A stretch of 62,450 nucleotides of DNA, the filler included. It is 5 parts of 5 records of this genome, joined end to end, with 100 filler letters (N's around TTAATTAATTAA, not from the genome) between each part and the next. Parts side by side here need not be neighbours in the genome. Positions count along the whole stretch, not along the records: positions 49,913 to 57,306 come from SRR31156797_13589; 4 more parts are not named here. One strand, given 5' to 3'. Position numbers and translations under genes: made by a program. Of this stretch, positions 1 to 62,450 are shown one piece after another. The notes below the pieces were generated by a model. It ran no database searches. It worked only from the letters and a program-made list of their open reading frames with translations, and was not told the DNA's origin. Position 1 is the stretch's first letter; each line of letters begins with the position of its first letter.

Positions 1-179
1 AACTTCATAATTTTATCTTTAGTTAAATTATAGTTTCAAATATAATTATATGGCAATAAATAACCTATTTAAAAAAACTATACTGTTGAATGGTTTTAAT
101 AGATTGATAGTACTTTCATCTAGCTTTTAAGCTAAAAACAGCTCCATGGCGTAAAAACTATATTTTTTATAGGTATTCT

Positions 180-205
180 TGTCACAAAAATTTAATTTCT
201 CCGAC
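180..205 (+). promoter_or_regulatory. Candidate ECF-type autoregulatory promoter TGTCAC-N16-CGAC
   Basis: TGTCAC 180-185 and CGAC 202-205, 23 nt before the ECF sigma start; resembles SigX-like TGTAAC-N16-CGWC. Confidence 0.45.
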
Positions 206-228
206 ATATAGATAAAAGCACCCATATA

Positions 229-717
229 TTGAAAGATTTTAACCACATATATCAGCAGTTTTACCCAATGGCTTTTAGAGTTGCTAAAAGAACCATTGGC
301 GATAGCGAAGTGGCTAAGGATCTGGTTCAGGAAGTTTTTATTTATTTATTCGAAAAGATTCAGCAAAATAAAAAGGTTCATCATTTTTCGAGTTGGGTTT
401 ATCAGGCCACTTATCATAAATGCATTGATTATATCAGATCTCAAAGTAAATATGAAGACCTGGATAAAGCCCAACACCTAACAAACGAAGAATCAAAAGC
501 AAACAGTGCCAACACTAAAAAATGGATTGATACAGCTTTAAATCAACTCAAACCCGAAGAACGCTTTTTAGTCATTTTATACAGTGAAGGTTTATCCTAT
601 AAAGAAATGGCAGAAATTACCGGCATAAAATTCACCTCTATTGGTAAAACTTTATCCCGTGTATTAAAAAAATTGGAGAAAACATTAAAACCAAAGCATT
701 ATGAATTGTTTGGATGA
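229..717 (+). CDS. ECF RNA polymerase sigma-70 factor
   Basis: Region 2 AKDLVQEVF/FSSWVY and region 4 EGLSYKEMAEITG; TTG start. Confidence 0.92.
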   Translation: MKDFNHIYQQFYPMAFRVAKRTIGDSEVAKDLVQEVFIYLFEKIQQNKKVHHFSSWVYQATYHKCIDYIRSQSKYEDLDKAQHLTNEESKANSANTKKWIDTALNQLKPEERFLVILYSEGLSYKEMAEITGIKFTSIGKTLSRVLKKLEKTLKPKHYELFG

Positions 718-1147
718 TTTAAGTATACAGCTATATATAGATGGAGAATTGGCTCAGGAGCAAATTGATCAGATTAATAAACATCTGGAGCAATGTGCTG
801 ATTGCCAAACAAGGCTTGATCATCAAAAAAATAGGAAATCCATCATTACAAACAAAATTAGGCTAGCAGATCAGGAATCTATTATTGTACCTGAATTGCC
901 ATTTCCTAACCAGAAAAAGCATCGACTCAAACCGCTAGTAAAATATATAGCTATTAGCGCTTCACTTGTGGCTTCTTGGTTACTATTTATGTGGTTTCCT
1001 TTATCTCAAAAAGAAAAAGGTGTTAACGACATGCTGTATTATACCATGGAATTTGAAACGGATGCTAATCAGCCTATTTCAAGCATGCCCATGGTGATGC
1101 ACGAAATTGATGCCGATGGACATATTAATGAGTTTTACTTTGAATAA
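701..1147 (+). CDS. ZAS-type anti-sigma factor (zf-HC2) with one TM helix
   Basis: YIDGEL and HLEQCADC (HxxxCxxC); overlaps the sigma gene. Confidence 0.88.
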   Translation: MNCLDDLSIQLYIDGELAQEQIDQINKHLEQCADCQTRLDHQKNRKSIITNKIRLADQESIIVPELPFPNQKKHRLKPLVKYIAISASLVASWLLFMWFPLSQKEKGVNDMLYYTMEFETDANQPISSMPMVMHEIDADGHINEFYFE

Positions 1148-1207
1148 TCAACCGCTTGTTTCTTAAGAAAGGCGCCTCAAGAACACAAGCAAAAAAATAA
1201 TCATACC

Positions 1208-2500
1208 ATGAAAACTAAAATATTACTTTTTACTATACTAATGGCCTTTACCTATTCCGTACAGGCGCAAAGTTTATTGGATCTATACAAATCGGGAAGT
1301 GTAAAGTTAATTCCTGACGAAGAATATGGCAATCAGAATAACTGGAATAAAGTATTTGAGACTTATCTCGATACTTTGTATGGCAAACCCATGGGCGATC
1401 GAAAATCAATCAAGCTCATGCCCGATGGTTCTGTTGTGGTAAATCATGCCTATCATAACTTTTACAGTAAGTTTTCGCCCAATGGCGATTTCGAAAAAGA
1501 GCTTTACATTACTTCCTCTTCTGGCAAAGTATATAAAAAGACACAGGCTATTGAAGGCGTTATTAATGGAAATACTTTTTTTACCGGAGCTGACAATATG
1601 GGCAATATGCTTTGTTTTGACTTTGATGGCAATTACAAGAAAACCCTGAAATTGGACTATATGCTAAGGGGTATTCTTCCTTTACCCAATGGCAAGATTG
1701 CGGTTGTTGGTTGGGTGATATGGAAAACTAAATTCCGTGATTTTGTTTCTGTTGTGGACTACGAAACCAATGAGGAGAAAGTAATTTGGGAACATTTTAC
1801 AGAAAGAAACCCGGTAAACAAATCACCCAAAATGTTTAACTACAGCTATTTTTTTAAAGAAAGAGGTGGTGTTTCTATGAATACGATGCCTTTTTCAAGT
1901 GCCTTATCGATGAAAGCCAGACCGAATTTAGCTTTAATCAATAACCAACTGGCTCTTGTTAATCCAACGAATAGCGAAATACGATTCTATGATCTAAATG
2001 GGAATTACATTTCGAAATCAACGCTAAGTATGGAAGCTCATCAAATATCTGTTAAAGAACAAAAAGAGATTCAGCAAAAGGCCTTGGACAAATACAGTAA
2101 AATGAACCCTAATCGATTTTCAAACCTTAGCTATGTAGATGAAGCTGAAAGTCAAAAAGCACATCAATATTTTGTTGATGCGATAAAGAAAGATCTGGAA
2201 AACATTAAAGATCCTATTCAAAAACCGTTTTTCTCCACTTTATTGCAGGATTCTGAAGGCAATCTTTTATTGTTTGAATATCCTGAAGAAGAAGGTATGA
2301 ATGTGTTTAATGTATATGTATTTAAAAATGGCGGTGAGTTTATTTGTAAAAGTAGTTTTGTATGCGACGACTACGATTTAAGCATCAATCCCGCTAAAAT
2401 GGTTTTTCATAATGGTTATATATACGGTTTACAAAAGAAGAAAAACGTGGAAGGAATTCCTCTAAGGTTGGTTCGTTTTACTGTTAGTGCTGGTATTTAA
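1208..2500 (+). CDS. Secreted hypothetical protein, probably beta-propeller
   Basis: Signal peptide ending VQA-Q; repeated FDxxGN-like turns. Confidence 0.65.
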   Translation: MKTKILLFTILMAFTYSVQAQSLLDLYKSGSVKLIPDEEYGNQNNWNKVFETYLDTLYGKPMGDRKSIKLMPDGSVVVNHAYHNFYSKFSPNGDFEKELYITSSSGKVYKKTQAIEGVINGNTFFTGADNMGNMLCFDFDGNYKKTLKLDYMLRGILPLPNGKIAVVGWVIWKTKFRDFVSVVDYETNEEKVIWEHFTERNPVNKSPKMFNYSYFFKERGGVSMNTMPFSSALSMKARPNLALINNQLALVNPTNSEIRFYDLNGNYISKSTLSMEAHQISVKEQKEIQQKALDKYSKMNPNRFSNLSYVDEAESQKAHQYFVDAIKKDLENIKDPIQKPFFSTLLQDSEGNLLLFEYPEEEGMNVFNVYVFKNGGEFICKSSFVCDDYDLSINPAKMVFHNGYIYGLQKKKNVEGIPLRLVRFTVSAGI

Positions 2501-2531
2501 TATTTATTTTATCGTTTTATAATGCTTGATT

Positions 2532-2570
2532 ATACAGGAGAAGTTTATTTGATAACTCTCCTGTATTTTT
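2532..2570 (+). terminator. Intrinsic terminator between convergent genes
   Basis: ATACAGGAGA/TCTCCTGTAT 10-bp stem followed by T-run. Confidence 0.7.
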
Positions 2571-2585
2571 ATATTCTTCAAAAAC

Positions 2586-4916
2586 TTAATCGTTGATAAA
2601 GATTTTATCAATAGCTACGCTTCCATCAACATAAGTCCGTTTTCTAATGTAAATTCCCTTTGATAACTGGGATCTTATGTCACCAAGATACACCCCACTA
2701 ATATTATAATAGGCAGTGGATACTAACTCTGTACTTGAATTAATTGGCGAGATAAGCGCAGTACTTGGATTCCATTTAGCTAATAATGCTTCTTTTTCTT
2801 CATTTGTAATGGACATTACAGTTCCATGCTTAGGTTCAAAGTCCATTGTTACCAGACTGTCTACCACAATAAAATTGTTTAAGTCGGCAGTTTGTGTGAA
2901 CTGGTAAGAATAGGTGCAATAAGCATCATACATCATCAAATAGTTATCAGAGTTATTAAGTCGGAATATACAGGATCCTTCAACGCAGTAATCATTCTGA
3001 TCTAAAAACTCATCAATTTCTTCGTATGGTCCCGTTAAATGAGTAGAAGCTGCTTTTTTAATTCCCTTAATTCCACTATCTGACCTATAAAATAGATAAA
3101 ACAAACTGTCTTTCTCTATTATATCACCATCAATAATATTATTAGCATTAGGTGCTTCAAATAATAATTTAGGAATGGTTTGTAGTCCTGTAAAAGTACT
3201 ATTGGCATAGGCGTAATAAATCTTATGCGTACCCTCACCTTTCTGCATAGACCAATATATCATATACCTATCACAACTTGAATCATAAATACACTGTGGA
3301 GCCCATGCGGTTTGTATATCTGAAAACTCTCTTGGGAACTTAGTGGCTATATTAACTACATTCGATTGCCAATCAATTAAATTATCAGATGTCATTAGAA
3401 CAATTCCCCTGTTCGAGTCCCAACCTAAAGCTGATCGCATATCCGTTGCAACCATATAATATTTATCTCCTTCGGTACCTCTTAATATATGAGGGTCACG
3501 CACACCACCTGTTGAACTGATAACTTCTGAATCTAATACCGGATCGTCATTATTCAAGGCTTTATAATTGTACCCATCATCGCTTATTGCAAATCGAATA
3601 TATTCAGATCCTTCTTTAAAGTAAACAAACAAATATGCCGAATAAGGATCTTGTTCTGCAATATATATCGAGAATTCTTTTGTCTTAGACTCTTGCCCAA
3701 GAGTTAGTGTAGCAGTAAGCACTACTTTTTCCGAACCTAAACCAGGCTCTGCATACGAAAGTAATTCTCCATCATCGCTCAGATAACCAGGTGAATCTGA
3801 ATACCAAGAAATAACAGAACCATTAATACCAATTACAGGAAGCTCAATACTCGAATGCAATACTTTTTTATTCAAATTTAACCTGTCAGCATCTAATTGC
3901 AATATTTCGTTTGCTGTAAGATTTGGCATAATAACTATATCAAACTGCCCTGAAGCGGCAAAATCACCATCAACAATACTTGCTGTTAATGTTACATTCT
4001 TTTCTGCTTCCCCAGCCTGAGGTCTGTTTACTATTCCATCAGAAGAAATAGTTAAAGTATCGGACGAACTCCACAATACTTGAAATGTTCCTATTTTAGA
4101 AGGCAATTTAAATTCAGAATCAACCAGGCGATTATCTGCCAGGTTAATGCTATCTAGTGTTTCTTTGAGCAAAGTACTAACTAAATAATTATTATATTTT
4201 GGCAAGGAAGATGACAATTTCTCGATAGTCGAATCAGGTAAAGCTACATTATACAACCTAAAATCATCAATAGATGTCTTTGTCAAACATACTGCGGTTG
4301 GATATGAGGAACCTCCAATCATACTATAATTAATTGTACTAAAATCTTTAGGCGCTATTGTTACTGAAGTTGACGATCCAACCTCTACTCCATCTATATA
4401 TACTTTCGCAGTGGAGCTTTCTCTATTATATGTAATAGCTAAGTGAAACCAAACTCCTTTTTTAATTTGTTTACAACTAGATACTCTATTAGCTTCCCCA
4501 AATATACTTCCAATAAATAGATAAGAATAACGTGAACTATAATACATATAATCTGCTCCATTTCCAAACTCAAAGATAGTACCTTCTTCTGCAGCCTCTG
4601 ATATATATATGTATGTGGATATTGTATAATCCTCTAGCTTACTAAAAACACTAGTAGCAAAAACAGAGTTTATTTCAAGATATCCATAATCATCTCCTAA
4701 CTTTAGGACTCCTCCGATATTGCCATCACCAGTGGCAATAGTTGCTCCCCTTTTTAGGGTTCCCATAAAGTTGTTTCCACTAACATCCGAAATTAAGGTA
4801 CCTGCCACAAGCTCATTGTCGAATGAGTAGTGAACTTTTAACGTGGTATCAACCTGTGCAGTTAATTGATTAAATAGAATGAAGTAAGATACGATAAGGT
4901 AAAGAATATTTTTCAT
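2586..4916 (-). CDS. Secreted LamG + Ig-like + GH43 glycoside hydrolase
   Basis: LamG motifs WFHLAITY/IDDFRLYN; Ig repeats (WSSSD, VTLTA); GH43 motifs GVRDPHI, AWAPQ, IIDGDI, VEGS. Confidence 0.85.
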   Translation of the reverse strand: MKNILYLIVSYFILFNQLTAQVDTTLKVHYSFDNELVAGTLISDVSGNNFMGTLKRGATIATGDGNIGGVLKLGDDYGYLEINSVFATSVFSKLEDYTISTYIYISEAAEEGTIFEFGNGADYMYYSSRYSYLFIGSIFGEANRVSSCKQIKKGVWFHLAITYNRESSTAKVYIDGVEVGSSTSVTIAPKDFSTINYSMIGGSSYPTAVCLTKTSIDDFRLYNVALPDSTIEKLSSSLPKYNNYLVSTLLKETLDSINLADNRLVDSEFKLPSKIGTFQVLWSSSDTLTISSDGIVNRPQAGEAEKNVTLTASIVDGDFAASGQFDIVIMPNLTANEILQLDADRLNLNKKVLHSSIELPVIGINGSVISWYSDSPGYLSDDGELLSYAEPGLGSEKVVLTATLTLGQESKTKEFSIYIAEQDPYSAYLFVYFKEGSEYIRFAISDDGYNYKALNNDDPVLDSEVISSTGGVRDPHILRGTEGDKYYMVATDMRSALGWDSNRGIVLMTSDNLIDWQSNVVNIATKFPREFSDIQTAWAPQCIYDSSCDRYMIYWSMQKGEGTHKIYYAYANSTFTGLQTIPKLLFEAPNANNIIDGDIIEKDSLFYLFYRSDSGIKGIKKAASTHLTGPYEEIDEFLDQNDYCVEGSCIFRLNNSDNYLMMYDAYCTYSYQFTQTADLNNFIVVDSLVTMDFEPKHGTVMSITNEEKEALLAKWNPSTALISPINSSTELVSTAYYNISGVYLGDIRSQLSKGIYIRKRTYVDGSVAIDKIFIND

Positions 4917-5151
4917 AGCAGATTAGAGTGTATTGAAGTAATAAGATTTTACAAAGACACATCTAAAATAACTAAATAATTCATTATTATATCATAATAC
5001 CAAAACAATCACTCATTCTTTATGTAATGTATACCTATTAAACAAACTCTTTTAAACACAAAACAACCAACAAATAACAATCCTTAACCTCAAAATAAAC
5101 ACGACTTATAACAAACAATATGCAATATTATAGCGTGTTAAAATAGGGCCA

Positions 5152-6192
5152 TTACAACCAATAATTAAAAATAAATCCTACTATAATAATACCCGTTGCC
5201 ACGATACCAACAAAGGCAGCAATCAATTGCCATTTGAGGACTTTTTTAAGAATAATAATTTCTGGAAGCGATAAAGCAATTACCGACATCATAAATGCCA
5301 ATGCGGTTCCTAAGGACACGCCTTTTTCGATCAACACACTTACTATCGGAATTACGCCGGCAGCGTTAGAATACATAGGAACACCAATCAATATAGCTAA
5401 AGGAACACCATACCAATTATCTTTACCTAACAAATTACCCATAAAATCCTCGGGAACATAACCATGAGCGGCAGCACCAACAGCAATACCCAATATAATG
5501 AACAACCATATTTTACCCATCGTTTCCTGAACAATTCCAAAGGCAGATTTAATTCTATCATTGAAAGTAGGTTTCACTTCCTCCTCTTCCTCGCGGTTTG
5601 ATTTCATTTGAAAAACCCATTCCTCCACGTATTTTTCCAACTTTAATTTACCAATCATCCAACCAGAAAAAATAGCAATTAACAAGCCTGTACCCACGTA
5701 GATAAGCGCTGTTTTCCAACCGAATAAACCAACCAGTAAAACCAGTGCCACTTCGTTAACCATTGGCGCAGCAATTAAAAACGAGAAAGTAACCCCAATA
5801 GGTATTCCGGCCTCTACAAAACCTAAAAACAAAGGTATGGCCGAGCAGGAACAAAACGGGGTGACTACGCCTAAAGATGCCGCCATAATATTACCCACAA
5901 ACAAAGGTTTGCCTTCTAATGCTTTTCGTGTTTTCTCGGGAGAAAAAAAGCTACGGATGATGCCAACTAAAAAGATAACTGCTACCAAAAGCAGCATCAC
6001 TTTAGGCACTTCATAAATAAAAAAACGAATGGTTTCGGTTAGGTGAGTTCCGGCATTTAAACCGAACACTGTTTCTGTTATAAAATCAGAAATTGCTGTC
6101 AGGTATATATAACCTAATAACCAAAGTGGTAACAAAATTAAAGGCCAGATCCAGGCTTGTTGCTTATATTTTAATGCTAACGCTTTCATCAT
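5152..6192 (-). CDS. arsP: ArsP/DUF318-family permease
   Basis: TPFCSCSAIP motif, multiple TM helices, ars context. Confidence 0.8.
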   Translation of the reverse strand: MMKALALKYKQQAWIWPLILLPLWLLGYIYLTAISDFITETVFGLNAGTHLTETIRFFIYEVPKVMLLLVAVIFLVGIIRSFFSPEKTRKALEGKPLFVGNIMAASLGVVTPFCSCSAIPLFLGFVEAGIPIGVTFSFLIAAPMVNEVALVLLVGLFGWKTALIYVGTGLLIAIFSGWMIGKLKLEKYVEEWVFQMKSNREEEEEVKPTFNDRIKSAFGIVQETMGKIWLFIILGIAVGAAAHGYVPEDFMGNLLGKDNWYGVPLAILIGVPMYSNAAGVIPIVSVLIEKGVSLGTALAFMMSVIALSLPEIIILKKVLKWQLIAAFVGIVATGIIIVGFIFNYWL

Positions 6193-6228
6193 ATCTACAC
6201 AATTACAATTTTGAAGAATTCATTGCAC

Positions 6229-6927
6229 TTACAAAAAGTACATGACACAATAATAGATACCAACACCTATAAATAAAACAGCTATAATTCTACGAAACCA
6301 ATATTCAAAATTTTTCAGTCGCTGATAAAAAGTACCTATGGAACTTAAACTAAAAGCAATGATCCAGGCAGCAATTATAACAGGTATACCTGTAGCCAGT
6401 GCAAAAACAGCTGGAAGGTATAAGCCACTTGCACTACTAATGGTAATAGGAATTAGCATCCCAAAAAACAAAACGCCGCTATAGGGACAAAATGCTAACG
6501 CAAATACAATTCCGATAAGCAATACATCTCTGATACTACCACCGGCTTTTTCTTCCATTTTTTTATTTAATCCGGAAAAACCCGGTATTGGCATATAGAT
6601 CAGATCCAGCATAAATAATCCGAGAACTATTAATGCCGGACCTAATATTTTTTCGCCCCATTCCTGAAAAAAGGATGATAACTGAACATGAGAAGCTCCC
6701 AAATAAAATAACAATCCCAATAATACATAAGCTATTCCTCTACCACCAGTATATACAAGGCCATTGATAAATACCTTTCGTTTATTGGTTATATCTTTAC
6801 CTATATAACCAATGGCTGTAATGTTAGTAGCCATTGGGCAGGGACTAATAGCTGTCATTAATCCCAATACAAAAGCGGTAATAAAAGGTGCCTGGGTATT
6901 TTCGAGTATGTTGTTAAGAAATTCCAT
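6229..6927 (-). CDS. arsG: ArsG-family (CcdA/DsbD_2-like) membrane protein
   Basis: ISPCPMATNI and LAFCPYSG motifs, about 6 TM helices. Confidence 0.72.
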   Translation of the reverse strand: MEFLNNILENTQAPFITAFVLGLMTAISPCPMATNITAIGYIGKDITNKRKVFINGLVYTGGRGIAYVLLGLLFYLGASHVQLSSFFQEWGEKILGPALIVLGLFMLDLIYMPIPGFSGLNKKMEEKAGGSIRDVLLIGIVFALAFCPYSGVLFFGMLIPITISSASGLYLPAVFALATGIPVIIAAWIIAFSLSSIGTFYQRLKNFEYWFRRIIAVLFIGVGIYYCVMYFL

Positions 6928-6936
6928 GGTACAAGT

Positions 6937-7443
6937 TTATTTCTTAATCAATTCCTCAACTGTTTCTACTATCTTTTGCTTTAGCTTTTCCGGATTAGAA
7001 CGAGCATTTAAAAAAGCCACATTGGTTAAATCGATTAACTCCTCTCCTTTTTTAATCAATAGGGTTTGTCCACTGATTTTAAATTGTTCGATTAGAGGAT
7101 TGTCTTTTTCTTCTTCTCTGTTTATAGAAGCAAAACCAACTACTTCCGGATACTTTTCTGTTAAAGTTTCCTGAGTGACTTTTTCTACAGCTTCACAGGT
7201 AGCACATCGTCTGGTTCCATGAAAGTAATAGGCCTGCACTTCCTTTTCTTGTACTTTGGCTAAAGTGTTTTCTGCTTTTTGCTCAGATGAACAGCACACT
7301 GTCTCAGTGCAGCCATCACAACTTTCTGTTGCTGTTTTTGCTTCTGCTGTTGATTTTTCCTTTGTTTGGTTGGCACAGCTAAACAGGGTAATTCCTGCCA
7401 ATAATGCTATACTTTGTAAACTTAATTTCATTAATTTTCTCAT
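6937..7443 (-). CDS. arsF: ArsF-family thioredoxin-fold lipoprotein
   Basis: Lipobox LFSC; YYFHGTRRCATC motif; adjacent to arsG-like gene. Confidence 0.68.
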   Translation of the reverse strand: MRKLMKLSLQSIALLAGITLFSCANQTKEKSTAEAKTATESCDGCTETVCCSSEQKAENTLAKVQEKEVQAYYFHGTRRCATCEAVEKVTQETLTEKYPEVVGFASINREEEKDNPLIEQFKISGQTLLIKKGEELIDLTNVAFLNARSNPEKLKQKIVETVEELIKK

Positions 7444-7448
7444 AATTA

Positions 7449-7682
7449 TTATTGTTGAAGTAGTTTTTTAATTTCATCTAATTTTAACAAAGAACCCTTA
7501 TGAACCACTTTACCATCCACTACAAGAGCTGGTGTAGTCATTACGCCGAATTCCATAATTCTAAACATATCTTCTACTTTGGTTACCGTAGCATCTAATC
7601 CTAATTCAGCCACCGCTTCTTTAGTCAGACTTTCTAATTTTTTACATTTAGCACATCCTGTGCCCAGTACTTTTATTTCCAT
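7449..7682 (-). CDS. Small redox-active disulfide protein 2 (thioredoxin-like)
   Basis: MEIKVLGTGCAKC and GVMTTPALVVDG motifs. Confidence 0.9.
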   Translation of the reverse strand: MEIKVLGTGCAKCKKLESLTKEAVAELGLDATVTKVEDMFRIMEFGVMTTPALVVDGKVVHKGSLLKLDEIKKLLQQ

Positions 7683-7754
7683 ATTATTTAGTTTAAACTT
7701 TATATTGATTTATCAATAAACAAACTATTATTCTGTCTTCAAGCCAGACAGGCT

Positions 7755-7923
7755 TTTACTTTTCTTCTACAGCAAAGAAAAGTAAACAAAAGATGCCGCC
7801 GCTGCTGACAAAATAGCTAAAAATCAATTCTTTTCACTAAAAACAAAGAACTCGCTACACTCAAACAGCTTTGATTTTTACGCTTCATTCTTTGATTTTT
7901 CATAGGCATTTTATCAGAGGCGG
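7755..7923. repeat. Structured intergenic element (short hairpin plus long interrupted hairpin); related copy at 40845-41018
   Basis: TTTACTTTTCTT/AAGAAAAGTAAA 12-bp stem; nested CCGCC/GGCGG, CTGACAAAAT/ATTTTATCAG, AAAAATCAA/TTGATTTTT; loop AACTCG...CTCAAACA. Confidence 0.7.
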
Positions 7924-8002
7924 AGATGCAAAATGTCTCCTTAACCAATATTATTTACTCTTCAAAAATTAATAACTTCTATTCTTATTAAAAGCTTCAT
8001 TA

Positions 8003-8020
8003 TTCGTAATAATACGAACA
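8003..8020. promoter_or_regulatory. Second ArsR-type operator TTCGT-N6-ACGAA
   Basis: Same palindrome as the operator at 8333-8352; lies between arsR and the trx gene. Confidence 0.65.
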
Positions 8021-8036
8021 TCCTTTCTAAATTTTT

Positions 8037-8333
8037 TTAATCATTAAATAATTTACCAAACAAGCCTTTAGCTTCTTTCCAGTTTTCTTTATTGATGCAA
8101 TATTTTACTCTTGGGGTTTCTATTTCACCCTGTATCAACCCTGCCTCCTTTAATTCCTTTAAATGTTGAGACAATGTTGACTTGGCGATGGGAAGCTCCT
8201 CACTTAAATCTCCGCTATAACAACAGGCCTGTTTCGACAGCAGCTCCAATACATATACACGAATTGGATGTCCAATCGCTTTTGCATACCGGGCTATTTT
8301 TTGTTGTCTTTCCGCTTCCTGTTCTAATTTCAT
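8037..8333 (-). CDS. arsR: ArsR/SmtB family repressor
   Basis: KAIGHPIR, CCYSGDL, STLSQHLKELKEAGLI; start set at the ATG of MKLEQ, just downstream of the promoter. Confidence 0.92.
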   Translation of the reverse strand: MKLEQEAERQQKIARYAKAIGHPIRVYVLELLSKQACCYSGDLSEELPIAKSTLSQHLKELKEAGLIQGEIETPRVKYCINKENWKEAKGLFGKLFND

Positions 8334-8358
8334 GTTCGTTAATTTACGAACAAAGGTA
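8333..8358 (-). promoter_or_regulatory. arsR promoter (-7 TACCTTTG) overlapped by operator TGTTCGT-N6-ACGAACA
   Basis: Bacteroidota TAnnTTTG element at 8358-8351; perfect 7-bp inverted repeat at 8333-8352. Confidence 0.75.
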
Positions 8359-8517
8359 TGGATAGTTTTTAAAACTCCAATAGCCAATGTAAAAAATTCT
8401 GGCTATTATTGGATTCTAAACTAAAACCAGAAGCGCAGTAAGCGCCTTAAATAAATTAATTAAAGAGATAAATAATTGATTTCTCGAGTTTAAAAAACGA
8501 ACAAATAATAAATTCGC

Positions 8518-8560
8518 AAAAAAATAAAGCCTGTTTATTCGTAATGAACAAACAGGCTTT
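8518..8560 (-). terminator. Intrinsic terminator of the GH127/146 gene
   Basis: AAAGCCTGTTT/AAACAGGCTTT stem with T-tract on the minus strand. Confidence 0.8.
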
Positions 8561-8607
8561 ACATCGGATAAGACGATTAAATCGTGCTATATAATTGAAA
8601 TTAGGAT

Positions 8608-11600
8608 TTACTTTAATTCAACATTCAGGTACACAGAATGACGTCCGTAGGTATCATAGAATGGTTTAAAAACCACACCATCAATATTAAATATCAATTG
8701 CTTTGGATTACCTTTTATAGATTTGCTAATATCTTCTGCATCCAGTGATATCTTTCTCCACTCAGTAAGCGACTCTGTTTCCTGAGCTGCGAGTAAAACC
8801 GGTCCGTAAAATAAGCTGGCAACGTTTTGCTGATCCATAACCGGTTCTAAGTAAAATTTAAAAGGTATACGTAATTCAATGGTATCACCATCTTTCCATT
8901 TACGACTTAGCGTAAGGTAACTTCCTGGAATAGCATTTACTTTTTCATCTTTACCATTGATTTTTACAAAAAATCCTTTTGTTGCCCAATGTGGTACGCG
9001 AACTTTAACATCAAATTTACCAGAACCTTTAACCGTTAACTGAGTATGATCTTCTTTCGGATAAGCAGTCGTTTGTGTTATGGTAACATTTTTATCTTTC
9101 CAGAACAAAGTAGAAGGTATAAAAAGGTTCACATACAATGCTTTATTATCTTCACTTTTAAAATAAATAGAATTCTGAAGTTTTGTGCTGCTTTCTAGCG
9201 CCGTTCCATTACAACAAGTAAAACCAGTCATATGTGCATTGGAAAAATGCTTTACCGATCCCATTCGTAACGGCACATGGTAAGTATTTGCCGGAGTATG
9301 CTCATCTACCGAAGCCAGAATATGATTGTAAAGACCACGCTCGTAATAATCCATTAACTCCGGACGCTGATCAAACATAAACAGGTTCTTAGTTAGTTTA
9401 AGCATATTATAAGTAGCACAAGTTTCATTCTGACCATCGGTATTAAAACCATGCTCATATAGCGTTTGTGGTTCAGGAATAAAACACTCTGAGTTATTAG
9501 GATTTTGACGCGATCCGGCAACTCCTCCAATACTATACATATAATCTTTCGTTGCTAAATCCCAGAAGTTATCTGCAATATGATAATAGTCGGGATCATT
9601 AGAATCAAGATACATTTCTATCGCTCCAACAATCTGAGGAATATGCTGGTTGGCATGTAAACCTCGAAATGAGTCTATATTCTTAGCTAATCCACCTGAA
9701 TGTGCTGCATCACCAAAAAACACACTAATGTTATCAAATAATTGTGCTGTTTCAAGATAATTTGGTTCCTTGGTTAGTCTGTATAACCTTGCCATTGCTT
9801 CGTTCATACCCCCAAACTCTCCGGCAATGTATGTATCCCACATCTTTATAAGTGTATCTGTTGGTATCTTACTTAATCGGGCATATACCCAATCCCCCAT
9901 ACCTTTTACGATTTCTAAAGCCTTTTCATTTTTATTGATTTCATAGATATCCATCAACCCGGCCAAAATTTTATGCAAAGTATAGTATGGAGCCCAAATC
10001 TGATTATCACCAGTTCCATATCTTGCGCCATGTTCCAACATGATAAATTGATCCGGAGGATAAGCACTGATAAATCCTTTACCCCAATTCCAATAGTCGC
10101 TACGAATACCCTCTACAGATAAATCCGAATCATAGTCTGTTTTGCCAGGCCCAGGAGGCACAGCTGTTGGATCGGATACAAATTTTCCACCTGCAGATTT
10201 TGGCTGACCAGATAATTGCGATAATTCATATAAGGTATTCACCATGTATTCAATCTTATCTGCAAAATTCGCCTGAAGTTCTTTATCATAAGCTGTACTG
10301 GCATAAGCCTGAGCTAAAGCTGTAAGATAGTGCCCTGTGGCATGTCCACGTAATTTAGTTGTCTGACTATCCCAAACCTTTAAAGCTACAGCCCCTTCTG
10401 GTTGTTCCTTGCCATAAGCATTGCGAAACATGTATAGGAAATTGTCAGGATTTACTTTAGCCAGACCATTTATAAATTTATCACGATTCTCGATAAATTT
10501 GGTATTATATCCGTTAATATCCTGATTTAAACATACCTGATCAAGATCGAATCCTTCCAGCGTGCGATGAGGCGCTGCATGTTCTTTGCACTCTTTAACC
10601 GTAACGATGGCCTTGGGTTGTATATCTGTTCCCGAAACCTTTCCTGTAATTGTATAAGTACCTGCTTTAATAACTGAGCTGTTATCCTTAGGAGCCGGCC
10701 AAAGTACAATTACCTCAGGTCCTTCGATATTATCCTTGTAAATCCCTTTAACAGTGCGAGGTAATTTTGGAAGAATTCCTACTTCGGTTTCCACCTGAAT
10801 GTCTGAAACACTACTTAAATAGGCATTGTATAATTGTGGTGTTGATTTTGGGAATTCAGGAAGATCAGATGCAGACTTTGTTTCTGCGCTCTCTCCTCCA
10901 ACATTTCTACGCCCACGATTTTTATAAATAGTAGCAATCTGTTCTTTTGTCAATGGAATTCTATAAATTCTAAAATCGAATAATTTGGCGTTTAAACCTG
11001 TATCATCTGTTGTTAATGATTTACCAATATATAGTTGATTATTCTCTGAATTAACATCAAACAAATCTTTCAGCTCCATATCAACATCAGCAATCTCATC
11101 TACAAAACTTCCATTGATATATATACCAAGTGTTTTTGAAGGAGCATTGAATACTATACTTATATGATTCCACTTATTTAATATTAATGCAGGTGATTTT
11201 ACAACATACTTTTCTGAATTATTCAACATTTGAACTTGACAACCTGCTTGGTTTTTAGTTCCTGTAGGAGTAAAAAAGAAATGTGTATCACTGTTTTTAC
11301 CAAAATCGAAGAGCATCTGACCTTTATTTTCAGCACGTAAAAAAATCCATGCTGAAATACTTACTGATTCTTCTCCACTCATAGTTTCCCCTGGTAGCGA
11401 AATATATGTATCGGTATTTCCATAAAAAGAAAGTGTCCTTCTTAATAAGCTATCATCAGCAAAATTATAATCTGGTCCTATAGCAATACCATGCAAGTTA
11501 TTTCGGGATTTATCGTTTACATCTCGTGTAAATATATATCGAGCCTTTAATGCAGTTTCTCCAATTCCATCAACCATCTGATCACCTCCCTGTGCAAATA

Positions 11601-11664
11601 CTAAAGTTGAACTTAGAAGACAAAAACTTATTATTGTTCCAATGAACAGCTTGTATATTGTCAT
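8608..11664 (-). CDS. Secreted LamG + Ig-like + GH127/GH146 beta-L-arabinofuranosidase-like protein
   Basis: LRGHATGHYL, WAPYYTLHKI, EFGGMNE, HANQHIP, ETCATYNMLK, CCNGTALE motifs. Confidence 0.88.
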   Translation of the reverse strand: MTIYKLFIGTIISFCLLSSTLVFAQGGDQMVDGIGETALKARYIFTRDVNDKSRNNLHGIAIGPDYNFADDSLLRRTLSFYGNTDTYISLPGETMSGEESVSISAWIFLRAENKGQMLFDFGKNSDTHFFFTPTGTKNQAGCQVQMLNNSEKYVVKSPALILNKWNHISIVFNAPSKTLGIYINGSFVDEIADVDMELKDLFDVNSENNQLYIGKSLTTDDTGLNAKLFDFRIYRIPLTKEQIATIYKNRGRRNVGGESAETKSASDLPEFPKSTPQLYNAYLSSVSDIQVETEVGILPKLPRTVKGIYKDNIEGPEVIVLWPAPKDNSSVIKAGTYTITGKVSGTDIQPKAIVTVKECKEHAAPHRTLEGFDLDQVCLNQDINGYNTKFIENRDKFINGLAKVNPDNFLYMFRNAYGKEQPEGAVALKVWDSQTTKLRGHATGHYLTALAQAYASTAYDKELQANFADKIEYMVNTLYELSQLSGQPKSAGGKFVSDPTAVPPGPGKTDYDSDLSVEGIRSDYWNWGKGFISAYPPDQFIMLEHGARYGTGDNQIWAPYYTLHKILAGLMDIYEINKNEKALEIVKGMGDWVYARLSKIPTDTLIKMWDTYIAGEFGGMNEAMARLYRLTKEPNYLETAQLFDNISVFFGDAAHSGGLAKNIDSFRGLHANQHIPQIVGAIEMYLDSNDPDYYHIADNFWDLATKDYMYSIGGVAGSRQNPNNSECFIPEPQTLYEHGFNTDGQNETCATYNMLKLTKNLFMFDQRPELMDYYERGLYNHILASVDEHTPANTYHVPLRMGSVKHFSNAHMTGFTCCNGTALESSTKLQNSIYFKSEDNKALYVNLFIPSTLFWKDKNVTITQTTAYPKEDHTQLTVKGSGKFDVKVRVPHWATKGFFVKINGKDEKVNAIPGSYLTLSRKWKDGDTIELRIPFKFYLEPVMDQQNVASLFYGPVLLAAQETESLTEWRKISLDAEDISKSIKGNPKQLIFNIDGVVFKPFYDTYGRHSVYLNVELK

Positions 11665-12207
11665 ATTTATACTTTTAATTGTAATGTAACTAATTAAGAT
11701 ATTAAGGTTAAACTTTTTCAGACTTCAAGGATACTAACCTTCTTGCAATAATTCACAAAAAAAGTACCTGATTTTTTTCAATGAAAAGTTAATTAATTAA
11801 TCTAATGCAGGTGGATTTTACTTTAATTCTCTTGTGTTGACTATTAAAAGTAAACCTGAATAGCGATGATAAATAGCCTATTTTTTTAGGATATTTAATC
11901 ATTAGTATCCGAATAGATAAACAAAGAAAACTTTATTTTTATGAATTACAATAATAAACTTATATTCTTGTCTGTAAAATCATGACTAAGTAAAAGTTGA
12001 TTATAATGAAAACCTATTCTTTAACATATCATAAAACATTCTAATCGCTTAATGGAGTAAATCACCTTTCCTAAATAAAACCAACTGAGGAATTGTGTAA
12101 TTATTTCTTACTGCTTATTAATATTACTGTCATATAGCAACAAATCATTTATTTTGTCAGAACTTCTGGTTTTTAATAGATTTACCTTTTTAATTAAACC
12201 TGATTTC

Positions 12208-12693
12208 ATGCAGAAATACCATCTTCACAACCGACCAAACAGAGAAATATTAGATTCTGATACACTTGATTCTATTCTTTTTAACGGAAAATTTGCCAGC
12301 ATTGCTATGTGCAGAAATAATGAGCCCTACATTGTATCATTAAGCTATGGTTACGATAAAACCAAACATGCGTTATATTTTCATTGCGCTCCGGAAGGAT
12401 TAAAACTGGATTTTTTAAAAGCTAACAACAATGTATGTGCAACTATTATCGAAGATGGTGGATATATTAAAGATGAATGCGGACATGCCTTCCGGTCGCT
12501 TGTATTTTGGGGTAATATGGATATCATAAGCGAAATTGAAGAGCAAAGATATGGCATGCAAATTATTTTGAAACATCTCGAAGAACAGCCTTCCATCATT
12601 AACAAGAAACGATTGCAATCGGAAGAATTTTATTCTAAAATGACCATTTTAAGACTGGATATAAAAGAAATACATGGTAAAGCCGGAAGATAA
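12208..12693 (+). CDS. Pyridoxamine 5'-phosphate oxidase/NimA-like flavin-binding protein
   Basis: EPYIVSLSYGY, YFHCAPEGLK, FRSLVFWG; ATG start at 12208. Confidence 0.85.
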   Translation: MQKYHLHNRPNREILDSDTLDSILFNGKFASIAMCRNNEPYIVSLSYGYDKTKHALYFHCAPEGLKLDFLKANNNVCATIIEDGGYIKDECGHAFRSLVFWGNMDIISEIEEQRYGMQIILKHLEEQPSIINKKRLQSEEFYSKMTILRLDIKEIHGKAGR

Positions 12694-12983
12694 ATTTTCA
12701 CCCGCCCAATATTTATTTCTGATTATTCAATAGTCTACTCTGCACTTCTCCATTTGCCATACCTATTCAAAAGTTGCTCGTGCAATTTAAATAACTCCTA
12801 ATGGTCGTAAGTATTTTACTCCCACAAAAGACAAGTTATATATACCGACATTCAAATGTTTAAATAACATATGAATGATATCTAATCAATCAGACATATA
12901 TCAAACCTAATATTCAATTTTATTAATTATTATTTTAACATTATCAATTTTTGTTTTAATTTTATTTCATAATTAATAAAACA

Positions 12984-13262
12984 ATGAAGAAAAAACTCCC
13001 TGTATTATGTCCCAGTTGCAATGCCGGACTAAAAGTCAACAGTCTGCATTGCGAAAGCTGTGAAACTACCATCACTGGTATGTTTGAGCTCCCTGTCCTA
13101 TTACAATTAGACCCCAAAGAGCAGGAATTTATCCTGAATTTTGTAGTCAGCAGTGGTAGCCTGAAAGTAATGGCTGAAAAATTAAAGCTGAGCTACCCTA
13201 CTGTTCGTAATATGCTCGATGATCTTATTTTAAAAATAGAAAACCTTAGAAAACATGCTTAA
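12984..13262 (+). CDS. DUF2089 family (Zn ribbon + HTH)
   Basis: CPSC...CESC and SGSLKVMA...SYPTVRNMLD. Confidence 0.85.
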   Translation: MKKKLPVLCPSCNAGLKVNSLHCESCETTITGMFELPVLLQLDPKEQEFILNFVVSSGSLKVMAEKLKLSYPTVRNMLDDLILKIENLRKHA

Positions 13263-13851
13263 AAAATTAACCAATCCGTTTACCTACATCGCCGGAAGCA
13301 AAGCATTATTATATGGATTACTGGCAATTATAGCCTCATCCCTTATCGGCCATTTCAGCAATACGCATTTTCCTGGAATTTTATCCATAAAAATGAGTCC
13401 AAGTCTGCCTCTAAGTTACTTTATGATGCAGGGTTTTATAAATTGGCTGATATTATCAGGATTGCTATATCTGGCAGCTATCCTTCTATCCAAATCATCA
13501 GTTCGAATTATCGACATATTTGGCACACTTGCACTGGCCAGAGCTCCTTATATACTTGCTGCATTAACCGGTTTCTCTAAATCGATGCAAAAGTTTGGGT
13601 TGTACCTTGTTTGGACATATTTAAAACAAGGCAAACCTGTTGAAATCACTTCGCTTGAAAAAGGGATTGCTATTTTTTGGCTTGTTTTTAATTTGCTTAT
13701 GACCATATGGTATGTTGCCCTGATTTTTAATGCCTATAAAGTATCAACCAACTTAAAAGATGCAAAGCTTATCCTTTCTTTTATTGTGATTTTGATACTT
13801 ACCATGATAATCACCAATTGGTTAACCTCTTTGTACATCACTAAATTTTAA
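13255..13851 (+). CDS. Yip1-like membrane protein
   Basis: About 5 TM helices; overlaps the DUF2089 gene. Confidence 0.6.
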   Translation: MLKKLTNPFTYIAGSKALLYGLLAIIASSLIGHFSNTHFPGILSIKMSPSLPLSYFMMQGFINWLILSGLLYLAAILLSKSSVRIIDIFGTLALARAPYILAALTGFSKSMQKFGLYLVWTYLKQGKPVEITSLEKGIAIFWLVFNLLMTIWYVALIFNAYKVSTNLKDAKLILSFIVILILTMIITNWLTSLYITKF

Positions 13852-13855
13852 AGTC

Positions 13856-14788
13856 ATGTTTAAAATACTAAGTTTATTATTCTGTTTAAACGCAGCTATT
13901 CTTCAGGCACAAAAAACAGATACTTTATTTATTTCTGTAAAGGATGTAAAACTACATACCGTAATTACTCAAGCAGAAAACACTCAACAGCAGCCGCCAT
14001 TGGTAATATTTATTGGCGGTTCTGGCCCAACCGATTTAAACGGTAACCAACCCGTTATGCAAAACAACAGCCTTATGTACTTATCAAATGCGCTAGCAGC
14101 TAAAAACATTTCTACTCTTCGTTACGATAAGCGTGGTGTTGGTAAAAGCGTCTATGCGAACTTTTACGAAGTTGATTTGCGAATAGATACTTACGCCGAT
14201 GATTTGTCGGAGATTGTTAAAGCTGCCCGTACAAAGGGATTTGCAAAGATTTTTTTGGCTGGTCATAGTGAAGGATCATTAATTGGCTTAATTGTGGCTC
14301 AACAAACCCCTGTTGATGGATTTATTTCGTTATGCGGAGCAGGAAATTCGGCCGATTCTCTGCTAAAGAAACAATTGCATCCTAAGTTGCCAGTCACTAT
14401 GTATCAGGAAACCACTTCCGTTCTTGACTCTTTAAAAGCAGGAAAAACAGTTCAAAATTATCCTCCTCAATTATTTTCACTATTCCGACCTTCGGTACAG
14501 CCTTATTTAATTTCGTGGTTTAAGTACGATCCAGCTAGTTTGATAAATATGCTTACTTGTCCTGTGTTGGTAATTCAGGGAGATAAAGACTTACAAGTCG
14601 ATTTGGAAGAAGCACATGCTTTAAGCAAAAATCTTTCAAAAGAAAACTTGGTGATTATTCCGGGTATGAACCACATTTTTAAACATATTGAAGGGGGCAT
14701 TCAGGAAAACATGGCATCTTACGGTAATCCTTTGTTGCCTGTGCACGAAGAGTTAATTACCAAATTGGTTGAGTTTATACAACCTTAA
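13856..14788 (+). CDS. Secreted alpha/beta hydrolase
   Basis: GSGPTDLNGN, RYDKRGVG, GHSEG nucleophile elbow, GMNH. Confidence 0.9.
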   Translation: MFKILSLLFCLNAAILQAQKTDTLFISVKDVKLHTVITQAENTQQQPPLVIFIGGSGPTDLNGNQPVMQNNSLMYLSNALAAKNISTLRYDKRGVGKSVYANFYEVDLRIDTYADDLSEIVKAARTKGFAKIFLAGHSEGSLIGLIVAQQTPVDGFISLCGAGNSADSLLKKQLHPKLPVTMYQETTSVLDSLKAGKTVQNYPPQLFSLFRPSVQPYLISWFKYDPASLINMLTCPVLVIQGDKDLQVDLEEAHALSKNLSKENLVIIPGMNHIFKHIEGGIQENMASYGNPLLPVHEELITKLVEFIQP

Positions 14789-14827
14789 AAAGCACACATT
14801 CGTTCTATTTTTGATTTGAGCTAATAA

Positions 14828-14860
14828 CAAAAAAAGAGGTCACTTAAAAAAGTGACCTCT
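14828..14860 (-). terminator. Intrinsic terminator between convergent genes
   Basis: AGAGGTCACTT/AAGTGACCTCT 11-bp stem with flanking A-run. Confidence 0.8.
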
Positions 14861-14884
14861 CATTATTGGTTTATATTTTAACAA

Positions 14885-17800
14885 CTACTTTATCACAAAG
14901 ATATCCTTGTAAATTGCATTTTCAGTAGTAATACTGTACACATAAACTCCAGAAGCAAGTTCTGAAATATTAACGTTATTTACTCCAGCCTCCATACTTT
15001 GTTGAAGAACAACAGCACCTTTCATATTAGTAACAACAAGACTACCTGTTGATTTCAATTCAAAATTGATATAATCAACAGCAGGAACAGGATAAACTTT
15101 CACATTTTCACTTCCTTCTATTTCACCAACAGCATTAGAAATATCTTTTCTAACTATTCTGTCTTCGCCATCTTCAGGATATGCAACAGCTGTAATAGCA
15201 CCACTAACACCTTCAACTAAATAGTTATAAAGCGCTTGCTGATAAGTTACTCCCAAAGTAGTAAACGACTTATCTGTACCAAAGTTAAATTGATCTCCTC
15301 CTCTGGCAGTAAAATCAGGTAAAGCAATATTAACGTTTGGAGCAGTAGCTGAAACCACACCGTCAACTACAATTGGTGTTCCGTCAGCTAAAGTTGCTGT
15401 CCAGATTCTTTCTCCAGCATTACCATTTATAACGTTTCCATCACCATCATACTCAATAGAAGTAGCTTCTGTATCCCAAACAATATCAATACCAGCCACT
15501 TGTAAGAAACGACCTGATCCGGAATTTAATCCACCTTCCATAGCAGAAACACTGTTCTCTAACACTTCTTTTAAATCAGCCGGTGTTACATCTTCAACAA
15601 CAGCAACAAAGTTAGAGAATGGTAGAATTTCGAAAGTATTCAGCTCGCTGATAGGACCTGCTGGTATAACGGTATTGTTACGAATACCACCGCCACCTAC
15701 AAGACCTATATCTGCAGCATCTACACCAAAATCAGTATGTAATTGGTTCGCTTGCCACAACATTGCATCTGCTACCAGATTACCCAGGTTAGTTTCGATA
15801 GCACGAATGCTGGTACGTGTTCCATCTAATGCTACTTCACTGTTAGCCACGACATTGCTGGCCATTTCATCCAATGCATCTTGAACAGGCTCTTCGGCAT
15901 TTACTCTTAATGAAGCATTGAAACCATCATTTTCAGGTTTTACCACATATAAACCACTTTCGTCGCTAATGGCAGTTACCACACCATTCTCATCAAAATC
16001 TAAATCCAATTTACCTACGTACTTATACTCTCCCGGAGTGGTAACTACATATACATTGTTACCTTCGCTATCCTGAACAGTGATAGGATATACATCATAG
16101 AAATCTCCATCACCAGGGAATGTTTCTACGCCTTCTTCCCCTAATAATTCGTCACCTCCACCTGCAATTACTACATCTACATTAGTTAATGAAGCAACCA
16201 AAGCTTTTTCTTCTTCAATATCCTGTAAGTGACTAATGACAACAATCTTGTTAATACCCTCAGCGGTTAACGCATTAACAGATGCTTGAATAGTAGCAGC
16301 TACATCATCATTAATTATAGTATTACGCGGTGAAGAAATATAATCTAACGAAGGTGTTGTGGCACCTACAACTCCAACTTGAACACCACCTTTTTCTATG
16401 ATGGTATAAGGAGCAATTCGACCTTCATCGGCCAAAGCTTGTAAGTTAGCTTCGTTTGTAAAATCAAGGTTAGAGCTTAAGAATGGCGTTTCTTCGGAGA
16501 AATCACTAATAAACTGAGCCAACACATCCGGTCCAAAATCAAAATCGTGGTTACCTAAACAAATAGCATCATATCCAATTTGTGACATTGCTAATGCATC
16601 GTAAATTCCATCCTCATTTTCTAAACCTACTGCAAACTGAGGTCCTGCAAGGAAGTTATCTCCTGAAGACAATGTCACTGACTCATTTTCTAATTCAGAT
16701 TTTAAAGCATCCAGCTTTGCTTTAAATGCCGCCACAGTACCAAATAATCCTTCTGTTTCGTCCTCTACTCCTAACAGTTTAGACTCTCCATCGTTATTAT
16801 GAAAAATAGTTAAGTCCCAGGCTTTGTTATATTGCTCGTTGAAGTCGATGGTAGTATACCAGTCGTTAGCTGCTAAATCAGTCCACATGCTTTGCATTAC
16901 AGCAGCTAACTGTATTGCTCCCATATCACCTGATGCATACATTGCTTCAATCATATCCTGATCATCAGAAGGAATAAACTGCTCATCACCTCCATAATGG
17001 GCAACATAGGCTCTGGTAAACGGCATCTTTAATGTTTCAGCTACTTCTTCAGATATATACAAAGGAGCACCCATCAACATATATTTTACTAAGTCAGGGA
17101 ACCCCTTATTTAAATAAGTTAAAGCATAGTTTTGGAAATCATCACTTACACCTTCAACTTCTTCTAATTTACCACCTTCAATTATTAATGATCCGTTATC
17201 GCAGATTTCAACCACTCTATATGGAGAAGGATAAGTAACTAACGAACCTGTTTGAACATCGGTAATTACATTTCCGTTTTTAGTCACTTTTTTAGTAATA
17301 TCCTGTGCATGGCTATGGCCGGTAAATACCACTTTAAGTCCGGCATCAGCCAACTGCTCAGAAACATTTTCCCAATCTTCAACCATATAATCAGCAAAGA
17401 AATCACCATGATAATTATAGTGCTCCAAGATACCGTGGTGCATAATAGCAATCACTTCTTTTCCGGCTGTTTCTGCATCCGCTAACACAGATTCAATCCA
17501 TGTTAAAGTAGCTGCTTTAATAGAACCAGCTGTTTCAGGGTAATCATCTGCAATATTATTGTCGTAGTGACAAGCATCAATTGAAAGAATCCAGTAATCT
17601 GTAGCACCGTCAAATTTCTCTACGAATGAAAGAGAGTTGGCATCGCTTTCATCCGCATCGGCATATCCATAATTGGCATATAGCGTTGTAAATTCTGATG
17701 GTGAGGTATAAGCAACTGCATTTGTGGTAGCTCCATCAAACTCAACTGCATGAGGGTTGTTAATATCATGATTACCCGGAGTTACAAAAACCTCGATACC

Positions 17801-20800
17801 ATTGGCCTCTAAAGTTGCAAACATAGCTGCTACTCCTTGATGACTTACATAAGCGCCATCTTTAGTTAAATCTCCAGGAACCAATACATAATCAGGAGAC
17901 TCCGCTAAAATATTTGCGGTCATTTCATCTAAGATCTCATCGCTTTCTGCCAGCATCTTTCTGTCTTGAGCCAGGTAAGTTTGAAATGCTTCCCCATCAT
18001 TTACCAATAAAGATGGAGCCATAAGGTGTAAATCGGCAATCACCATAAATTTAGCGTTCTCTTCAACATCTAACTCTGAATAAACACCTACTGATCCTGA
18101 AACTTCGTAACCTGCAATAAAAAGAGGTTCGTTAGTTGGGCTATCCTCTGCTGAAATAAATGAAAATCCTTCAGGACTTGTATTTCCTTCTCCTGTAAAG
18201 TAATCGTGATCGTTTAAATATTGAACAAACTCAACATCCATTGGATCGGTAACATCGTAAACAGCAATCGCATTTAATCTTTCAAGTCCGATAAAAGCTA
18301 AAGTTTTACCATCTACAACGCCTAAAGTTAAAGCCTCTGGCTCAATACCTTTATCATCACTTCGACTTAATAAATCTTCTTTTCCCTGAGGGCTGTTCAT
18401 TATGGTTTTCATCGTCAAATCTGAACCACTATCATAGACCTGGTTTCCAAATTCATCATAAATAGAGAAAGAACGGGCCCCCATTACAAAAAGATTATCC
18501 ATTTCTCCGTCTCCATCCAAATCATCCCAGGTTGGACTTAATGTAGATTTTAAACGACCTATATTTTCATTTTCCTGTAATGTTTCTGCATCCGGGAAAC
18601 GATCTGCATTTAAAGTAAGATCCTTAATACGAGCTTCATCTTCAAAGTCTCCATACTCACGACCGTCACCTTCGTTAGCAATGACAAAGTAATCCATACC
18701 ATTGTAATTGTAGGAAGCAATGGCATCAGGCATATATGTTCCCAATACTGGCTGATGAGAAAAAGTAATTTCATCTACTTTATCTGAAGGGGATATTTTG
18801 TTATCATCATTAAAAGAGATTAATCCTAAAACAGTATTATCTGTTTGACCTGCTCCAGCTAAACCAAAGTCGTTATCATTTATTACAGCCAATTGTCCTG
18901 TTGGAAGGAGAGCTAAACCTTCGGCTTTATCACTAGGTAAATAACCGATTGAAGGTAAGTTTAAAACCTTTCTTTTATAAACAGGTTGAATTCCGGCAGT
19001 CACAATCTCGTCAGCCGTCATTAACTCTAAAGTGGTTCCTTCAGCTAAACGAGCTAAATCCCTAATGTCCTGAGTCGTATTTACCTCATCTAATAAGTTG
19101 GTTGCACCTAAAAGATCAATTTCATAAATATATTTTTTACTTCCCTGATCACCTAAACCTTTTGAGTCGCGCTCAATTACAACTAGTCTACCATCACCTA
19201 CATAACAAGCATCTCCAATTTTATCTACAGCACTTTCTGCTGTACCCATATTGGCGTTACGCTCTAGTAAATAAATATATTCGCTTACCGGAGTTCCGTC
19301 AGTTGCACTGATTCCTAAAATTCTGATTACATCAGAAGATTTAGCAGCACTTGAAGGATTGTACATGGCAGACTGGATAAATCCATAAACAATACCATTT
19401 TCCTCATCGTAAGCAATACCTTCGAAACCTCTGTTTGCACGACGATTATTGTAATTAGCTGGTAACGTTTCTGCTCCGTAATAACCTTCTGTTTGTACTG
19501 TAGTTCCTAAAGAAGAAACCCCATCTGGCACATAACGCTCTATTAAAGTACCGTTAGCTGCAAACTTAAAAATAGATGGACGGTTTTCATCACACATCCA
19601 AAAGTTACCATCCGCATCTCTGATAATACCTTCAAAATCTCCTCCATATGGATCGTAAGTTAATTCCTGGTAGTAAGTACCGTCTACAGTATAATCAGCA
19701 CCTGTTTCAGAATCAAGGTATGTTACAGGAACCTCATCCATTCCTTCTACATTTCCTTTTCCGGTAATTGGCGTAGAACCATTCTTCGCATACATTAATA
19801 CCTGATCATCAGGATCGAAAGAAATAACTCCGGTAGTATGATTTAAAGAGAATTTAACCATACGCGCCTGGTAGCTTGGTAACTTATAAGGACGAAGATT
19901 ACCTGCGGCTCCTTCAACTCCTTTTACCAGGCCATCATTTGGTCCTCTGTCTGGTACTGCCCAAAATACAGATACCGATTCTGTAGAATTATGTTGATCG
20001 TAACATAAACCAGAGAAACCACCTAACATTACTGTTGGCGTTTCTGTTCCATAATTAGGAGTTCCAAGAGAAGGCCAGTTTGAAGCTTCATTTAAAACAA
20101 AAGTTTCCAATTCTGGCTGACCTTTTGAAAAGTCTTTATGCCCTAACGGTAAAATATCAGTAACCGTTGCACTTGCTAAATCTACTTTAGCTACAGCATT
20201 ATTTTCCTGTAAAGTAACATAAGCTGTAGTATTATCTGTACTGATGGCAACATACTCGGGCTCTAAATCCTGTGCTACAGTTTGCCCTGCATTATCCTGA
20301 ATTCTTACTCCAATTCCTCGCAAGTAGGCTTGCTTATCATTATGTAAAGTAAAATCTGCAGTACTTACTGTTGCTGTTTCTAAACCGGACGAAATATCGA
20401 TAACAGTAACAGATCCTTCCGGGTCATTATCGTAGTCATCATTCGGCTCACCTTCATTGGCAACCACAATGTAATTTCCATCCTTAGAAAATGTAAGCAT
20501 ATCAGGTAATGCGCCTGCTTCGTACTCTTTTAGAACTGAAGCATCGCTTGCATTTAATACGACTACAGTTCCATTATCCTGCTTAACTTCTGCTGTTATA
20601 GCTACAGCAACATAATCGCCATAGGCAGCAACCGAAGTAGCGCCACCTCCCATTTCACTATAATCAAAAAGATACTTTAATATTGGCTTAGAAGGATTAG
20701 AAAAATCATAAGCATCAACGGTACTATTGGGATCATTTAAAACCCAAAGTGTTTGTGTATTCTTATTGTAAGCAACAATTTCAGCGGCTGATTCTTCACC

Positions 20801-20920
20801 AACCTGTACATTCGTTACATTTTTAAATTTGGGAGTTTGTGCCTGAACGGAAACACAAACCGCAAAACCTAAAAGTAACGAAGCCATAAACTTTTTAACG
20901 TGTAAATTTCTAAGTTTCAT
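14885..20920 (-). CDS. Multi-domain secreted phosphatase: choice-of-anchor I + phytase-like + metallophosphoesterase + 5'-nucleotidase + T9SS CTD
   Basis: ANEGEP/LQENNA/RSDDKGIEPE; GGFSGL/DRGPN/NRGFEG/NDNDFG; DLH/GDLT/GNHD/GHSH; GDNF/GNHDFD/ETNLGNLVADA; VYPVPA. Confidence 0.85.
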   Translation of the reverse strand: MKLRNLHVKKFMASLLLGFAVCVSVQAQTPKFKNVTNVQVGEESAAEIVAYNKNTQTLWVLNDPNSTVDAYDFSNPSKPILKYLFDYSEMGGGATSVAAYGDYVAVAITAEVKQDNGTVVVLNASDASVLKEYEAGALPDMLTFSKDGNYIVVANEGEPNDDYDNDPEGSVTVIDISSGLETATVSTADFTLHNDKQAYLRGIGVRIQDNAGQTVAQDLEPEYVAISTDNTTAYVTLQENNAVAKVDLASATVTDILPLGHKDFSKGQPELETFVLNEASNWPSLGTPNYGTETPTVMLGGFSGLCYDQHNSTESVSVFWAVPDRGPNDGLVKGVEGAAGNLRPYKLPSYQARMVKFSLNHTTGVISFDPDDQVLMYAKNGSTPITGKGNVEGMDEVPVTYLDSETGADYTVDGTYYQELTYDPYGGDFEGIIRDADGNFWMCDENRPSIFKFAANGTLIERYVPDGVSSLGTTVQTEGYYGAETLPANYNNRRANRGFEGIAYDEENGIVYGFIQSAMYNPSSAAKSSDVIRILGISATDGTPVSEYIYLLERNANMGTAESAVDKIGDACYVGDGRLVVIERDSKGLGDQGSKKYIYEIDLLGATNLLDEVNTTQDIRDLARLAEGTTLELMTADEIVTAGIQPVYKRKVLNLPSIGYLPSDKAEGLALLPTGQLAVINDNDFGLAGAGQTDNTVLGLISFNDDNKISPSDKVDEITFSHQPVLGTYMPDAIASYNYNGMDYFVIANEGDGREYGDFEDEARIKDLTLNADRFPDAETLQENENIGRLKSTLSPTWDDLDGDGEMDNLFVMGARSFSIYDEFGNQVYDSGSDLTMKTIMNSPQGKEDLLSRSDDKGIEPEALTLGVVDGKTLAFIGLERLNAIAVYDVTDPMDVEFVQYLNDHDYFTGEGNTSPEGFSFISAEDSPTNEPLFIAGYEVSGSVGVYSELDVEENAKFMVIADLHLMAPSLLVNDGEAFQTYLAQDRKMLAESDEILDEMTANILAESPDYVLVPGDLTKDGAYVSHQGVAAMFATLEANGIEVFVTPGNHDINNPHAVEFDGATTNAVAYTSPSEFTTLYANYGYADADESDANSLSFVEKFDGATDYWILSIDACHYDNNIADDYPETAGSIKAATLTWIESVLADAETAGKEVIAIMHHGILEHYNYHGDFFADYMVEDWENVSEQLADAGLKVVFTGHSHAQDITKKVTKNGNVITDVQTGSLVTYPSPYRVVEICDNGSLIIEGGKLEEVEGVSDDFQNYALTYLNKGFPDLVKYMLMGAPLYISEEVAETLKMPFTRAYVAHYGGDEQFIPSDDQDMIEAMYASGDMGAIQLAAVMQSMWTDLAANDWYTTIDFNEQYNKAWDLTIFHNNDGESKLLGVEDETEGLFGTVAAFKAKLDALKSELENESVTLSSGDNFLAGPQFAVGLENEDGIYDALAMSQIGYDAICLGNHDFDFGPDVLAQFISDFSEETPFLSSNLDFTNEANLQALADEGRIAPYTIIEKGGVQVGVVGATTPSLDYISSPRNTIINDDVAATIQASVNALTAEGINKIVVISHLQDIEEEKALVASLTNVDVVIAGGGDELLGEEGVETFPGDGDFYDVYPITVQDSEGNNVYVVTTPGEYKYVGKLDLDFDENGVVTAISDESGLYVVKPENDGFNASLRVNAEEPVQDALDEMASNVVANSEVALDGTRTSIRAIETNLGNLVADAMLWQANQLHTDFGVDAADIGLVGGGGIRNNTVIPAGPISELNTFEILPFSNFVAVVEDVTPADLKEVLENSVSAMEGGLNSGSGRFLQVAGIDIVWDTEATSIEYDGDGNVINGNAGERIWTATLADGTPIVVDGVVSATAPNVNIALPDFTARGGDQFNFGTDKSFTTLGVTYQQALYNYLVEGVSGAITAVAYPEDGEDRIVRKDISNAVGEIEGSENVKVYPVPAVDYINFELKSTGSLVVTNMKGAVVLQQSMEAGVNNVNISELASGVYVYSITTENAIYKDIFVIK

Positions 20921-21127
20921 GTGTCTAATGTTAGTTTTAATGTAAACAGAAGCAGTCTTACCCTACCTGTGCAACCAGGTCGCTTTTAGCTTGCTTCTAC
21001 TTTAGAAGTATTGTTATTTAAACTGATGACAATAACCTTCTTTGATTTTACATTAAAATGTACCAGACACTAGCTTTTTGTTAAAAAGGGAAAGTTGTAT
21101 AAGAAAAGTAAATTTATTGTACTAGCT

Positions 21128-21160
21128 AAAAATAAGGGAGTTGAAAAAAGTCAACTCCCT
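21128..21160 (-). terminator. Intrinsic terminator downstream of pepD
   Basis: AGGGAGTTGA/TCAACTCCCT stem followed by TATTTTT on the minus strand. Confidence 0.75.
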
Positions 21161-21232
21161 CTCTGTTATTTTATTATTTAATATTTTTAAAATATGCATT
21201 AACTGGTCTAATATTCCATTTAATTTAAAACA

Positions 21233-22693
21233 TTAGTTCTTTTCTGGAATTCTTTTTAAGATTTCGAGCAAATGCAACCAAAACTTACTTACTGTACTTA
21301 TTTGAATTCTTTCATCCGGTGAATGAGCTCCTCTAATGGTTGGTCCAAATGAAATCATATCTAAATCGGGGTATTTTTCCAGAAACAAGCCACATTCTAA
21401 ACCAGCATGAATAGCTCTAACAATAGGTTCTTCTTCAAATAATTCTACGTAAGTTTCTTGTGTAATTTGCAAAATTTCAGAATCGGTATTGGGTTCCCAT
21501 CCGGGATAACCCTCTCCGTGTTTTACTTCAGCCCCGGCTAATTCAAATACACTGCGAACCATTGCGGCTATATTTTCTTTTGCAGATTCGATAGAACTAC
21601 GCTGACTGGTCGTTACAATTAAATTACCATCTACCTCTTTGATGGCAGCCAGATTAGTAGAAGTTTCCACCAATCCCTCTATATTTTGACTCATGGCCAT
21701 TACGCCATGTGGACATGCATAAATAGCATTTAGTAATGCATTCTGAAAATCTTTGGTATAAACCATTTCCGGAACATCACAAGATTCCAGATGCATTCTT
21801 AGACCAGGCTCTGTTACTTCTAACTCATTGCATATTTCATCATAAAACACATTAAAATCTACCCTAATCGGTTCTTTCATCGTTTTTGGAACCAAGGCAA
21901 TAGCCCTTGCTTCCCGAGCAATTGCATTTCTTAAATTACCTCCGGAAATAGCATGCAATCGCAAATCAAACTTTCGGGTTGCATGCCACAAAAATCGATT
22001 AATAATTTTATTTGCATTTCCCAATCCTTTATGAATATCATCTCCGGAATGTCCTCCTTTTAATCCTGAAATATTGATTTCAAAGGCAAAATATCCTTCA
22101 GGAGTGGCTTCTGTCTGAATTTCAAAAGTAGCTACCGTATCAATACCTCCTGCGCAACCAATAAACAATTCTCCATCATCCTCCGAATCCAGATTTAATA
22201 GAATTTTACTTTCGAAAAATCCAGGTTTTAAATGATATGCGCCAGTCAAACCAGTTTCTTCATCCACCGTAAACAGGCATTCTATTTTACCATGCTTAAT
22301 ATCAGAACTCGCTAATAAAGCCATTTGCGCAGCCACTCCTATTCCATCATCTGCTCCCAGGGTTGTTCCTTTGGCTTTCACACAATCTTCCTCCACAATT
22401 GGTACAATCGGATCTTTTTCGAAGTTATGCTTAACATGAGCATGTTTTTCGCATACCATATCTACATGAGACTGCAATAATACAGATTGCAAATTTCCGC
22501 ACCCGGAAGAAGACTGCTTTACAATTAGCAAATTACCTATTTCGTCCTGATGATATTCTAAATCATGTTCCTGAGCAAAAGCCACAAGAAATTCCATTAT
22601 TTTCTCTTCCTTCTTTGATGGACGCGGCACCTGGCATATCTGCTCAAAGTAATTCCATACCGTTGAAGGTTCTAGCTGTTTTAATAAAGTCAT
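21233..22693 (-). CDS. pepD: Aminoacyl-histidine dipeptidase (M20C)
   Basis: LQSHVDMVCEK, TTLGADDGIG, DEETGLTGA, GGHSG, IHAGLECG. Confidence 0.95.
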   Translation of the reverse strand: MTLLKQLEPSTVWNYFEQICQVPRPSKKEEKIMEFLVAFAQEHDLEYHQDEIGNLLIVKQSSSGCGNLQSVLLQSHVDMVCEKHAHVKHNFEKDPIVPIVEEDCVKAKGTTLGADDGIGVAAQMALLASSDIKHGKIECLFTVDEETGLTGAYHLKPGFFESKILLNLDSEDDGELFIGCAGGIDTVATFEIQTEATPEGYFAFEINISGLKGGHSGDDIHKGLGNANKIINRFLWHATRKFDLRLHAISGGNLRNAIAREARAIALVPKTMKEPIRVDFNVFYDEICNELEVTEPGLRMHLESCDVPEMVYTKDFQNALLNAIYACPHGVMAMSQNIEGLVETSTNLAAIKEVDGNLIVTTSQRSSIESAKENIAAMVRSVFELAGAEVKHGEGYPGWEPNTDSEILQITQETYVELFEEEPIVRAIHAGLECGLFLEKYPDLDMISFGPTIRGAHSPDERIQISTVSKFWLHLLEILKRIPEKN

Positions 22694-22729
22694 TGATTTA
22701 TATTTTTTAAGCTTATCCTTTATACACCA

Positions 22730-22737
22730 CAAATTTA
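22730..22737 (-). promoter_or_regulatory. Bacteroidota -7 promoter element TAAATTTG
   Basis: TAnnTTTG about 37 nt upstream of the pepD ATG. Confidence 0.5.
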
Positions 22738-22790
22738 TGTGTATGGCAGCTAAAACTAGTTAAGCTTTCTTTTATTTTAAATGAAGATTA

Positions 22791-23651
22791 TCATTTAAAC
22801 AATTTCAGGAATTCCCGAATTTCTTCCTTCTTGTATTCATTCCCCTGATTTTCATAGGCGTAAGAAAGGTTAAACAACACCCTTTTAATAATATCCAGGT
22901 TTGAACAAGGAGCAAAGTATGATTTTTGTTTTTCGAGCTTTTGTTGTTTTATAAAATACTCAATTTCTTTTCGTCCAAGTATAGCCCCTTTATTAACCGG
23001 ATTAATGTAAAACATCACATTATCTTCATTGTCGTCGCCAATGCGGATATTATCATCCATATAACACAAAATAAAGTTTTTAGGAAGATTTACACCATAT
23101 ATTGGTAAACCAAGTCGCTGTGCAATTACAGAATACAAAATGGACAAGGTAATAGGATTTCCTTTTTTAGAATCGATTACCTCGTTGATATAGGAATTTT
23201 GAGGAGCAAAGAAATTGGAACTATTTCGGATATATTTATGAATATCAAACATGATATGGTTGATAATTCTTACTTTTTCCAATGAGGTTAGGTGATCATT
23301 TAATTCAAGCCAAACATCCCTTCGTAATAGATTAACCTTCTCGTTTATTTCTTCATAATTTAAATCCGGGTATTGATATTTAGCCACTAAAAAAGCACCA
23401 TAAAATAATTCCTTTCCTCCTTCATTTATCCATTTAGCCATAGAGCTTTTAACGTCTTTCACCTGAAGGGTATGAATTATATTTTCAACTCTTTTTTGAA
23501 AAATGTCATTACAGGAAATTTCCCAGGCTTTTTCTAATTCTCCTACTACTTCAATCTCTTCTTTAAGCAGTTCTTCCTCTACCGAATTGAAAACCGTTTC
23601 ATTGGGATCATCCAATAAGGATATTAATGCGTGTACTTTTGTTTTATCCAT
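22791..23651 (-). CDS. SirB1/transglutaminase-like (Transglut_core2) protein
   Basis: LISLLDDP, KKGNPITLSILY, GVNLPKNFIL, FYINPVNKG. Confidence 0.85.
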   Translation of the reverse strand: MDKTKVHALISLLDDPNETVFNSVEEELLKEEIEVVGELEKAWEISCNDIFQKRVENIIHTLQVKDVKSSMAKWINEGGKELFYGAFLVAKYQYPDLNYEEINEKVNLLRRDVWLELNDHLTSLEKVRIINHIMFDIHKYIRNSSNFFAPQNSYINEVIDSKKGNPITLSILYSVIAQRLGLPIYGVNLPKNFILCYMDDNIRIGDDNEDNVMFYINPVNKGAILGRKEIEYFIKQQKLEKQKSYFAPCSNLDIIKRVLFNLSYAYENQGNEYKKEEIREFLKLFK

Positions 23652-23663
23652 GGCTCTGGTTTT

Positions 23664-24542
23664 TTATTCAACCATACTATCCAGCACCTTTTTAATTAAC
23701 CCTTTTATCACAGGCTTATAATCTTTACTATATTCTCCAGCTTTTCTATTGGCAATAATGGCACATACAGTCGCGGCATTATGTCCTAATAATTTTGCTA
23801 AACCATAAATGGCCGAGCATTCCATTTCGTAATTTGTAATCCTGTGGTAACTATGCCTAAATTTACTGATTTTTTCATTAATATCCATATCCTGAATTCC
23901 CAGTCGAATTACCCTACCCTGTGGACCATAAAACCCCGGAGCAGAAATGGTAACGCCTTCTTCAAAACCATTTGCACTTAATTTACCAATTAAATCTAAT
24001 GAAGCATCTACCACATAAGGAGAAGTTAATAGTGGATTCCAATTTAAAAATTGCTTTAAATGATGTTCAAATTCTAAATCAACCACGCGGTTTCTGTTAT
24101 CGTAAAAATTAAGCAAACCATCGAATCCAATAGCTTTACGGCTTAAGAGACAACTATCAACAGCTAAATCTTCCTGTAGCGAACCGGATGTTCCAATACG
24201 AACCAGATTAAGGCTTATAAGGTCGGGCTTTACGGTACGTGTTTCAAAATCAATATTCACAAGCGCATCCAACTCATTCATTACAATATCAATGTTGTCA
24301 GTACCAATTCCCGTAGCAACCACTGAAAACCGATTACCCTTGTACTTCCCCGTTGCACTTACAAACTCACGATTACTTTTCTCCACTTCAATTTCATCAA
24401 AAAAAGAAGCTACTACTTTAACACGTCCGGGATCACCAACTAAAATGATATTCTCAGCAATTTCTCCCGGTTTTAAATGCAAATGAAAGATACTTCCATC
24501 GCTGTTAATAATTAACTCCGATTCTTCAATTCTTCTGCTCAT
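23664..24542 (-). CDS. Nucleoside (uridine-type) phosphorylase
   Basis: GDPGRV, RIGTSGSLQ, GFYGPQGR, NYEMECSA; alternative start at 24554. Confidence 0.9.
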   Translation of the reverse strand: MSRRIEESELIINSDGSIFHLHLKPGEIAENIILVGDPGRVKVVASFFDEIEVEKSNREFVSATGKYKGNRFSVVATGIGTDNIDIVMNELDALVNIDFETRTVKPDLISLNLVRIGTSGSLQEDLAVDSCLLSRKAIGFDGLLNFYDNRNRVVDLEFEHHLKQFLNWNPLLTSPYVVDASLDLIGKLSANGFEEGVTISAPGFYGPQGRVIRLGIQDMDINEKISKFRHSYHRITNYEMECSAIYGLAKLLGHNAATVCAIIANRKAGEYSKDYKPVIKGLIKKVLDSMVE

Positions 24543-24719
24543 AGTACTTTTCATATAGTTTAATGCCTGACAAGGTAATTTATTTTTGTTAACCTCCCCT
24601 GTCAAAATCGTAAAAAATATGATTCCAATTCATCAATCGTGTGGATTAATTCGGGTTTATTTTTCAATAGAGATAAACACTATATTCCAAATCATGCCCT
24701 TTGCTTACAATATTCTTGC

Positions 24720-24727
24720 TATTTTTG
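24720..24727 (+). promoter_or_regulatory. Bacteroidota -7 promoter element TATTTTTG
   Basis: TAnnTTTG 15 nt upstream of the DUF4293 ATG. Confidence 0.5.
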
Positions 24728-24742
24728 GCAAAAATTTAAAGT

Positions 24743-25204
24743 ATGATACAAAGAATTCAGACCGTTTATTTATTAATAGCATTGGCATTTGGGGTATCCA
24801 TGTTTTTTGCACCTCAAATTACTTTTTTAGCAGATTTGGAATACATTTTATCATTTAAAGGTATTCATGCCAAAGAGGCTACAGAAACTACCAAAGAAAT
24901 ACCTACACTTGCATTAAGTATTTTATTGGCCTTAACGCCATTGGTAACTTTAGTAAGTATTTTATTGTTTAAAAAACGAATGATCCAAATCAGACTTTGC
25001 GCCGCTAACATTGGTTTGTTAATTGGAACCACTGCGCTTATTTATTATTTTGGAACAGTAGGTACAAAAGAATTAGCTGCAAGTAATATGAGTTACAACG
25101 TGACAACCATATTTCCTATTGCCGGAGCTATTCTACACTTTTTAGCCCTTAGAGCTATTGGTAAAGATGAAGCATTGGTAAGATCAATGGATAGAATCAG
25201 ATAA
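24743..25204 (+). CDS. DUF4293 family membrane protein
   Basis: MIQRIQTVYL start, FKKRMIQIRL, KDEALVRSMDRIR end. Confidence 0.9.
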   Translation: MIQRIQTVYLLIALAFGVSMFFAPQITFLADLEYILSFKGIHAKEATETTKEIPTLALSILLALTPLVTLVSILLFKKRMIQIRLCAANIGLLIGTTALIYYFGTVGTKELAASNMSYNVTTIFPIAGAILHFLALRAIGKDEALVRSMDRIR

Positions 25205-25227
25205 ATACATCAATTTAAAATATTTTT

Positions 25228-25263
25228 AAAAAGCATCATTGAAAATTCAATGGTGCTTTTTTT
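25228..25263. terminator. Bidirectional intrinsic terminator
   Basis: AAAAGCATCATTGAA/TTCAATGGTGCTTTT with A- and T-runs on either side. Confidence 0.75.
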
Positions 25264-25522
25264 AGTCCCAAACAAAACGCCAGCAGCCATCTTCCTGTCG
25301 TTTCCAAACCGTATGAAATACGCCTGTTGAAGAATTGATTTCTCCATCCTCTTCTTCCACACTATAGTTATATTTTCCATAGGTATAGGCCAGATCTCCA
25401 GATGAAGATACATCAACAAAATCAGGCTCCCAGGTTAAGGAGACTTTATTTGCGCTATCTCTCTTACTTTTAAATAATTCTTTTATTTCCGTTTTACCTT
25501 TAATCAGCTTATTTTCTCTCAG

Positions 25523-26170
25523 TAAAAATCCCCACCCAGAGGATGGGGCATTCTAATAACCCCTAGAAGGGGATAAATTGTCCTACGCCCCCAAAGGAGG
25601 CAGGACTTTTATTGTTCCCTTTCTATTATTATTTATTTTGATTCTTCTCTTTTCTCATTTTCTTCTTGATATTTGACATACTTCCTTATCATTTCCTCAT
25701 CCAAACCCACTGTATCAACACAATAACCTCGTGCCCAAAAATGATTTCCCCAATAGGGCTTTTGCTTCAATCTTTTATATTTATTCAACACTCTTATTGA
25801 TGTACGACCTTTTATCTCTCCTACAAAACTTGAAATGGAGACCTTAGGAGGTACGGAAACTAACAAGTGGACATGATCTTTCTGTACATTTAACTCTTCA
25901 ATTATTCCTCCTTGTCGTTCTACAAATTGATGCAAACATTGTTCTACTTCAAGTTTTATTTCATCTTCAAGAATTCTATATCTATATTTGGGTGTCCACA
26001 CTATGTGGTAATTACAATGCCACAACGTATGCGACAGTTTTTTAAATCGACTCATTTGCTATTATTTATTTAGTTGCAGGAACAACTCTATAAAAATAGC
26101 ATTGAGTCATTTTAAGGCATAGCCCAATGACTCTGACCACGCCCACAGGACGTGGTTTTCTTTATTAGAA
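25523..26170 (-). mobile_element. IS200/IS605-family insertion sequence, tnpA only, about 648 bp
   Basis: Ends defined by rejoining the host gene; TTTTA at both junctions (5-nt ambiguity); subterminal hairpins at 26136-26156 and 25530-25606; no terminal inverted repeats. Confidence 0.9.
25633..26055 (-). CDS. tnpA: Y1 HUH transposase
   Basis: YHIVWTPKYR, DHVH (HUH), FWARGY, IRKYVKYQ. Confidence 0.97.
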   Translation of the reverse strand: MSRFKKLSHTLWHCNYHIVWTPKYRYRILEDEIKLEVEQCLHQFVERQGGIIEELNVQKDHVHLLVSVPPKVSISSFVGEIKGRTSIRVLNKYKRLKQKPYWGNHFWARGYCVDTVGLDEEMIRKYVKYQEENEKREESK

Positions 26171-26509
26171 TAAAACGGCATCCTCAGCAGCATAGCTTAA
26201 AAATGCTTCCTCCACTCCTTTTTCTGCCACCAATGTCGCAAATTGCTTTTCTGTTTCCAGAATTTCATTCTTCCACTTTTTAATTTGCTCAAGTTCTTTG
26301 CATTCTTTTGTCATATAGTCTCTTTTTCCTTTTTTTTCCAGATCACATGCCACAAACAAAGTCAATATTATTCCAATTATCACAAACAATACAAGCTTTT
26401 GCAGAGATAGATTTTCTTTTCGCATAAATCATTTATTTATCTTGTGATTCCTGTGCTCTTTTCACCAACTCAGTTATAAATGTTATAACTCATGAGCTTG
26501 CAGATTACA

Positions 26510-27538
26510 CTAAAGCTTCAATTTTCGAATGATGTGATTATTAAATTCAACGAAATACAAGTGATTTTCAATTATACATAGCCCTCGAGGCATATTTAAT
26601 AAACTATTTAAAGGCGAATCTTCTGTAAAACCTTCTTTTCCAGCTCCGGCCAGCGTAATAACAATACCATTTTCATCAATCTTTCGAACACAATTATTGT
26701 AAGTGTCCGAAAAATACACTTCGAAATTCTCATCGACAAAAACCTCAGTAGGAACATTTAGCAATGATTCTCCGATCCTACCATCAACCAACCCTTTTTC
26801 TTTACCCACACCGGCAATGGTTGAAACATAGCCTTCGGGCGTAATTTTACGGATGCAATGATTATTGGCATCAGCAACATAAATATTATCATTTATATCG
26901 ATGGATAGTCCGCACGGAGCATCAAAACGCGCTGTTGTATCCCAACCATCTTTCCAATCGTTAATAACCAACTCGCCCCTTTTTCCTCCTCCGGCAAAAG
27001 TAGTGGTTGTTCCATCCGGATTAATTTTTCTGATACGATGATTCCAGCAATCAGCCACGAAAATATTTCCTTTTTTATCGACGCAAATACCCCTTGGCGA
27101 ACTAAACAAAGCCTGATCATTTGGTCCATCACGATAACCTTCTTCTCCGGTACCGGCAATAGTTGTCACTTGACCATCCACTGTAATTTTACGAATATTT
27201 TGTCCCCCAAAACCGGCAACATACATATCTCCTTTTTTATCGATAAAAACACCTGATGGTTCATTGAAAGTAGCATTATTTAAACTTCCATCCTTATCCC
27301 CCGCAAGTCCGGAACCAGCATAAACAGTTACTTCTCCTTGAGCATTGACTTTTTTTATACCGTTATTACCTGCATCGGCAACAAAAAGATTTCCCATTTT
27401 ATCTGCACACATTCCAAATGGCATGGCAAGTAAAGTACTATCCGATTTTCCTGCAATTACACTAAGTGCTTTTTCAGGTTTTGAACATGATGTAAATGCG
27501 ATAACGAATACAAAGGATAAGTAGCCAAGAATTTTCAT
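26510..27538 (-). CDS. NHL-repeat lipoprotein
   Basis: Lipobox FTSC; six P-x-G...D-x-x-N-x-x-IRKI repeats. Confidence 0.88.
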   Translation of the reverse strand: MKILGYLSFVFVIAFTSCSKPEKALSVIAGKSDSTLLAMPFGMCADKMGNLFVADAGNNGIKKVNAQGEVTVYAGSGLAGDKDGSLNNATFNEPSGVFIDKKGDMYVAGFGGQNIRKITVDGQVTTIAGTGEEGYRDGPNDQALFSSPRGICVDKKGNIFVADCWNHRIRKINPDGTTTTFAGGGKRGELVINDWKDGWDTTARFDAPCGLSIDINDNIYVADANNHCIRKITPEGYVSTIAGVGKEKGLVDGRIGESLLNVPTEVFVDENFEVYFSDTYNNCVRKIDENGIVITLAGAGKEGFTEDSPLNSLLNMPRGLCIIENHLYFVEFNNHIIRKLKL

Positions 27539-27631
27539 ACTATGTTATTTTACAAATTAAAAAATGAAAATACGATTTAACCCAGAATATGCATTAAAAA
27601 ATCTATTACATATTGAAACTGCTTCAAAACA

Positions 27632-27731
27632 NNNNNNNNNNNNNNNNNNNNNNNNNNNNNNNNNNNNNNNNNNNNTTAATTAATTAANNNNNNNNNNNNN
27701 NNNNNNNNNNNNNNNNNNNNNNNNNNNNNNN
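27632..27731. other. Artificial contig linker
   Basis: N44-TTAATTAATTAA-N44 (stops in six frames); GC content jumps across it. Confidence 0.99.
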
Positions 27732-27759
27732 ATTCCACCGCAACATGTTGCGGTGGAAT
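27732..27759. repeat. Perfect 28-bp palindrome at the contig end, probably a terminator stem
   Basis: ATTCCACCGCAACATGTTGCGGTGGAAT, 43 nt downstream of the cyuA stop. Confidence 0.6.
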
Positions 27760-27802
27760 CGCTTATCCATGGGGTTGGACGTATGGGGATATTGGAAGGG
27801 AA

Positions 27803-29080
27803 CTACTGTTTGGCGATCATGATGTCCAGGATCACCTTGTCGGTGCCGACCATGCCGAAGGAACCCAGGTTACCCAGGTTTTTGATGGCGGCTTCCAGAT
27901 TGCAGTCCAGAATGCCTTCAGAACCGGGAACACCGTTTTTCCTCATGGCAAGGTAGGCGGAATTGATGGCGGCCTCCACAGCGGCGGCGACTTTCAGGGC
28001 ACAGGATGATTTTGCCCCGTCGCAGATCATGCCGGTGATGCTGCCGATCATGTTTTTGATGGCGTACTCGATCTCCTCCAGGCCGCCGCCCAGGAGCATC
28101 ACGATGCCGCAGCCGGCGCCCGTGGCCGCCAGGATGGCGCCGCAAAGGGCGGAGAGCCGGCCAAGATAATGCTTCAAGTGGATCGCGGTCAAATGACTCA
28201 TGATCAGGGCCCGGGCCAGGTCTTCATCACTCTTTTTCAACCAGCGGGCATAGGCCACCACGGGCATGGTTGCCGTGATTCCCTGGTTGCCGCTGCCGGA
28301 ATTACTCATCACCGGCTTCATGATGCCGTCCATTCGCGCATCCGAGGCGGCGGCCGTAAGCCGGGTGGCGAACAGGGCCATATCGTCGGAGCGAAACCCG
28401 CTTTTGATATCTTCATCAATGGACCGGCCCACCTTCAGGCCGTATTCACCGGCCAGGCCCTCCTGGGCCACACTGTTGTTGAGGCGTGCGGCTTCCATGA
28501 TAAAGCTGATGGTGTCAAAGGGCGCATTCATGGCAAAATCGTAGATCGATTCCACCGTAAGGTTCCACGCCTCTTCCGTCTCGATATCATGGGGCCATGG
28601 ACAGCTGAACACTTCCCGGCCGTTTCGTTCCACACACACAATGGCGTTGTGTTCCTGGGCAATGATGCAGCGGGCGGAATCATCGCCCGCGGAGGCGATC
28701 GCCTCCGCATAGAGCAGCTCATCGGTATTGGCAAGCTCAACCTGAACCTGGCCGTAATCGAGCATTTTTTTCCCTTGTTCCACGGCCTCGGCGGTCAAGT
28801 CCCTGAGCACTTCAAGGCCCAGCTCGGATTTTCCGCAGATCGCACCCACGGCAGCGGCAATGGGAAGACCGGCCATGCCCGTGCCGGGCACGGCAACCCC
28901 CATTCCGTTCTTCAAGAGATTGCTGCTCACCCGTGCGGTCACTTTTTCCGGGGTTTTACCAAGGGCCTCAGCGGCCCGGGCAGCTGCCAGGGCCACCGTA
29001 ATGGGTTCCGTACACCCCAGTGCGGGTACGACTTCCCGATTAATCAGATTGATATATTCCAACCATTCCGTTTTATGCAT
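27803..29080 (-). CDS. cyuA: L-cysteine desulfidase CyuA/YhaM family (serine dehydratase alpha-like)
   Basis: PALGCTEP, SNSGSGNQG, LSALCG, GMICDGAKSSCALK. Confidence 0.88.
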   Translation of the reverse strand: MHKTEWLEYINLINREVVPALGCTEPITVALAAARAAEALGKTPEKVTARVSSNLLKNGMGVAVPGTGMAGLPIAAAVGAICGKSELGLEVLRDLTAEAVEQGKKMLDYGQVQVELANTDELLYAEAIASAGDDSARCIIAQEHNAIVCVERNGREVFSCPWPHDIETEEAWNLTVESIYDFAMNAPFDTISFIMEAARLNNSVAQEGLAGEYGLKVGRSIDEDIKSGFRSDDMALFATRLTAAASDARMDGIMKPVMSNSGSGNQGITATMPVVAYARWLKKSDEDLARALIMSHLTAIHLKHYLGRLSALCGAILAATGAGCGIVMLLGGGLEEIEYAIKNMIGSITGMICDGAKSSCALKVAAAVEAAINSAYLAMRKNGVPGSEGILDCNLEAAIKNLGNLGSFGMVGTDKVILDIMIAKQ

Positions 29081-29125
29081 AACTGTTGTTCCTTATAGAT
29101 AAAGAGACGTGATACAGGGTCTCTT

Positions 29126-30337
29126 TTAAACCGTATCCAGACACTGTTCGGTAGCCTCCACGGATGCGGCCTTTCGCTTGAAAAGGCCTTCGAGCATCAG
29201 GGCAAGGGCACCGTCGCCCGTGACGTTACAAGCGGTACCGAAGCTGTCCTGGAGGGCGAAAACCGCCAGGAGCAGGGCAACGCCGGCCGGATCGAAATGG
29301 AGAACACCCACTACGATACCCAGGGAAGCCATGACAGTTCCGCCGGGCACACCGGGCGCTCCGATGGCAAAGATGCCGAAAAGAAGAATAAAAAGAACCA
29401 TGGTGCCAAAGGAGGGAAGCGACCCGTAGAGCATCATGGAGATGGTCATGGCGAAAAAGGTCTCGGTCAGAACCGACCCGCACAGGTGGATGGTCGCTCC
29501 CAAGGGAACCATGAACTCAACGGTCTCCTTGCTGAGCACCTTTGACTTGGAAGCGCACTCAAGTGAGACAGGCAGGGTGGCCGCGCTGGACATGGTGCCA
29601 ACGGCCGTCAGATAGGCCGGGGCATAGTGCCTGAACACGTCAAGGGGATTCTTTTTGGAGATGACACCGGCAATGGTATAAAGCACGGTCAACCAGATGA
29701 AATGCCCCGCAAGCACGATCACGATCACCTGGAGAAAGATCGGGAGCTGCTTGGTCAGACTGCCTTCATAGGCAAGCCCAGCAAAGGTGGTGGCAATAAA
29801 AAAAGGAAGCATGGGGATGATGATCCGCTCCACCACCTGCATCATGATCTTTTCCAGTTCGTCAAAAAGCCCCTCGAATCGTTCCGCCTTGGTCCAGATG
29901 ACGGCGATACCGGCAATGATCGCGGTGACCAGGGCCGTCATCACGGACATGATGGGGGGAATATTCAACTGAAAAACAGCTTCCGGCAATTCATGCAGTC
30001 CGGCCACACTGGTCTGGATGGACATGTGCGGAATGATCAAATAGCCTGCGACAGCGGCCATGGTTGCAGCGCCTGCCGCGGACAGATAGGCAAAGCCGAC
30101 CCCCGCCGCAAGCATCTTACTGGCATTTTGACCCAGCCGGGTAATGGCCGGTGCGATAAATGCGATGATAACCAGAGGAACACAATAAAAAATCAACTGA
30201 CCGAGAACATACTTAATTGAAACAATCACCTGCATGACGGCTTCATTCGCCATAAGTCCGATCACGGCACCTGCGACAATACCGCCGACCAGTTGAAGAA
30301 TAAGCCCAAATTCGCCTAATGTACCTTTTTTTGACAC
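29126..30337 (-). CDS. Dicarboxylate/amino acid:cation symporter (DAACS)
   Basis: TMSSAATLP, APGVPGG, DSFGTACNVTGD; GTG start after GGAGGA. Confidence 0.9.
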   Translation of the reverse strand: MSKKGTLGEFGLILQLVGGIVAGAVIGLMANEAVMQVIVSIKYVLGQLIFYCVPLVIIAFIAPAITRLGQNASKMLAAGVGFAYLSAAGAATMAAVAGYLIIPHMSIQTSVAGLHELPEAVFQLNIPPIMSVMTALVTAIIAGIAVIWTKAERFEGLFDELEKIMMQVVERIIIPMLPFFIATTFAGLAYEGSLTKQLPIFLQVIVIVLAGHFIWLTVLYTIAGVISKKNPLDVFRHYAPAYLTAVGTMSSAATLPVSLECASKSKVLSKETVEFMVPLGATIHLCGSVLTETFFAMTISMMLYGSLPSFGTMVLFILLFGIFAIGAPGVPGGTVMASLGIVVGVLHFDPAGVALLLAVFALQDSFGTACNVTGDGALALMLEGLFKRKAASVEATEQCLDTV

Positions 30338-30439
30338 ACCATCCTCCTGCTTCAGGGGCCGGACGCAAAAAACCCCGGCCACCCTTAATTTATTGAATCC
30401 TGACTAACTCACTTGATTAACGATTGATCCCCGGAAGAA

Positions 30440-30820
30440 TCATTTGACGGCGATCACCTCGATCTCCACCAATGCATCCTTGGGAAGGCGGGCAACTTCA
30501 ACACAGCTTCGCGCGGGAAAGGCGGTGTCAAAGAAAGTGGCATACACCTCGTTCACGGCACCAAAGTCTTCCATGTTTTTCAGGAAAACCGTGGTCTTAA
30601 AAATCTTGTCCATGGAGGAGCCGCCGGCTTCCAGGACCCGTTTAACATTCATCAGGGAGACCTCCGCCTGGGCGGCGGCGGTTTCCGGCATCTCTCCGGT
30701 GGCTGGATCAATGGGCAGCTGCCCGGAGGTAAAAATCATGCCGTTTGCTTCCGTGGCATGGGAATAGGGTCCAACTGCGCCAGGCGCCTCTTTGCTTGTA
30801 ATTGTATTGATCATTGTCAT
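30440..30820 (-). CDS. ridA: RidA enamine/imine deaminase
   Basis: GPYSHA, SGQLP, FPARSCVEVARLPKDALVEIE; exact start uncertain (30814-30826). Confidence 0.93.
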   Translation of the reverse strand: MTMINTITSKEAPGAVGPYSHATEANGMIFTSGQLPIDPATGEMPETAAAQAEVSLMNVKRVLEAGGSSMDKIFKTTVFLKNMEDFGAVNEVYATFFDTAFPARSCVEVARLPKDALVEIEVIAVK

Positions 30821-30916
30821 ACTCACATAAAAAAGTTATCTACAGCGACCGTTGCTGGGAACGATCGTATTCTCCTGGGCAGGATATCTATCGCAACCCC
30901 GCTTCAAATGCAATAG

Positions 30917-30957
30917 TTTTTTATCATTATAATATTTTTTTATCATGGTGATAAAAA
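30917..30957. promoter_or_regulatory. Candidate operator array (TGATAA/TTATCA) upstream of ridA
   Basis: TTTTATCA-TGG-TGATAAAA palindrome plus another TTATCA; similar block at 31653-31680. Confidence 0.55.
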
Positions 30958-30959
30958 TT

Positions 30960-31637
30960 CTATTCCCGGTTGGACTTCTGCAGATACCTGTAAACGGTCG
31001 CTTCGGACGCGACAAGCTTCTCAGCCACCACCCGCACGGTCCCCTTCAACAGAAAGGCGCCACGTGCGTTCAGGGTGGTTACGACCTCCTGCTTTTCAGC
31101 CGGGGTCATTCGTTCCGGCGGAACATCCGCCTCCTGAATCACCTCGCAAATCATATTTTCCGTCAGATCCTCGATGGAGAGGGGAAAATTCTCGGTCAGG
31201 GCCGGCTTCCCCTTGGGCTGGGCAAAGGACGCCCCCAGGGTTTTCAGCACACTGTCCAATGCATCCCGCGCCGTCAAAAGCGCCGACATATCAAGGTTCA
31301 GGCAGAGCATGCCGATCATCTCCCCTGCCCCGTTCCGGATAAAATAGGTGGCGGAATTCAAGGGAACCCCCTCGGCCGAGCGGGTGGTGTATCCCATAAC
31401 CCAATCCCTGCTTTCATGCTCCCGATCCTTATAAAACTGAAGGGCCAGATCCGTCAGGGGCGCCCCTTTTTTCCGTCCTGAGATGTGACCGTTCACAATG
31501 GCCACCACGGAACGCTCGTGGGAAGACACATCATGGAGCACCACCTCACATTTTTCACCCAAAAACGTACCGAGAAATTCAACCAGGGGAACATAGTGAT
31601 CGATTGTTAGACCTGTAGACGGGACAACCTGTGACAA
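30960..31637 (-). CDS. YheO/DauR-family regulator (PAS_6 + HTH_22)
   Basis: CEVVLHD, NGHISGRKKGAPLTDL, GAFLLKG, SEATVYRYL. Confidence 0.92.
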   Translation of the reverse strand: MSQVVPSTGLTIDHYVPLVEFLGTFLGEKCEVVLHDVSSHERSVVAIVNGHISGRKKGAPLTDLALQFYKDREHESRDWVMGYTTRSAEGVPLNSATYFIRNGAGEMIGMLCLNLDMSALLTARDALDSVLKTLGASFAQPKGKPALTENFPLSIEDLTENMICEVIQEADVPPERMTPAEKQEVVTTLNARGAFLLKGTVRVVAEKLVASEATVYRYLQKSNRE

Positions 31638-31875
31638 AACATCTCTCCTTTAATGATAAAAATTTATTATCGCAATAAAACATATTTTAAGAACAAATGC
31701 AACCGCCACAGCATCATTCCGGAAAACTTTGGGTTATATTTTAGTCACTTATTCCCCCGAAAGGCCGGAGTCCCCCTTCCCATGGGCGCCGGACCCTGCA
31801 AAAAACATTATCCAGGCCCATCTCTTTCTGATATATTTACCCCGTAAATCCCATATCAACCAAGGAGGTTATCCC

Positions 31876-32871
31876 ATGAACCATACAGAATTCAAAGCCC
31901 TTGTGATTGAAGAACCGTCCCCCAACGCCTTTACACGGACCGTCAAGAAAAAACCCCTCAATGATCTTCCCGCGGGCGATCTTCTCATCCGGGTCAGCTA
32001 TTCCTCCCTCAACTATAAGGATGCCCTCTCGGCCAGCGGCAACCGGGGGGTGACAAGGAACTTCCCCCACACCCCCGGAATCGATGCCGCAGGCGTTGTC
32101 GAACAGAGCGACACCCAGGCGTTCAGCAAGGGTGACCAGATGATCGTCACCAGCTACGACCTTGGCATGAACACTTCCGGCGGGTTTGGCCAGTATATCC
32201 GGGTGCCCTCCCAATGGGCGGTCAAACTGCCGCCGGGCCTGTCCCTCAAGGAAAGCATGATTTACGGCACGGCCGGATTTACGGCGGGGATGTCCGTGTC
32301 GGCCATTGTCGAAACCCTGACACCGGACCGGGGAGAGATCCTGGTGACCGGCGCCTCCGGAGGCGTTGGCTGCCTCAGCGTCGCCATCCTTGCCAAACTC
32401 GGATTTGATGTCGTTGCCGTCACCGGCAAACCCAAGGCCGCCGACTTCCTCAAAAATCTTGGCGCAAGCCGCACCATCACCCGTGAAGAGGCGACCGACA
32501 CCACGGGCAAACCCGTGCTCAAGGGCCAATGGGCCGGTGTGATCGACACGGTGGGCGGCGAGATGCTGGCAACGGCCATCAAATCCACACGTCCTTGGGG
32601 GGTGGTCACCTGCTGCGGCAATGTGGCCTCACCGGATCTTAACATCAACGTGTTTCCCTTTATTTTAAGGGGGGTCAAACTTGTGGGGATCGACTCCCAG
32701 AACTGCCCCATGGAACTTCGCCGCGCCATCTGGAACCGGCTTGCCGGCGAGTGGAAATGCGACCAGCTCCAGGACCTTTACCGGGAGATCTCCCTTGAAG
32801 ATCTCGATGCCGAAATCACCCGCATCCTGGGGGGAAAACAGAAAGGCAGGGTCCTGATCAACCTTGACTGA
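31876..32871 (+). CDS. YhdH/AcuI-family NADPH oxidoreductase
   Basis: YSSLNYKDAL, GTAGFTA, VTGASGGVG, PFILRGV; AGGAGG RBS. Confidence 0.92.
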   Translation: MNHTEFKALVIEEPSPNAFTRTVKKKPLNDLPAGDLLIRVSYSSLNYKDALSASGNRGVTRNFPHTPGIDAAGVVEQSDTQAFSKGDQMIVTSYDLGMNTSGGFGQYIRVPSQWAVKLPPGLSLKESMIYGTAGFTAGMSVSAIVETLTPDRGEILVTGASGGVGCLSVAILAKLGFDVVAVTGKPKAADFLKNLGASRTITREEATDTTGKPVLKGQWAGVIDTVGGEMLATAIKSTRPWGVVTCCGNVASPDLNINVFPFILRGVKLVGIDSQNCPMELRRAIWNRLAGEWKCDQLQDLYREISLEDLDAEITRILGGKQKGRVLINLD

Positions 32872-32913
32872 TCAAAAACAAACTCCGGGAATTCATCCGA
32901 CAAAAGGAAATAT

Positions 32914-33615
32914 ATGACAGCACCGATGTACAGCCGCTACGCAAAGGAATACGAAACCGCAATTACCGATAATATTTACAATGCCAACCTCGAGCGTCCA
33001 TCGTTGCTGTCAATGCTGCCGGACTTGAAAGGCAAATCCGTTCTCGATCTGGGGTGTGGTCCCGGCGTTTATGTCGATTACCTCTTGAATCAGGGGGCAA
33101 GGGTTACCGCCACGGACATTTCAAACGAAATGGTCAAAATTGTAACCCGTAAGTTCGGCGGCACCGTTCCGTGCTATGTCCAGGATTTCAGCAATGGGCT
33201 GCCGGATGAACATGACAGCAGTTTTGACTTGATCATCTGCCCCCTGGCCATTCATTACATTGAAGATCTTACCCGTCTATTTAAGGACGTCAGGCGGGTA
33301 CTCAAAGATACGGGCTTTTTTGTTTTCTCAACCCATCATCCAATGGTTGATTTCAAATCCTCTCCATCCGGTAATTATTTCAAGCGGGAACGGCTCACCC
33401 AGGAATGGAACACCATTGGCCGCCCAGTTCAGGTTCAATTCTACAGACGCTCTTTAACTGAACTGTTCCGCGCCATTTCCGCTTCCGGCATGTACGTTTC
33501 CGACCTTTATGAAGGAAAACCTGATGAGGAAACAAATAACATTTCACCTGAGACATATGAGCACTTATCAAAGAATCCGGTTTTCATTTTTCTCAAATGC
33601 CAAAAGAGATTGTAA
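32914..33615 (+). CDS. Class I SAM-dependent methyltransferase
   Basis: VLDLGCGPG and FVFSTHHP motifs. Confidence 0.9.
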   Translation: MTAPMYSRYAKEYETAITDNIYNANLERPSLLSMLPDLKGKSVLDLGCGPGVYVDYLLNQGARVTATDISNEMVKIVTRKFGGTVPCYVQDFSNGLPDEHDSSFDLIICPLAIHYIEDLTRLFKDVRRVLKDTGFFVFSTHHPMVDFKSSPSGNYFKRERLTQEWNTIGRPVQVQFYRRSLTELFRAISASGMYVSDLYEGKPDEETNNISPETYEHLSKNPVFIFLKCQKRL

Positions 33616-33677
33616 TGAAGGCGCTAAAACTAAAAGATATCATATAGTATAAAGCAAGGCTGATTCACAGAAATATT

Positions 33678-34139
33678 ATGAGTACAGGAATAATGATGAT
33701 TCGTAGTTTCCAGGAGCCTGACATGGGTCAGGTCCTTAAAATTTGGCTTGAGGCCTCAATAAAGGCCCATGATTTTATCGAAAAAGAATTCTGGAAGGCT
33801 AAAGTCACTGATATGCGTGAAGTTTATCTTCCTTCAGCTGAAACATATGTCTATGATGAAGAAGGCATAATAAAAGGTTTTATTTCCTTATACGAAAATA
33901 CGATAGCAGCCATTTTTGTCTCTCCGAGCGCCCAAGGCAAAGGGATCGGTAAACAGCTCATGAAAAAAGCCAAAAAAATTCGTCAGAATTTAAATCTTAC
34001 GGTTTACAAGGAAAATAGCAAGAGTATTGAATTTTACAAAAAGTGCGCCTTCAAAACACAAAAAGAGCAGATAGACGAACACACCGGGCATCCTGAATTG
34101 CTAATGAGATTCACCCAACAACAAGGCAAATCAACTTAA
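33678..34139 (+). CDS. GNAT N-acetyltransferase
   Basis: IWLEASIKAHDFI, QGKGIGKQL, FYKKCAF. Confidence 0.9.
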   Translation: MSTGIMMIRSFQEPDMGQVLKIWLEASIKAHDFIEKEFWKAKVTDMREVYLPSAETYVYDEEGIIKGFISLYENTIAAIFVSPSAQGKGIGKQLMKKAKKIRQNLNLTVYKENSKSIEFYKKCAFKTQKEQIDEHTGHPELLMRFTQQQGKST

Positions 34140-34201
34140 ATGAAAATTCACAACGCTCCATTTGCACCGGGGAAGCCTTCTGAATAATTGAAAGGGGCCT
34201 G

Positions 34202-34253
34202 ACGCAGCCTCCAGGTGGTGCGTGCCGCGCACCTGGCGGCTGCGTTGTTTTTT
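34202..34253 (+). terminator. Intrinsic terminator between convergent genes
   Basis: ACGCAGCC-CCAGGTG/CACCTGG-GGCTGCGT stem followed by TGTTTTTT. Confidence 0.75.
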
Positions 34254-34270
34254 ATGGCCCGTCAAAAGAA

Positions 34271-34678
34271 TTACTGAGGTGCAAGGGAGGGTGCAGGTGC
34301 GGCTTTGATAAACTGCCAGCTTACCACAGGGGTTTTCACCATCATGACCGAATCCTGATGGAATTTTGCGGCATAGGATCCGGCAAGCTTGATGACCTTT
34401 GGCATCTCATCCCGGTCAATCACAATGGTGACGATCTTTGAGCGCTCCGGTTTTCCCTTATAATAGCCGGTGGAATCCACCACATTGAATCCGTCAAAGG
34501 TCTTTGCGATCTCCTGCTCCAGAAACGATTGCCAGTCATGGAGGGAAACGGCACCGCCTTGGGGCATGGACAGGCCGAAGAACAACCTCACACTATAGAC
34601 ATCGGCTGAATACCCTTTCAGGGGGAAGCACACCAGTGCGATCAACATGGAAACGACTATAAGGCTTTTTTTACTCAT
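34271..34678 (-). CDS. DUF3574 family exported protein
   Basis: Signal peptide; RLFFGLS, FDGFNVVD, ERSK, FHQDSVM. Confidence 0.8.
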   Translation of the reverse strand: MSKKSLIVVSMLIALVCFPLKGYSADVYSVRLFFGLSMPQGGAVSLHDWQSFLEQEIAKTFDGFNVVDSTGYYKGKPERSKIVTIVIDRDEMPKVIKLAGSYAAKFHQDSVMMVKTPVVSWQFIKAAPAPSLAPQ

Positions 34679-35409
34679 TTTTGCTTTCCCCGCCAATTGA
34701 GGTAATGCACGATTTTAACCAGGGTATCACTCAGGTTTTTTGTGGCTTTTGCCAGGTTTCTGACAAATTGCTCCTCCGAGGGTTCATGGGAATCAATGAA
34801 ATCGGAAATGGTTTTGACGGCCATGAAAGGCTTCTGGAGAATCCAGGCGACCCAGGCGATGCCGGCGGCCTCCATCTCCTTGATTTCCGCCCCGTTTTTA
34901 TGGATCATTTCCATATCGGTGGGGGTGCAGTCCAGGGAGTTGCCCGTGGAGACAATGCCCTGTTTCAACGAGAGTTCTTTTACTAAATCCGGCATATCGA
35001 CGCAGGGGTATGATCCGATCCCATAGGCATCAAACCCCTTCAACGGGATGCGCCGGTCATGGAACTTCACGGTGTCACAGCTGACAACGGCATCCCCGAT
35101 TTCATGATCGGCTTTCCTGAACCCGCCGGCAGTGCCGGCATTGATGATAAGATCCGGATTAAATTTTTGAACGCCGACATAGGTGGCAAGGACCGCGGGC
35201 TGGGTGGCCACGTTATCCACACCAAACCGCTTGTCGATCCCGTTCAGGACCACCACGACCTTCAGATCCTCCACCTTTCCCGAATACGCCATCATGGGCA
35301 ATTTTTCATCAAAGACGTCTTCCTCTTTTTTCAGGTCCAATGCCTCAATGAATGGATGGGCCTCAGCCCCCATGGCGATCATGATCAAAATACACTTCAC
35401 AGGTTTCAC
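34675..35409 (-). CDS. MTA/SAH nucleosidase, plant MTN-like
   Basis: IAMGAEA, INAGTAGGF, FHDRRIP, STGNSLD, KEMEAA. Confidence 0.88.
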   Translation of the reverse strand: MKPVKCILIMIAMGAEAHPFIEALDLKKEEDVFDEKLPMMAYSGKVEDLKVVVVLNGIDKRFGVDNVATQPAVLATYVGVQKFNPDLIINAGTAGGFRKADHEIGDAVVSCDTVKFHDRRIPLKGFDAYGIGSYPCVDMPDLVKELSLKQGIVSTGNSLDCTPTDMEMIHKNGAEIKEMEAAGIAWVAWILQKPFMAVKTISDFIDSHEPSEEQFVRNLAKATKNLSDTLVKIVHYLNWRGKQK

Positions 35410-35480
35410 TACTATCCTCTTCTCAAAACAATTACTACTCCGTTCAAAACAGACTCATTTAAAAAAATATATTCGACGGT

Positions 35481-38400
35481 TTAATTCAAAATGTCACTAT
35501 ACACGTATTCAACCCTGTTCCTGCCCTTTTCCTTGGCCAGGTAAAGGCCCTGGTCGGCTCTCTTCACCAGGGAATCAAGGGTATCGGTGGCGACATATTG
35601 GGAGACACCGAAACTTACGGTCACATATCCGGCCGTGCCATGATCCCGGGCCATGATCCGCCTGCGCAGCTTTTCGGCCGTGGCCACCGCACCCGGTCCG
35701 TCCGCCCGCACCAGGACAAGGAATTCCTCCCCGCCCCATCGTCCGGCAACATCCACTCTGCGAATACTCTCCCTGAGGATGCCCGCAATATTGATCAGGA
35801 CTTCATCCCCCACGTCGTGGCCATACCGGTCATTGATTGATTTGAAATAGTCAATATCCAGCATGACAACGGCAATTTTATTATCAGACCGTTCACATTG
35901 GTTGATGGCAGCCTGGGTCTGGTCTTCGATATACCGCCGGTTAAAGAGCCCGGTGAGCTGGTCTGTGGTTGACAGGATTTCAAGTTCACGGTTCTTGGCA
36001 TTCAGTTCCTGGTTGATCTCGTGCAATTCCCGGGTTCTCTCGGTGACAAGGCACTCGAGATTCTGGTTCATCTGTTCCAGTTCCTGGTAGATGCGCGCAT
36101 TCTCAAGGGAGATCGCCGACTGGGAGGCGATGATACGTAACAATTCCATCCGTTCTTTTTTGAATGCATCCGACAATTGGGAATTTTCAAGGTACAGCAA
36201 CCCCACGAGCTCTTTCTGGCGAACAATGGGAACACAGCCGATGGATTTGGGGGCGTTGGCATTGATATATGGACATCGTCCGAATTGCTCATCCTTATTC
36301 CGGTCATTGAACACGACACTTTCACCGGCATTGATCACATACCGGACAATCGCCGGGGATAAATCCGCTGATTCATGGAAGGGAATATTGGTTTCGCCGG
36401 TGTCCATGGCGGGATGGTCCTTATTCACCTGGCGGCTGATCAAAAAGTCTTCGCCAAGTTTCAATATGAGGAGCCCCTTGGTGGCGCCGGCATTTTCAAC
36501 CGCCAGGTTCAGCAGCTCCACGGCCAGTTTATCCACCACAATGTGCTGTGAAATGGCCTGGGAGGCTTTTACGACCGAGCGTAAATCCATGATATCGGAG
36601 AATTGATCCGTGCTGAGGGAACAACTGGTGGCGGACTCCATGGACTGGACAATGACCGATTCTTCCTGAAGCGCCGGATAGTTTGCCTTGAGCCAGCTTA
36701 CTTTTCCCGCAGCCCCCCAGCGTTCATAAATCGCCATGGCCCGTTCCATGCAATAGCGAACCAGGTATTCTTTCCCAAGCTCCTCCCAGAAAAGACCGGC
36801 AAGCTCATCCGAAAGGGCCGCATCCAACAGAAAATCGGACGCTAACGCCGCTTCCCGGGCCTGGTCATAGAGATCCATGGCCAGAAAATACTGTTTTGTC
36901 AGCCTTGCCTTTTCAGCCTTGATCAAAAGATATTTATGACGGAAGTTCACCGGACAAAGTTCGGCCCATTCCTTAAACCGGGCCAGCAGCCGGTCAAAGG
37001 CTGTCATGGTTTCCTGTTGCTGTTTTTCATCGAGCTGTCTGAAGCCCATGGACAGGTGCAATGCCCCATACAGGCAGGAATCGATCTGGATGATTTGAGC
37101 CTGGACCGTGTCTTCAATAACGGACAGCCATTGGGATACTTTCTTCTGGGGCAGAATATCCCTTGCCAGCAAAGAGCTCCGAAGCATGGAATAGACCATG
37201 TGACCAAAAAAGAAGGGCGCCTCCCTGTAATGATCCAGGGTCCGTTGGGTGGAGAAATTCAGGTCATCCAGTGTCGTGAAATCCCGGGTCTCCCCCTTGA
37301 GGTGACGCAGGGGTTGAATCACGATCATCCCAAGCAATTTGACAATATCATTCATCCTGGCGCCATGGAGATATTGATGGCTTTGCCGGGCCTGTTCTTC
37401 CACCTGTTCCAGGGGAGCGCCGGACGCAAGCAAAACATGGGCAAGCTGCAGAAACACCCAGCCGGCATAGGGAGAACCGGATTCAAGGGAAAGCTTTGAG
37501 GCCTCGTGCCAATAGGTGTAACTGGTGTGAAGGGGTTCCAGCCAATGATTTATCCCCAGGGAAAAGACGTGGTAGGTATAATTCTTCAGGGCCGCGACCT
37601 GGTATTTATCCGCCATGCGGATGGCAAGACGCCCGATGGCATGCCCTTCCCGGTACGCGCCGCCGGAGCAGAGGATCGTGGCATAATTGATATACCCGAT
37701 GGAGGTCATGGGACAATTGCCCCGGGTCATTGAAAGCCGGGCACTGGTGGCCGCCACCGCCGCAAGCAATGGTCCCCGTCCCAGCAGATAGCCATCCGTG
37801 AATGCATCGAAAAACAATTCATGGGCCAGGGTAAGGTTTGGATCTTTTATTTCATCCTGGTGATACAGGGCTTCAAAATCCTTTTGGGCCAGTATTTTTT
37901 CAATCTTTTCATTTTCTTCACCAAATACCCGCAACAATCCGTCATCATCCCCGGGCAGATCATAGCCAAGCAATCCCAACGCCTGGTACTCAAGATCCAC
38001 GGCTTTCCGGTACAAACCCTGGTGGTGGTATTGTTTGGCCTGTATGTTGTACAGGGTGAGCTTTTCCCTGTTGGTCCGGGTTTTCGTGTGAATGAATTCG
38101 TAAAGGTCATCCGCCCTTCCAAAGGCGGAAACAAGATAACAGGCTTCCGCCAGTTCCAGGTGGAGTTCCATTGAAAGATCATGATCCCGGTCCCAGCAAT
38201 CGTCCTCAAGGATCTCGACAGCATAGGAAAGACAGGTTTCGGCAACACTGAACGCCGCTGTTTTTTTGGCTTTTTTCCCGGCCTTGAGATTTAACCGGAC
38301 CAGTGTTTCCTTTTCATAGCCACGGGCCATGGACCGCCCCTGGTTCAGATGTTCAACCGCGTCAAACAGCCGGTCATCGGCCCCCTTTTTCTCCATGGCC

Positions 38401-40529
38401 TCCAATAACAGGCCCCCGATCACCCAGTGCAGCTTTGTTTTTTCCGCATCCGGGATCATTCCATAAACGGCCTGCCGGATGCGGTCATGGGAAAACCGGA
38501 ACGCCATGCCGGGCATTTCCTTTGACCGGCTGACGGTCAGAAGTTCGAAATCATCATCCAGGGGCTGGATCAACCCGGTTGAAACAGCCGGTTTTAAGAG
38601 TCTGGCGGTTTTGGAACGGGGCCGTCCGGCCAACCGGCTCAAGATGTTCAGATCAAAACGGCTGCCAATGCATCCCGCCAGTTGCAGGAGTTCCACCTCT
38701 TTCCCGGGAAGGGTGGCAATGGTTGCCTGCAACATCTCAACCACATTGTCGGCATAGGGAATGGTGGCAATGGCCGCCCTGTTCCAGGCCCAGGCCTTTG
38801 ATTCATAATCAAAAAAAAGGTGCCGGTCCGAATGGAGTTTGCCAAGCATGGTTTTGAAAAACAGGGGATTGCCCCGGGTCTTCTCAAAGAGGGCTTCGTT
38901 CAATTGTGTCAGGGCGTCTTCAGGCAGAGACAAGGTGTCTTTCAGCAATTGCCCCAGCACACCGGCATCCAGCTCTTCCAGTTCAATGGATGAGATCCGG
39001 TCGGTCGATGCCTGCAATTCCGGCATGGAAAGCATCAACGGGTGGGAACCTGAAACCTCATTGCTCCGGTAGGCGCCGATGATAAGAATGGAATGCTTTT
39101 CCAAGACAGGCGCCACCACCTCGAGGAGCGAAAGACTGGGCCGGTCGATCCATTGCAGATCATCCAGGAACATCACCAGGGGAGAAGCGTCCCCGCCAAA
39201 ACAGGACATGAGATTCATAATCACCGTATTGAACCGGCTGGACTCCTCGGCCACGGACAGTTTCGGCACCATGGGCTGTTCACCGATGAGCAGTTCCAGC
39301 TCCGGCACCATATCGATCAGGATCCGGCCATTGGCGCCGATGGCTTTGAGGATTTTGTCCTTCCAGGCGGTGACCGCCTCAACACTTTCCCCCATGATCT
39401 GCTTTATCAGGGAAGAGAACGCCTGGTTCATGGCGGAATATGGCTGGTGACGGATAAACTGGTCAAACTTGCCGCTGACAATGTACCCTCCCCTTGCCCC
39501 AAGGGGTTTATACAGCTCCTTGACCAGGGAGGTTTTACCGATGCCGGATTTCCCGGAAATAAACACCAGATGGCCGGTACCCTTTTCCACCCTTTCAAAA
39601 AGATCCAGCAGTTGACCGGTTTCCCCGGATCTGCCATACAATTTTTCCGGAATGATAAACCGGTCGTTCAAATCGTGGCCGCCCAGGGAAAACGTGTCTA
39701 TCCGGCCCTTTTTCTCATATTCTTCCAGACACCGTTCCAGATCCGCGCACAACCCCTCGCCGCTATGGTAGCGTTCTTTTGCATCTTTGCCCATGAGCTT
39801 CAGGACAATCTCCGAGACCGCCGGCGGCAGGGAGGGGGCCGATATTGTCAAGGGTTCCGGTTGAAGGGCGATATGGCTGTGAATCAATGCATTGGGGTCA
39901 GTGGTGGTAAAGGGCAACCTGCCCGTGAACAATTCATAGAGGACCACCCCAAGGGAATAAAAATCCGTGCGGTAATCCAGCCCGCGATTCATCCGGCCCG
40001 ACTGTTCGGGTGACATATACGCCCGGCTGCCCTCCACTGAATGGGGATGGACAATCCGGGCCTTATGGGGAAATTCCAGGGCCGACCCAAAATCAATGAG
40101 CATCACCTGATTGGTTTCAGAATTCCAGAGGATATTGTCGGGACTGATATCCCTGTGACAAAAGAACTGGCGATGGGTCTCGCCGAGAATCCGGGAAAGG
40201 CCGATACAGATATGAAGGGCGGACAAAAAATCGATCCGGGAGGTTTCCATGGCCTTTCTCAAGGGAATCCCGTCCAGCCGTTCCGTCACCAGCACGGCGG
40301 AGGTCTTGATATCCACAAAATCGTACGCCTTGGGAACCCCTTCGATGTCAAGGGTGCCCAGGATCTCATATTCACGGTTTAACGATGAAAGCTGCCTTGA
40401 GGTGGGAAACTCCTTTGCCGGAGTTTTAAGGCAGACAACCACATTGTCTGCAATTCGTGTGGCAAGATAAACAATGCTCTGCTGACTTTTATGAATCTGC
40501 CGGAGATTCATATACCCATCAAGCTGCAT
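35481..40529 (-). CDS. Ser/Thr kinase-AAA ATPase-GAF-GGDEF diguanylate cyclase
   Basis: HRDISPDN, DFG, YMSPEQ; GKSGIGKT, LDDLQW; GAF LYLEN; RRVD-x5-GGEEF. Confidence 0.92.
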   Translation of the reverse strand: MQLDGYMNLRQIHKSQQSIVYLATRIADNVVVCLKTPAKEFPTSRQLSSLNREYEILGTLDIEGVPKAYDFVDIKTSAVLVTERLDGIPLRKAMETSRIDFLSALHICIGLSRILGETHRQFFCHRDISPDNILWNSETNQVMLIDFGSALEFPHKARIVHPHSVEGSRAYMSPEQSGRMNRGLDYRTDFYSLGVVLYELFTGRLPFTTTDPNALIHSHIALQPEPLTISAPSLPPAVSEIVLKLMGKDAKERYHSGEGLCADLERCLEEYEKKGRIDTFSLGGHDLNDRFIIPEKLYGRSGETGQLLDLFERVEKGTGHLVFISGKSGIGKTSLVKELYKPLGARGGYIVSGKFDQFIRHQPYSAMNQAFSSLIKQIMGESVEAVTAWKDKILKAIGANGRILIDMVPELELLIGEQPMVPKLSVAEESSRFNTVIMNLMSCFGGDASPLVMFLDDLQWIDRPSLSLLEVVAPVLEKHSILIIGAYRSNEVSGSHPLMLSMPELQASTDRISSIELEELDAGVLGQLLKDTLSLPEDALTQLNEALFEKTRGNPLFFKTMLGKLHSDRHLFFDYESKAWAWNRAAIATIPYADNVVEMLQATIATLPGKEVELLQLAGCIGSRFDLNILSRLAGRPRSKTARLLKPAVSTGLIQPLDDDFELLTVSRSKEMPGMAFRFSHDRIRQAVYGMIPDAEKTKLHWVIGGLLLEAMEKKGADDRLFDAVEHLNQGRSMARGYEKETLVRLNLKAGKKAKKTAAFSVAETCLSYAVEILEDDCWDRDHDLSMELHLELAEACYLVSAFGRADDLYEFIHTKTRTNREKLTLYNIQAKQYHHQGLYRKAVDLEYQALGLLGYDLPGDDDGLLRVFGEENEKIEKILAQKDFEALYHQDEIKDPNLTLAHELFFDAFTDGYLLGRGPLLAAVAATSARLSMTRGNCPMTSIGYINYATILCSGGAYREGHAIGRLAIRMADKYQVAALKNYTYHVFSLGINHWLEPLHTSYTYWHEASKLSLESGSPYAGWVFLQLAHVLLASGAPLEQVEEQARQSHQYLHGARMNDIVKLLGMIVIQPLRHLKGETRDFTTLDDLNFSTQRTLDHYREAPFFFGHMVYSMLRSSLLARDILPQKKVSQWLSVIEDTVQAQIIQIDSCLYGALHLSMGFRQLDEKQQQETMTAFDRLLARFKEWAELCPVNFRHKYLLIKAEKARLTKQYFLAMDLYDQAREAALASDFLLDAALSDELAGLFWEELGKEYLVRYCMERAMAIYERWGAAGKVSWLKANYPALQEESVIVQSMESATSCSLSTDQFSDIMDLRSVVKASQAISQHIVVDKLAVELLNLAVENAGATKGLLILKLGEDFLISRQVNKDHPAMDTGETNIPFHESADLSPAIVRYVINAGESVVFNDRNKDEQFGRCPYINANAPKSIGCVPIVRQKELVGLLYLENSQLSDAFKKERMELLRIIASQSAISLENARIYQELEQMNQNLECLVTERTRELHEINQELNAKNRELEILSTTDQLTGLFNRRYIEDQTQAAINQCERSDNKIAVVMLDIDYFKSINDRYGHDVGDEVLINIAGILRESIRRVDVAGRWGGEEFLVLVRADGPGAVATAEKLRRRIMARDHGTAGYVTVSFGVSQYVATDTLDSLVKRADQGLYLAKEKGRNRVEYVYSDILN

Positions 40530-40744
40530 AACAAATCCTCTCTCCATATTTGCCTGCACCAGATGGAATAAAACAATTTGTGTTCTATCTTCCAAACATC
40601 TCAATGGATCGGCAATCGTTAAACAATTCAAGTGTTTTAATCGAATTTAACGATGAAGTCAAGGAAGGACTAAATGAAGATTCCGGCAAAACGCAAGAGT
40701 GAGCCGCAACGTTGAGATTTCACTCCCCACATTCCAGTTTTTTT

Positions 40745-40844
40745 NNNNNNNNNNNNNNNNNNNNNNNNNNNNNNNNNNNNNNNNNNNNTTAATTAATTAA
40801 NNNNNNNNNNNNNNNNNNNNNNNNNNNNNNNNNNNNNNNNNNNN
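40745..40844. other. Artificial contig linker
   Basis: N44-TTAATTAATTAA-N44. Confidence 0.99.
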
Positions 40845-41018
40845 TTTTCTTGATGAAAGAAAGGAAGCAAAGAACATCAAGACTACGCCTGCTTTACTAT
40901 AAAAACTACGGTTCTTTTGTCTAAATAGCGAAAACTCGAACTCTCCTTCGTCAAGCTCTCAAACAATTCGCAATTTTACGACAAAACAATCTTGTTTTTA
41001 TGCTCACCAGTCGAGGTC
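40845..41018. repeat. Structured intergenic element related to 7755-7923, truncated by the contig start
   Basis: Nested ATAAAAAC/GTTTTTAT, TTTTGTC/GACAAAA, GCGAA/TTCGC around AACTCG...CTCAAACA. Confidence 0.65.
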
Positions 41019-41211
41019 TGGGTGTAACGACCGAACTTCATTCATTACTCTATAGTAATACCATAATTTTAACTGCTATTTCTTTTTTGTCTGATGACAT
41101 TATTTTAAGTGTACAAAAGAACAATATTACTATCCTATTTATAAATATTTATTGCTGAACAGGTAATATTAAAGGTTGAAGTGACTGGGTAATTTCCATT
41201 AAATCATCCCG

Positions 41212-41346
41212 CCATAAGCTGCCGCACGATTATATCGTGTGGTTTATACATTAAGATAGATTATCACTAAACTATAGCCTTATACTTTACTGGATGGAAC
41301 AAGGTAATTCAAGCACGCACTAGCTTCAGGAAGTATGAGTGGAGAG
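41212..41346. repeat. 135-bp REP-doublet-like repeat, copy 1
   Basis: Gapless match to 42876-43010 with 20 mismatches by hand count. Confidence 0.9.
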
Positions 41347-41671
41347 CTGACTAAAACAAATATGGTTCCCTTAAAATCACCGGATCGAATAACCGTGGTA
41401 AAACCTTCGTGCAGCTCTGCGCTTAGGCTTCCCCAGTCAGTATTGCCTATATGCAGGCCTGCGATTAGACATTCCAAATTGGTATTGGCTATAAGTAGAC
41501 CTACCGTTTAACATTCCAAATCAGGAATGCTATTTACATGTCTGCCTTAAGGCATTATTTTTCAGGAATTGCAATATGCAAGCTTACTTAGAGGCAATAC
41601 TGCGCAGGAATGCCTAATCGCACAGCTACCCAGACCCAATTCCTCAAAATAAGACCTAAAGGTTTTGATGC

Positions 41672-41751
41672 TTTTAGGCATGTTCTAAAAGGAACGTGAG
41701 TTTGTAAGTATGAAACAGGCTAATATTATTGGGGAATGGCATGTATTTGAA
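41672..41751. repeat. 80-bp degenerate repeat, copy 1
   Basis: Gapless 56/80 match to 46177-46256 by hand count. Confidence 0.6.
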
Positions 41752-41780
41752 TGGATATGTGGTTAATAAATGGTTTCACA

Positions 41781-42443
41781 CTATTTTTTCAATCTAATAT
41801 ACCCTAGCCTCTCGATATCTTCCACACTTTTTGTCAGGTAAGTTTGACCATTGGTAATAACATATAAATCATCACAAATATCCAGTACATGTGTATACAT
41901 ATGATCGGTAATAATGATGCCTTTATTTTCCTTTTCCCGAAGAATGAGGTTTTTAATAGAGCTTACATGGACAGGCATTACTTGTGAAAATGGCTCATCT
42001 AACATGCAAAATTTGGTTTGAGAAACCAGTATTAGGTATATTTCAAAAATCCGCCGTTCTCCCCCCGATAAATTACCCAGCTTTGATTTATATAACTTCT
42101 TAAATTCTGGGAAAACTGAGATTAAATCATCAAAATACAGATTGAAGTCACTTAAAACTCTTTTAACAGTTAATGATGTTGGGGCAAAATTAGATTGAGG
42201 CAGATATTTGATATCCTTTGGAGAACGATTGGTTCCATAAATAGGACTTCTATTTATTCGCATTGATTTATCGTTTGGAATTAGCTCTCCGAAAAGAATT
42301 TTCATCAGACACGATTTACCGGTACCATTCCTACCCAATAAACCAATGATATTTCCAGTTTTGCATTTTAGGTAAACATTATTCAATATACTACTTGATC
42401 CGAACTCTAGTCGAACACTATCAATTTCCAAGATATTTGTCAT
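41781..42443 (-). CDS. ABC transporter ATP-binding protein
   Basis: GRNGTGKS, LSGGE, LDEPF, ITDH. Confidence 0.92.
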   Translation of the reverse strand: MTNILEIDSVRLEFGSSSILNNVYLKCKTGNIIGLLGRNGTGKSCLMKILFGELIPNDKSMRINRSPIYGTNRSPKDIKYLPQSNFAPTSLTVKRVLSDFNLYFDDLISVFPEFKKLYKSKLGNLSGGERRIFEIYLILVSQTKFCMLDEPFSQVMPVHVSSIKNLILREKENKGIIITDHMYTHVLDICDDLYVITNGQTYLTKSVEDIERLGYIRLKK

Positions 42444-42751
42444 TGAACCCTTACTGTTAGTGAAACCAATAGGAGAAATAAAGTAAAATCAAATACCAAA
42501 GTAGAAATCCATAAGTGTTTCTTGGTTAACCCCAGGTTTTTATAATAATAGAATCCTTCCTTTTTATATTTCTGGATATAATAAAAAATTACACCCAGCG
42601 TAATCACTTTAAACCAAAACAAGGCCTGTAAAATATATATGGCCTTTGTTCCATATAAATTAACCAGGTATAAGCACGCTAGTGTTATTAAATTACTCGC
42701 AGCTGCATAGGATTTATAAAATGTGAAGATTAGTCGTATCGTTTTCCTCAT
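42440..42751 (-). CDS. Small membrane protein coupled to the ABC ATPase
   Basis: Three hydrophobic segments, YYYKNLGL motif, ATGA overlap with the ATPase start. Confidence 0.75.
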   Translation of the reverse strand: MRKTIRLIFTFYKSYAAASNLITLACLYLVNLYGTKAIYILQALFWFKVITLGVIFYYIQKYKKEGFYYYKNLGLTKKHLWISTLVFDFTLFLLLVSLTVRVQ

Positions 42752-42778
42752 ATTGTAGTTTAGGATTATTTCCAATGC

Positions 42779-42877
42779 TTACTCATACTCTTCAAATTCC
42801 TTGAGTACTTGGGTTATATCAATACCTAATGATTTATACTTTATATACCAATTACAATGCCAATTATGATAATACCC
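42779..42877 (-). pseudogene. 3' remnant of a paralog of 46411-46953
   Basis: GIIIIGIV-[13-nt deletion]-WYIKYKSLGIDITQVLKEFEEYE* versus GIIIVGFVTGIIVWYIKYRTLGIEVKRVLKDIEE*. Confidence 0.85.
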
Positions 42878-43010
42878 ATAAGCTGCCACAAGATTATATC
42901 GTGAGGTTTATATATTAAGATAGATTATTACTAAACAATAGACTTAAATTTTACTGGATGGTAGAACGCGATACAATCGCGCACTAGCTTCAGGAAGGAA
43001 GAGTGAAGAG
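42876..43010. repeat. 135-bp REP-doublet-like repeat, copy 2
   Basis: Direct repeat of 41212-41346; terminal hairpin CGCGAT-ACA-ATCGCG. Confidence 0.9.
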
Positions 43011-43033
43011 GTGTAAACGATAATTTTAGAATG

Positions 43034-43585
43034 CTAATATGGATCAATAGCTTTCCAATAATACCAATCTCCCCATAGTTTTCCCCAAACAGTAATATGC
43101 TCTAAACCTAACCCTGTTATTTTAGGATTTGTATTGTCTTTTGAATATGCAATACCTCCAAATGAAGGATGATCTTTTTCAAAATAGAAAAATAAAACTC
43201 CTTCGTTACTATTTACAGACAGAATATCACTTGTCCTAATCAATTTAGTATAATCTTTTTCCTTAACGGCAAGTTCTAATGTTTTATTATAGTTCAATAA
43301 TACAACATAATAGTGTGAAAAATATAACCGCTCCAGATTGATAAAAAATATGGTATAATATGCTAAAATAAGTCCAATATATACGAGCCTCTTTTTAATA
43401 GCATTCCGATCGAATAGTAAAAGAACTATTATAAACAGACTAAAAACTGTAGTGACAACAAAATCAACAAAAGTTAACCATGGATATCTCCTAAAGAACA
43501 ATAAGATAACACCTAATTGTTGAAATAGGAGTAAAACCTCTAGAAATAATAATATTGGATATGATTTTTTCACTATGTATGCCAA
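43034..43585 (-). CDS. Hypothetical membrane protein
   Basis: 183-aa ORF with three N-terminal TM helices; start uncertain. Confidence 0.6.
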   Translation of the reverse strand: MAYIVKKSYPILLFLEVLLLFQQLGVILLFFRRYPWLTFVDFVVTTVFSLFIIVLLLFDRNAIKKRLVYIGLILAYYTIFFINLERLYFSHYYVVLLNYNKTLELAVKEKDYTKLIRTSDILSVNSNEGVLFFYFEKDHPSFGGIAYSKDNTNPKITGLGLEHITVWGKLWGDWYYWKAIDPY

Positions 43586-43671
43586 GTATTATGTGATTTT
43601 ATGATATTCTCTATCAGCAATTGTATGCGTCTAAAGCTAATCACAAGAATCTCGATTATTCTTTGTAGGAT

Positions 43672-44616
43672 CTAAGGTAAGTATTTTTTAATATGAAAAT
43701 CCGTTTCTGTCAATGGCAACATTTCATTGTAATTATGATGCCAAGGCGTAAATCTCTTGATATAAAAAGCATCATCACTGCTCGGATTAAACGGCAGGTA
43801 ATTTTTACCTTTTATTGCTGTTACTCCCGCCTTTAGCCCTATTTCTTTTAACTTTGGAAGATATGATATATTCATATTTCCATTCGGATAGGCTATGGTT
43901 GATGGAGACTCAATTCCTGTTATTTCAACAAGTAATTTCTGATTAAGCTTAATATCTTCAATTATTTCATCAATACCATAATTGGGAAGTATTAAGTGGT
44001 TATGCGTATGATTGCCTATGTGTACAAGTGGATGAGCCGCAAAATCTTTTAACTCATCCGGAGTAAATGGTCTATCTGTATCATCGATTGGATTAAATAC
44101 ATTTGCACCAAATTCATCCTTAAACTTTTTTTCAATTTCATCAATTCGAAGTTTCTTTAAAGCAATCTTTTCACTTCTGATTTTTTCTATTGAAACACCT
44201 AATTTTTTTCGTTCCCGATAATACACATCCCACCAAAAGCATTTATTATTCATAATTGGTGCCGTGCTACAATAAAATGTTGCCGGAACATTATATTTTT
44301 CCATTATTTTAATGGCTAGTATATTATTAAAATAACCATCATCAAAAGTCAGAAAACAATACTTATCTTTTTCCAACATACCCTCAACTAACTCATCTTG
44401 TGTAATAAACTTATAATTTCGTTCTAAATAATACACAATGATCCTTTCAAAATCTTCTAATGTAATTGATTGCTGAGGATCTGCACTTGAGCGATTAACC
44501 TGATCTCTATCTTTATATAAAGTATGAAAAAGTATACTTACTAAACCATCCTTCGTTCCGGTAAAATATTTAAGTAATAAGGCCAGATTATTATCAATTA
44601 TTTTTACAATGCCCAT
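43672..44616 (-). CDS. Polysaccharide deacetylase (CE4)
   Basis: LTFDDGY, GNHTHNH, IAYPNG. Confidence 0.9.
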   Translation of the reverse strand: MGIVKIIDNNLALLLKYFTGTKDGLVSILFHTLYKDRDQVNRSSADPQQSITLEDFERIIVYYLERNYKFITQDELVEGMLEKDKYCFLTFDDGYFNNILAIKIMEKYNVPATFYCSTAPIMNNKCFWWDVYYRERKKLGVSIEKIRSEKIALKKLRIDEIEKKFKDEFGANVFNPIDDTDRPFTPDELKDFAAHPLVHIGNHTHNHLILPNYGIDEIIEDIKLNQKLLVEITGIESPSTIAYPNGNMNISYLPKLKEIGLKAGVTAIKGKNYLPFNPSSDDAFYIKRFTPWHHNYNEMLPLTETDFHIKKYLP

Positions 44617-44679
44617 AATTATAATATGATGTATGTTTTTACATTAAAAGATGATTAAGTGAAACTATGCCACACTAAA

Positions 44680-45753
44680 CTAATCCTTTAAATGAAGAAA
44701 AGCTTTTAGTTTTTTGAGTTTTCCTTTTAAAATACGATGATCCAGATTACCATTTAACTTATATAAGTTTTCAAAATCGGTGTCAGCCATAGTGGCAAAT
44801 ATTCTACCCTCTTTTAATTCCGGATATAAATCAGGTGCACTTGGCTTGGTCATCACAGCTCCGGTACCTTCAAAATCAAAAAAACCATTTTTGTGGAAAC
44901 CCACTAATAAGTTCTTATCTGAACAAGCCGTTATTATTCCATTGGCTCCAGTTTTATTTACAATTTTATTTATTGCTCGAAGTAATAAGCTTAGCGAACC
45001 TTTATCCTCAACTTTTAGACGATAATCTACAAGAGCAATAAAATTCATGTTTTTCCATTTCATCTCCTTTAAAACAAAGTATAACGGAGACTCAGTAGAA
45101 TTGTTAAAATAAAAATGGAAATAATCATATAAGCCAAAAAACCGCCAATTAAGAAAATCTTTATCCCGGCTAAATTCAAGGTAATCTTCATTCCAATAAT
45201 TACAATTTATCTCGGGAGCTGAAGTTTGCTTCTTAAAAGACATTTTATTTACTGATATCTCTTCTGGAAAACTTAAATCTTTGTTGCTTTTTATTTTAAA
45301 GAATACCTTAGCGAGTGTGAATACAGAACGTAGTTTTATTAGTTTCTGAAAATCATATATATGATAACCTTTCCTTTTATATATCCTTAAACTGATAGGC
45401 GTTAAACCTATGACAAACATATTATCTATGGTGTCGCTTGTTTTAACAAGCTCTGCACCTACTCCCAGATTTCTAACTTCGGGCAAAGCAATAATATCCT
45501 GTCCCCAAAACCCATGATACTCACTTTTATTTGACCATAATTTTAAAGGTAAGAATACTTCCTGACCAACAACTTCGTCATTCAAAACAGCCAGAAAAAT
45601 ATTAGGTTGATGATTAATTAATGGATGGTTAATAAACCTATGACTAAAGTACTTTTCATTTTGGTCTCGTTTATAAACCTTATTATTAAAAGCAATCATT
45701 CTATCATAATATTCAGGAGAATATTTTATGATATTAAATTTAGAAGTTCCCAT
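44680..45753 (-). CDS. Tandem GNAT-fold protein
   Basis: PEVRNLGVG and RDKDFLNWRF motifs. Confidence 0.75.
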   Translation of the reverse strand: MGTSKFNIIKYSPEYYDRMIAFNNKVYKRDQNEKYFSHRFINHPLINHQPNIFLAVLNDEVVGQEVFLPLKLWSNKSEYHGFWGQDIIALPEVRNLGVGAELVKTSDTIDNMFVIGLTPISLRIYKRKGYHIYDFQKLIKLRSVFTLAKVFFKIKSNKDLSFPEEISVNKMSFKKQTSAPEINCNYWNEDYLEFSRDKDFLNWRFFGLYDYFHFYFNNSTESPLYFVLKEMKWKNMNFIALVDYRLKVEDKGSLSLLLRAINKIVNKTGANGIITACSDKNLLVGFHKNGFFDFEGTGAVMTKPSAPDLYPELKEGRIFATMADTDFENLYKLNGNLDHRILKGKLKKLKAFLHLKD

Positions 45754-46176
45754 AAGTTTATATTATTAATAAATAAAAACAGCCATTAATAAATTAAATC
45801 ATTCAATCCTGATTTTAATTTTTTGCGTTATTCACAAACTCTTTTTACATCAGGAAGATTAGTTTGAATAGCTCTATCTAATTTAGTAAATGTAAATAAC
45901 TAACAATATATTCCTACAGTTTGCAATAACATAATATAAGCACAACTATAAGCATCACATACGCATACACCTGTTATACTGGCCATTAGTCAATTTTTAA
46001 GTACTTCTTATTTTGACTAACGTTGCTATTTATTGACAAAAAAACAATAATAGGTTTATTTTAATGTTGTTTAATTATCTATGGGATATGGTTTTAAATT
46101 CTTTAATAGTTGTTTCTCTAAAGCCTACATATTCACACCTGTCCCCAAACCGAATATAATATCTAAGGACTTTGGT

Positions 46177-46256
46177 TTTTAGGCAGGTTTATATAAGAAT
46201 GCGAGGTTGCAGGCAAAAAACTAGCTTTTATAGCTGGAGAATGGTAAGTATTTGAA
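46177..46256. repeat. 80-bp degenerate repeat, copy 2
   Basis: Colinear with 41672-41751. Confidence 0.6.
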
Positions 46257-46410
46257 CAAGAAACCTAGTCCAATTCTTAATTAATGATTTTAGTTGATTG
46301 AATATTGGGAATATGAAACCACGTTTTGTTGCCCCCAATTCCACATCCCAATGAAAAAAGAAATTTAGTGATAATCCTCTGCTAAACGAAAAGAGTTTAA
46401 ACCTCTTTTA

Positions 46411-46953
46411 TTATTCTTCTATGTCTTTCAGAACTCTTTTTACTTCTATTCCCAGAGTTCTATACTTTATATACCAAACAATGATTCCGGTTACAAAGCC
46501 AACTATGATAATACCCCAATAAAATAACTGGAAATTTAAAACAGATATATTATACGGAAGAGAAGTATTTATAATTCCAATATCCATCATTGCTAAGCCT
46601 ATTAAAATCCCTATTAAAAACTTACAAACTTCCAGTTTCCTTTTCTTAGAATACTTCCCTAACAATTCAATCGTCGGTAATGAATAGTCTACTGCTTTAT
46701 ATTTTTTGTATGTAGAATTAGAAACCCATATAATAATAAAAAATGCAATACTTATGCAACTGAGGCTAATCATCTGCGGAATATCTTTTTCGATAATATT
46801 TACGACAAGCAAAAAAGCAATTAATGGAAACAAGCTCCAATACACTGTTTTAACAAACTTGGCCGATTTTCTGTTAGTGTCATCAACTTTCTTAAGTTTA
46901 TTGACTAGTTTATCTAAGTCAACATGCATTGTTTGGTTTTCAAATTTACTCAT
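46411..46953 (-). CDS. Four-TM membrane protein, probable anti-sigma partner
   Basis: Overlaps the ECF sigma stop; four hydrophobic segments. Confidence 0.65.
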   Translation of the reverse strand: MSKFENQTMHVDLDKLVNKLKKVDDTNRKSAKFVKTVYWSLFPLIAFLLVVNIIEKDIPQMISLSCISIAFFIIIWVSNSTYKKYKAVDYSLPTIELLGKYSKKRKLEVCKFLIGILIGLAMMDIGIINTSLPYNISVLNFQLFYWGIIIVGFVTGIIVWYIKYRTLGIEVKRVLKDIEE

Positions 46954-47455
46954 GACTAGCTCCTTCCAGTTTAGTTTTTAAATGTGCTTTAATTCGATGA
47001 ATTTTAACTTTTACATTTGGCTCAGTAATTCCAATGACATTAGAGATTTCTTTCATGGAAAGATCTTCAAGCAGCAGCGTTATGATAGCTTTGTCGATAA
47101 TTGAGAGAACATTTAGTTCTTTTTCCAGTTTCTCAAATTGAATCTCCTGCTCCTGTTTCTCCGAAAAGGTATTTTCGTCGGATAACCTGTCTAATATTTT
47201 AGAATTTAACTCTCCACACAGTTCAAATTGTTTTAACACTTTACCCTTATATGTAAGTGAAGTATTAATGGCTATGCGATACACATATGTGCTCAAGCTT
47301 GAGTTTCCTTTAAAACTATCAAGCCCTTTCCAGATGTTAACTAAAATCTCTTGATATAAATCTTTTCTATTCTCTGGATTTGGCATATAATAACTGCAAA
47401 TCCTTTGAATTCGTTCATCATTTTTCTGTATTATCTGGTTAAATCTTTCCTTCAT
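46946..47455 (-). CDS. ECF sigma-70 factor
   Basis: DLYQEILVNIW, STYVYRIAINT, SMKEISNVIGITEPNVKVKIHR. Confidence 0.92.
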   Translation of the reverse strand: MKERFNQIIQKNDERIQRICSYYMPNPENRKDLYQEILVNIWKGLDSFKGNSSLSTYVYRIAINTSLTYKGKVLKQFELCGELNSKILDRLSDENTFSEKQEQEIQFEKLEKELNVLSIIDKAIITLLLEDLSMKEISNVIGITEPNVKVKIHRIKAHLKTKLEGASHE

Positions 47456-47487
47456 TGCCAAATTTCAAGTTATTGTTTACTTAATTA

Positions 47488-47512
47488 GTCATGAAATTTT
47501 TAAATAGTTACA
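47488..47512 (-). promoter_or_regulatory. Candidate ECF promoter TGTAAC-N15-TGAC
   Basis: Lies about 30 nt upstream of the ECF gene. Confidence 0.4.
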
Positions 47513-47683
47513 TTTTTTCTAAAAATAAAATTGATTGTAGTTGCGGAGGATATGAGGAGTATTAGAAAAGTTGAATTTAGGGATATGACTATTATAGGTA
47601 GACTTGCAACGTTCAAATTTGCATCTCTTTTTCAGAAATATCTTCCAGTCTATCTAATAGTAATATAGCCCGCCGGATTTTCA

Positions 47684-47790
47684 CAACTATCGTACGATTT
47701 GTATCGTTTGGTTTTAAATATTACAATACGTTTGCATTAAATGAAGCTCTACTTTTTTTTGCAGAATGCGATACCATCGCGCACTAGCAT
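47684..47790. repeat. Degenerate third copy of the REP-doublet-like repeat
   Basis: ACGATTTGTATCGTTTGGTTT left end and AGAATGCGATACCATCGCGCACTAGC right end match copies 1 and 2. Confidence 0.75.
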
Positions 47791-47942
47791 TGGGCCTTTT
47801 CAACCAAACAAAGGTATGATTGGGAATACGAACTACCTAAACCACATCTACATACCATTAAATACAACAAGCTGTTAGTGATTTGTTTTTATTTCATTTT
47901 CCTAATTTTCTGCCTGTAAGGTTTATTTTAGGAACTCACTTA

Positions 47943-48704
47943 TTAAAACATCAGTCCAATAGTCAGAGATACAATATCAACTTTTAAACTCCTTTCCCAT
48001 TCTCTTGTATACCCATCACTTAATCTTGATATTTCACCATCTGCATTATATTCTCCTAATGCAAAATAATTTATTGCAGCTGATATCTTTTCATTGAAGA
48101 TTAATCCACAACCAACTTTATAACCAGAGTTCGATGCAAAATTAAATTTCGTATTAAATCTTTCGTCTACAATATTCTTCATATTAAAACCATTTCCTTC
48201 AAAATAATATTCATCCCTACTTACAGTAGTTTTCATATCTGTTATCTTTAAGAAATTATAAACAAGACCCGTTTCAACTTTTAGTGAAACTCTATTATTT
48301 ATTTTTTTCAAAAAATATAAACCTGTTGATATAGGTATGTTTATATAATTTTTTAAACTAACATCATAATCGTAAGATGAATAATATATTCTGGCATCCC
48401 AGATGTCTTCTTTAGATTTCTTTGCAAGTTCATTCCTTAATCCAGATTTGGTTCTGTTATATAGAAAATCTATACCAACAAATAAACCCAAATTATTTAT
48501 TGGTAATGATTGGGTCAATTGTAAACCTATATTAAGTCCAACTGCGCCCCCGCCTGTATTTTCCTCGTTTATTTCTGATGATTCAAATTTAGATATAGGG
48601 ATTGATGATCCAACATGAACCTTCATACCTACTTGTGAAAAAACATCTGTCGAATAGACTGAAAAAACAATAAGAATTGTCAAGATAAAGTAACCTTTAC
48701 TCAT
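47943..48704 (-). CDS. Outer-membrane beta-barrel protein
   Basis: Signal peptide, amphipathic strands, YINIPI, C-terminal SLTIGLMF. Confidence 0.75.
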   Translation of the reverse strand: MSKGYFILTILIVFSVYSTDVFSQVGMKVHVGSSIPISKFESSEINEENTGGGAVGLNIGLQLTQSLPINNLGLFVGIDFLYNRTKSGLRNELAKKSKEDIWDARIYYSSYDYDVSLKNYINIPISTGLYFLKKINNRVSLKVETGLVYNFLKITDMKTTVSRDEYYFEGNGFNMKNIVDERFNTKFNFASNSGYKVGCGLIFNEKISAAINYFALGEYNADGEISRLSDGYTREWERSLKVDIVSLTIGLMF

Positions 48705-48910
48705 AATTTCAATTTAATTTTTATTGCTAAAAAAATCTGTCTATCATTATTTGGTTCGATTATTTTATGTGAAGGCTAACAGAACAATAAAGTTAATAGT
48801 AGTAACATTCTTATATATGCTTTTATTTATAACGCGAATATATAAATTTATCATAAATATGAACATAGCTTTATGATGACAACTCATATTCCCATCCCCA
48901 TTATGCTATT

Positions 48911-49070
48911 CAACTCCTCTGGAGTTGTATTATTTGCTTACTTATTACAAGCTATAGATATGCGACACCTCCGGTGTCAGGTTTTTATAATGTTAATCCT
49001 GATGCCGGAGGTATCGAATATTTTTAAAAACACTAGAACATGTTATAATACGACTCCGGAGGTGTCGCAT
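48911..49070. repeat. Cluster of four REP-like hairpins
   Basis: CAACTCC-TCT-GGAGTTG, GACACC-TCC-GGTGTC, GATGCC-GGA-GGTATC, GACTCC-GGA-GGTGTC; 48960-48979 and 49051-49070 are 18/20 inverted repeats. Confidence 0.8.
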
Positions 49071-49762
49071 TAAATTTGTGCATAAACACAATTCTTGCTT
49101 TCATTATAAATCTCAATCAGATCTTTCTGTTGCAATTGAGCTATAGGTTCCAAATAATTATATTCTCGAAATATAATTTTTAAGATGCCTATAATTGATT
49201 CTAATTCTGGAGACTGTTTATAGAAACTCAAAAATGTTTGTGGACAATGGTATTCATAACTTCTTTTATTCTCATCTGTAAGAAGTTCTATATGATAGGA
49301 GGTGCCATCAAATATACCCAAACTCACTTTATTTGCATTTTCTAAGCTATCCAGAACAGAATACCATGTAGGTAAAGTTAAAACACCTAATTGCTTAAGG
49401 GTATCAAATTTAGTATTCCACGAATCCGAAAGTTTTATTTTGGTATGTTCTGTTAGGTTCTTGTATTGCTTATCTTTTCTCCTATAAACTTTCCTTTTCT
49501 TATAAAAGAAGCTGTATTTATCTGCTTTCCAGATTGAATCTTTTGTATATTGAATCCTAAATAAAGTCTCACCTCTTGAATGCGACATAGAAATCCATAC
49601 TCTTAATTCAAATAAATTGTCTGAATCAAATTCAGGTATCTTGGTGTCCTTTAAATAATAATATGGAGTATAATCCGAATCTGGTGTTATTTCGAATTGC
49701 CCTTGTAAAGTATTAGCAAACACAAAACCCATAATTAGAATATTTATTAGCTTCTTTTTCAT
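49070..49762 (-). CDS. Secreted hypothetical protein
   Basis: Signal peptide; 230-aa ORF. Confidence 0.65.
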   Translation of the reverse strand: MKKKLINILIMGFVFANTLQGQFEITPDSDYTPYYYLKDTKIPEFDSDNLFELRVWISMSHSRGETLFRIQYTKDSIWKADKYSFFYKKRKVYRRKDKQYKNLTEHTKIKLSDSWNTKFDTLKQLGVLTLPTWYSVLDSLENANKVSLGIFDGTSYHIELLTDENKRSYEYHCPQTFLSFYKQSPELESIIGILKIIFREYNYLEPIAQLQQKDLIEIYNESKNCVYAQI

Positions 49763-49812
49763 ACTAGAAATATATTATTAAAAAACCCATTGGCGGAGTT
49801 AATAAATAGTAA

Positions 49813-49912
49813 NNNNNNNNNNNNNNNNNNNNNNNNNNNNNNNNNNNNNNNNNNNNTTAATTAATTAANNNNNNNNNNNNNNNNNNNNNNNNNNNNNNNN
49901 NNNNNNNNNNNN
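49813..49912. other. Artificial contig linker
   Basis: N44-TTAATTAATTAA-N44. Confidence 0.99.
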
Positions 49913-51164
49913 CGATGGAACAATGGTCCTCTCCGCATATCCGACATCCTTTTTCATATCTTAAATCGCACCCGGTAAGTTTGGCGCAATAGGGCAACAA
50001 CAGGACCGACGGCCCTTTTCGGATGACCTCTTCAAATGAGCCGTTGACAACGGAGATCAGGTTGCAATGCTCCAAGGGGATGCCGAAGTTGGCGATTTCA
50101 GCTTTTTCCAGGCACTGATCGAGGGGTTTGACGAAATCTTCGAAGTGCAATCCCGGAATGTTGATGCGTCCTTGATCAAATTGGTCGTGGATCATTCCAT
50201 GCAGATGATCCCGGTCAAGCGGGGCGCCCCTGAGCCGGGCTTCCAGGTCGTAAAGCGCCCGGCCGGGAAAGGAGAGAAAATCACCGGTGATATAGACATC
50301 TTTGAGTCGTTTCTGGGGCAGGTTGATCACCAGACTAAAACGCACCATGCCGGCTGGGGCTTTGTAAGCCGCCTGTACGGCCTCGCGTTTTTGAAACCGG
50401 GGCTTGACGCTGTCGATCCAGTCCAGGGATCGAAAACGGGGCAATTTTTTTTCAAAACGTTTCTGTTCTTCAGCAGTCAATCCGCCTGCTTCCAATTGGA
50501 TCTGCAAACATTTTTCAAACCCGAATTGGATCGCCCGTTTGATATCCGCAAGGGCCGGCGCATCGCCCAATTCCCATTTCAGGCAGGTGACCCGGTCTTT
50601 GACCGAATCAATCTCTTTGGCCTTGAGTTTTTCCACCGGTATCTTCAGGGCCCTGAGCATGGTATCCACATCAAAGTCCACCAGCATGGTACCCTGAAAC
50701 ATGAAGGCACTGCCTGACTCGGTGCCGCCGGTTCCCGAAATCTTGCGGCCGTCGATCTCAATATCATTGCGCGGCCGAAAATCGGCTTCAAGATTCAATC
50801 GGGTAAGGGCCGCCAGCACCGGATTGCACAGGGTTTTAAAAAGCCGTGTATTGGGAACGGCCGCATTAAAAAACGCCTTGTCGCAAAACACTTCCCAACC
50901 CAGTTGGTTCTCATCGAAAAAAATGGCCCCGCCGCCGGTAATGCGCCGGTTGACGTCGATCCCGTTGGCCTGGCAGAAACCGGTGCGGATCTCCTCCTGC
51001 ATGGCCTGGTGAAAACCGATCAACACGGTTTTTGGCGAAAACTGCAGGAAACGGATGGTGTTGGGACTTTTCCCTTCGCCTTTGACCTCCAGCAATGTTT
51101 CGTCAAGGGCCATGTTTTCTGCTGCCGTCATGGGCGGCGTGTCTAATAATCTCCAGGTTTGCAT
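49913..51164 (-). CDS. lplA: Lipoate-protein ligase with accessory domain and DUF116-like Cys-rich tail, 3'-truncated
   Basis: ENMALDE, RRITGGGAI, NDIEIDGRKISG, GDF; LLLPYCAK...C...CRICG...C runs into the contig end. Confidence 0.88.
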
Positions 51165-51181
51165 GGTATCCTTTAGATCAG

Positions 51182-51577
51182 TTATGGACGGACACGGATA
51201 TAATCAATATCAACCGGCCCGGTCAGCATTTTCCCCACTTCACAATGGCGCGCCGAGTTGAAAAGGATTGCCCGTTCCCGTTGGGTCAAACCGTTGCCGA
51301 CATCGATATGGATCGTAAAGCGAGTTGATGGGGAAACACCATTTGCGGTTTGGCAACCCACCCCCACTTCGAGTTTGTCCATCGAAATTCTTTTGTGGTC
51401 TGCGACCGCAGACAAGGTCAGCACAATTCAGCTGCCAAGTGCTGTGACCATATACGCAATCGGACAATCGCCCCCCGCTCCGATACCTTCACGGGGGGAT
51501 ACCATAAAGTTCACCGGCCCTAATCGGACAGCGGCGTTGTTATCCTTCAGCCGAACGGTCGCGTAATACTCACCCAT
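51182..51577 (-). CDS. OsmC/Ohr-family selenoprotein, 131 aa, Sec at codon 50
   Basis: ATG 51577 reads ...CPIAYMVTALGS-TGA-IVLTL...ARHCEV; TGA (51430-51428) sits at the conserved OsmC Cys and is followed by a SECIS-like hairpin. Confidence 0.85.
51393..51427 (-). promoter_or_regulatory. Bacterial SECIS-like element
   Basis: TTGTG...GTCTGC-GGTC-GCAGAC-CACAA; G-initiated apical loop 20 nt after the UGA. Confidence 0.78.
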
Positions 51578-51603
51578 TTACTTTTTTCCTATAAAAAACC
51601 GGA

Positions 51604-52797
51604 TCATTTTTCAGTGGCAAGCGCTTTGTGTAGGAGTTGAACAACGTCCATGACGTCGACCGGGACCTTGTTTCTTTTGGCATAGGTGGTCATGGTGCGC
51701 ACGCACTGCTGGCAGGCGGTGACCACCGCCTGTGCACCGGTCTCCCGGACTTCTTTCATTTTGTTGCCGGCAATGTTTGCGGATAGTTTCGCATCGATCA
51801 TCTCCAGGTTGCCGCCTCCGCCGCAACAACTGCAATTCTCCCGATTGTTGGGCAATTCGACGAATCGGATCCCGGGAATGGATTGGATAAGTTGCCGCGG
51901 GGCATCATAGGTTTGCGCCCCCCTGCCAAGATCGCAAGGATCGTGGTAGGTCACCGTCAGGTCCAGTTCCCCGAGCGGCAGGCGGTCCTTTTTGAGCAGC
52001 TGTCCCAGAAATTCCGTGACATGGAAGATCTCAAATTCGCGGGGGTAATGCTCCTGCCACATCCGGTAACAGGATGGACAGGCAAAGACCACCTGTTTGG
52101 CTCCCCTGGCTTTGATGGCGTCGACGTTGCTCTCAATCAAACCATCGAGCTGGTCGCCGAGCCCCGCGCCGAGCAGCGGAAATCCGCAGCACCACTCATC
52201 TTCTCCCAAGAGTGTAAAATCGACCCGGGCGGCATCGAAGAGTTTTACCACGGCCATGGGAATCCGCTGGGCCAGCGGGAAAAAGGAGGAGACACAACCG
52301 GTGAAATAGACGACTTCGGCCTGCTCCTTTACATAGCCGTCTTCCGGTGCATCGGGCACATCTTCGACCCATTCGGCCCGTTCCTCGTTATCCTCGCCAA
52401 ATACGTTGTGGCTTTCATCCAAATTGTCCCGGATCATGTCGATTTTTCCGGGATAGGCATCCGATGCCACAAGGTCCTGGCGAAGTGAATGCCAGAGCTG
52501 GGTCAGGTCCAGCCCGGCCGGACAGGCCTGGCGGCAGTTCCCGCACAAGGTGCAGCGAAAAACCGTATCGCTGAAAGCGTGCAATTCTTCCGTTGTGGGT
52601 TCTTTGACAAAGCCAAGTTTACGCCAGAATCCCGTTCGTGCCTTGACCATCCGGCCAAGCTCCCCAAGGCGGTAAGCCGCCGACAGCTTTCCGTCACAAC
52701 CGCCGGCCACTGCCGGGCACACCTCGGCGCATGCCAGACAGTTCGTGCAGGCCTGTATCTGCATGAGCTGCTTGATGCTGTAGTTCTTATTTGACAT
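51604..52797 (-). CDS. HdrD/GlpC-like Fe-S oxidoreductase (two 4Fe-4S motifs, two CCG domains)
   Basis: CTNCLACAEVCP, CTLCGNCRQACP, YFTGC...EWCCG...ACPSC, YHDPC...SCCGGGG...ACQQC. Confidence 0.92.
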   Translation of the reverse strand: MSNKNYSIKQLMQIQACTNCLACAEVCPAVAGGCDGKLSAAYRLGELGRMVKARTGFWRKLGFVKEPTTEELHAFSDTVFRCTLCGNCRQACPAGLDLTQLWHSLRQDLVASDAYPGKIDMIRDNLDESHNVFGEDNEERAEWVEDVPDAPEDGYVKEQAEVVYFTGCVSSFFPLAQRIPMAVVKLFDAARVDFTLLGEDEWCCGFPLLGAGLGDQLDGLIESNVDAIKARGAKQVVFACPSCYRMWQEHYPREFEIFHVTEFLGQLLKKDRLPLGELDLTVTYHDPCDLGRGAQTYDAPRQLIQSIPGIRFVELPNNRENCSCCGGGGNLEMIDAKLSANIAGNKMKEVRETGAQAVVTACQQCVRTMTTYAKRNKVPVDVMDVVQLLHKALATEK

Positions 52798-52798
52798 T

Positions 52799-53221
52799 TT
52801 AATCCTGTTTGTATTTTTCGATATCTTCCAACACCCAGGTTTCGATATCGGAAGGGGCATGGATCAGGTTGTTCAGTTCATCCATGTCCGCCGGTTTAAT
52901 CTTGAACATCCACCCCTGGCCATAGCAGTCCTGGTTGATGAGCGACGGCTCGGCTTCAAGGGCTTCATTGCCCTCGATCAGTTCACCATTGACCGGCGCA
53001 TAGACCTTTCCCAGCCATTTACCCGATTCCACCTGGGCGAATTTTTTTCCTACCTTCAGTTTCTTGCCGGCAAAAGGAATCTGTACAAAAACAATATCGC
53101 CCGCCAGTTGCTGGGCAAAATCGTCCATACCCATAACCAGCATGTCGCCCTCTACTTTGACCCAGTAGTGGTTTTTCTCATAGTAAAGATCTTGCGGCAG
53201 ATTGTATCCTTGAATTTCCAT
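52799..53221 (-). CDS. GcvH/LbpA-like lipoyl-carrier protein
   Basis: HYWVK, GMDDFAQ, VESGKW (lipoyl-Lys), INQDCYGQGW. Confidence 0.92.
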   Translation of the reverse strand: MEIQGYNLPQDLYYEKNHYWVKVEGDMLVMGMDDFAQQLAGDIVFVQIPFAGKKLKVGKKFAQVESGKWLGKVYAPVNGELIEGNEALEAEPSLINQDCYGQGWMFKIKPADMDELNNLIHAPSDIETWVLEDIEKYKQD

Positions 53222-53238
53222 GCAATCCTTCCTCCTTT

Positions 53239-54498
53239 TCAGTGATTGATGTTGGATCGTGCCTCGGCCATCAGCACCACCGGTGCCGTCAGCATGTGTA
53301 TCATGCGCGTAAAGGGGATCATTGCCACAAATACGCCTGTTAAAATCGCATGGCCATACCACACATAGCCGTAGAGATTTGTTAACCCGGTCATGCCTTT
53401 CACCATCAGGCTGATGCCATAACCGATGATGGCATAATGCGCGCCGGCAGGCCCTCCGGTCATGGCGATCCGCAGACCTTCTAAAATAAATCCCACAAGG
53501 ACGATCAGGCCAAGCAGGACGGTCATGCCCCGGCCGGGCACCGGCAGACCACTCACCGCTCTCCGGTCTTCTTCAGGACGAAATAGGGCTGCGAACACCC
53601 CCGTAAGGATCATCAGGCCGGTCAGATCGAAAAACAGAGCCCGAATCGGATGGTTCTTATCCAACATGGCCCCGGTCAGATCCATGTCCGGCAGCAGCAA
53701 TGAGAGCCCAAGTGCGACCAACCCAAAGGCCAGCCGCATCAGGATCGGATAGTAAATCAGGGCGTGGATCGCCCATCTAGCCGGAGACAACCGATACAGT
53801 TTTTTAATGAAAAGCACATCGGCGACAAACGCAACCACCAAAAGTGAAAAACTACCCGATAGCCTGTGTCCGCTCCCTTTAGTGCGCCCGCCAGAGAACC
53901 AGACAGCGACAAGACCGCCCATTCCCAGGGCGAAGATCAGCAAAGAGATAAGGGTGGTCCGGTCCCCGATGGAAAAGGTGGCTGCGTGACAAGGCATGCA
54001 CAAGATGCTTTTCGCGGGCAGAACCATGGCCGATGCGCCCAAATGATTGTCTTTGAAATGGCAGCTGCGGCAAGAGGAATCTCCGGCCCGGGCAACCATT
54101 CGGTGGGGCGACGGGTTTCGCCCCGGCACCATCTCGCCGGTAAAGACCACCTGTCCGGTTCCTGGGTCGAGATCCGCAACGCCGTCTTTTTGATGACAGG
54201 CTTTGCAGGCAACCCGTGTGTGGGCGTCATGAGCCACCTTCTCATCGTGCGCCGCGTGGCACTGACGGCAGTCTACCAGGGGTAATGCTTCATGATCTTC
54301 CTCGACCGCCTGGTGGTGGCATGCCAGACATTGAATGTCCCCGTGCGCGGATTCCGCATGATCTTCCGCCATCTCTTCATGACATTCCATGCAGTCGTCA
54401 TTTGTATACCCATCCTCTATATCCGTTTGTGCTGCCGACGCAAAGGGGATCCCGATGCATAGGCTAAGAATCGTAATCTGGAGAAAAAATATCTTCAT
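53239..54498 (-). CDS. Hexaheme cytochrome c fused to a NarI/HdrE-like membrane domain
   Basis: Signal peptide; CMECH, CLACH, CRQCH, CKACH, CRSCH, CMPCH; TM region with RWAIH, GFILEGLR, WYGH, PFTRMIH; alternative start at 54543. Confidence 0.85.
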   Translation of the reverse strand: MKIFFLQITILSLCIGIPFASAAQTDIEDGYTNDDCMECHEEMAEDHAESAHGDIQCLACHHQAVEEDHEALPLVDCRQCHAAHDEKVAHDAHTRVACKACHQKDGVADLDPGTGQVVFTGEMVPGRNPSPHRMVARAGDSSCRSCHFKDNHLGASAMVLPAKSILCMPCHAATFSIGDRTTLISLLIFALGMGGLVAVWFSGGRTKGSGHRLSGSFSLLVVAFVADVLFIKKLYRLSPARWAIHALIYYPILMRLAFGLVALGLSLLLPDMDLTGAMLDKNHPIRALFFDLTGLMILTGVFAALFRPEEDRRAVSGLPVPGRGMTVLLGLIVLVGFILEGLRIAMTGGPAGAHYAIIGYGISLMVKGMTGLTNLYGYVWYGHAILTGVFVAMIPFTRMIHMLTAPVVLMAEARSNINH

Positions 54499-54529
54499 GT
54501 CCTGATACCCGAATGGGAATATCCATTGT

Positions 54530-54832
54530 TTAAAAGAGTTCATCACCGCTTTTCCCGCCCAATCCCGGATGCCCATCGAAGCGAACCACACCCACAGCCG
54601 CCTTGCCGGCCACGGCCGCCGTAATTTGTGCCGTTCCACGGTTGCCGAAGCCGCCGCACAACTCGATGGCCTCGATGCCCTCGTTGACCAGCTCAACCGC
54701 CACCGTTTCGGCCTCTGCGTAGCTGCCGGCGGCAACCGCGGTTAATTCGACTTGCGGTGTGACCACGGTTTGCCGGTCTTTTTGCGGATCAACCTCCGGG
54801 GCTAAAAAGATAAACGCTGCTTTTAGGGTCAT
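54530..54832 (-). CDS. DUF6506 family protein
   Basis: AAFIFLAP, IELCGGFG, VGVVRFD. Confidence 0.8.
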   Translation of the reverse strand: MTLKAAFIFLAPEVDPQKDRQTVVTPQVELTAVAAGSYAEAETVAVELVNEGIEAIELCGGFGNRGTAQITAAVAGKAAVGVVRFDGHPGLGGKSGDELF

Positions 54833-54866
54833 CTCTTCTCCTTTTTGTTACATTTGGCATTATGGA

Positions 54867-55889
54867 TCAGTTTAAAAGATTTTGGATCGTTATGGGATTT
54901 GTCTCATTTCCCGGTGCAAGGACCTGATTCTGCATGGCCAATGTCATGGTACGGTCCACATCCACGACCACCGGCCCTTCTGCCCCAAGGCGGATGATCG
55001 CCCGCTGTCCGCGTTTGATTTCAACTTCGCGTTCCCCATCCAGCGCGACGACGCAGGGGATGCAGACCAGTGCCACCTCATCGCCGATCCTCATCAAGCG
55101 TGCATTTTCCACGGAGACTGTCTCGAACACACCGGGCGCGACAGGCGCCGTAACCGCTTGCCCGCTTTGGCCCAGTTCAAGAACCATGCTGAACGGGTCC
55201 TCCGGCGCGAGGGTACGAAGCATGCCGCCGATGGAAGAGAAGCCGATCGTTGCCGGGTTGCAGCGGTTCAAGAAAACCTGCCTGACTTTTTCCATCTTCC
55301 ACACGGCGCGTGAGCCAATAAAGATGTCGTCGCAGACAACGGCATCGACGATGGCCACATCGGTCAACTGTCCGTCAACGACCACTTCAAGCCGCGTGGA
55401 GACATAGGTGCCATCTTTTCGGGGTACTTTTCCGGTGGCGATCAGGCCGGCGGCCAGCCCCGCAATGGTTCCTTCAATCATATAGGGAAACACATTGTTC
55501 GTGCCGGTTGACACAGGCAGGATGGGAACATGACACGTGCCTTTGGCAACTACGCGGTTGGTACCGTCACCCCCCAATGTGATAAGGCAACCGGCACCCA
55601 TTTCTTCCAGCATGCCGGCTGCCTGCGTGGAGTCTCTTTGATCCGCCTTGGCGTCAAAAACCAAAGGCGAGACGTCCATTTCGATCGTCAGCGCATCCAG
55701 TGCCCGCTGCACAATACCGTAGTAATCGGGCATGTAGAGAACCTGCCGCACACCTGCCGACTGCAGGCCGAGCAGGATGCGCCGCACGATTCTCACCTTC
55801 TCCTGATTGTTAAAAACGCTGCCGTAGGCAACCAATCTGCGAATGTCAGTGCCCGAGGCAGGATTGGCGATAATACCGACTGTAGTCAT
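54867..55889 (-). CDS. acoX: AcoX-like ATP-NAD kinase family protein
   Basis: VGIIANPASGTDIRRLVA, LGGDGTNR, STGTNNVFP, ALDGERE. Confidence 0.88.
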   Translation of the reverse strand: MTTVGIIANPASGTDIRRLVAYGSVFNNQEKVRIVRRILLGLQSAGVRQVLYMPDYYGIVQRALDALTIEMDVSPLVFDAKADQRDSTQAAGMLEEMGAGCLITLGGDGTNRVVAKGTCHVPILPVSTGTNNVFPYMIEGTIAGLAAGLIATGKVPRKDGTYVSTRLEVVVDGQLTDVAIVDAVVCDDIFIGSRAVWKMEKVRQVFLNRCNPATIGFSSIGGMLRTLAPEDPFSMVLELGQSGQAVTAPVAPGVFETVSVENARLMRIGDEVALVCIPCVVALDGEREVEIKRGQRAIIRLGAEGPVVVDVDRTMTLAMQNQVLAPGNETNPITIQNLLN

Positions 55890-55901
55890 GCGATGATTCC
55901 T

Positions 55902-56954
55902 TTAGGACTCAACCAGGATTTTGATGTTGGAGTCCCGGTTTTCAAGCAGTTCTTCAAATCCGTTTTCAACAATATCGTCCAGCTTGATTTTACCGGTGAT
56001 CAACGGTTCGGCCTTTATACGACCGTCCGCCAGAAGAGCGATGGCCGCGTCAAACTCTCCACAGTAGGCCAAAGACCCGATCACTTCTTTCTCCTGGAAA
56101 ACCAGGTCATTGTAATTTATCTCGCCCGGTTTTTCAAAGATGCCCACCACTACGATTCTCCCGCCGCGTTTCGCACACTGGATACCGGTATTGACCGTCT
56201 CGGCTTTTCCGATGCACTCGACGGCCACATCCACGCCCTGCCCGTCGGTTTGGTCCTGGATCTCGGCGGCCACATCCGTCTTTGTGGGGTCCAGAACGAT
56301 TGCCCCCAGTCCCTTTGCTTTCTCTTTCCTGTCCTTGGAAAGTTCAATGGCAAAGACCTTGCTCGCCCCGGCGGCCCGTGCCGCCTGGATGGTCACCAGC
56401 CCGATGGTGCCGGTTCCCACGACGGCAACGGTATCTCCCTGCAGTACTTTTCCCTGCCGGATCGCATGGATCCCCACCGCCAGCGGTTCGACCAAAGCAC
56501 CGGCCTCGTTGGAAAGCTCGGGGAGCAGTTTATAACAGGTGTAGGCGGGCACATTGACATATTCGGCAAAGGAGCCGTCGGTCATCAAACCGGTAAAAGC
56601 CAACTGTTCACAAACGCTGTAGCGGTTTACTTTGCACATATAGCACTCGCCGCAGTGCTGGGCAGCATCCGGCGCCACGCGGTCTCCCACGCTAACGTTG
56701 GTCACCCCCTCGCCGACGTCCACAACCTCACCGCTGAATTCGTGGCCCAGAATCACGGGCGCTTTCCTGCCGGTCAGCGGATGGGGCTCCTCGGTGGGAA
56801 TGAAAATCGGCCCGGCATCGTATTCATGCAGGTCGGAACCGCAGATACCGGTCTGGAAAACTTTGATTTTGACCTCACCTTTCCCGGGGGCGGGAGGTTC
56901 GGGAACATTTTCTACCCTGACATCCTTTTTACCGTACCATACGGCTGCTTTCAT
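55902..56954 (-). CDS. bdhA: Zn-dependent 2,3-butanediol dehydrogenase (MDR family)
   Basis: GICGSDLHEYDAGPIFIP...HPLTG, LGHEFSG, CGECYMC, GALVEPLAV, KILV. Confidence 0.88.
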   Translation of the reverse strand: MKAAVWYGKKDVRVENVPEPPAPGKGEVKIKVFQTGICGSDLHEYDAGPIFIPTEEPHPLTGRKAPVILGHEFSGEVVDVGEGVTNVSVGDRVAPDAAQHCGECYMCKVNRYSVCEQLAFTGLMTDGSFAEYVNVPAYTCYKLLPELSNEAGALVEPLAVGIHAIRQGKVLQGDTVAVVGTGTIGLVTIQAARAAGASKVFAIELSKDRKEKAKGLGAIVLDPTKTDVAAEIQDQTDGQGVDVAVECIGKAETVNTGIQCAKRGGRIVVVGIFEKPGEINYNDLVFQEKEVIGSLAYCGEFDAAIALLADGRIKAEPLITGKIKLDDIVENGFEELLENRDSNIKILVES

Positions 56955-56967
56955 CTTGTTTCTCCTT

Positions 56968-57297
56968 TTAGTGAGAAGTAAATCCACCATCCACGTTGAT
57001 TGCCTGAGCGATGACGTGTTTAGAGATTGCGAAATATACAGCCAAATCACCCATATCCTCAGGTGTTTGGGCTTCCCCCTGGGGGATCAGGATTTCCTGA
57101 TGGCGTTTCCAGGATTCTTCCATGGTTTCACCTGGATTTTTCCACTTCTCGGCGAGGCCATCGGGTTCGTACCACATCTGCGTTCCAATGATTCCCGGGC
57201 ATATCGCATTGACGGTGATTCCGGTCTGCTGCAGTTCTTTTGCCAGCGAGATAGTGAATCCCACCACAGCAAACTTGGAGGCACGGGAATGGGGGCG
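56968..57297 (-). CDS. SDR oxidoreductase (acetoin/diacetyl reductase-like), C-terminal part
   Basis: ASKFAVVGFTISLAKEL, VNAICPG, AQAINVDGG; cut by the contig edge. Confidence 0.8.
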   Translation of the reverse strand, partial: RPHSRASKFAVVGFTISLAKELQQTGITVNAICPGIIGTQMWYEPDGLAEKWKNPGETMEESWKRHQEILIPQGEAQTPEDMGDLAVYFAISKHVIAQAINVDGGFTSH

Positions 57298-57306
57298 TTA
57301 GGGTGT

Positions 57307-57406
57307 NNNNNNNNNNNNNNNNNNNNNNNNNNNNNNNNNNNNNNNNNNNNTTAATTAATTAANNNNNNNNNNNNNNNNNNNNNNNNNNNNNNNNNNNNNN
57401 NNNNNN
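57307..57406. other. Artificial contig linker
   Basis: N44-TTAATTAATTAA-N44. Confidence 0.99.
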
Positions 57407-57587
57407 CAATATCAAAAGCGTCAATGAGTTCCGAAGTACCCTGCCCCACATCAGGGCCGGTTTGTCCGGCCTGGGACGTAGTGAAAAAAACCGGCGTAAA
57501 TTTTTGAAAATCCTTCTGTGCAGACATTCTTTCCATGAGCACGGAACCCACCATGCCCCGCCAGCCAACTATTCCGACTTTTTTCAT
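57407..57587 (-). CDS. asd: Aspartate-semialdehyde dehydrogenase, N-terminal fragment
   Basis: MKKVGIVGWRGMVGSVLMERM...FFTTSQAG. Confidence 0.95.
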
Positions 57588-57851
57588 ATCCTTTATCCTT
57601 TCAGCTACAAGTATGTAATTTAAAATTTAAGTCTTATTGCATAGCTGCTTTTTTAAAAAAAAGCCAGGGTCAGATATAAAAAACAGCAACTCTAAATATG
57701 AAGCGTTTCAGTTGAAAAAACTAGCACAGAGACACTAAGACACAAAAATTTTATTTGATTTTATGTGCCTTTAGGGCTTTGCGCGAGAATAAATTTAGAA
57801 TTGCTGTATAAAGAATCTGTGCAACCACCATGGGCCATACCTGCAATCTAA

Positions 57852-57881
57852 TGCCAATCTCAAAATTGCCAATCTCAAAAT
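57852..57881. repeat. Perfect 15-bp tandem duplication
   Basis: TGCCAATCTCAAAAT twice. Confidence 0.85.
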
Positions 57882-57959
57882 GATTTTCAACATATTTGTA
57901 AGCATGCAGACATAACATCTCTATTATGGAACACACTCCAACACGACACCACAGCAAAA

Positions 57960-57987
57960 GTACTACGAAATTGAAAATAGTTATTAC
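57960..57987. promoter_or_regulatory. Candidate NikR-type operator GTACTA-N16-TATTAC
   Basis: 6-16-6 geometry as in E. coli NikR sites (GTATGA-N16-TCATAC). Confidence 0.55.
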
Positions 57988-58154
57988 AAATATGTCTATG
58001 CATTAATTTCAAAATTGAAGTTTTGGCTCGAGTGCGCGCAAGGTCAAACCAAGGGTTCAATTTCTCACTACAAATTCATATTTACGTTATTTCAAATATT
58101 TATAAATGAATTTTTCTAAATAACTTCCTTTCCCAACGCCTTTATTGCTTGTTT

Positions 58155-58170
58155 CGGCCCGGCCTTTGCA
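58155..58170 (+). promoter_or_regulatory. Sigma54 -24/-12 promoter
   Basis: CGGCCCGGCCTTTGCA, exact GG-N10-GC with TTGCA, 60 nt before the ATG. Confidence 0.65.
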
Positions 58171-58188
58171 TACCCCTCTTGCAACCGA

Positions 58189-58216
58189 GTAATACTTTTT
58201 TATTAAAACGTAATAA
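58189..58216. promoter_or_regulatory. Candidate NikR-type operator GTAATA-N16-TAATAA
   Basis: Lies between the sigma54 promoter and the AGGAG RBS. Confidence 0.5.
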
Positions 58217-58230
58217 TCATAGGAGTAACC

Positions 58231-59208
58231 ATGAAATTTAAATCCAGAGTGCTTATTATCCTAATTTGTTTATTTGTTGTCCTTAGCAGCGCCCAGGCTG
58301 AACCCTTGAAAATTGCTTACAGTGACTGGCCCGGCTGGATTGCCTGGGATATTGGTGTCAGAAAAGGTTTTTTTGAAAAGCATGGGGTTGATGTTGAACT
58401 CAAATGGTTTGAATATATGGCGTCAATGGATGCATTCGCAGCCGGCAAAGTGGATGCAGTATGCGTGACAAACGGCGACGCCCTGATCCTGAACGCCACG
58501 GGTACCCGCAACATTATGATTCTGATCAATGATATCAGTAATGGGAATGATAAAATTGTTGCAGCCCCGGGCATTGAATCCGTCAAGGCGCTGAAAGGTC
58601 ACAAAATAGGGGTGGAGATCGGTTGTGTCAGCCATCTTCTGCTGATAAATGCCCTTAAAGACAACGGCATGACTGAAAAAGATGTCACCCTGGTGAATGT
58701 TCCCACCCACCAGACTGCCCAAGTTCTGGCATCCGGCGATGTTGATGCCATTGTTGCATGGCAGCCCAATTCAGGGCAGGCCCTTAAATCCGTACATGGA
58801 TCTTCACAGGTCTACACCAGTGCCAATGCCCCTGGCCTGATTTATGATACCCTGGCCGTATCGCTTAACTCCGTTTTGGAACGACGCGCAGACTGGCAGA
58901 AAGTTGTGGCGGCCTGGTATGACATTATCGCTTACATGAAAAACCCGGCCAACAAAACGCAAATGCTTGAAATTCTTTCCTCCCGTGTTGCTTTGACCCC
59001 TGCAGAGTATGAACCCTTTCTCAAAGGGACCAAAATTTTCACCCTGGCAGAGGCGGCAGGCGCCTTAAAACCCGGCGATGGTTTTTCAAGCCTCTACGGC
59101 TCCAGCGATATTTCAGACAAATTCATGATTGACAATAAAGTGTACGACAAGCCTGTTAACACCAAAAAGGTCATTGACCCCTCATTCACCAAAGCGTTGT
59201 TGAAATAA
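58231..59208 (+). CDS. ABC substrate-binding protein (SsuA/NMT1-like, urea carboxylase-associated type)
   Basis: Signal peptide; AYSDWPGW, SNGND, WQP. Confidence 0.88.
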   Translation: MKFKSRVLIILICLFVVLSSAQAEPLKIAYSDWPGWIAWDIGVRKGFFEKHGVDVELKWFEYMASMDAFAAGKVDAVCVTNGDALILNATGTRNIMILINDISNGNDKIVAAPGIESVKALKGHKIGVEIGCVSHLLLINALKDNGMTEKDVTLVNVPTHQTAQVLASGDVDAIVAWQPNSGQALKSVHGSSQVYTSANAPGLIYDTLAVSLNSVLERRADWQKVVAAWYDIIAYMKNPANKTQMLEILSSRVALTPAEYEPFLKGTKIFTLAEAAGALKPGDGFSSLYGSSDISDKFMIDNKVYDKPVNTKKVIDPSFTKALLK

Positions 59209-59221
59209 GGAAACAAAATCC

Positions 59222-60283
59222 ATGACCTGGCTTTCAATTCAAAAACCACTTGCGCCAAAGAAAAAAGCAGTGTTGATCTTGCTTTCCTTTGTCCTCCCCC
59301 TGCTGTTATGGTCGGCGGTCAGCTATCTGTCCTTTGTATGGCACCCCATGATGGAGATCCAGTCCGCCGGAGACAGTCTTTATTTTGAAGAAGGCCAGCG
59401 GGTCCGGCGCACGCTCTTTGCGGCAGAAAACACACGGATCAGCGAAAGTGGTGGGCAGAAAGCAACGGGAAGGCGTGTTAATCCGGTGTACCTTCCGCCG
59501 CCGCACAAGGTATTAACAGCTGTCTATACCTCCTTTAAAGCCAAACCCCGCAGACCGGGAGACCCTTGGCTCCATGAAAGTCTTGCCCATAGCATCCGTG
59601 TGGTGTTTTACGGATTCTTGCTCTCTTCCATCATCGGTGTGCCCTTAGGAATCATATGCGGCGTATTTGATTTTTTCTCAAAGCTGACAGAGCCGTTTAT
59701 GGAATTTTTCAGATATATGCCGGCACCGGTGTTTGGGGCCCTGGCAGTGGCGATTTTAGGCATTAACGATGCCCCCAAAATTGCCATTATTTTTATCGGC
59801 ACTTTTTTCCAACAGGTCCTGGTGATTGCCAACACCACGCGTCTGCTGCCGCCATCCTTGCTGGAAGCGGCACAGACACTAGGGGCCCGTGGCGGTACCC
59901 TGTTTAAAAAAGTGGTGCTTCCGGCTATCGCACCCCATGTGTTCCTGGATATGCGAATTCTTCTGGGCTGGGCATGGACCTACCTCATTGTCGCAGAAGT
60001 GGTCGGCACCAGTACCGGCATCACCTGGTTCATCAACCAGCAGGCCAAGTACCGTATTTATGAAAATGTGTATGCCGCAATCCTTCTCATCGGATTTATC
60101 GGGCTGTCCACCGATATGCTGCTGGCCTGGATCGGACGAAATGTATTTATCTGGAATGGCGGGCGACGCAACACGTTTTTTCAAATTCTCGTTGAGACCT
60201 TTACCGGCCCCAGGGACACCACATTTACTTTTCTAAACAAAAGAGACACAAGATATGAACGCGCTGACACTGCCCAGCTATAA
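59222..60283 (+). CDS. ABC permease (SsuC/TauC type)
   Basis: [34 protein letters not shown]. Confidence 0.92.
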
Positions 60284-61142
60284 GGACCAGAGCCCAAAGG
60301 TTGCAGACCGGTTTAAACGGTTAAAAAAACGGGATGTCATTCTTGAAGCTGAAAATATTACCAAAGTATTCAATTCGGAAATCGGGGACATCACCGCCCT
60401 TAAATCCTTATCCTTCAAGGCATACCGGCGGGAATTTCTCTCGGTGATCGGCGCCTCCGGATGCGGAAAATCCACGTTGATCCGTATTTTATCCGGTCTT
60501 GAGACAGTCACATCCGGGCAAGTGCTGCTGGACGGCAAAAAAGTGGAAAAACCCGGGCCGGAAAGGGGTATGGTTTTCCAGGGTTACACATTGTTTCCCT
60601 GGCTGACGGTCAAAAAGAATGTGATGTTCGGCTTGGAGGTTGCCGGAAAAAGTCAGGCAGAATCGGAAGCCATGCAGTGGATAGACATGGTGGGACTTGA
60701 TCGGTTTGCAGATCACTACCCCCGTCAGCTGTCCGGCGGCATGCAGCAGCGGGTAGCCATTGCCCGGGCCCTGGCCAACCAGCCCAGGGTGTTGTTGATG
60801 GATGAACCCTTTGGTGCCCTGGATGCCCAGACAAGGGCAAAAATGCAGTCCTATCTGCTTCAGATCTGGCAGAATGTGGATATCACCATCATTTTCATCA
60901 CCCATGACTTGGATGAAGCGGTCTACCTGTCGGACAGGATTCTGGTGCTGGACAACCATCCAGGGCGCGTCAAGGAGATGATTGAAGTGCCGGTGGAACA
61001 GCCGCGCTCGGTCAAACAGCACCTGAACCCAGAATTTCTGGCCACCAAGGCACATATTGAAAACCTGATTCATCCACACAGAGATGAAGAGGACCGGCTT
61101 CCCATCATCCGCCTGACCCAGGTCAATGATGATATTTTGTAG
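60255..61142 (+). CDS. ABC ATP-binding protein
   Basis: [27 protein letters not shown]. Confidence 0.95.
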
Positions 61143-61170
61143 TCGGTATTCAAAAAAGGAAAAAGATACC

Positions 61171-61632
61171 ATGAGCAGCCCAACCAACGATAAAACCCAG
61201 AGAATCAGTGTTTCACTGCCGGTTCAGCTGACAGCGGAACTGGACAGGATGGTTGTGAACGGTGGATACCGGAACCGCAGCCAGGCCATGGCACAGATGA
61301 TCCGCAATACCCTTCTGGATCATTACGAACAAAGCGGCAGCCGTATCATGGCCGGAACAATTACCCTGATCTATAACGAGGCACAGGCGGGGCTGAAAAC
61401 CCGTTTAACCCGTATTCAGCGGCATCATATTGATTCGGTGATTTCCTGCCTCAATGTTTTGCTTGAAAAGGATTATTCCCTTGAAGTGCTTCTGGTGCAG
61501 GGTCCGGTGGACACCCTGAACAAAATCGTCAAAGAGATACGGGCCTGCAAAGGCGTTGAAAACTGTAAACTGGTACTCTCATCTGCACTGATGCCGCCAA
61601 TTCATGAAAAAACAGGAGCAAATAATGAATAA
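61171..61632 (+). CDS. NikR-fold (RHH + ACT-like) regulator lacking nickel ligands
   Basis: RISVSLP...GYRNRSQA; GTITLIY; QRHH...LNVL...YSLEV in place of QHHH...LHVH...DCLEI. Confidence 0.85.
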   Translation: MSSPTNDKTQRISVSLPVQLTAELDRMVVNGGYRNRSQAMAQMIRNTLLDHYEQSGSRIMAGTITLIYNEAQAGLKTRLTRIQRHHIDSVISCLNVLLEKDYSLEVLLVQGPVDTLNKIVKEIRACKGVENCKLVLSSALMPPIHEKTGANNE

Positions 61633-62368
61633 CCAACAATCCCAGAACAATGAAACGGTCGGAAAACTGCGCTTTGAAACCATCGTTCCAGGCGGGTGGA
61701 ACTGGTCCCATATTATTAAAAAAGGCTCATCCGTTCAGCTCACCGATCTGGAAGGCGGTGCCAATGCATCAGCACTTTTCTATAATGCCGCCAACCCGAA
61801 TGAGCGCTACAATATGGGAGATACACTTAAAATTCAGCACATTTCATATATTACCCGTGGGCACTGCATCTATTCGGACATGGGCCGGATTCTCATGTCG
61901 GTCATTGAGGATACCTGCGGATGGAACGATGTGATCTGCGGGGTGTCCGATGCCGCCATGATCAAGGCCCGCTTCGGCACAAAGGTATACCAGGACCATC
62001 ACAACGACTTTTACCGCAACGGTTACGATTCTTTAATGGTGGAACTTGCAAAGTACGCCCTTGGTCCCAGGGATTTTACCGAGACAATCAATTTTTTCAC
62101 AAAAGTCGGGGTGTCTGATAATGGGGATCTTTTTTTTGTTGAAGACTTTTCAACGCCCGGCAGCAGCGTCACGCTCAGGGCTGAAATGGACACCCTTATG
62201 GTGCTGGACACCGGAATACACCCCCTTAATCCCACAGCCGACTATGTCAGAAAACCCGTAAAAATAGCCGTCATGGATTGCCCCCCTGCGGGGATGGATG
62301 ATCCCTGCCGCACATTCTGCCCCGAAAATGAGAGGGGGTTTATCAATACAGAGCAGTACCATTTCTAA
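61625..62368 (+). CDS. DUF1989 urea carboxylase-associated protein (carboxyguanidine deiminase A-like)
   Basis: LTDLEGGAN, ERYNMGDTLK, YSDMGR, DTCGWND, INFF, HPL, CPENERG. Confidence 0.88.
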   Translation: MNNQQSQNNETVGKLRFETIVPGGWNWSHIIKKGSSVQLTDLEGGANASALFYNAANPNERYNMGDTLKIQHISYITRGHCIYSDMGRILMSVIEDTCGWNDVICGVSDAAMIKARFGTKVYQDHHNDFYRNGYDSLMVELAKYALGPRDFTETINFFTKVGVSDNGDLFFVEDFSTPGSSVTLRAEMDTLMVLDTGIHPLNPTADYVRKPVKIAVMDCPPAGMDDPCRTFCPENERGFINTEQYHF

Positions 62369-62450
62369 AACTTGATTCGTTTTTATATGAAACTCGATAA
62401 TCCGGTTTTTAGGGAATTTTTTCAAATTCAAGGCGGAAACAATTTTTAAC

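Follow-up and report, generated by a model that had tools for sequence, protein, structure and literature searches.

Acetoin dehydrogenase passes its electrons through a lipoyl group that E3 normally reoxidizes. The locus described here raises the question of why acetoin and 2,3-butanediol genes are linked to a lipoyl carrier, an HdrD-like iron-sulfur protein and a cytochrome with a membrane domain. A preliminary description of this DNA had proposed that the three proteins form a dihydrolipoyl-protein:quinone/cytochrome c oxidoreductase that replaces E3.

Gene content of the contig

The window, the whole stretch of 62,450 nucleotides that was analyzed, consists of five contigs linked through N runs and TTAATTAATTAA linkers, and the finding concerns one of them, at positions 49913-57306. 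It is a single 7,394-bp contig (GC 0.547) with N spacers on either side and both ends cut; its neighbors in the window (GC 0.31 and 0.47) are not adjacent to it in the genome. Nine genes, all on the minus strand with intergenic gaps of 1-34 nt, encode two butanediol/acetoin dehydrogenases, AcoX and DUF6506, then the three-gene membrane redox module, a selenocysteine-containing OsmC protein and a lipoate ligase. Pfam and NCBIfam domain calls agreed with the preliminary description of nine packed same-strand genes, and the truncation that it reported at both ends was evident as well. The gene order recurs in dozens of related loci and is therefore far beyond chance. The contig is best explained as the middle part of a sigma-54-controlled operon for acetoin/2,3-butanediol catabolism in a Desulfobacterales-type bacterium.

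The first gene (56968..57297, minus strand) encodes the C-terminal part of an SDR enzyme of the acetoin reductase / meso- or S,S-butanediol dehydrogenase type (Pfam adh_short_C2, 53.9 bits; top NCBIfam match TIGR02415 acetoin reductase, 66.4 bits on 109 aa), the 5' end being lost at the contig end. Near this end the SDR frame contains a stop codon, which is explained by the origin of the contig's terminal ~40 nt: in the probable source run, they belong to another unitig. The adjoining gene (55902..56954, minus) encodes a Zn-dependent (R,R)-2,3-butanediol dehydrogenase-like MDR enzyme (Pfam ADH_N and ADH_zinc_N), whose closest solved structure was the (R,R)-butanediol dehydrogenase 6ie0 (E 1.3e-95, full length; runner-up 3.5e-57). 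The AcoX-like protein (54867..55889, minus) has an NAD kinase / diacylglycerol kinase fold (Pfam NAD_kinase, 37.4 bits); a search for its solved relatives returned none, and its orthologs (61-75% identity) come after acoB in related loci. AcoX is a typical member of aco clusters, with unknown function (PMC3543383). The DUF6506 protein of 100 aa (54530..54832, minus; Pfam DUF6506, 118.5 bits) has 1172 relatives, the best 120 of which share 78-96% identity. Its confident model (pLDDT 89.6) matched no solved fold at E<=0.001, the nearest being the DgkB N-domain (E 3.8e-3).

The conserved membrane redox module

Motif, TM and fold matches identified the product of 53239..54498 (minus) as a fusion of a periplasmic hexahaem cytochrome c with an EtfD/HdrE/NarI-like haem-b membrane domain, with six CxxCH motifs, a signal peptide and 5-6 TM helices. 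Only three His residues of the membrane domain (H245, H383 and H401) were invariant in 46 aligned sequences. Scores for Pfam Cytochrom_c3_2 and Nitrate_red_gam were both just under their cut-offs (NarI match, 19.6 bits vs 22.9). The top match of the modeled membrane part was the EtfD membrane domain (9ojn_A 2-258; Z 12.3, rmsd 3.8, 233 aligned), compared with Z 7.7 for NarI (1q16_C). Thus, the fusion and its six haem motifs were as first described, whereas the NarI label gave way to the broader EtfD/HdrE/NarI-like one.

The neighboring gene (52799..53221, minus) encodes a specialized GcvH paralog with a lipoyl lysine, K68, in ESGKW (Pfam GCV_H, 136.8 bits), which clears both NCBIfam GcvH cut-offs (NF002270, 143.4 vs 117; TIGR00527, 121.7 vs 115.85). 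ESGKW and DCYG (C99) were invariant in the alignment. Further, the paralog fell into a clade of its own (support 100/99), distinct from canonical gcvH as encoded in gcvT-H-PA-PB operons, and canonical gcvT-H-PA-PB was located elsewhere in the genomes that carry the paralog. Its own clade, the invariant motifs and the separate canonical operon suggest that it is a dedicated carrier. In P0243, the sole fused form found (three H-like domains, FAD oxidase and HdrD-like protein), none of the H-like domains has the lipoyl lysine.

The HdrD-like protein (51604..52797, minus) has two ferredoxin-type 4Fe-4S motifs (Fer4 families) and two complete CCG motifs (Pfam CCG, 106.3 bits in two stretches), with invariant cysteines in the arrangement C168-X34-C203C204-X35-C240xxC243 and C288-X35-C324C325-X36-C362xxC365. 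It scored far under every cut-off of the DsrK, TmcB, HmcF and GlpC profiles, and its nearest solved relative was the EtfD soluble part (9ojn_A, E 4.5e-39). The CC pair was retained in both CCG motifs in 69/69 orthologs; since a [DE]EWCCGFP pattern was used to fetch the loci, part of this count is inherent in their selection. In contrast to EtfD, in which the CC pair of the first CCG domain is lost (ETCTG), the protein here keeps EWCCGF. EtfD, with its first CCG domain devoid of the CC pair, uses its clusters only as an electron wire, and GlpC and GlcF are further CCG proteins that need not act on thiols. The earlier statement that CCG domains perform thiol/disulfide chemistry is thus partly true but not general.

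We surveyed the best 80 of 596 related loci, fetched via two sequence motifs and representing a narrow family (59-87% identity). Among these best 80, HdrD had a same-strand GcvH gene no more than 1 kb upstream in 69 of the 74 loci with at least 500 bp of upstream sequence; GcvH lay elsewhere in the locus in three of the others and was missing in two. The cytochrome/membrane gene was found upstream in 50/58 loci with at least 2.5 kb of upstream sequence and in 37/39 with at least 6.5 kb, again from the best 80 of 596. On this gene-neighborhood evidence, the cytochrome c/NarI-like protein, the GcvH paralog and the HdrD-like protein are a strongly conserved unit in Desulfobacterota. The unit is not specific to acetoin genes, as the preliminary description had supposed, since acoX was present in only 11 of the best 80 of 596 loci. 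A GlcD-like FAD oxidase was encoded in 34 of these best 80; loci of this kind also encode a second HdrD-like protein, often beside LarA or TRAP transporter genes. This second protein, which precedes GcvH in lactate-type loci, has two full CCG motifs in 41/44. Searches of the published literature for such a lipoyl-carrier/HdrD/cytochrome system found no description, in line with the earlier remark that no characterized example was known; the gene trio is conserved yet uncharacterized.

Lipoate ligase and Sec-OsmC

The lipoate-protein ligase (49913..51164, minus) comprises LplA catalytic and LplB-like C-terminal domains and the beginning of a Cys-rich DUF116 extension (LplA-B_cat, 163.7 bits). 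Its 3' end is cut by the contig end; DUF116 is present in a full-length ortholog of 530 aa (81% identity), and one contig from the probable source run extends 1437 nt beyond the cut. An LplA-type gene was located within 3 kb downstream in 45/70 loci (from the best 80 of 596) and not in 25/70. Many related loci have LipS1-, LipS2- and geranylgeranyl-reductase-like (LipT-like) genes downstream, which in relatives come after the ligase.

Between HdrD and the ligase lies an OsmC-family selenoprotein gene (51182..51577, minus; OsmC, 46.2 bits when TGA is translated as U) with Sec50 (TGA 51428-51430) and a second redox residue, Cys112. The selenoprotein assignment made previously was confirmed by the codon-50 TGA, which lies in frame within ALGS*IVLT in 12/12 orthologs (33-75% identity), and by SelB, which was above the cut-off in 5/5 genomes that have the ortholog. 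A candidate SECIS hairpin, GUCUGC-GGUC-GCAGAC (51398..51413, minus), begins 17 nt past the UGA. Its core, CUGCGGU(C/U)GC(A/G)G, was found in 13/13 sequences and the minimum-energy fold showed the hairpin in 9/13; the comparison with Rfam gave no family match. Sec-OsmC directly follows HdrD here and in 10/70 loci (from the best 80 of 596); it is missing in 60/70, and close relatives of the contig also lack the gene (joint 51167->51604). In genome G005, another GcvH paralog is grouped with OsmC and E3. A peroxide system of H-protein, L-protein and OsmC is cited in a 2026 preprint.

Proposed function and alternatives

No E3 or acoABC gene was found on the 7.4-kb contig, as originally reported, or in the rest of the window, and the lipoyl carrier, HdrD and cytochrome do lie within an aco-type operon. 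Both observations would fit direct reoxidation of the dihydrolipoyl group of acetoin dehydrogenase to quinone or cytochrome c in place of E3. However, the operon starts with acoC (E2), acoL (E3), a lipB-lipA fusion, acoA and acoB in 8/8 related loci of the acetoin type that have upstream DNA (the acoL match was split in two in one of them), and our contig ends before those genes; their absence therefore reflects truncation, not biology. Further, this E3 scored 444 against the dihydrolipoyl dehydrogenase cut-off of 408.8 bits, and each of the three AcoC proteins examined combines a lipoyl domain of its own with two E3-binding domains. The proposed replacement of E3 is thus contradicted by acoL in the fuller operons, and we consider it extremely unlikely.

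HdrD and the cytochrome might instead only pass electrons from a flavoprotein to quinone or cytochrome, as EtfD, GlpC and GlcF do, with GcvH co-located for another reason. The wire-like CCG clusters of EtfD, the nearest solved relative, and the GlcD-like FAD oxidase in 34 of the best 80 of 596 loci are consistent with this; but acetoin-type loci have no such flavoprotein beside HdrD, the FAD oxidase has an HdrD-like partner of its own, GcvH sits between the membrane gene and HdrD (69/74 loci from the best 80 of 596), and HdrD retains the Hdr-type CC pair that EtfD has lost; together these points make a mere wire quite unlikely. It is very unlikely that the GcvH paralog is only an assembly intermediate that carries lipoate while LplA/LipS1/LipS2 build it, for transfer to AcoC, in the manner of LipM-GcvH-LipL of Bacillus. 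Although Firmicutes are known to use GcvH as such a relay and ligase and lipoyl synthase-like genes come after GcvH here, the lipB-lipA fusion in the same operons can supply AcoC directly, no LipL-type amidotransferase was seen, and lactate-type loci offer no lipoyl enzyme as recipient. Moreover, the GcvH-HdrD pair occurs in 69/74 loci even though 25/70 lack a ligase gene within 3 kb (both from the best 80 of 596). A role in handling sulfane sulfur rather than carbon-substrate electrons, as proposed for LbpA in sHdr, is suggested by the dedicated ligase and LipS1/LipS2/LipT-like maturation set common to sHdr-LbpA clusters; it seems hardly probable at all, given that the neighbors are carbon-substrate dehydrogenases and transporters and that the Pfam-scanned cluster representatives contain no TusA, DsrE, rhodanese or HdrA/B/C.

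Electrons may also flow in reverse, from periplasmic cytochromes or menaquinol to lipoyl-GcvH, with the reduced carrier supplying Sec-OsmC peroxide defense and/or NAD+ reduction via E3. Tmc and Hmc, which are thought to import electrons, likewise have a multihaem cytochrome c domain on the periplasmic side, and HdrDE itself operates in the disulfide-reducing direction. The Sec-OsmC gene immediately past HdrD, here and in 10/70 loci, and the GcvH-OsmC-E3 triad in G005 point the same way. Nevertheless, OsmC is missing in 60/70 loci (like the 10/70, from the best 80 of 596) and in the close relatives, so peroxide defense cannot be the core role. Reduction of lipoate by menaquinol would be strongly uphill and the operon context is one of substrate oxidation; we regard reverse flow as unlikely.

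The module probably connects a lipoyl group on a protein with the membrane by electron transfer, beside the usual E3 and not instead of it. A lipoyl-protein:membrane oxidoreductase is the best reading because GcvH and HdrD are linked, lipoylation genes are often next to them and the Hdr-type CCG motifs are complete. Of the original proposal, the oxidoreductase itself is retained, on the strength of the conserved unit, the lipoate ligase and the Hdr-type cysteines; the replacement of E3 and the restriction to aco genes are not. The lipoyl group of the GcvH paralog would alternate between dithiol and disulfide and serve as the substrate of HdrD, which would oxidize dihydrolipoyl-GcvH at its CCG clusters. 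The 4Fe-4S clusters of HdrD would then deliver the electrons to haem b, from which they would reach menaquinone, the c haems with periplasmic acceptors, or both. AcoL would most likely reduce the carrier in the acetoin operon, with NADH or dihydrolipoyl-AcoC as the source; if so, E3 is the feeder of the module and not the enzyme being replaced. The GlcD-like flavoenzyme and second HdrD-like protein may take this feeder role in the commoner lactate-type loci, and Sec-OsmC may be an optional side branch in which dihydrolipoyl-GcvH reduces hydroperoxides. With potentials of about -290 mV for lipoamide, -320 mV for NAD and -74 mV for menaquinone, transfer from the dihydrolipoyl group to menaquinone is downhill; a shared mechanism is thermodynamically not clean, because the step from lactate (-190 mV) to lipoate (-290 mV) in lactate-type loci is uphill. 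Also against the scheme, E3 and NAD already close the acetoin dehydrogenase cycle, so that the known pathway does not need the module, and the H-like domains of the fused P0243 lack the lipoyl lysine. We judge the whole scheme, with oxidation of lipoyl-GcvH by HdrD toward the membrane and E3 as feeder, to have an even chance of being correct, judging from sequence comparison.

Two genes of the module jointly resemble a split EtfD/HdrDE, the membrane domain of the cytochrome fusion corresponding to the EtfD membrane domain and HdrD to the EtfD soluble part. Lipoyl-GcvH would be to HdrD what CoM-S-S-CoB is to HdrDE and DsrC is to DsrMK.

Gene organization and conservation of the module

The genes described here are confined to a single contig (49913-57306; 7,394 bp). 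The window consists of five contigs (1-27631, 27732-40744, 40845-49812, 49913-57306, and 57407-62450) with runs of N and a TTAATTAATTAA linker between them, and the GC contents of the contigs are, in order, 0.354, 0.523, 0.31, 0.547, and 0.473. Because contigs of very different GC content are merely joined by spacers, the sequences that flank 49913-57306 in the window are not its genomic neighbors, and features on separate contigs should not be linked. The whole window (1-62450) resembles a mixed or loosely binned assembly (GC 0.31 to 0.55).

All genes of the contig are encoded on the minus strand, and 1 to 34 nt separate each from the next. Domain scans of all nine genes agreed with the gene list in the preliminary description of this DNA. 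From the upstream end, the contig encodes a fragment of a short-chain dehydrogenase (SDR; 56968-57297), nearest to acetoin reductase in profile scans; a Zn-dependent dehydrogenase (55902-56954), for which (R,R)-butanediol dehydrogenase was by far the best solved relative (6ie0; E = 1.3e-95, against 3.5e-57 for the next match); an AcoX-like protein with an NAD-kinase fold (54867-55889); a DUF6506 protein (54530-54832); a cytochrome/membrane protein (53239-54498) that has six CxxCH motifs and 5-6 transmembrane helices as well as a signal peptide; a GcvH protein identified with Pfam and NCBIfam (52799-53221); an HdrD-like protein (51604-52797) that combines two CCG domains with a pair of ferredoxin-type cluster motifs; an OsmC-family protein, the gene of which contains an in-frame TGA (51182-51577); and a lipoate-protein ligase (49913-51164) that is truncated where the contig ends. 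A stop codon in the SDR frame is located in the last ~40 nt of the contig, where the bases were derived from another unitig in the probable source run. Relatives of the contig were present in three marine-sediment sequencing runs besides the probable source run; no RNA run was among those listed for it. A scan of the window for the sigma-54 consensus gave four matches versus 3.7 expected, none of them useful, and scans for sigma-70 promoters and terminators were at chance level. Sequence searches identified no solved structure for the cytochrome/membrane protein, AcoX, or DUF6506.

The DUF6506 protein (100 aa) is extremely conserved, with 78-96% identity among its best 120 relatives. Its structural model was confident and resembled the N-domain of the diacylglycerol kinase DgkB only weakly, and a fold search found nothing at E ≤ 0.001 among solved structures. 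Because the gene adjoins that of AcoX, itself a protein of the NAD-kinase/DAG-kinase type, DUF6506 and AcoX may work together.

Relatives of the HdrD-like protein number in the thousands. Identity was 63-89% among the best 120, and those with a named source came from Desulfobacterales or Thermodesulfobacteriota metagenome-assembled genomes. A pattern scan of one genome per species yielded 604 matching stretches, 596 of which encoded an HdrD relative. The best 80 of these 596 loci (59-87% identity) were examined with up to 10 kb per side, and genes were counted by tblastn with the proteins of the window. Since the scan was seeded on two family motifs, the counts describe a narrow family. Of the 74 loci with at least 500 bp of upstream sequence, 69 have a gcvH gene on the strand of hdrD and no more than 1 kb upstream of it; in three the gene was located elsewhere in the locus, and in two it was missing. 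For the cytochrome/membrane gene, an upstream position was seen in 50 of 58 loci when at least 2.5 kb of upstream sequence was available and in 37 of 39 when at least 6.5 kb was. An LplA-type gene followed within 3 kb in 45 of 70 loci. The delta proteobacterium NaphS2, which is in culture, has all three genes of the cytochrome/GcvH/HdrD trio (L059). AcoX was encoded in only 11 of the 80 loci, and the proposal that the module is specifically linked to acetoin genes was therefore not borne out.

To describe the other neighbors, crude ORF calls were clustered and representatives of recurring clusters only were compared with Pfam and NCBIfam; LplA-type and geranylgeranyl-reductase-like proteins were told apart by Pfam. 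A GlcD-like FAD oxidase was encoded in 34 of the 80 loci and LarA in 11. Further frequent neighbors were a second HdrD-like paralog (about 30% identical; both full CCG motifs in 41 of 44 copies), TRAP transporter genes, and an FAD protein of the geranylgeranyl-reductase family (210.7 versus a cut-off of 158.8 in relatives). The best NCBIfam matches of two radical-SAM neighbors were LipS1 (213.7; cut-off 230) and LipS2 (231.2; cut-off 270), both below the cut-off. The LipS1-, LipS2-, and LipT-like genes of the relatives would lie beyond the end of the contig in the window. In full-length orthologs, the module ligase (49913-51164; 11724-13316 in the related locus L005) carries a Cys-rich C-terminal DUF116. 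Many of the lactate-type loci, which encode the FAD oxidase and the second HdrD-like protein, have instead a shorter ligase (28-31% identical) without DUF116.

Related acetoin-type operons encode a complete acetoin dehydrogenase

The preliminary description proposed that the module replaces the dihydrolipoyl dehydrogenase (E3) of acetoin dehydrogenase, passing its electrons to quinone or cytochrome c. It is true that E3 and acoABC are absent from the contig, and they are absent from the rest of the window as well. This absence says nothing about the organism. Among the related loci, 11 encode AcoX (acetoin-type loci). Four of them (L003, L005, L014, and L063) reached far enough upstream as first taken, upstream DNA was added for L054, L020, L079, and L008, and the other three stop at a contig end.

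In all eight acetoin-type loci with upstream DNA, the operon opens with genes for E2, E3, a LipB-LipA fusion, and both E1 subunits (alpha, then beta), after which comes AcoX. The match to E3 is split in two pieces in one of the eight (L079/L083). The E3 of the relatives scored 444 bits versus a dihydrolipoyl dehydrogenase cut-off of 408.8, and the LipB-LipA fusion exceeded both the lipA and the lipB cut-offs. The full operon of the relatives begins with acoC, acoL, lipB-lipA, acoA, acoB, acoX, (SDR, DUF6506), and the cytochrome/membrane gene and continues with gcvH, hdrD, (Sec-OsmC), lplA-DUF116, LipT-like, LipS1-like, and LipS2-like genes, (a methyltransferase gene), and a sigma-54 activator gene. 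In four acetoin-type loci, a conserved protein of 355-381 aa without a Pfam or NCBIfam match is encoded between acoB and acoX (for example, L020:1070-2137 and L079:3052-4170).

The preliminary description named an E3 gene consistently present in the full operon as the finding that would refute replacement. Such a gene, acoL, was present in every one of these operons. Since acoC and acoL lie upstream in the relatives, replacement of E3 is unsupported; the contig just stops before those genes. The contig is probably a piece of an acetoin dehydrogenase operon that is classical in other respects, and E3 is not missing from its relatives. We also considered that AcoC might have no lipoyl domain and borrow GcvH. 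This was rejected, because all three AcoC proteins examined possess a lipoyl domain of their own (Biotin_lipoyl) together with two E3-binding domains. Thus, the module occurs alongside E3 and does not take its place. Nor is it confined to acetoin catabolism.

Components of the module and the accessory selenoprotein

The GcvH of the contig passed both NCBIfam cut-offs for glycine cleavage H protein (NF002270, 143.4 versus 117; TIGR00527, 121.7 versus 115.85), and it matched 13 solved structures, all named glycine cleavage H protein. The predicted lipoyl lysine, K68, lies in an invariant ESGKW motif. Neither gcvT nor gcvP is encoded in the contig with gcvH. To place this protein, GcvH copies were compared in five genomes reached via the loci (G001-G005). 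A better-scoring gcvH was located elsewhere in four of them: in G001 it is part of a gcvT-H-PA-PB operon confirmed with Pfam, in G002 and G004 the gene layout around it is of the gcvT-H-PA-PB type, and in G005 it adjoins genes sized like gcvPA and gcvPB. In G003, a 2.5-Mb genome, the module copy was the only match. In a maximum-likelihood tree (midpoint-rooted for drawing only), the module GcvHs formed one clade (support 100/99), apart from the canonical ones (95/93). The module clade has the invariant ESGKW and an invariant Cys in DCYG, where canonical H proteins have ESVKA and (D/E/S)PY. These features indicate that the module GcvH is a dedicated paralog, as judged by sequence.

A GcvH of the module clade, with both ESGKW and DCYG, was also encoded away from any hdrD, at 3935-4360 of L091 (G002:C1:2711168-2719509), beside sulfatase-like genes and a gene for a 430-aa protein without a Pfam match. 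Fused forms of GcvH were searched for as well. A single one was found, P0243, whose chain of 1391 aa unites three H-like domains with a GlcD-like FAD oxidase and with an HdrD-like portion that belongs to the same family as the HdrD of the window. The column of the lipoyl lysine is occupied by E, G, or R in its three H-like domains, and P0243 was therefore rejected as Rosetta-stone evidence for lipoyl chemistry; its domain composition ties the H fold, but not lipoate, to the HdrD/FAD oxidase enzyme family. Apart from P0243, the search gave only a 248-aa GcvH-ferredoxin protein in one contig, which is probably a merged gene call of adjacent gcvH and hdrD.

The HdrD-like protein contains two CxxCxxCxxxCP motifs (invariant C17/20/23/27 and C82/85/88/92) and two complete CX(31-39)CCX(35-36)CXXC motifs (invariant C168, C203, C204, C240, and C243; C288, C324, C325, C362, and C365), as in HdrD. 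Both full CCG motifs were present in 69 of 69 orthologs, a count that is partly built into the retrieval. Its scores with the profiles of TmcB (73 versus a cut-off of 735), HmcF (71.4 versus 750), and DsrK (86.4 versus 400) were far below those expected of equivalogs. Its best solved relative was the soluble part of EtfD of M. smegmatis (9ojn_A, E = 4.5e-39). In residue alignment, EWCCGF of the window protein corresponds to ETCTG of EtfD, indicating that the window HdrD keeps the Hdr-type CC pair. It thus differs from EtfD, which has a four-Cys first CCG domain and carries its soluble and membrane parts on one polypeptide. According to PMC13083937, each noncubane cluster of true heterodisulfide reductases is accessible to substrate and is provided with an additional cysteine that can be displaced, whereas the first CCG domain of EtfD holds a linear 3Fe-4S cluster on four cysteines and its clusters form a shielded wire.

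The preliminary description also regarded the membrane part of the cytochrome/membrane protein as NarI-like. Its Pfam NarI match was below the cut-off (19.6 versus 22.9 bits). In the AlphaFold model, the membrane part was fair (pLDDT 70-89) and the heme domain was poor, as expected because cofactors are absent from the prediction. The closest fold to the membrane part was the membrane domain of EtfD (Z = 12.3, rmsd 3.8 over 233 residues), followed by CybB (Z = 8.6) and NarI (Z = 7.7), where a Z below about 13 is weak for helical bundles and may stem from nothing more than a similar arrangement of helices. In these comparisons, HdrD and the modeled membrane part appear to match the two halves of one solved protein, EtfD, which is a coherent agreement. 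Three histidines of the membrane part were invariant in 46 sequences. Among 45 orthologs of at least 400 residues, nine, from acetoin-type loci, had six heme motifs and 28 had eleven.

The gene between hdrD and the ligase gene (51182-51577) encodes an OsmC-family protein (Pfam OsmC, 46.2 bits versus a cut-off of 27.5) with the two redox-active Cys/Sec positions of that fold. All 12 orthologs (33-75% identity) have the in-frame TGA at an identical position, within ALGS*IVLT, with the protein sequence conserved on both sides, and Sec50 and the second redox cysteine, Cys112, are kept in all 12. Further, a hairpin core with a GGUC-type loop, CUGCGGU(C/U)GC(A/G)G, starts 17 nt past the UGA in 13 of 13 sequences, and minimum-energy folding drew the hairpin in nine of them. 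An Rfam scan of the contig at E ≤ 1 gave no match and hence no named SECIS family. SelB scored above its cut-off in 5/5 ortholog-bearing genomes versus 2/14 control genomes. With a conserved UGA, a hairpin, and selenocysteine machinery in the genomes that carry it, the predicted OsmC selenoprotein is real; its score with the OsmC_like_Se profile was 25.4 versus a cut-off of 95.

Sec-OsmC adjoins HdrD in 10 of 70 assessable loci and is optional to the module. In marine-sediment contigs, hdrD is joined straight to lplA without Sec-OsmC (joint 51167->51604). In these close relatives, the gene is precisely missing and a short spacer (15 or 31 nt) occupies its site, which indicates that it comes and goes as a cassette. 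The reduced lipoyl carrier would most likely be the source of electrons for Sec-OsmC. Peroxide reduction by H-protein, L-protein, and OsmC is known from the hydrogenosome of Trichomonas, and lipoyl-dependent Ohr/OsmC peroxidases are also known. As in these systems, an OsmC-family gene adjoins that of a GcvH-type lipoyl carrier in the contig; unlike in them, the OsmC here is a selenoprotein and is optional. In L092 (G005:C3:483729-492085), another gcvH paralog lies near an osmC gene and a dihydrolipoyl dehydrogenase-like gene, followed by a radical-SAM gene (about 3900-8000). The H-protein/L-protein/OsmC peroxide system, which is cited in a 2026 preprint on lipoylation, would have a bacterial counterpart in this set.

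A possible respiratory role of the lipoyl carrier and its relation to known systems

HdrD-like CCG proteins are abundant in anaerobes, and to our knowledge their thiol substrates are mostly unknown outside methanogens and DsrK. A lipoyl carrier with its own maturation genes, wedged between two subunits, is a concrete and bench-testable candidate for such a substrate. Three features, namely the order of the genes, the presence of dedicated maturation genes, and the retention of Hdr-type cysteines, together make the lipoyl group of the GcvH paralog the best-supported candidate for the dithiol/disulfide substrate of the HdrD-like protein. The cytochrome/membrane protein would connect HdrD to menaquinone and/or periplasmic cytochromes. 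The potentials of lipoamide (about -290 mV), NAD (-320 mV), and menaquinone (-74 mV) would make oxidation of dihydrolipoyl-GcvH by menaquinone downhill, which fits a catabolic operon. E3 enzymes serve the lipoyl domains of E2 and H proteins alike, and AcoL is therefore the obvious reductant of the carrier in the acetoin operon. There, E3 would feed the module, and electrons from NADH or from lipoyl groups would reach the membrane through the module.

The lactate-type loci have the gene order FAD oxidase, HdrD-like paralog, gcvH, hdrD, suggesting that the carrier is reduced by one of the two CCG proteins and oxidized by the other. Reduction of the carrier by lactate (-190 mV) would be uphill, which is a weakness of a model common to both types of loci. 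The position of gcvH beside ligase and synthase genes also fits another role, in which the GcvH paralog could be an intermediate in lipoyl relay. As the whole story, this is opposed by the lipB-lipA fusion in the same operons and by the GcvH-HdrD pairs that occur without ligase genes nearby. We tentatively propose that a membrane complex of the HdrDE/Tmc-like kind, widespread in bacteria, has the lipoyl-GcvH paralog as its physiological dithiol/disulfide substrate, with protein-bound lipoate as a respiratory carrier, and we give this proposal somewhat less than an even chance of being correct.

If the proposal is correct, protein-bound lipoate would be a new kind of respiratory electron carrier in sulfate reducers and would have a second cellular role beyond 2-oxoacid and glycine cleavage. 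The carrier would link cytoplasmic dehydrogenases to menaquinone and periplasmic cytochromes, via E3 in the acetoin operons and via a flavoenzyme and the second HdrD-like protein in the lactate-type loci, adding an electron route to the membrane from NADH- or lipoyl-linked dehydrogenases. For at least one family of HdrD-like proteins in bacteria, the substrate, long unknown, would also be identified. A relative of the HdrD gene is encoded in at least 596 stretches of species-representative genomes.

The observations of the preliminary description and the lipoyl-carrier/HdrD/cytochrome unit that it recognized have thus held, whereas the replacement of E3 and the acetoin-specific link have not. 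The unit is real and conserved. The preliminary description knew of no characterized example, and neither an example nor a description of the module was found in the literature searched, which had subscription journals outside its scope.

The kin of the module are membrane complexes of the Hdr/Tmc/EtfD type. HdrDE of Methanosarcina, which reduces CoM-S-S-CoB with methanophenazine, shares with the module a cytoplasmic HdrD that has two complete CCG motifs besides two 4Fe-4S motifs; its membrane subunit carries heme b, and a comparable partner is predicted here. Unlike HdrDE, the module is bacterial, its proposed substrate is a protein-bound lipoyl disulfide rather than CoM-S-S-CoB, its membrane subunit bears an extra periplasmic hexaheme cytochrome c, and its quinone is presumably menaquinone rather than methanophenazine. 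In Tmc, Hmc, and DsrMKJOP, an HdrD-like CCG protein on the cytoplasmic side is combined with a NarI-like cytochrome b and a periplasmic multiheme cytochrome c, and the protein dithiol DsrC is the proposed substrate in this group. These complexes occur in the same phylum as the module. In contrast to them, the cytochrome c and b parts are fused in the module and the adjacent carrier is lipoyl-GcvH, not DsrC. EtfD, the ETF:menaquinone oxidoreductase (EMO; PDB 9OJN), is the best solved relative of both HdrD and the membrane domain. Unlike EtfD, the module has two polypeptides, keeps the CC pair in the first CCG motif, and has an added cytochrome c domain; further, no ETF genes were found among the scanned neighbor-cluster representatives of the 80 loci. 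PMC13083937 describes the cofactor chain of EtfD as running from the CCG clusters through 4Fe-4S and heme b to menaquinone and reports that EtfD overlays well on a model of HdrDE.

The sHdr-LbpA system of sulfur oxidizers also combines a GcvH-like lipoate-binding protein with Hdr-like CCG proteins, and it has a private ligase/LipS1/LipS2/LipT maturation set to which the ligase and the LipS1-, LipS2-, and LipT-like genes of the module may correspond; it is reportedly the subject of papers by Cao in 2018 and Tanabe in 2023. It differs from the system described here, which is membrane-bound via a cytochrome and has a carrier that scores as GcvH. Among the scanned representatives of recurring clusters from the 80 loci, we found no sHdrA, no HdrB/C-type subunits, and no sulfur transferases, and thus not the set of sHdrA, B1, B2, C1, and C2 with sulfur transferases that characterizes sHdr. 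The literature searched on lipoate-binding proteins and LipS1 concerned sHdr or sulfur oxidation, as judged by titles and the first lines of abstracts.

In the literature searched, the nearest printed idea to the module concerns LarG of Pelobacter carbinolicus (Aklujkar et al., 2012; PMC3543383). There, a GcvH-like carrier and dihydrolipoamide dehydrogenase are suggested to shuttle electron pairs between the Act membrane complex and NAD, an untested idea from genome annotation alone. The membrane partner of LarG, the Act complex, has no HdrD-like protein, unlike the module; in both cases, a GcvH-like lipoyl carrier would be tied to a membrane cytochrome complex.

Follow-up and report, generated by a model that had tools for sequence, protein, structure and literature searches.

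A NikR-family protein without a nickel site as candidate regulator of a guanidine-carboxylase-pathway operon

The NikR proteins, known from structures of the E. coli (1q5v/2hzv), H. pylori (2ca9) and P. horikoshii (2bj1) members, are the closest described relatives of the regulator considered here. Characterised NikRs bind DNA more readily once they carry their ligand. For the E. coli protein we take the high-affinity nickel ligands to be H76', H87, H89 and C95 and the operator to be GTATGA-N16-TCATAC. MetJ and other ribbon-helix-helix repressors have their DNA binding set by a metabolite and not by a metal; MetJ, which recognises tandem 8-bp boxes, is devoid of the NikR_C/ACT-like tetramerisation domain, and between it and the protein described below we claim homology for the DNA-binding fold only. 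The second system for comparison is an RNA, the guanidine-I (ykkC) riboswitch, whose binding of guanidine is established (PMC12186494, PMC11410670).

The locus analysed lies in a 62,450-nt stretch of DNA (the window), to which all window-wide counts of sites and Rfam matches refer. Its genes run on the + strand in the order binding protein, permease, ATPase, NikR-like regulator and DUF1989/UAAP1 (Table 1). Operons under guanidine-I share this content, comprising the importer, UAAP1/UAAP2, a carboxylase with the Asp/Asp signature and allophanate hydrolase, and they carry their regulatory element at the same position at the operon head.

Table 1. Coordinates of the genes and predicted regulatory elements of the operon in the window.
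Feature	Position	Strand	Basis
Distal predicted operator O1, GTACTA-N16-TATTAC	57960..57987		16.9 bits, second-best in window
Sigma54-type promoter element (predicted), cGGCCCggcctTTGCA	58155..58170	+	GG 58156-58157, GC 58168-58169
Proximal predicted operator O2, GTAATA-N16-TAATAA	58189..58216		22.1 bits, best in window
NMT1/SsuA-type ABC importer periplasmic substrate-binding protein	58231..59208	+	Pfam NMT1_2 1.1e-18
ABC importer permease	59222..60283	+	Pfam BPD_transp_1 3.6e-23; synteny 8/9 related loci
ABC importer ATPase	60255..61142	+	Pfam ABC_tran 1.4e-34; synteny 9/9 related loci
NikR-like regulator, 153 aa, ribbon-helix-helix + NikR_C (ACT-like)	61171..61632	+	Pfam, alignments
DUF1989 protein, UAAP1 type	61604..62368	+	Pfam DUF1989 2.7e-60; TIGR03425 301.9 bits, cut-off 205.95

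Comparison with related loci supports the assignment of this operon to a pathway that bears the published guanidine-carboxylase signature. The binding protein reaches 155 bits, under the cut-off of 333.9, with the 'urea-carboxylase-region' model TIGR03427, and is 50% identical to its counterpart in Burkholderia stagnalis (L124), where the gene follows a guanidine-I riboswitch. Judged by its profile match, the UAAP1-type DUF1989 protein is one subunit of a carboxyguanidine-deiminase pair. Two DUF1989 genes follow the regulator gene in 9/9 Desulfobulbaceae loci, and UAAP2 follows, beyond the end of our window, in all nine related loci (318.8 bits in L004). The window ends at 62450, ahead of the urea/guanidine carboxylase gene, which is present downstream in all syntenic relatives with DNA there. 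Both loci that were scanned (L004 and L002) contain the carboxylase and an allophanate hydrolase scoring above the TIGR02713 cut-off; the hydrolase gene likewise lies outside the window. PMC11410670 distinguishes guanidine carboxylases by Asp at positions 701 and 956 of TIGR02712. Both residues were found in 45 of 47 locus records, with six riboswitch-controlled controls among the 45 and the other two records cut off by contig ends. All eight Desulfobulbaceae loci that hold the carboxylase gene have them, and in the L004 enzyme they are D697 and D948 (ungapped fragment matches). Guanidine-II elements ahead of the carboxylase gene in several loci of the regulator family point to the same substrate. 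The regulator family has at least 526 metagenome relatives, of which the best 80 were examined locus by locus; pathway or cassette genes were present in 77 of these 80. In 69 loci the contig extends far enough to hold UAAP1, and in 54 of these it lies directly 3' of the regulator (49 by script and five overlapping starts read off).

The first-pass annotation had proposed that the operon encodes a NikR-fold protein and had aligned the nickel ligands H76/H87/H89/C95 by eye with R/N/L/S. Both proposals hold. The window ORF matches PF08753 NikR_C (77.3 bits, E 1e-21) and RHH_1 (E 6.7e-5, residues 26-61 of the 168-aa ORF, aligning with the corresponding domain of both 2bj1 and H. pylori NikR), and P. 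horikoshii 2bj1 matches the protein with E 1.3e-21. Its likely start is M16 of the ORF (61171), giving 153 aa, because homologs span 146-157 aa and align from there. The protein shares the two-domain build of NikR and the R-x-S-x-S pattern of the DNA-reading strand found in canonical paralogs. Aligned by HMMER to the P. horikoshii (2bj1) and H. pylori proteins, it has R84, N95, L97 and S103 in the ligand columns H, H, H and C, and the same residues were recovered when it was aligned with canonical NikR paralogs taken from five related genomes. The Arg at position 84 is unexpected beside a guanidinium cation. Unlike true NikRs, the protein stays under all curated NCBIfam NikR cut-offs (score/cut-off: NF003381 101.3/105, NF002169 85.1/111, NF002815 74.2/83, TIGR02793 66.9/175.45). 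By these alignments it is a NikR-family member without a nickel site. Because 5/5 related genomes also encode a canonical NikR that retains H/H/H/C, the NikR-like protein is a dedicated paralog and does not serve the cell as its nickel sensor.

The former nickel site is variable across the family. The ligand Cys is missing from all of the best 80 of at least 526 metagenome loci and from all of the top 120 database homologs, and neither set contains the HHHC pattern. The four columns differ among members that share the operator and the operon (for example RHQR, RHLV, YHHM and HHHT), and RNLS is confined to the clade of the window protein, in which two residues near the site are also lost: E89 (93% in the family, Ser here) and H95 (88%, Asn here). 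This variation looks more like decay than like a repurposed pocket. It is improbable that metal sensing persists by way of other residues, or that the protein has an ancestral nickel-sparing role in which the nickel-free guanidine/urea route is turned on when nickel is scarce for urease and guanidinase. Such a role would fit the description of the carboxylase route in PMC11410670 as one that needs no nickel and stands in for guanidinase and urease, both nickel enzymes, the retention of three of the four ligands in 10 of the 80 loci (HHHT, HHHS or HHHY), and the conservation of C126, C132 and H145 within the window protein's clade. However, 80% of family members have Gly in place of C132, all four ligands are missing from the window protein, the ligand Cys is gone from all members examined, and the canonical NikR is present alongside.

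Family-specific residues beyond the DNA-binding domain are strongly conserved. Q110 and P112 are invariant (81/81 sequences), P142 is found in 80/80 sequences reaching that far and H145 in 96%, and the family has its own C-terminal tail, P-P-I/L-H. In a four-copy model Q110, P112, P142 and H145 contact residues 87-92 of the neighbouring chain, which suggests a functional inter-subunit site. This model, which would correspond to the four-copy assembly of NikR, scored 0.85 against 0.00 for the best control, and its runs had at least 93% of contacts in common and a partner pLDDT no lower than 78. Because NikR tetramers have been solved, the score may reflect known structures; in calibration the mark was reached by 20 of 30 proteins solved as one-chain pairs and by 1 of 23 known as single chains. 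We tentatively suggest that the NikR-derived family might be the first protein receptor for guanidine: a metal-sensing ACT-like domain would have been turned into one that takes up guanidinium, or a guanidino compound, at a new site between subunits, with the result that the tetramer leaves its NikR-type operator and substitutes in evolution for guanidine-I across several phyla. The proposed site would be made up of the Q110-G-P112 turn, the P-P-I/L-H tail and helix residues 87-92. The same residues bear on the idea of a ligand-free autoregulatory repressor whose C-terminal domain is only tetramer glue and which damps an operon induced by other factors. Free drift of the ex-nickel-site columns, with loss of even E89 and H95 in the window clade, is what that idea would predict, and a regulator gene inside the operon that it represses would give simple negative feedback. 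We nevertheless regard it as quite unlikely, given the strong conservation outside the DNA-binding domain, the contacts of the conserved residues with the neighbouring chain, and the need of a catabolic operon without its riboswitch for inducer logic.

Two 6-16-6 boxes had been pointed out in the leader, one of them in a repressor position. A matrix trained solely on other, unrelated metagenome loci ranks these boxes (O2 and O1) first and second in the window, the next-best site in 62,450 nt scoring 9.7 bits. None of 500 block shuffles of the window reached 22.1 bits, 16 reached 16.9, and none had two sites at or above 16.9; when the 643-nt intergenic region was shuffled 5000 times, 16.9 bits was attained once. 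Each box agrees at 10 of 12 positions with the family consensus palindrome GTATTA-N16-TAATAC, which has the geometry of the E. coli box and differs from it at one position per half. O1 occupies the stretch 244-271 nt ahead of the first ATG and lies 229 bp upstream of O2, and no counterpart of at least 8 bits was found in seven related Desulfobulbaceae leaders. In the predicted transcript O2 would extend from about +8 to about +36, directly before the AGGAG ribosome-binding site, and its position in relatives scores 28.2 bits (L002), 27.8 (L004), 22.2 (L008), 22.1 (L003), 15.9 (L007), 8.7 (L009) and less than 8 (L005).

The start of this transcript is predicted near 58180 from a sigma54-type element assigned solely by positional conservation: the pattern GG-N10-GC matches at -69 to -76 in seven of eight leaders, just one further match occurs in 8 x 250 nt, and 5/5 related genomes possess rpoN. 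As a single sequence the element is not above chance (244 matches to the sigma54 consensus with three mismatches in the window, 255.6 expected). The repressor position attributed to one of the boxes is that of O2, between the predicted -24/-12 element and the ribosome-binding site. Since O2 is just downstream of the predicted sigma54-type promoter, a repressor sitting there would keep the operon from being transcribed.

Similar sites accompany the regulator elsewhere. The metagenome loci (629,606 nt) contain 22 perfect sites and 17 with 11/12 matches, against 0.04 and 0.38 in block shuffles, and 38 of these 39 near-perfect sites are 21-119 nt upstream of a regulator, binding-protein or creatininase-family gene. 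Sites are also present in named regulator-carrying loci of Asticcacaulis, Acinetobacter and Novosphingobium, and absent from six of seven regulator-less loci, the seventh having one weak 14.1-bit match at a gene junction. O2 falls in the predicted 5' untranslated region and a palindrome could in principle form a hairpin, as would be expected if the boxes were parts of an unrecognised leader RNA element rather than protein operators. We consider this very improbable: the sequence, and not pairing alone, is conserved across phyla, and the arms in the window pair at only five of six positions; in divergent intergenic regions the sites are oriented either way, and they precede differing first genes; they track the regulator gene; their layout is that of the 6-16-6 NikR box; and the leader has no Rfam match.

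The leader had been described as devoid of a guanidine riboswitch, in agreement with an Rfam search that gave no matches at the gathering threshold across the whole window and no guanidine riboswitch family even at E<=10 in 57400-58400. No guanidine riboswitch was found in eight related loci, and guanidine-I turned up in 0/5 related genomes and in 0/151 genomes sampled from the phylum. Guanidine-I was found in 2 of 48 regulator-carrying operons versus 6 of 6 regulator-less carboxylase operons, the latter picked by us for taxonomic spread from 60 listed of 225 records and not a random sample; in these six it was every time directly upstream of the first gene. These data support the view that the regulator and its predicted operators occupy the leader position held by guanidine-I elsewhere. 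The exclusion is not absolute. A guanidine-II element is present within the operon in nine loci of the NikR-like family, ahead of the carboxylase gene in several, and on a plasmid of Acinetobacter sp. NCu2D-2 a predicted operator is directly upstream of a guanidine-I riboswitch in the same transcription unit, an arrangement that would be redundant if both sense guanidine. Replacement of the riboswitch by the NikR homolog, as put forward in the first-pass annotation, is only partly borne out: the leader slot and the guanidine-I counts favour it, while the guanidine-II elements, the Acinetobacter tandem and the variable ex-nickel columns speak against it.

The coexisting elements would be explained if the NikR-like repressor had as its co-repressor a signal of ample nitrogen or a product of the pathway (for example glutamine, ammonium-derived metabolites or 2-oxoglutarate), in the manner of nickel with NikR, with substrate specificity coming from elsewhere, for example from a sigma54 activator or from guanidine-II or guanidine-I riboswitches where present. 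The C-terminal domain is ACT-like, a fold that often binds amino acids, and known NikRs bind DNA in the liganded state. The tandem of operator and guanidine-I on one unit (L122) and guanidine-II within nine family operons would both fit the combination of two different signals. In contrast, near-exclusion with guanidine-I (2/48 versus 6/6) is predicted by a substitute and not by an independent signal. Guanidine-I and guanidine-II also share operons in Pantoea and Rhizobium, and coexistence is therefore no argument for a different ligand; the regulator resembles guanidine-I, which is likewise combinable with an internal guanidine-II element. Finally, a sigma54 promoter could already give a nitrogen signal in Desulfobulbaceae. 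Sensing of nitrogen or of a pathway product appears unlikely to us, less so than a ligand-free repressor.

Most likely, then, the NikR-like protein fills the regulatory slot of the guanidine-I riboswitch. We give a probability of about 0.5 to the fuller reading that this nickel-independent protein is a dedicated repressor of the guanidine-carboxylase-pathway operon, with guanidine or a related compound as effector and a riboswitch-like job. A NikR-like tetramer would read the two halves of the 28-bp palindrome with two ribbon-helix-helix dimers. Bound at O2, it would block the whole operon, its own gene included, and hence the importer, the regulator and the carboxyguanidine-deiminase pair as well as the guanidine carboxylase and allophanate hydrolase encoded beyond the window. 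A small molecule bound at the C-terminal domain would release the repressor, and were this guanidine or a close pathway compound, the protein would do the job of guanidine-I. We infer repression rather than activation, release by a small molecule through the C-terminal domain, and a guanidine-like effector. Release by an inducer would need the opposite of the effect that the ligand has on characterised NikRs, which counts against this reading.

The protein would differ from NikR in its predicted target, guanidine catabolism and import instead of nickel uptake, and from guanidine-I, an RNA in cis, in being a protein predicted to act on DNA. We found no published description of a NikR-like regulator of guanidine operons that lacks the nickel site. 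The NikR-like regulator is a candidate for the first protein switch of the guanidine-breakdown pathway.

The operon at the right end of the window encodes a NikR-like regulator with a ribbon-helix-helix domain and a NikR_C domain; among solved structures it comes closest to P. horikoshii NikR (E 1.3e-21). Its open reading frame has 168 codons. We placed the start at 61171 because the 120 homologs listed are mostly 146-157 aa long and their alignment begins at the sixteenth codon. The first-pass annotation had matched the nickel ligands by eye to Arg, Asn, Leu and Ser, and HMMER alignments to P. horikoshii and H. pylori NikR bore this out (R84, N95, L97 and S103). The same four residues were found in 30 of the 120 closest database homologs listed, and the canonical H/H/H/C pattern in none of the 120. 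All five related genomes carry two NikR_C genes, a canonical paralog (about 116 bits) in which the H...HVH...C motif is whole and the operon copy (about 73 bits). Since a second gene with the intact motif coexists, the operon copy is an additional paralog and not the nickel sensor of the cell. The regulator scores under every NCBIfam NikR cut-off; several sources name such genes 'nickel-responsive regulator'.

Coordinates of features in the window and in comparison loci
Feature	Sequence	Position	Strand	Remark
Intergenic region	window			643 nt, ahead of binding-protein gene
Distal operator	window	57960-57987
Proximal operator	window	58189-58216
NMT1-type binding protein	window	58231-59208	+
Permease	window	59222-60283	+
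ATPase	window	60255-61142	+
NikR-like gene	window	61171-61632	+	153 aa
DUF1989 gene, UAAP1 type	window	61604-62368	+	TIGR03425 301.9 bits, over its cut-off
Operator	L122	151-178		18.9 bits
Guanidine-I	L122	214-325
Guanidine-II (mini-ykkC)	L061	9917-9963		Rfam
Guanidine-II (mini-ykkC)	L109	9529-9575		Rfam
Guanidine-II (mini-ykkC)	L101	11780-11824	-	Rfam

The carboxylase assumed in the first-pass annotation is absent from the window, which stops 82 nt past the gene for UAAP1 (with UAAP2, one of the two DUF1989 subunits of the carboxyguanidine-deiminase pair), and the gene context past 62450 was taken entirely from relatives. Several features of this end were observed: the last ~60 nt (62388-62450) have a depth in the thousands versus tens elsewhere in all four runs, loose read ends are numerous at 62388-62406, and a 7.8-kb contig from an RNA library, belonging to a close relative, diverges from the window at 62371, running on into an apparent ribosome site and the ATG of the next gene. 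Together, the extreme depth, loose ends and divergence indicate that the window terminates in a high-copy repeat. To the left of the operon, positions 57307-57396 hold the letters TTAATTAATTAA between two runs of N, and resemble a typical linker for joining contigs, with a stop in every frame. The operon thus appears to sit on its own short contig (57397-62450), and the cytochrome and dehydrogenase genes to its left are not necessarily its neighbours. A minus-strand gene resembling aspartate-semialdehyde dehydrogenase (57351-57587) is interrupted by the N run.

Relatives supply the missing context. The R/N/L/S clade is represented in species genomes by nine Desulfobulbaceae-type loci (61-67% identity). 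In all nine the regulator is followed by two DUF1989 genes, and in eight it is preceded by three importer genes; the contig of the ninth begins within the ATPase gene. The Desulfogranum japonicum locus (L004) continues downstream with a 1197-aa carboxylase (1865.7 bits against TIGR02712) and with an allophanate hydrolase. A broader alignment gave at least 526 relatives on metagenome contigs, the best 80 of which we examined (42-51% identity, one 88%). Pathway genes, importer genes, or a pair of creatininase-family and type III glutamine-synthetase-like genes were present in 77 of these 80. The three loci without any pathway gene are one 1-kb contig and two (L085 and L092) in which the regulator gene borders the contig edge and the genes after it are unrelated (MFS transporter, FAD oxidoreductase, or no family); as their upstream side is missing, the latter two speak neither for nor against the regulator-pathway link. 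Sixty-nine of the metagenome loci leave at least 400 nt for a downstream gene; in 54 of them UAAP1 lies immediately 3' of the regulator (49 called by script, five with overlapping starts identified by inspection). Alternatively, the regulator is divergent from an importer operon or closes the gene cluster behind the glutamine-synthetase-like gene. Plasmid-borne copies occur in Asticcacaulis excentricus CB 48, eight Novosphingobium records and Acinetobacter sp. NCu2D-2 (L122), the sole Acinetobacter record whose neighbourhood was examined.

Some neighbouring gene content was noted in passing. Alongside importer and regulator, L001, L002 and 36 of the 80 metagenome loci (for example L061, 5773-7951) encode a hydrolase of the creatininase family and a ligase resembling type III glutamine synthetase; in L001 and L002 the pair is placed between the two DUF1989 genes. 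On a Hydrogenedentota contig (L010, 1738-2100) a more distant NikR-like gene (36% identity) is followed by an ABC ATPase, with no pathway genes detected and no operator of at least 8 bits. On a plasmid of Paraburkholderia sp. FT54 (L128, 7839-10811) a UAAP1/UAAP2 pair is accompanied by an amidase and an ABC importer of the amino-acid type, with a LysR gene upstream; carboxylase, riboswitch and NikR-like gene are all absent from this locus. The DUF1989 pair is put to another use here.

We then asked which substrate the carboxylases serve. Guanidine carboxylases are defined by Asp at TIGR02712 positions 956 and 701 (PMC11410670). Ungapped matches of two 61-residue fragments of the L004 enzyme to the model place D948 and D697 at these positions. 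The Asp/Asp combination was found in 45 of the 47 locus records holding these parts, a set that includes duplicates of the same DNA (L011/L004 and L012/L007); the other two are cut by contig ends. The 45 take in all eight Desulfobulbaceae loci with the gene and, as positive controls, six riboswitch-controlled operons. The importer type of the window is also found behind guanidine-I riboswitches in Burkholderia stagnalis (subunit identities 50%, 56% and 68%). The L122 cluster also holds genes for an SMR transporter, a 2OG-Fe(II) oxygenase and a hypothetical protein (13314-15540), a set reminiscent of the methylguanidine demethylation genes described in PMC12508155.

The leader in the window and those of seven relatives share a bipartite box directly ahead of the ribosome-binding site. 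Across the 80 metagenome loci this box is the palindrome GTATTA-N16-TAATAC, found as 22 perfect sites, 17 sites at 11/12 and 28 at 10/12, against 0.04, 0.38 and 9.0 expected from block shuffles. All but one of the 39 best sites are located 21-119 nt upstream of the start of a regulator (23), binding-protein (14) or creatininase-family (1) gene. A matrix built from 35 distinct metagenome-locus sites, to which the window contributes none, ranked the two 6-16-6 boxes proposed in the first-pass annotation first and second of all 62,450 nt (22.1 and 16.9 bits; next best 9.7 bits). The position of the proximal site is kept in relatives (28.2 to 8.7 bits, with one relative below 8), and the matrix scan found no counterpart of the distal operator in the related leaders. 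The distal box had been dismissed as an operator for its lack of conservation in the seven related leaders, a view overturned by the matrix scan and by shuffles of the window sequence. Named loci with the regulator also have sites, in Asticcacaulis (27.9 bits), Acinetobacter (21.2, 21.0 and 18.9 bits) and Novosphingobium (30.2 and 15.1 bits). Seven loci without the regulator have no site above 12 bits except one weak 14.1-bit match at the UAAP1/UAAP2 junction. The layout is that of the E. coli NikR box, with one base differing per half. Together these data make a strong case for a link of regulator, operator and operon across several phyla.

The placement of the proximal operator was considered relative to possible promoters. 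A sigma54-type element, GG-N10-GC, is present at -69 to -76 in seven of eight leaders, with one other match to the regular expression in 2000 nt; in the eighth a similar element can be made out by eye, and rpoN is present in all five relatives. Across the whole window the sigma54 consensus with three mismatches occurs at chance level (244 matches, 255.6 expected), so the call rests on conserved position, the match in the window by itself not being above chance. A sigma70 scan of the leader gave two matches (2.9 expected), neither of them usable. If the sigma54 element holds, the proximal operator would lie at about +8 to +36, the place of a repressor. A recurrent motif, TTACA-(4 A/T)-TGT, was noticed by eye in the window (TTACAAATATGTC, about 57975-57995) and once or twice each in the leaders of L002, L004, L005, L007, L008 and L009 at about -180 to -260. 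It lies 5' of the sigma54-type element, shares positions in the window with the right half of the distal operator, and could be a sigma54 activator site. Marine-sediment RNA-library contigs (three libraries, two studies) represent a close relative over 58287-62371, a span that takes in the regulator gene. They are only compatible with expression of the operon, since DNA may be in such libraries and contigs give neither starts nor levels; their coverage leaves out 57900-58203 and carries no information on the transcription start.

The absence of a riboswitch from the leader held up: the whole window was empty at Rfam gathering thresholds, and no guanidine family appeared in the leader at E<=10. 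We extended the Rfam scans to 47 further loci with the regulator (8 + 19 + 10 + 1 + 9), taking in 38 of the 80 metagenome loci. Guanidine-I was found in two of the 47. In L107 it is 6.5 kb from the regulator, in a separate unit. In L122 it stands at the head of the UAAP1-UAAP2-carboxylase unit with an operator directly upstream, which, judged by this arrangement, would mean dual control of one unit. For comparison we used seven plasmid loci with UAAP1 and without the regulator, picked for taxonomic spread from 60 listed of 225 records. Guanidine-I lies immediately upstream of the first gene (68-91 bits) in all six that have the carboxylase (Azospirillum, Burkholderia, Pantoea, Paenibacillus, Rhizobium and Peteryoungia); the seventh has neither carboxylase nor riboswitch. 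At the level of records, the regulator matched none of 116 Rhizobium and none of 73 Pantoea UAAP1 records, and all eight Novosphingobium and all four Acinetobacter records. Guanidine-I was found in none of the five related genomes and in none of 151 sampled genomes of the phylum. This order-level sample held only two full-length carboxylases, both in operons with the regulator, which makes a within-order comparison impossible. The proposal that the regulator replaces the riboswitch is thus supported as a statement on regulatory position and near-exclusion, scored on 48 + 7 hand-chosen loci; the exclusion is not absolute, as guanidine-I occurs alongside the regulator in L107 and L122.

Guanidine-II is above threshold between UAAP2 and the carboxylase gene in three family loci. 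A regular expression for the double GGGACGRCY hairpin brought the number to nine, adding L065, L077, L088, L090, L096 and L104, and the elements lie mostly between these same two genes. Such elements might be taken as a sign of a non-guanidine ligand, a reading weakened by the Pantoea and Rhizobium operons, which combine guanidine-I in their leaders with an internal guanidine-II. It is therefore normal here for one operon to have two guanidine sensors. The regulators of eight of the nine guanidine-II loci have His at both middle ligand columns (YHHM, YHHT, CHHM and HHHT).

The columns of the former nickel site vary across the family. Position 84 is Arg (52%), His (22%) or Tyr (16%), position 95 is His in 88%, position 97 is His, Gln or Leu, and position 103 is never Cys. 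The clade of the window is the most stripped at these columns and has also lost E89 (93% elsewhere), which argues against simple reuse of the nickel pocket. Family-conserved residues unlike canonical NikR include Q110, P112, P142 and L98, and H145 is kept in 96%. In a four-copy model, residues 110-112 and the tail (140-147) contact residues 87-92 of the neighbouring chain. The model scored 0.85 versus 0.00 for the best control (shared contacts at least 93%, pLDDT at least 78), which may reflect memory of solved NikR tetramers; in calibration the mark was reached by 20 of 30 proteins solved as one-chain pairs and one of 23 single chains. The predicted contact is a lead, and no more, to a new inter-subunit site.

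The original observation is confirmed wherever the window can show it, and guanidine or a related compound is the candidate effector. A literature search for NikR, CopG or ribbon-helix-helix regulators with guanidine or urea carboxylase, with most subscription journals outside its scope, found no such regulator described. A 2025 review gives riboswitches as the only guanidine receptors known and raises the question of guanidine-binding regulatory proteins (PMC12186494). The family provides a concrete, purifiable candidate with predicted operators defined, and its culturable hosts include Asticcacaulis excentricus CB 48 (regulator annotated as WP_013481082.1), Novosphingobium, Desulfogranum japonicum (strain DSM 18378) and Desulfobulbus rhabdoformis. 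A 2026 survey assumes the NikR family to be purely a nickel sensor (10.64898/2026.05.01.721428), which it is not, and 'nickel-responsive regulator' labels on such genes would corrupt predicted nickel regulons. The regulator and its operator could be used as a biosensor part. With a protein and an RNA in the same regulatory slot of orthologous operons, these loci offer a clean natural experiment on how cells choose between them.
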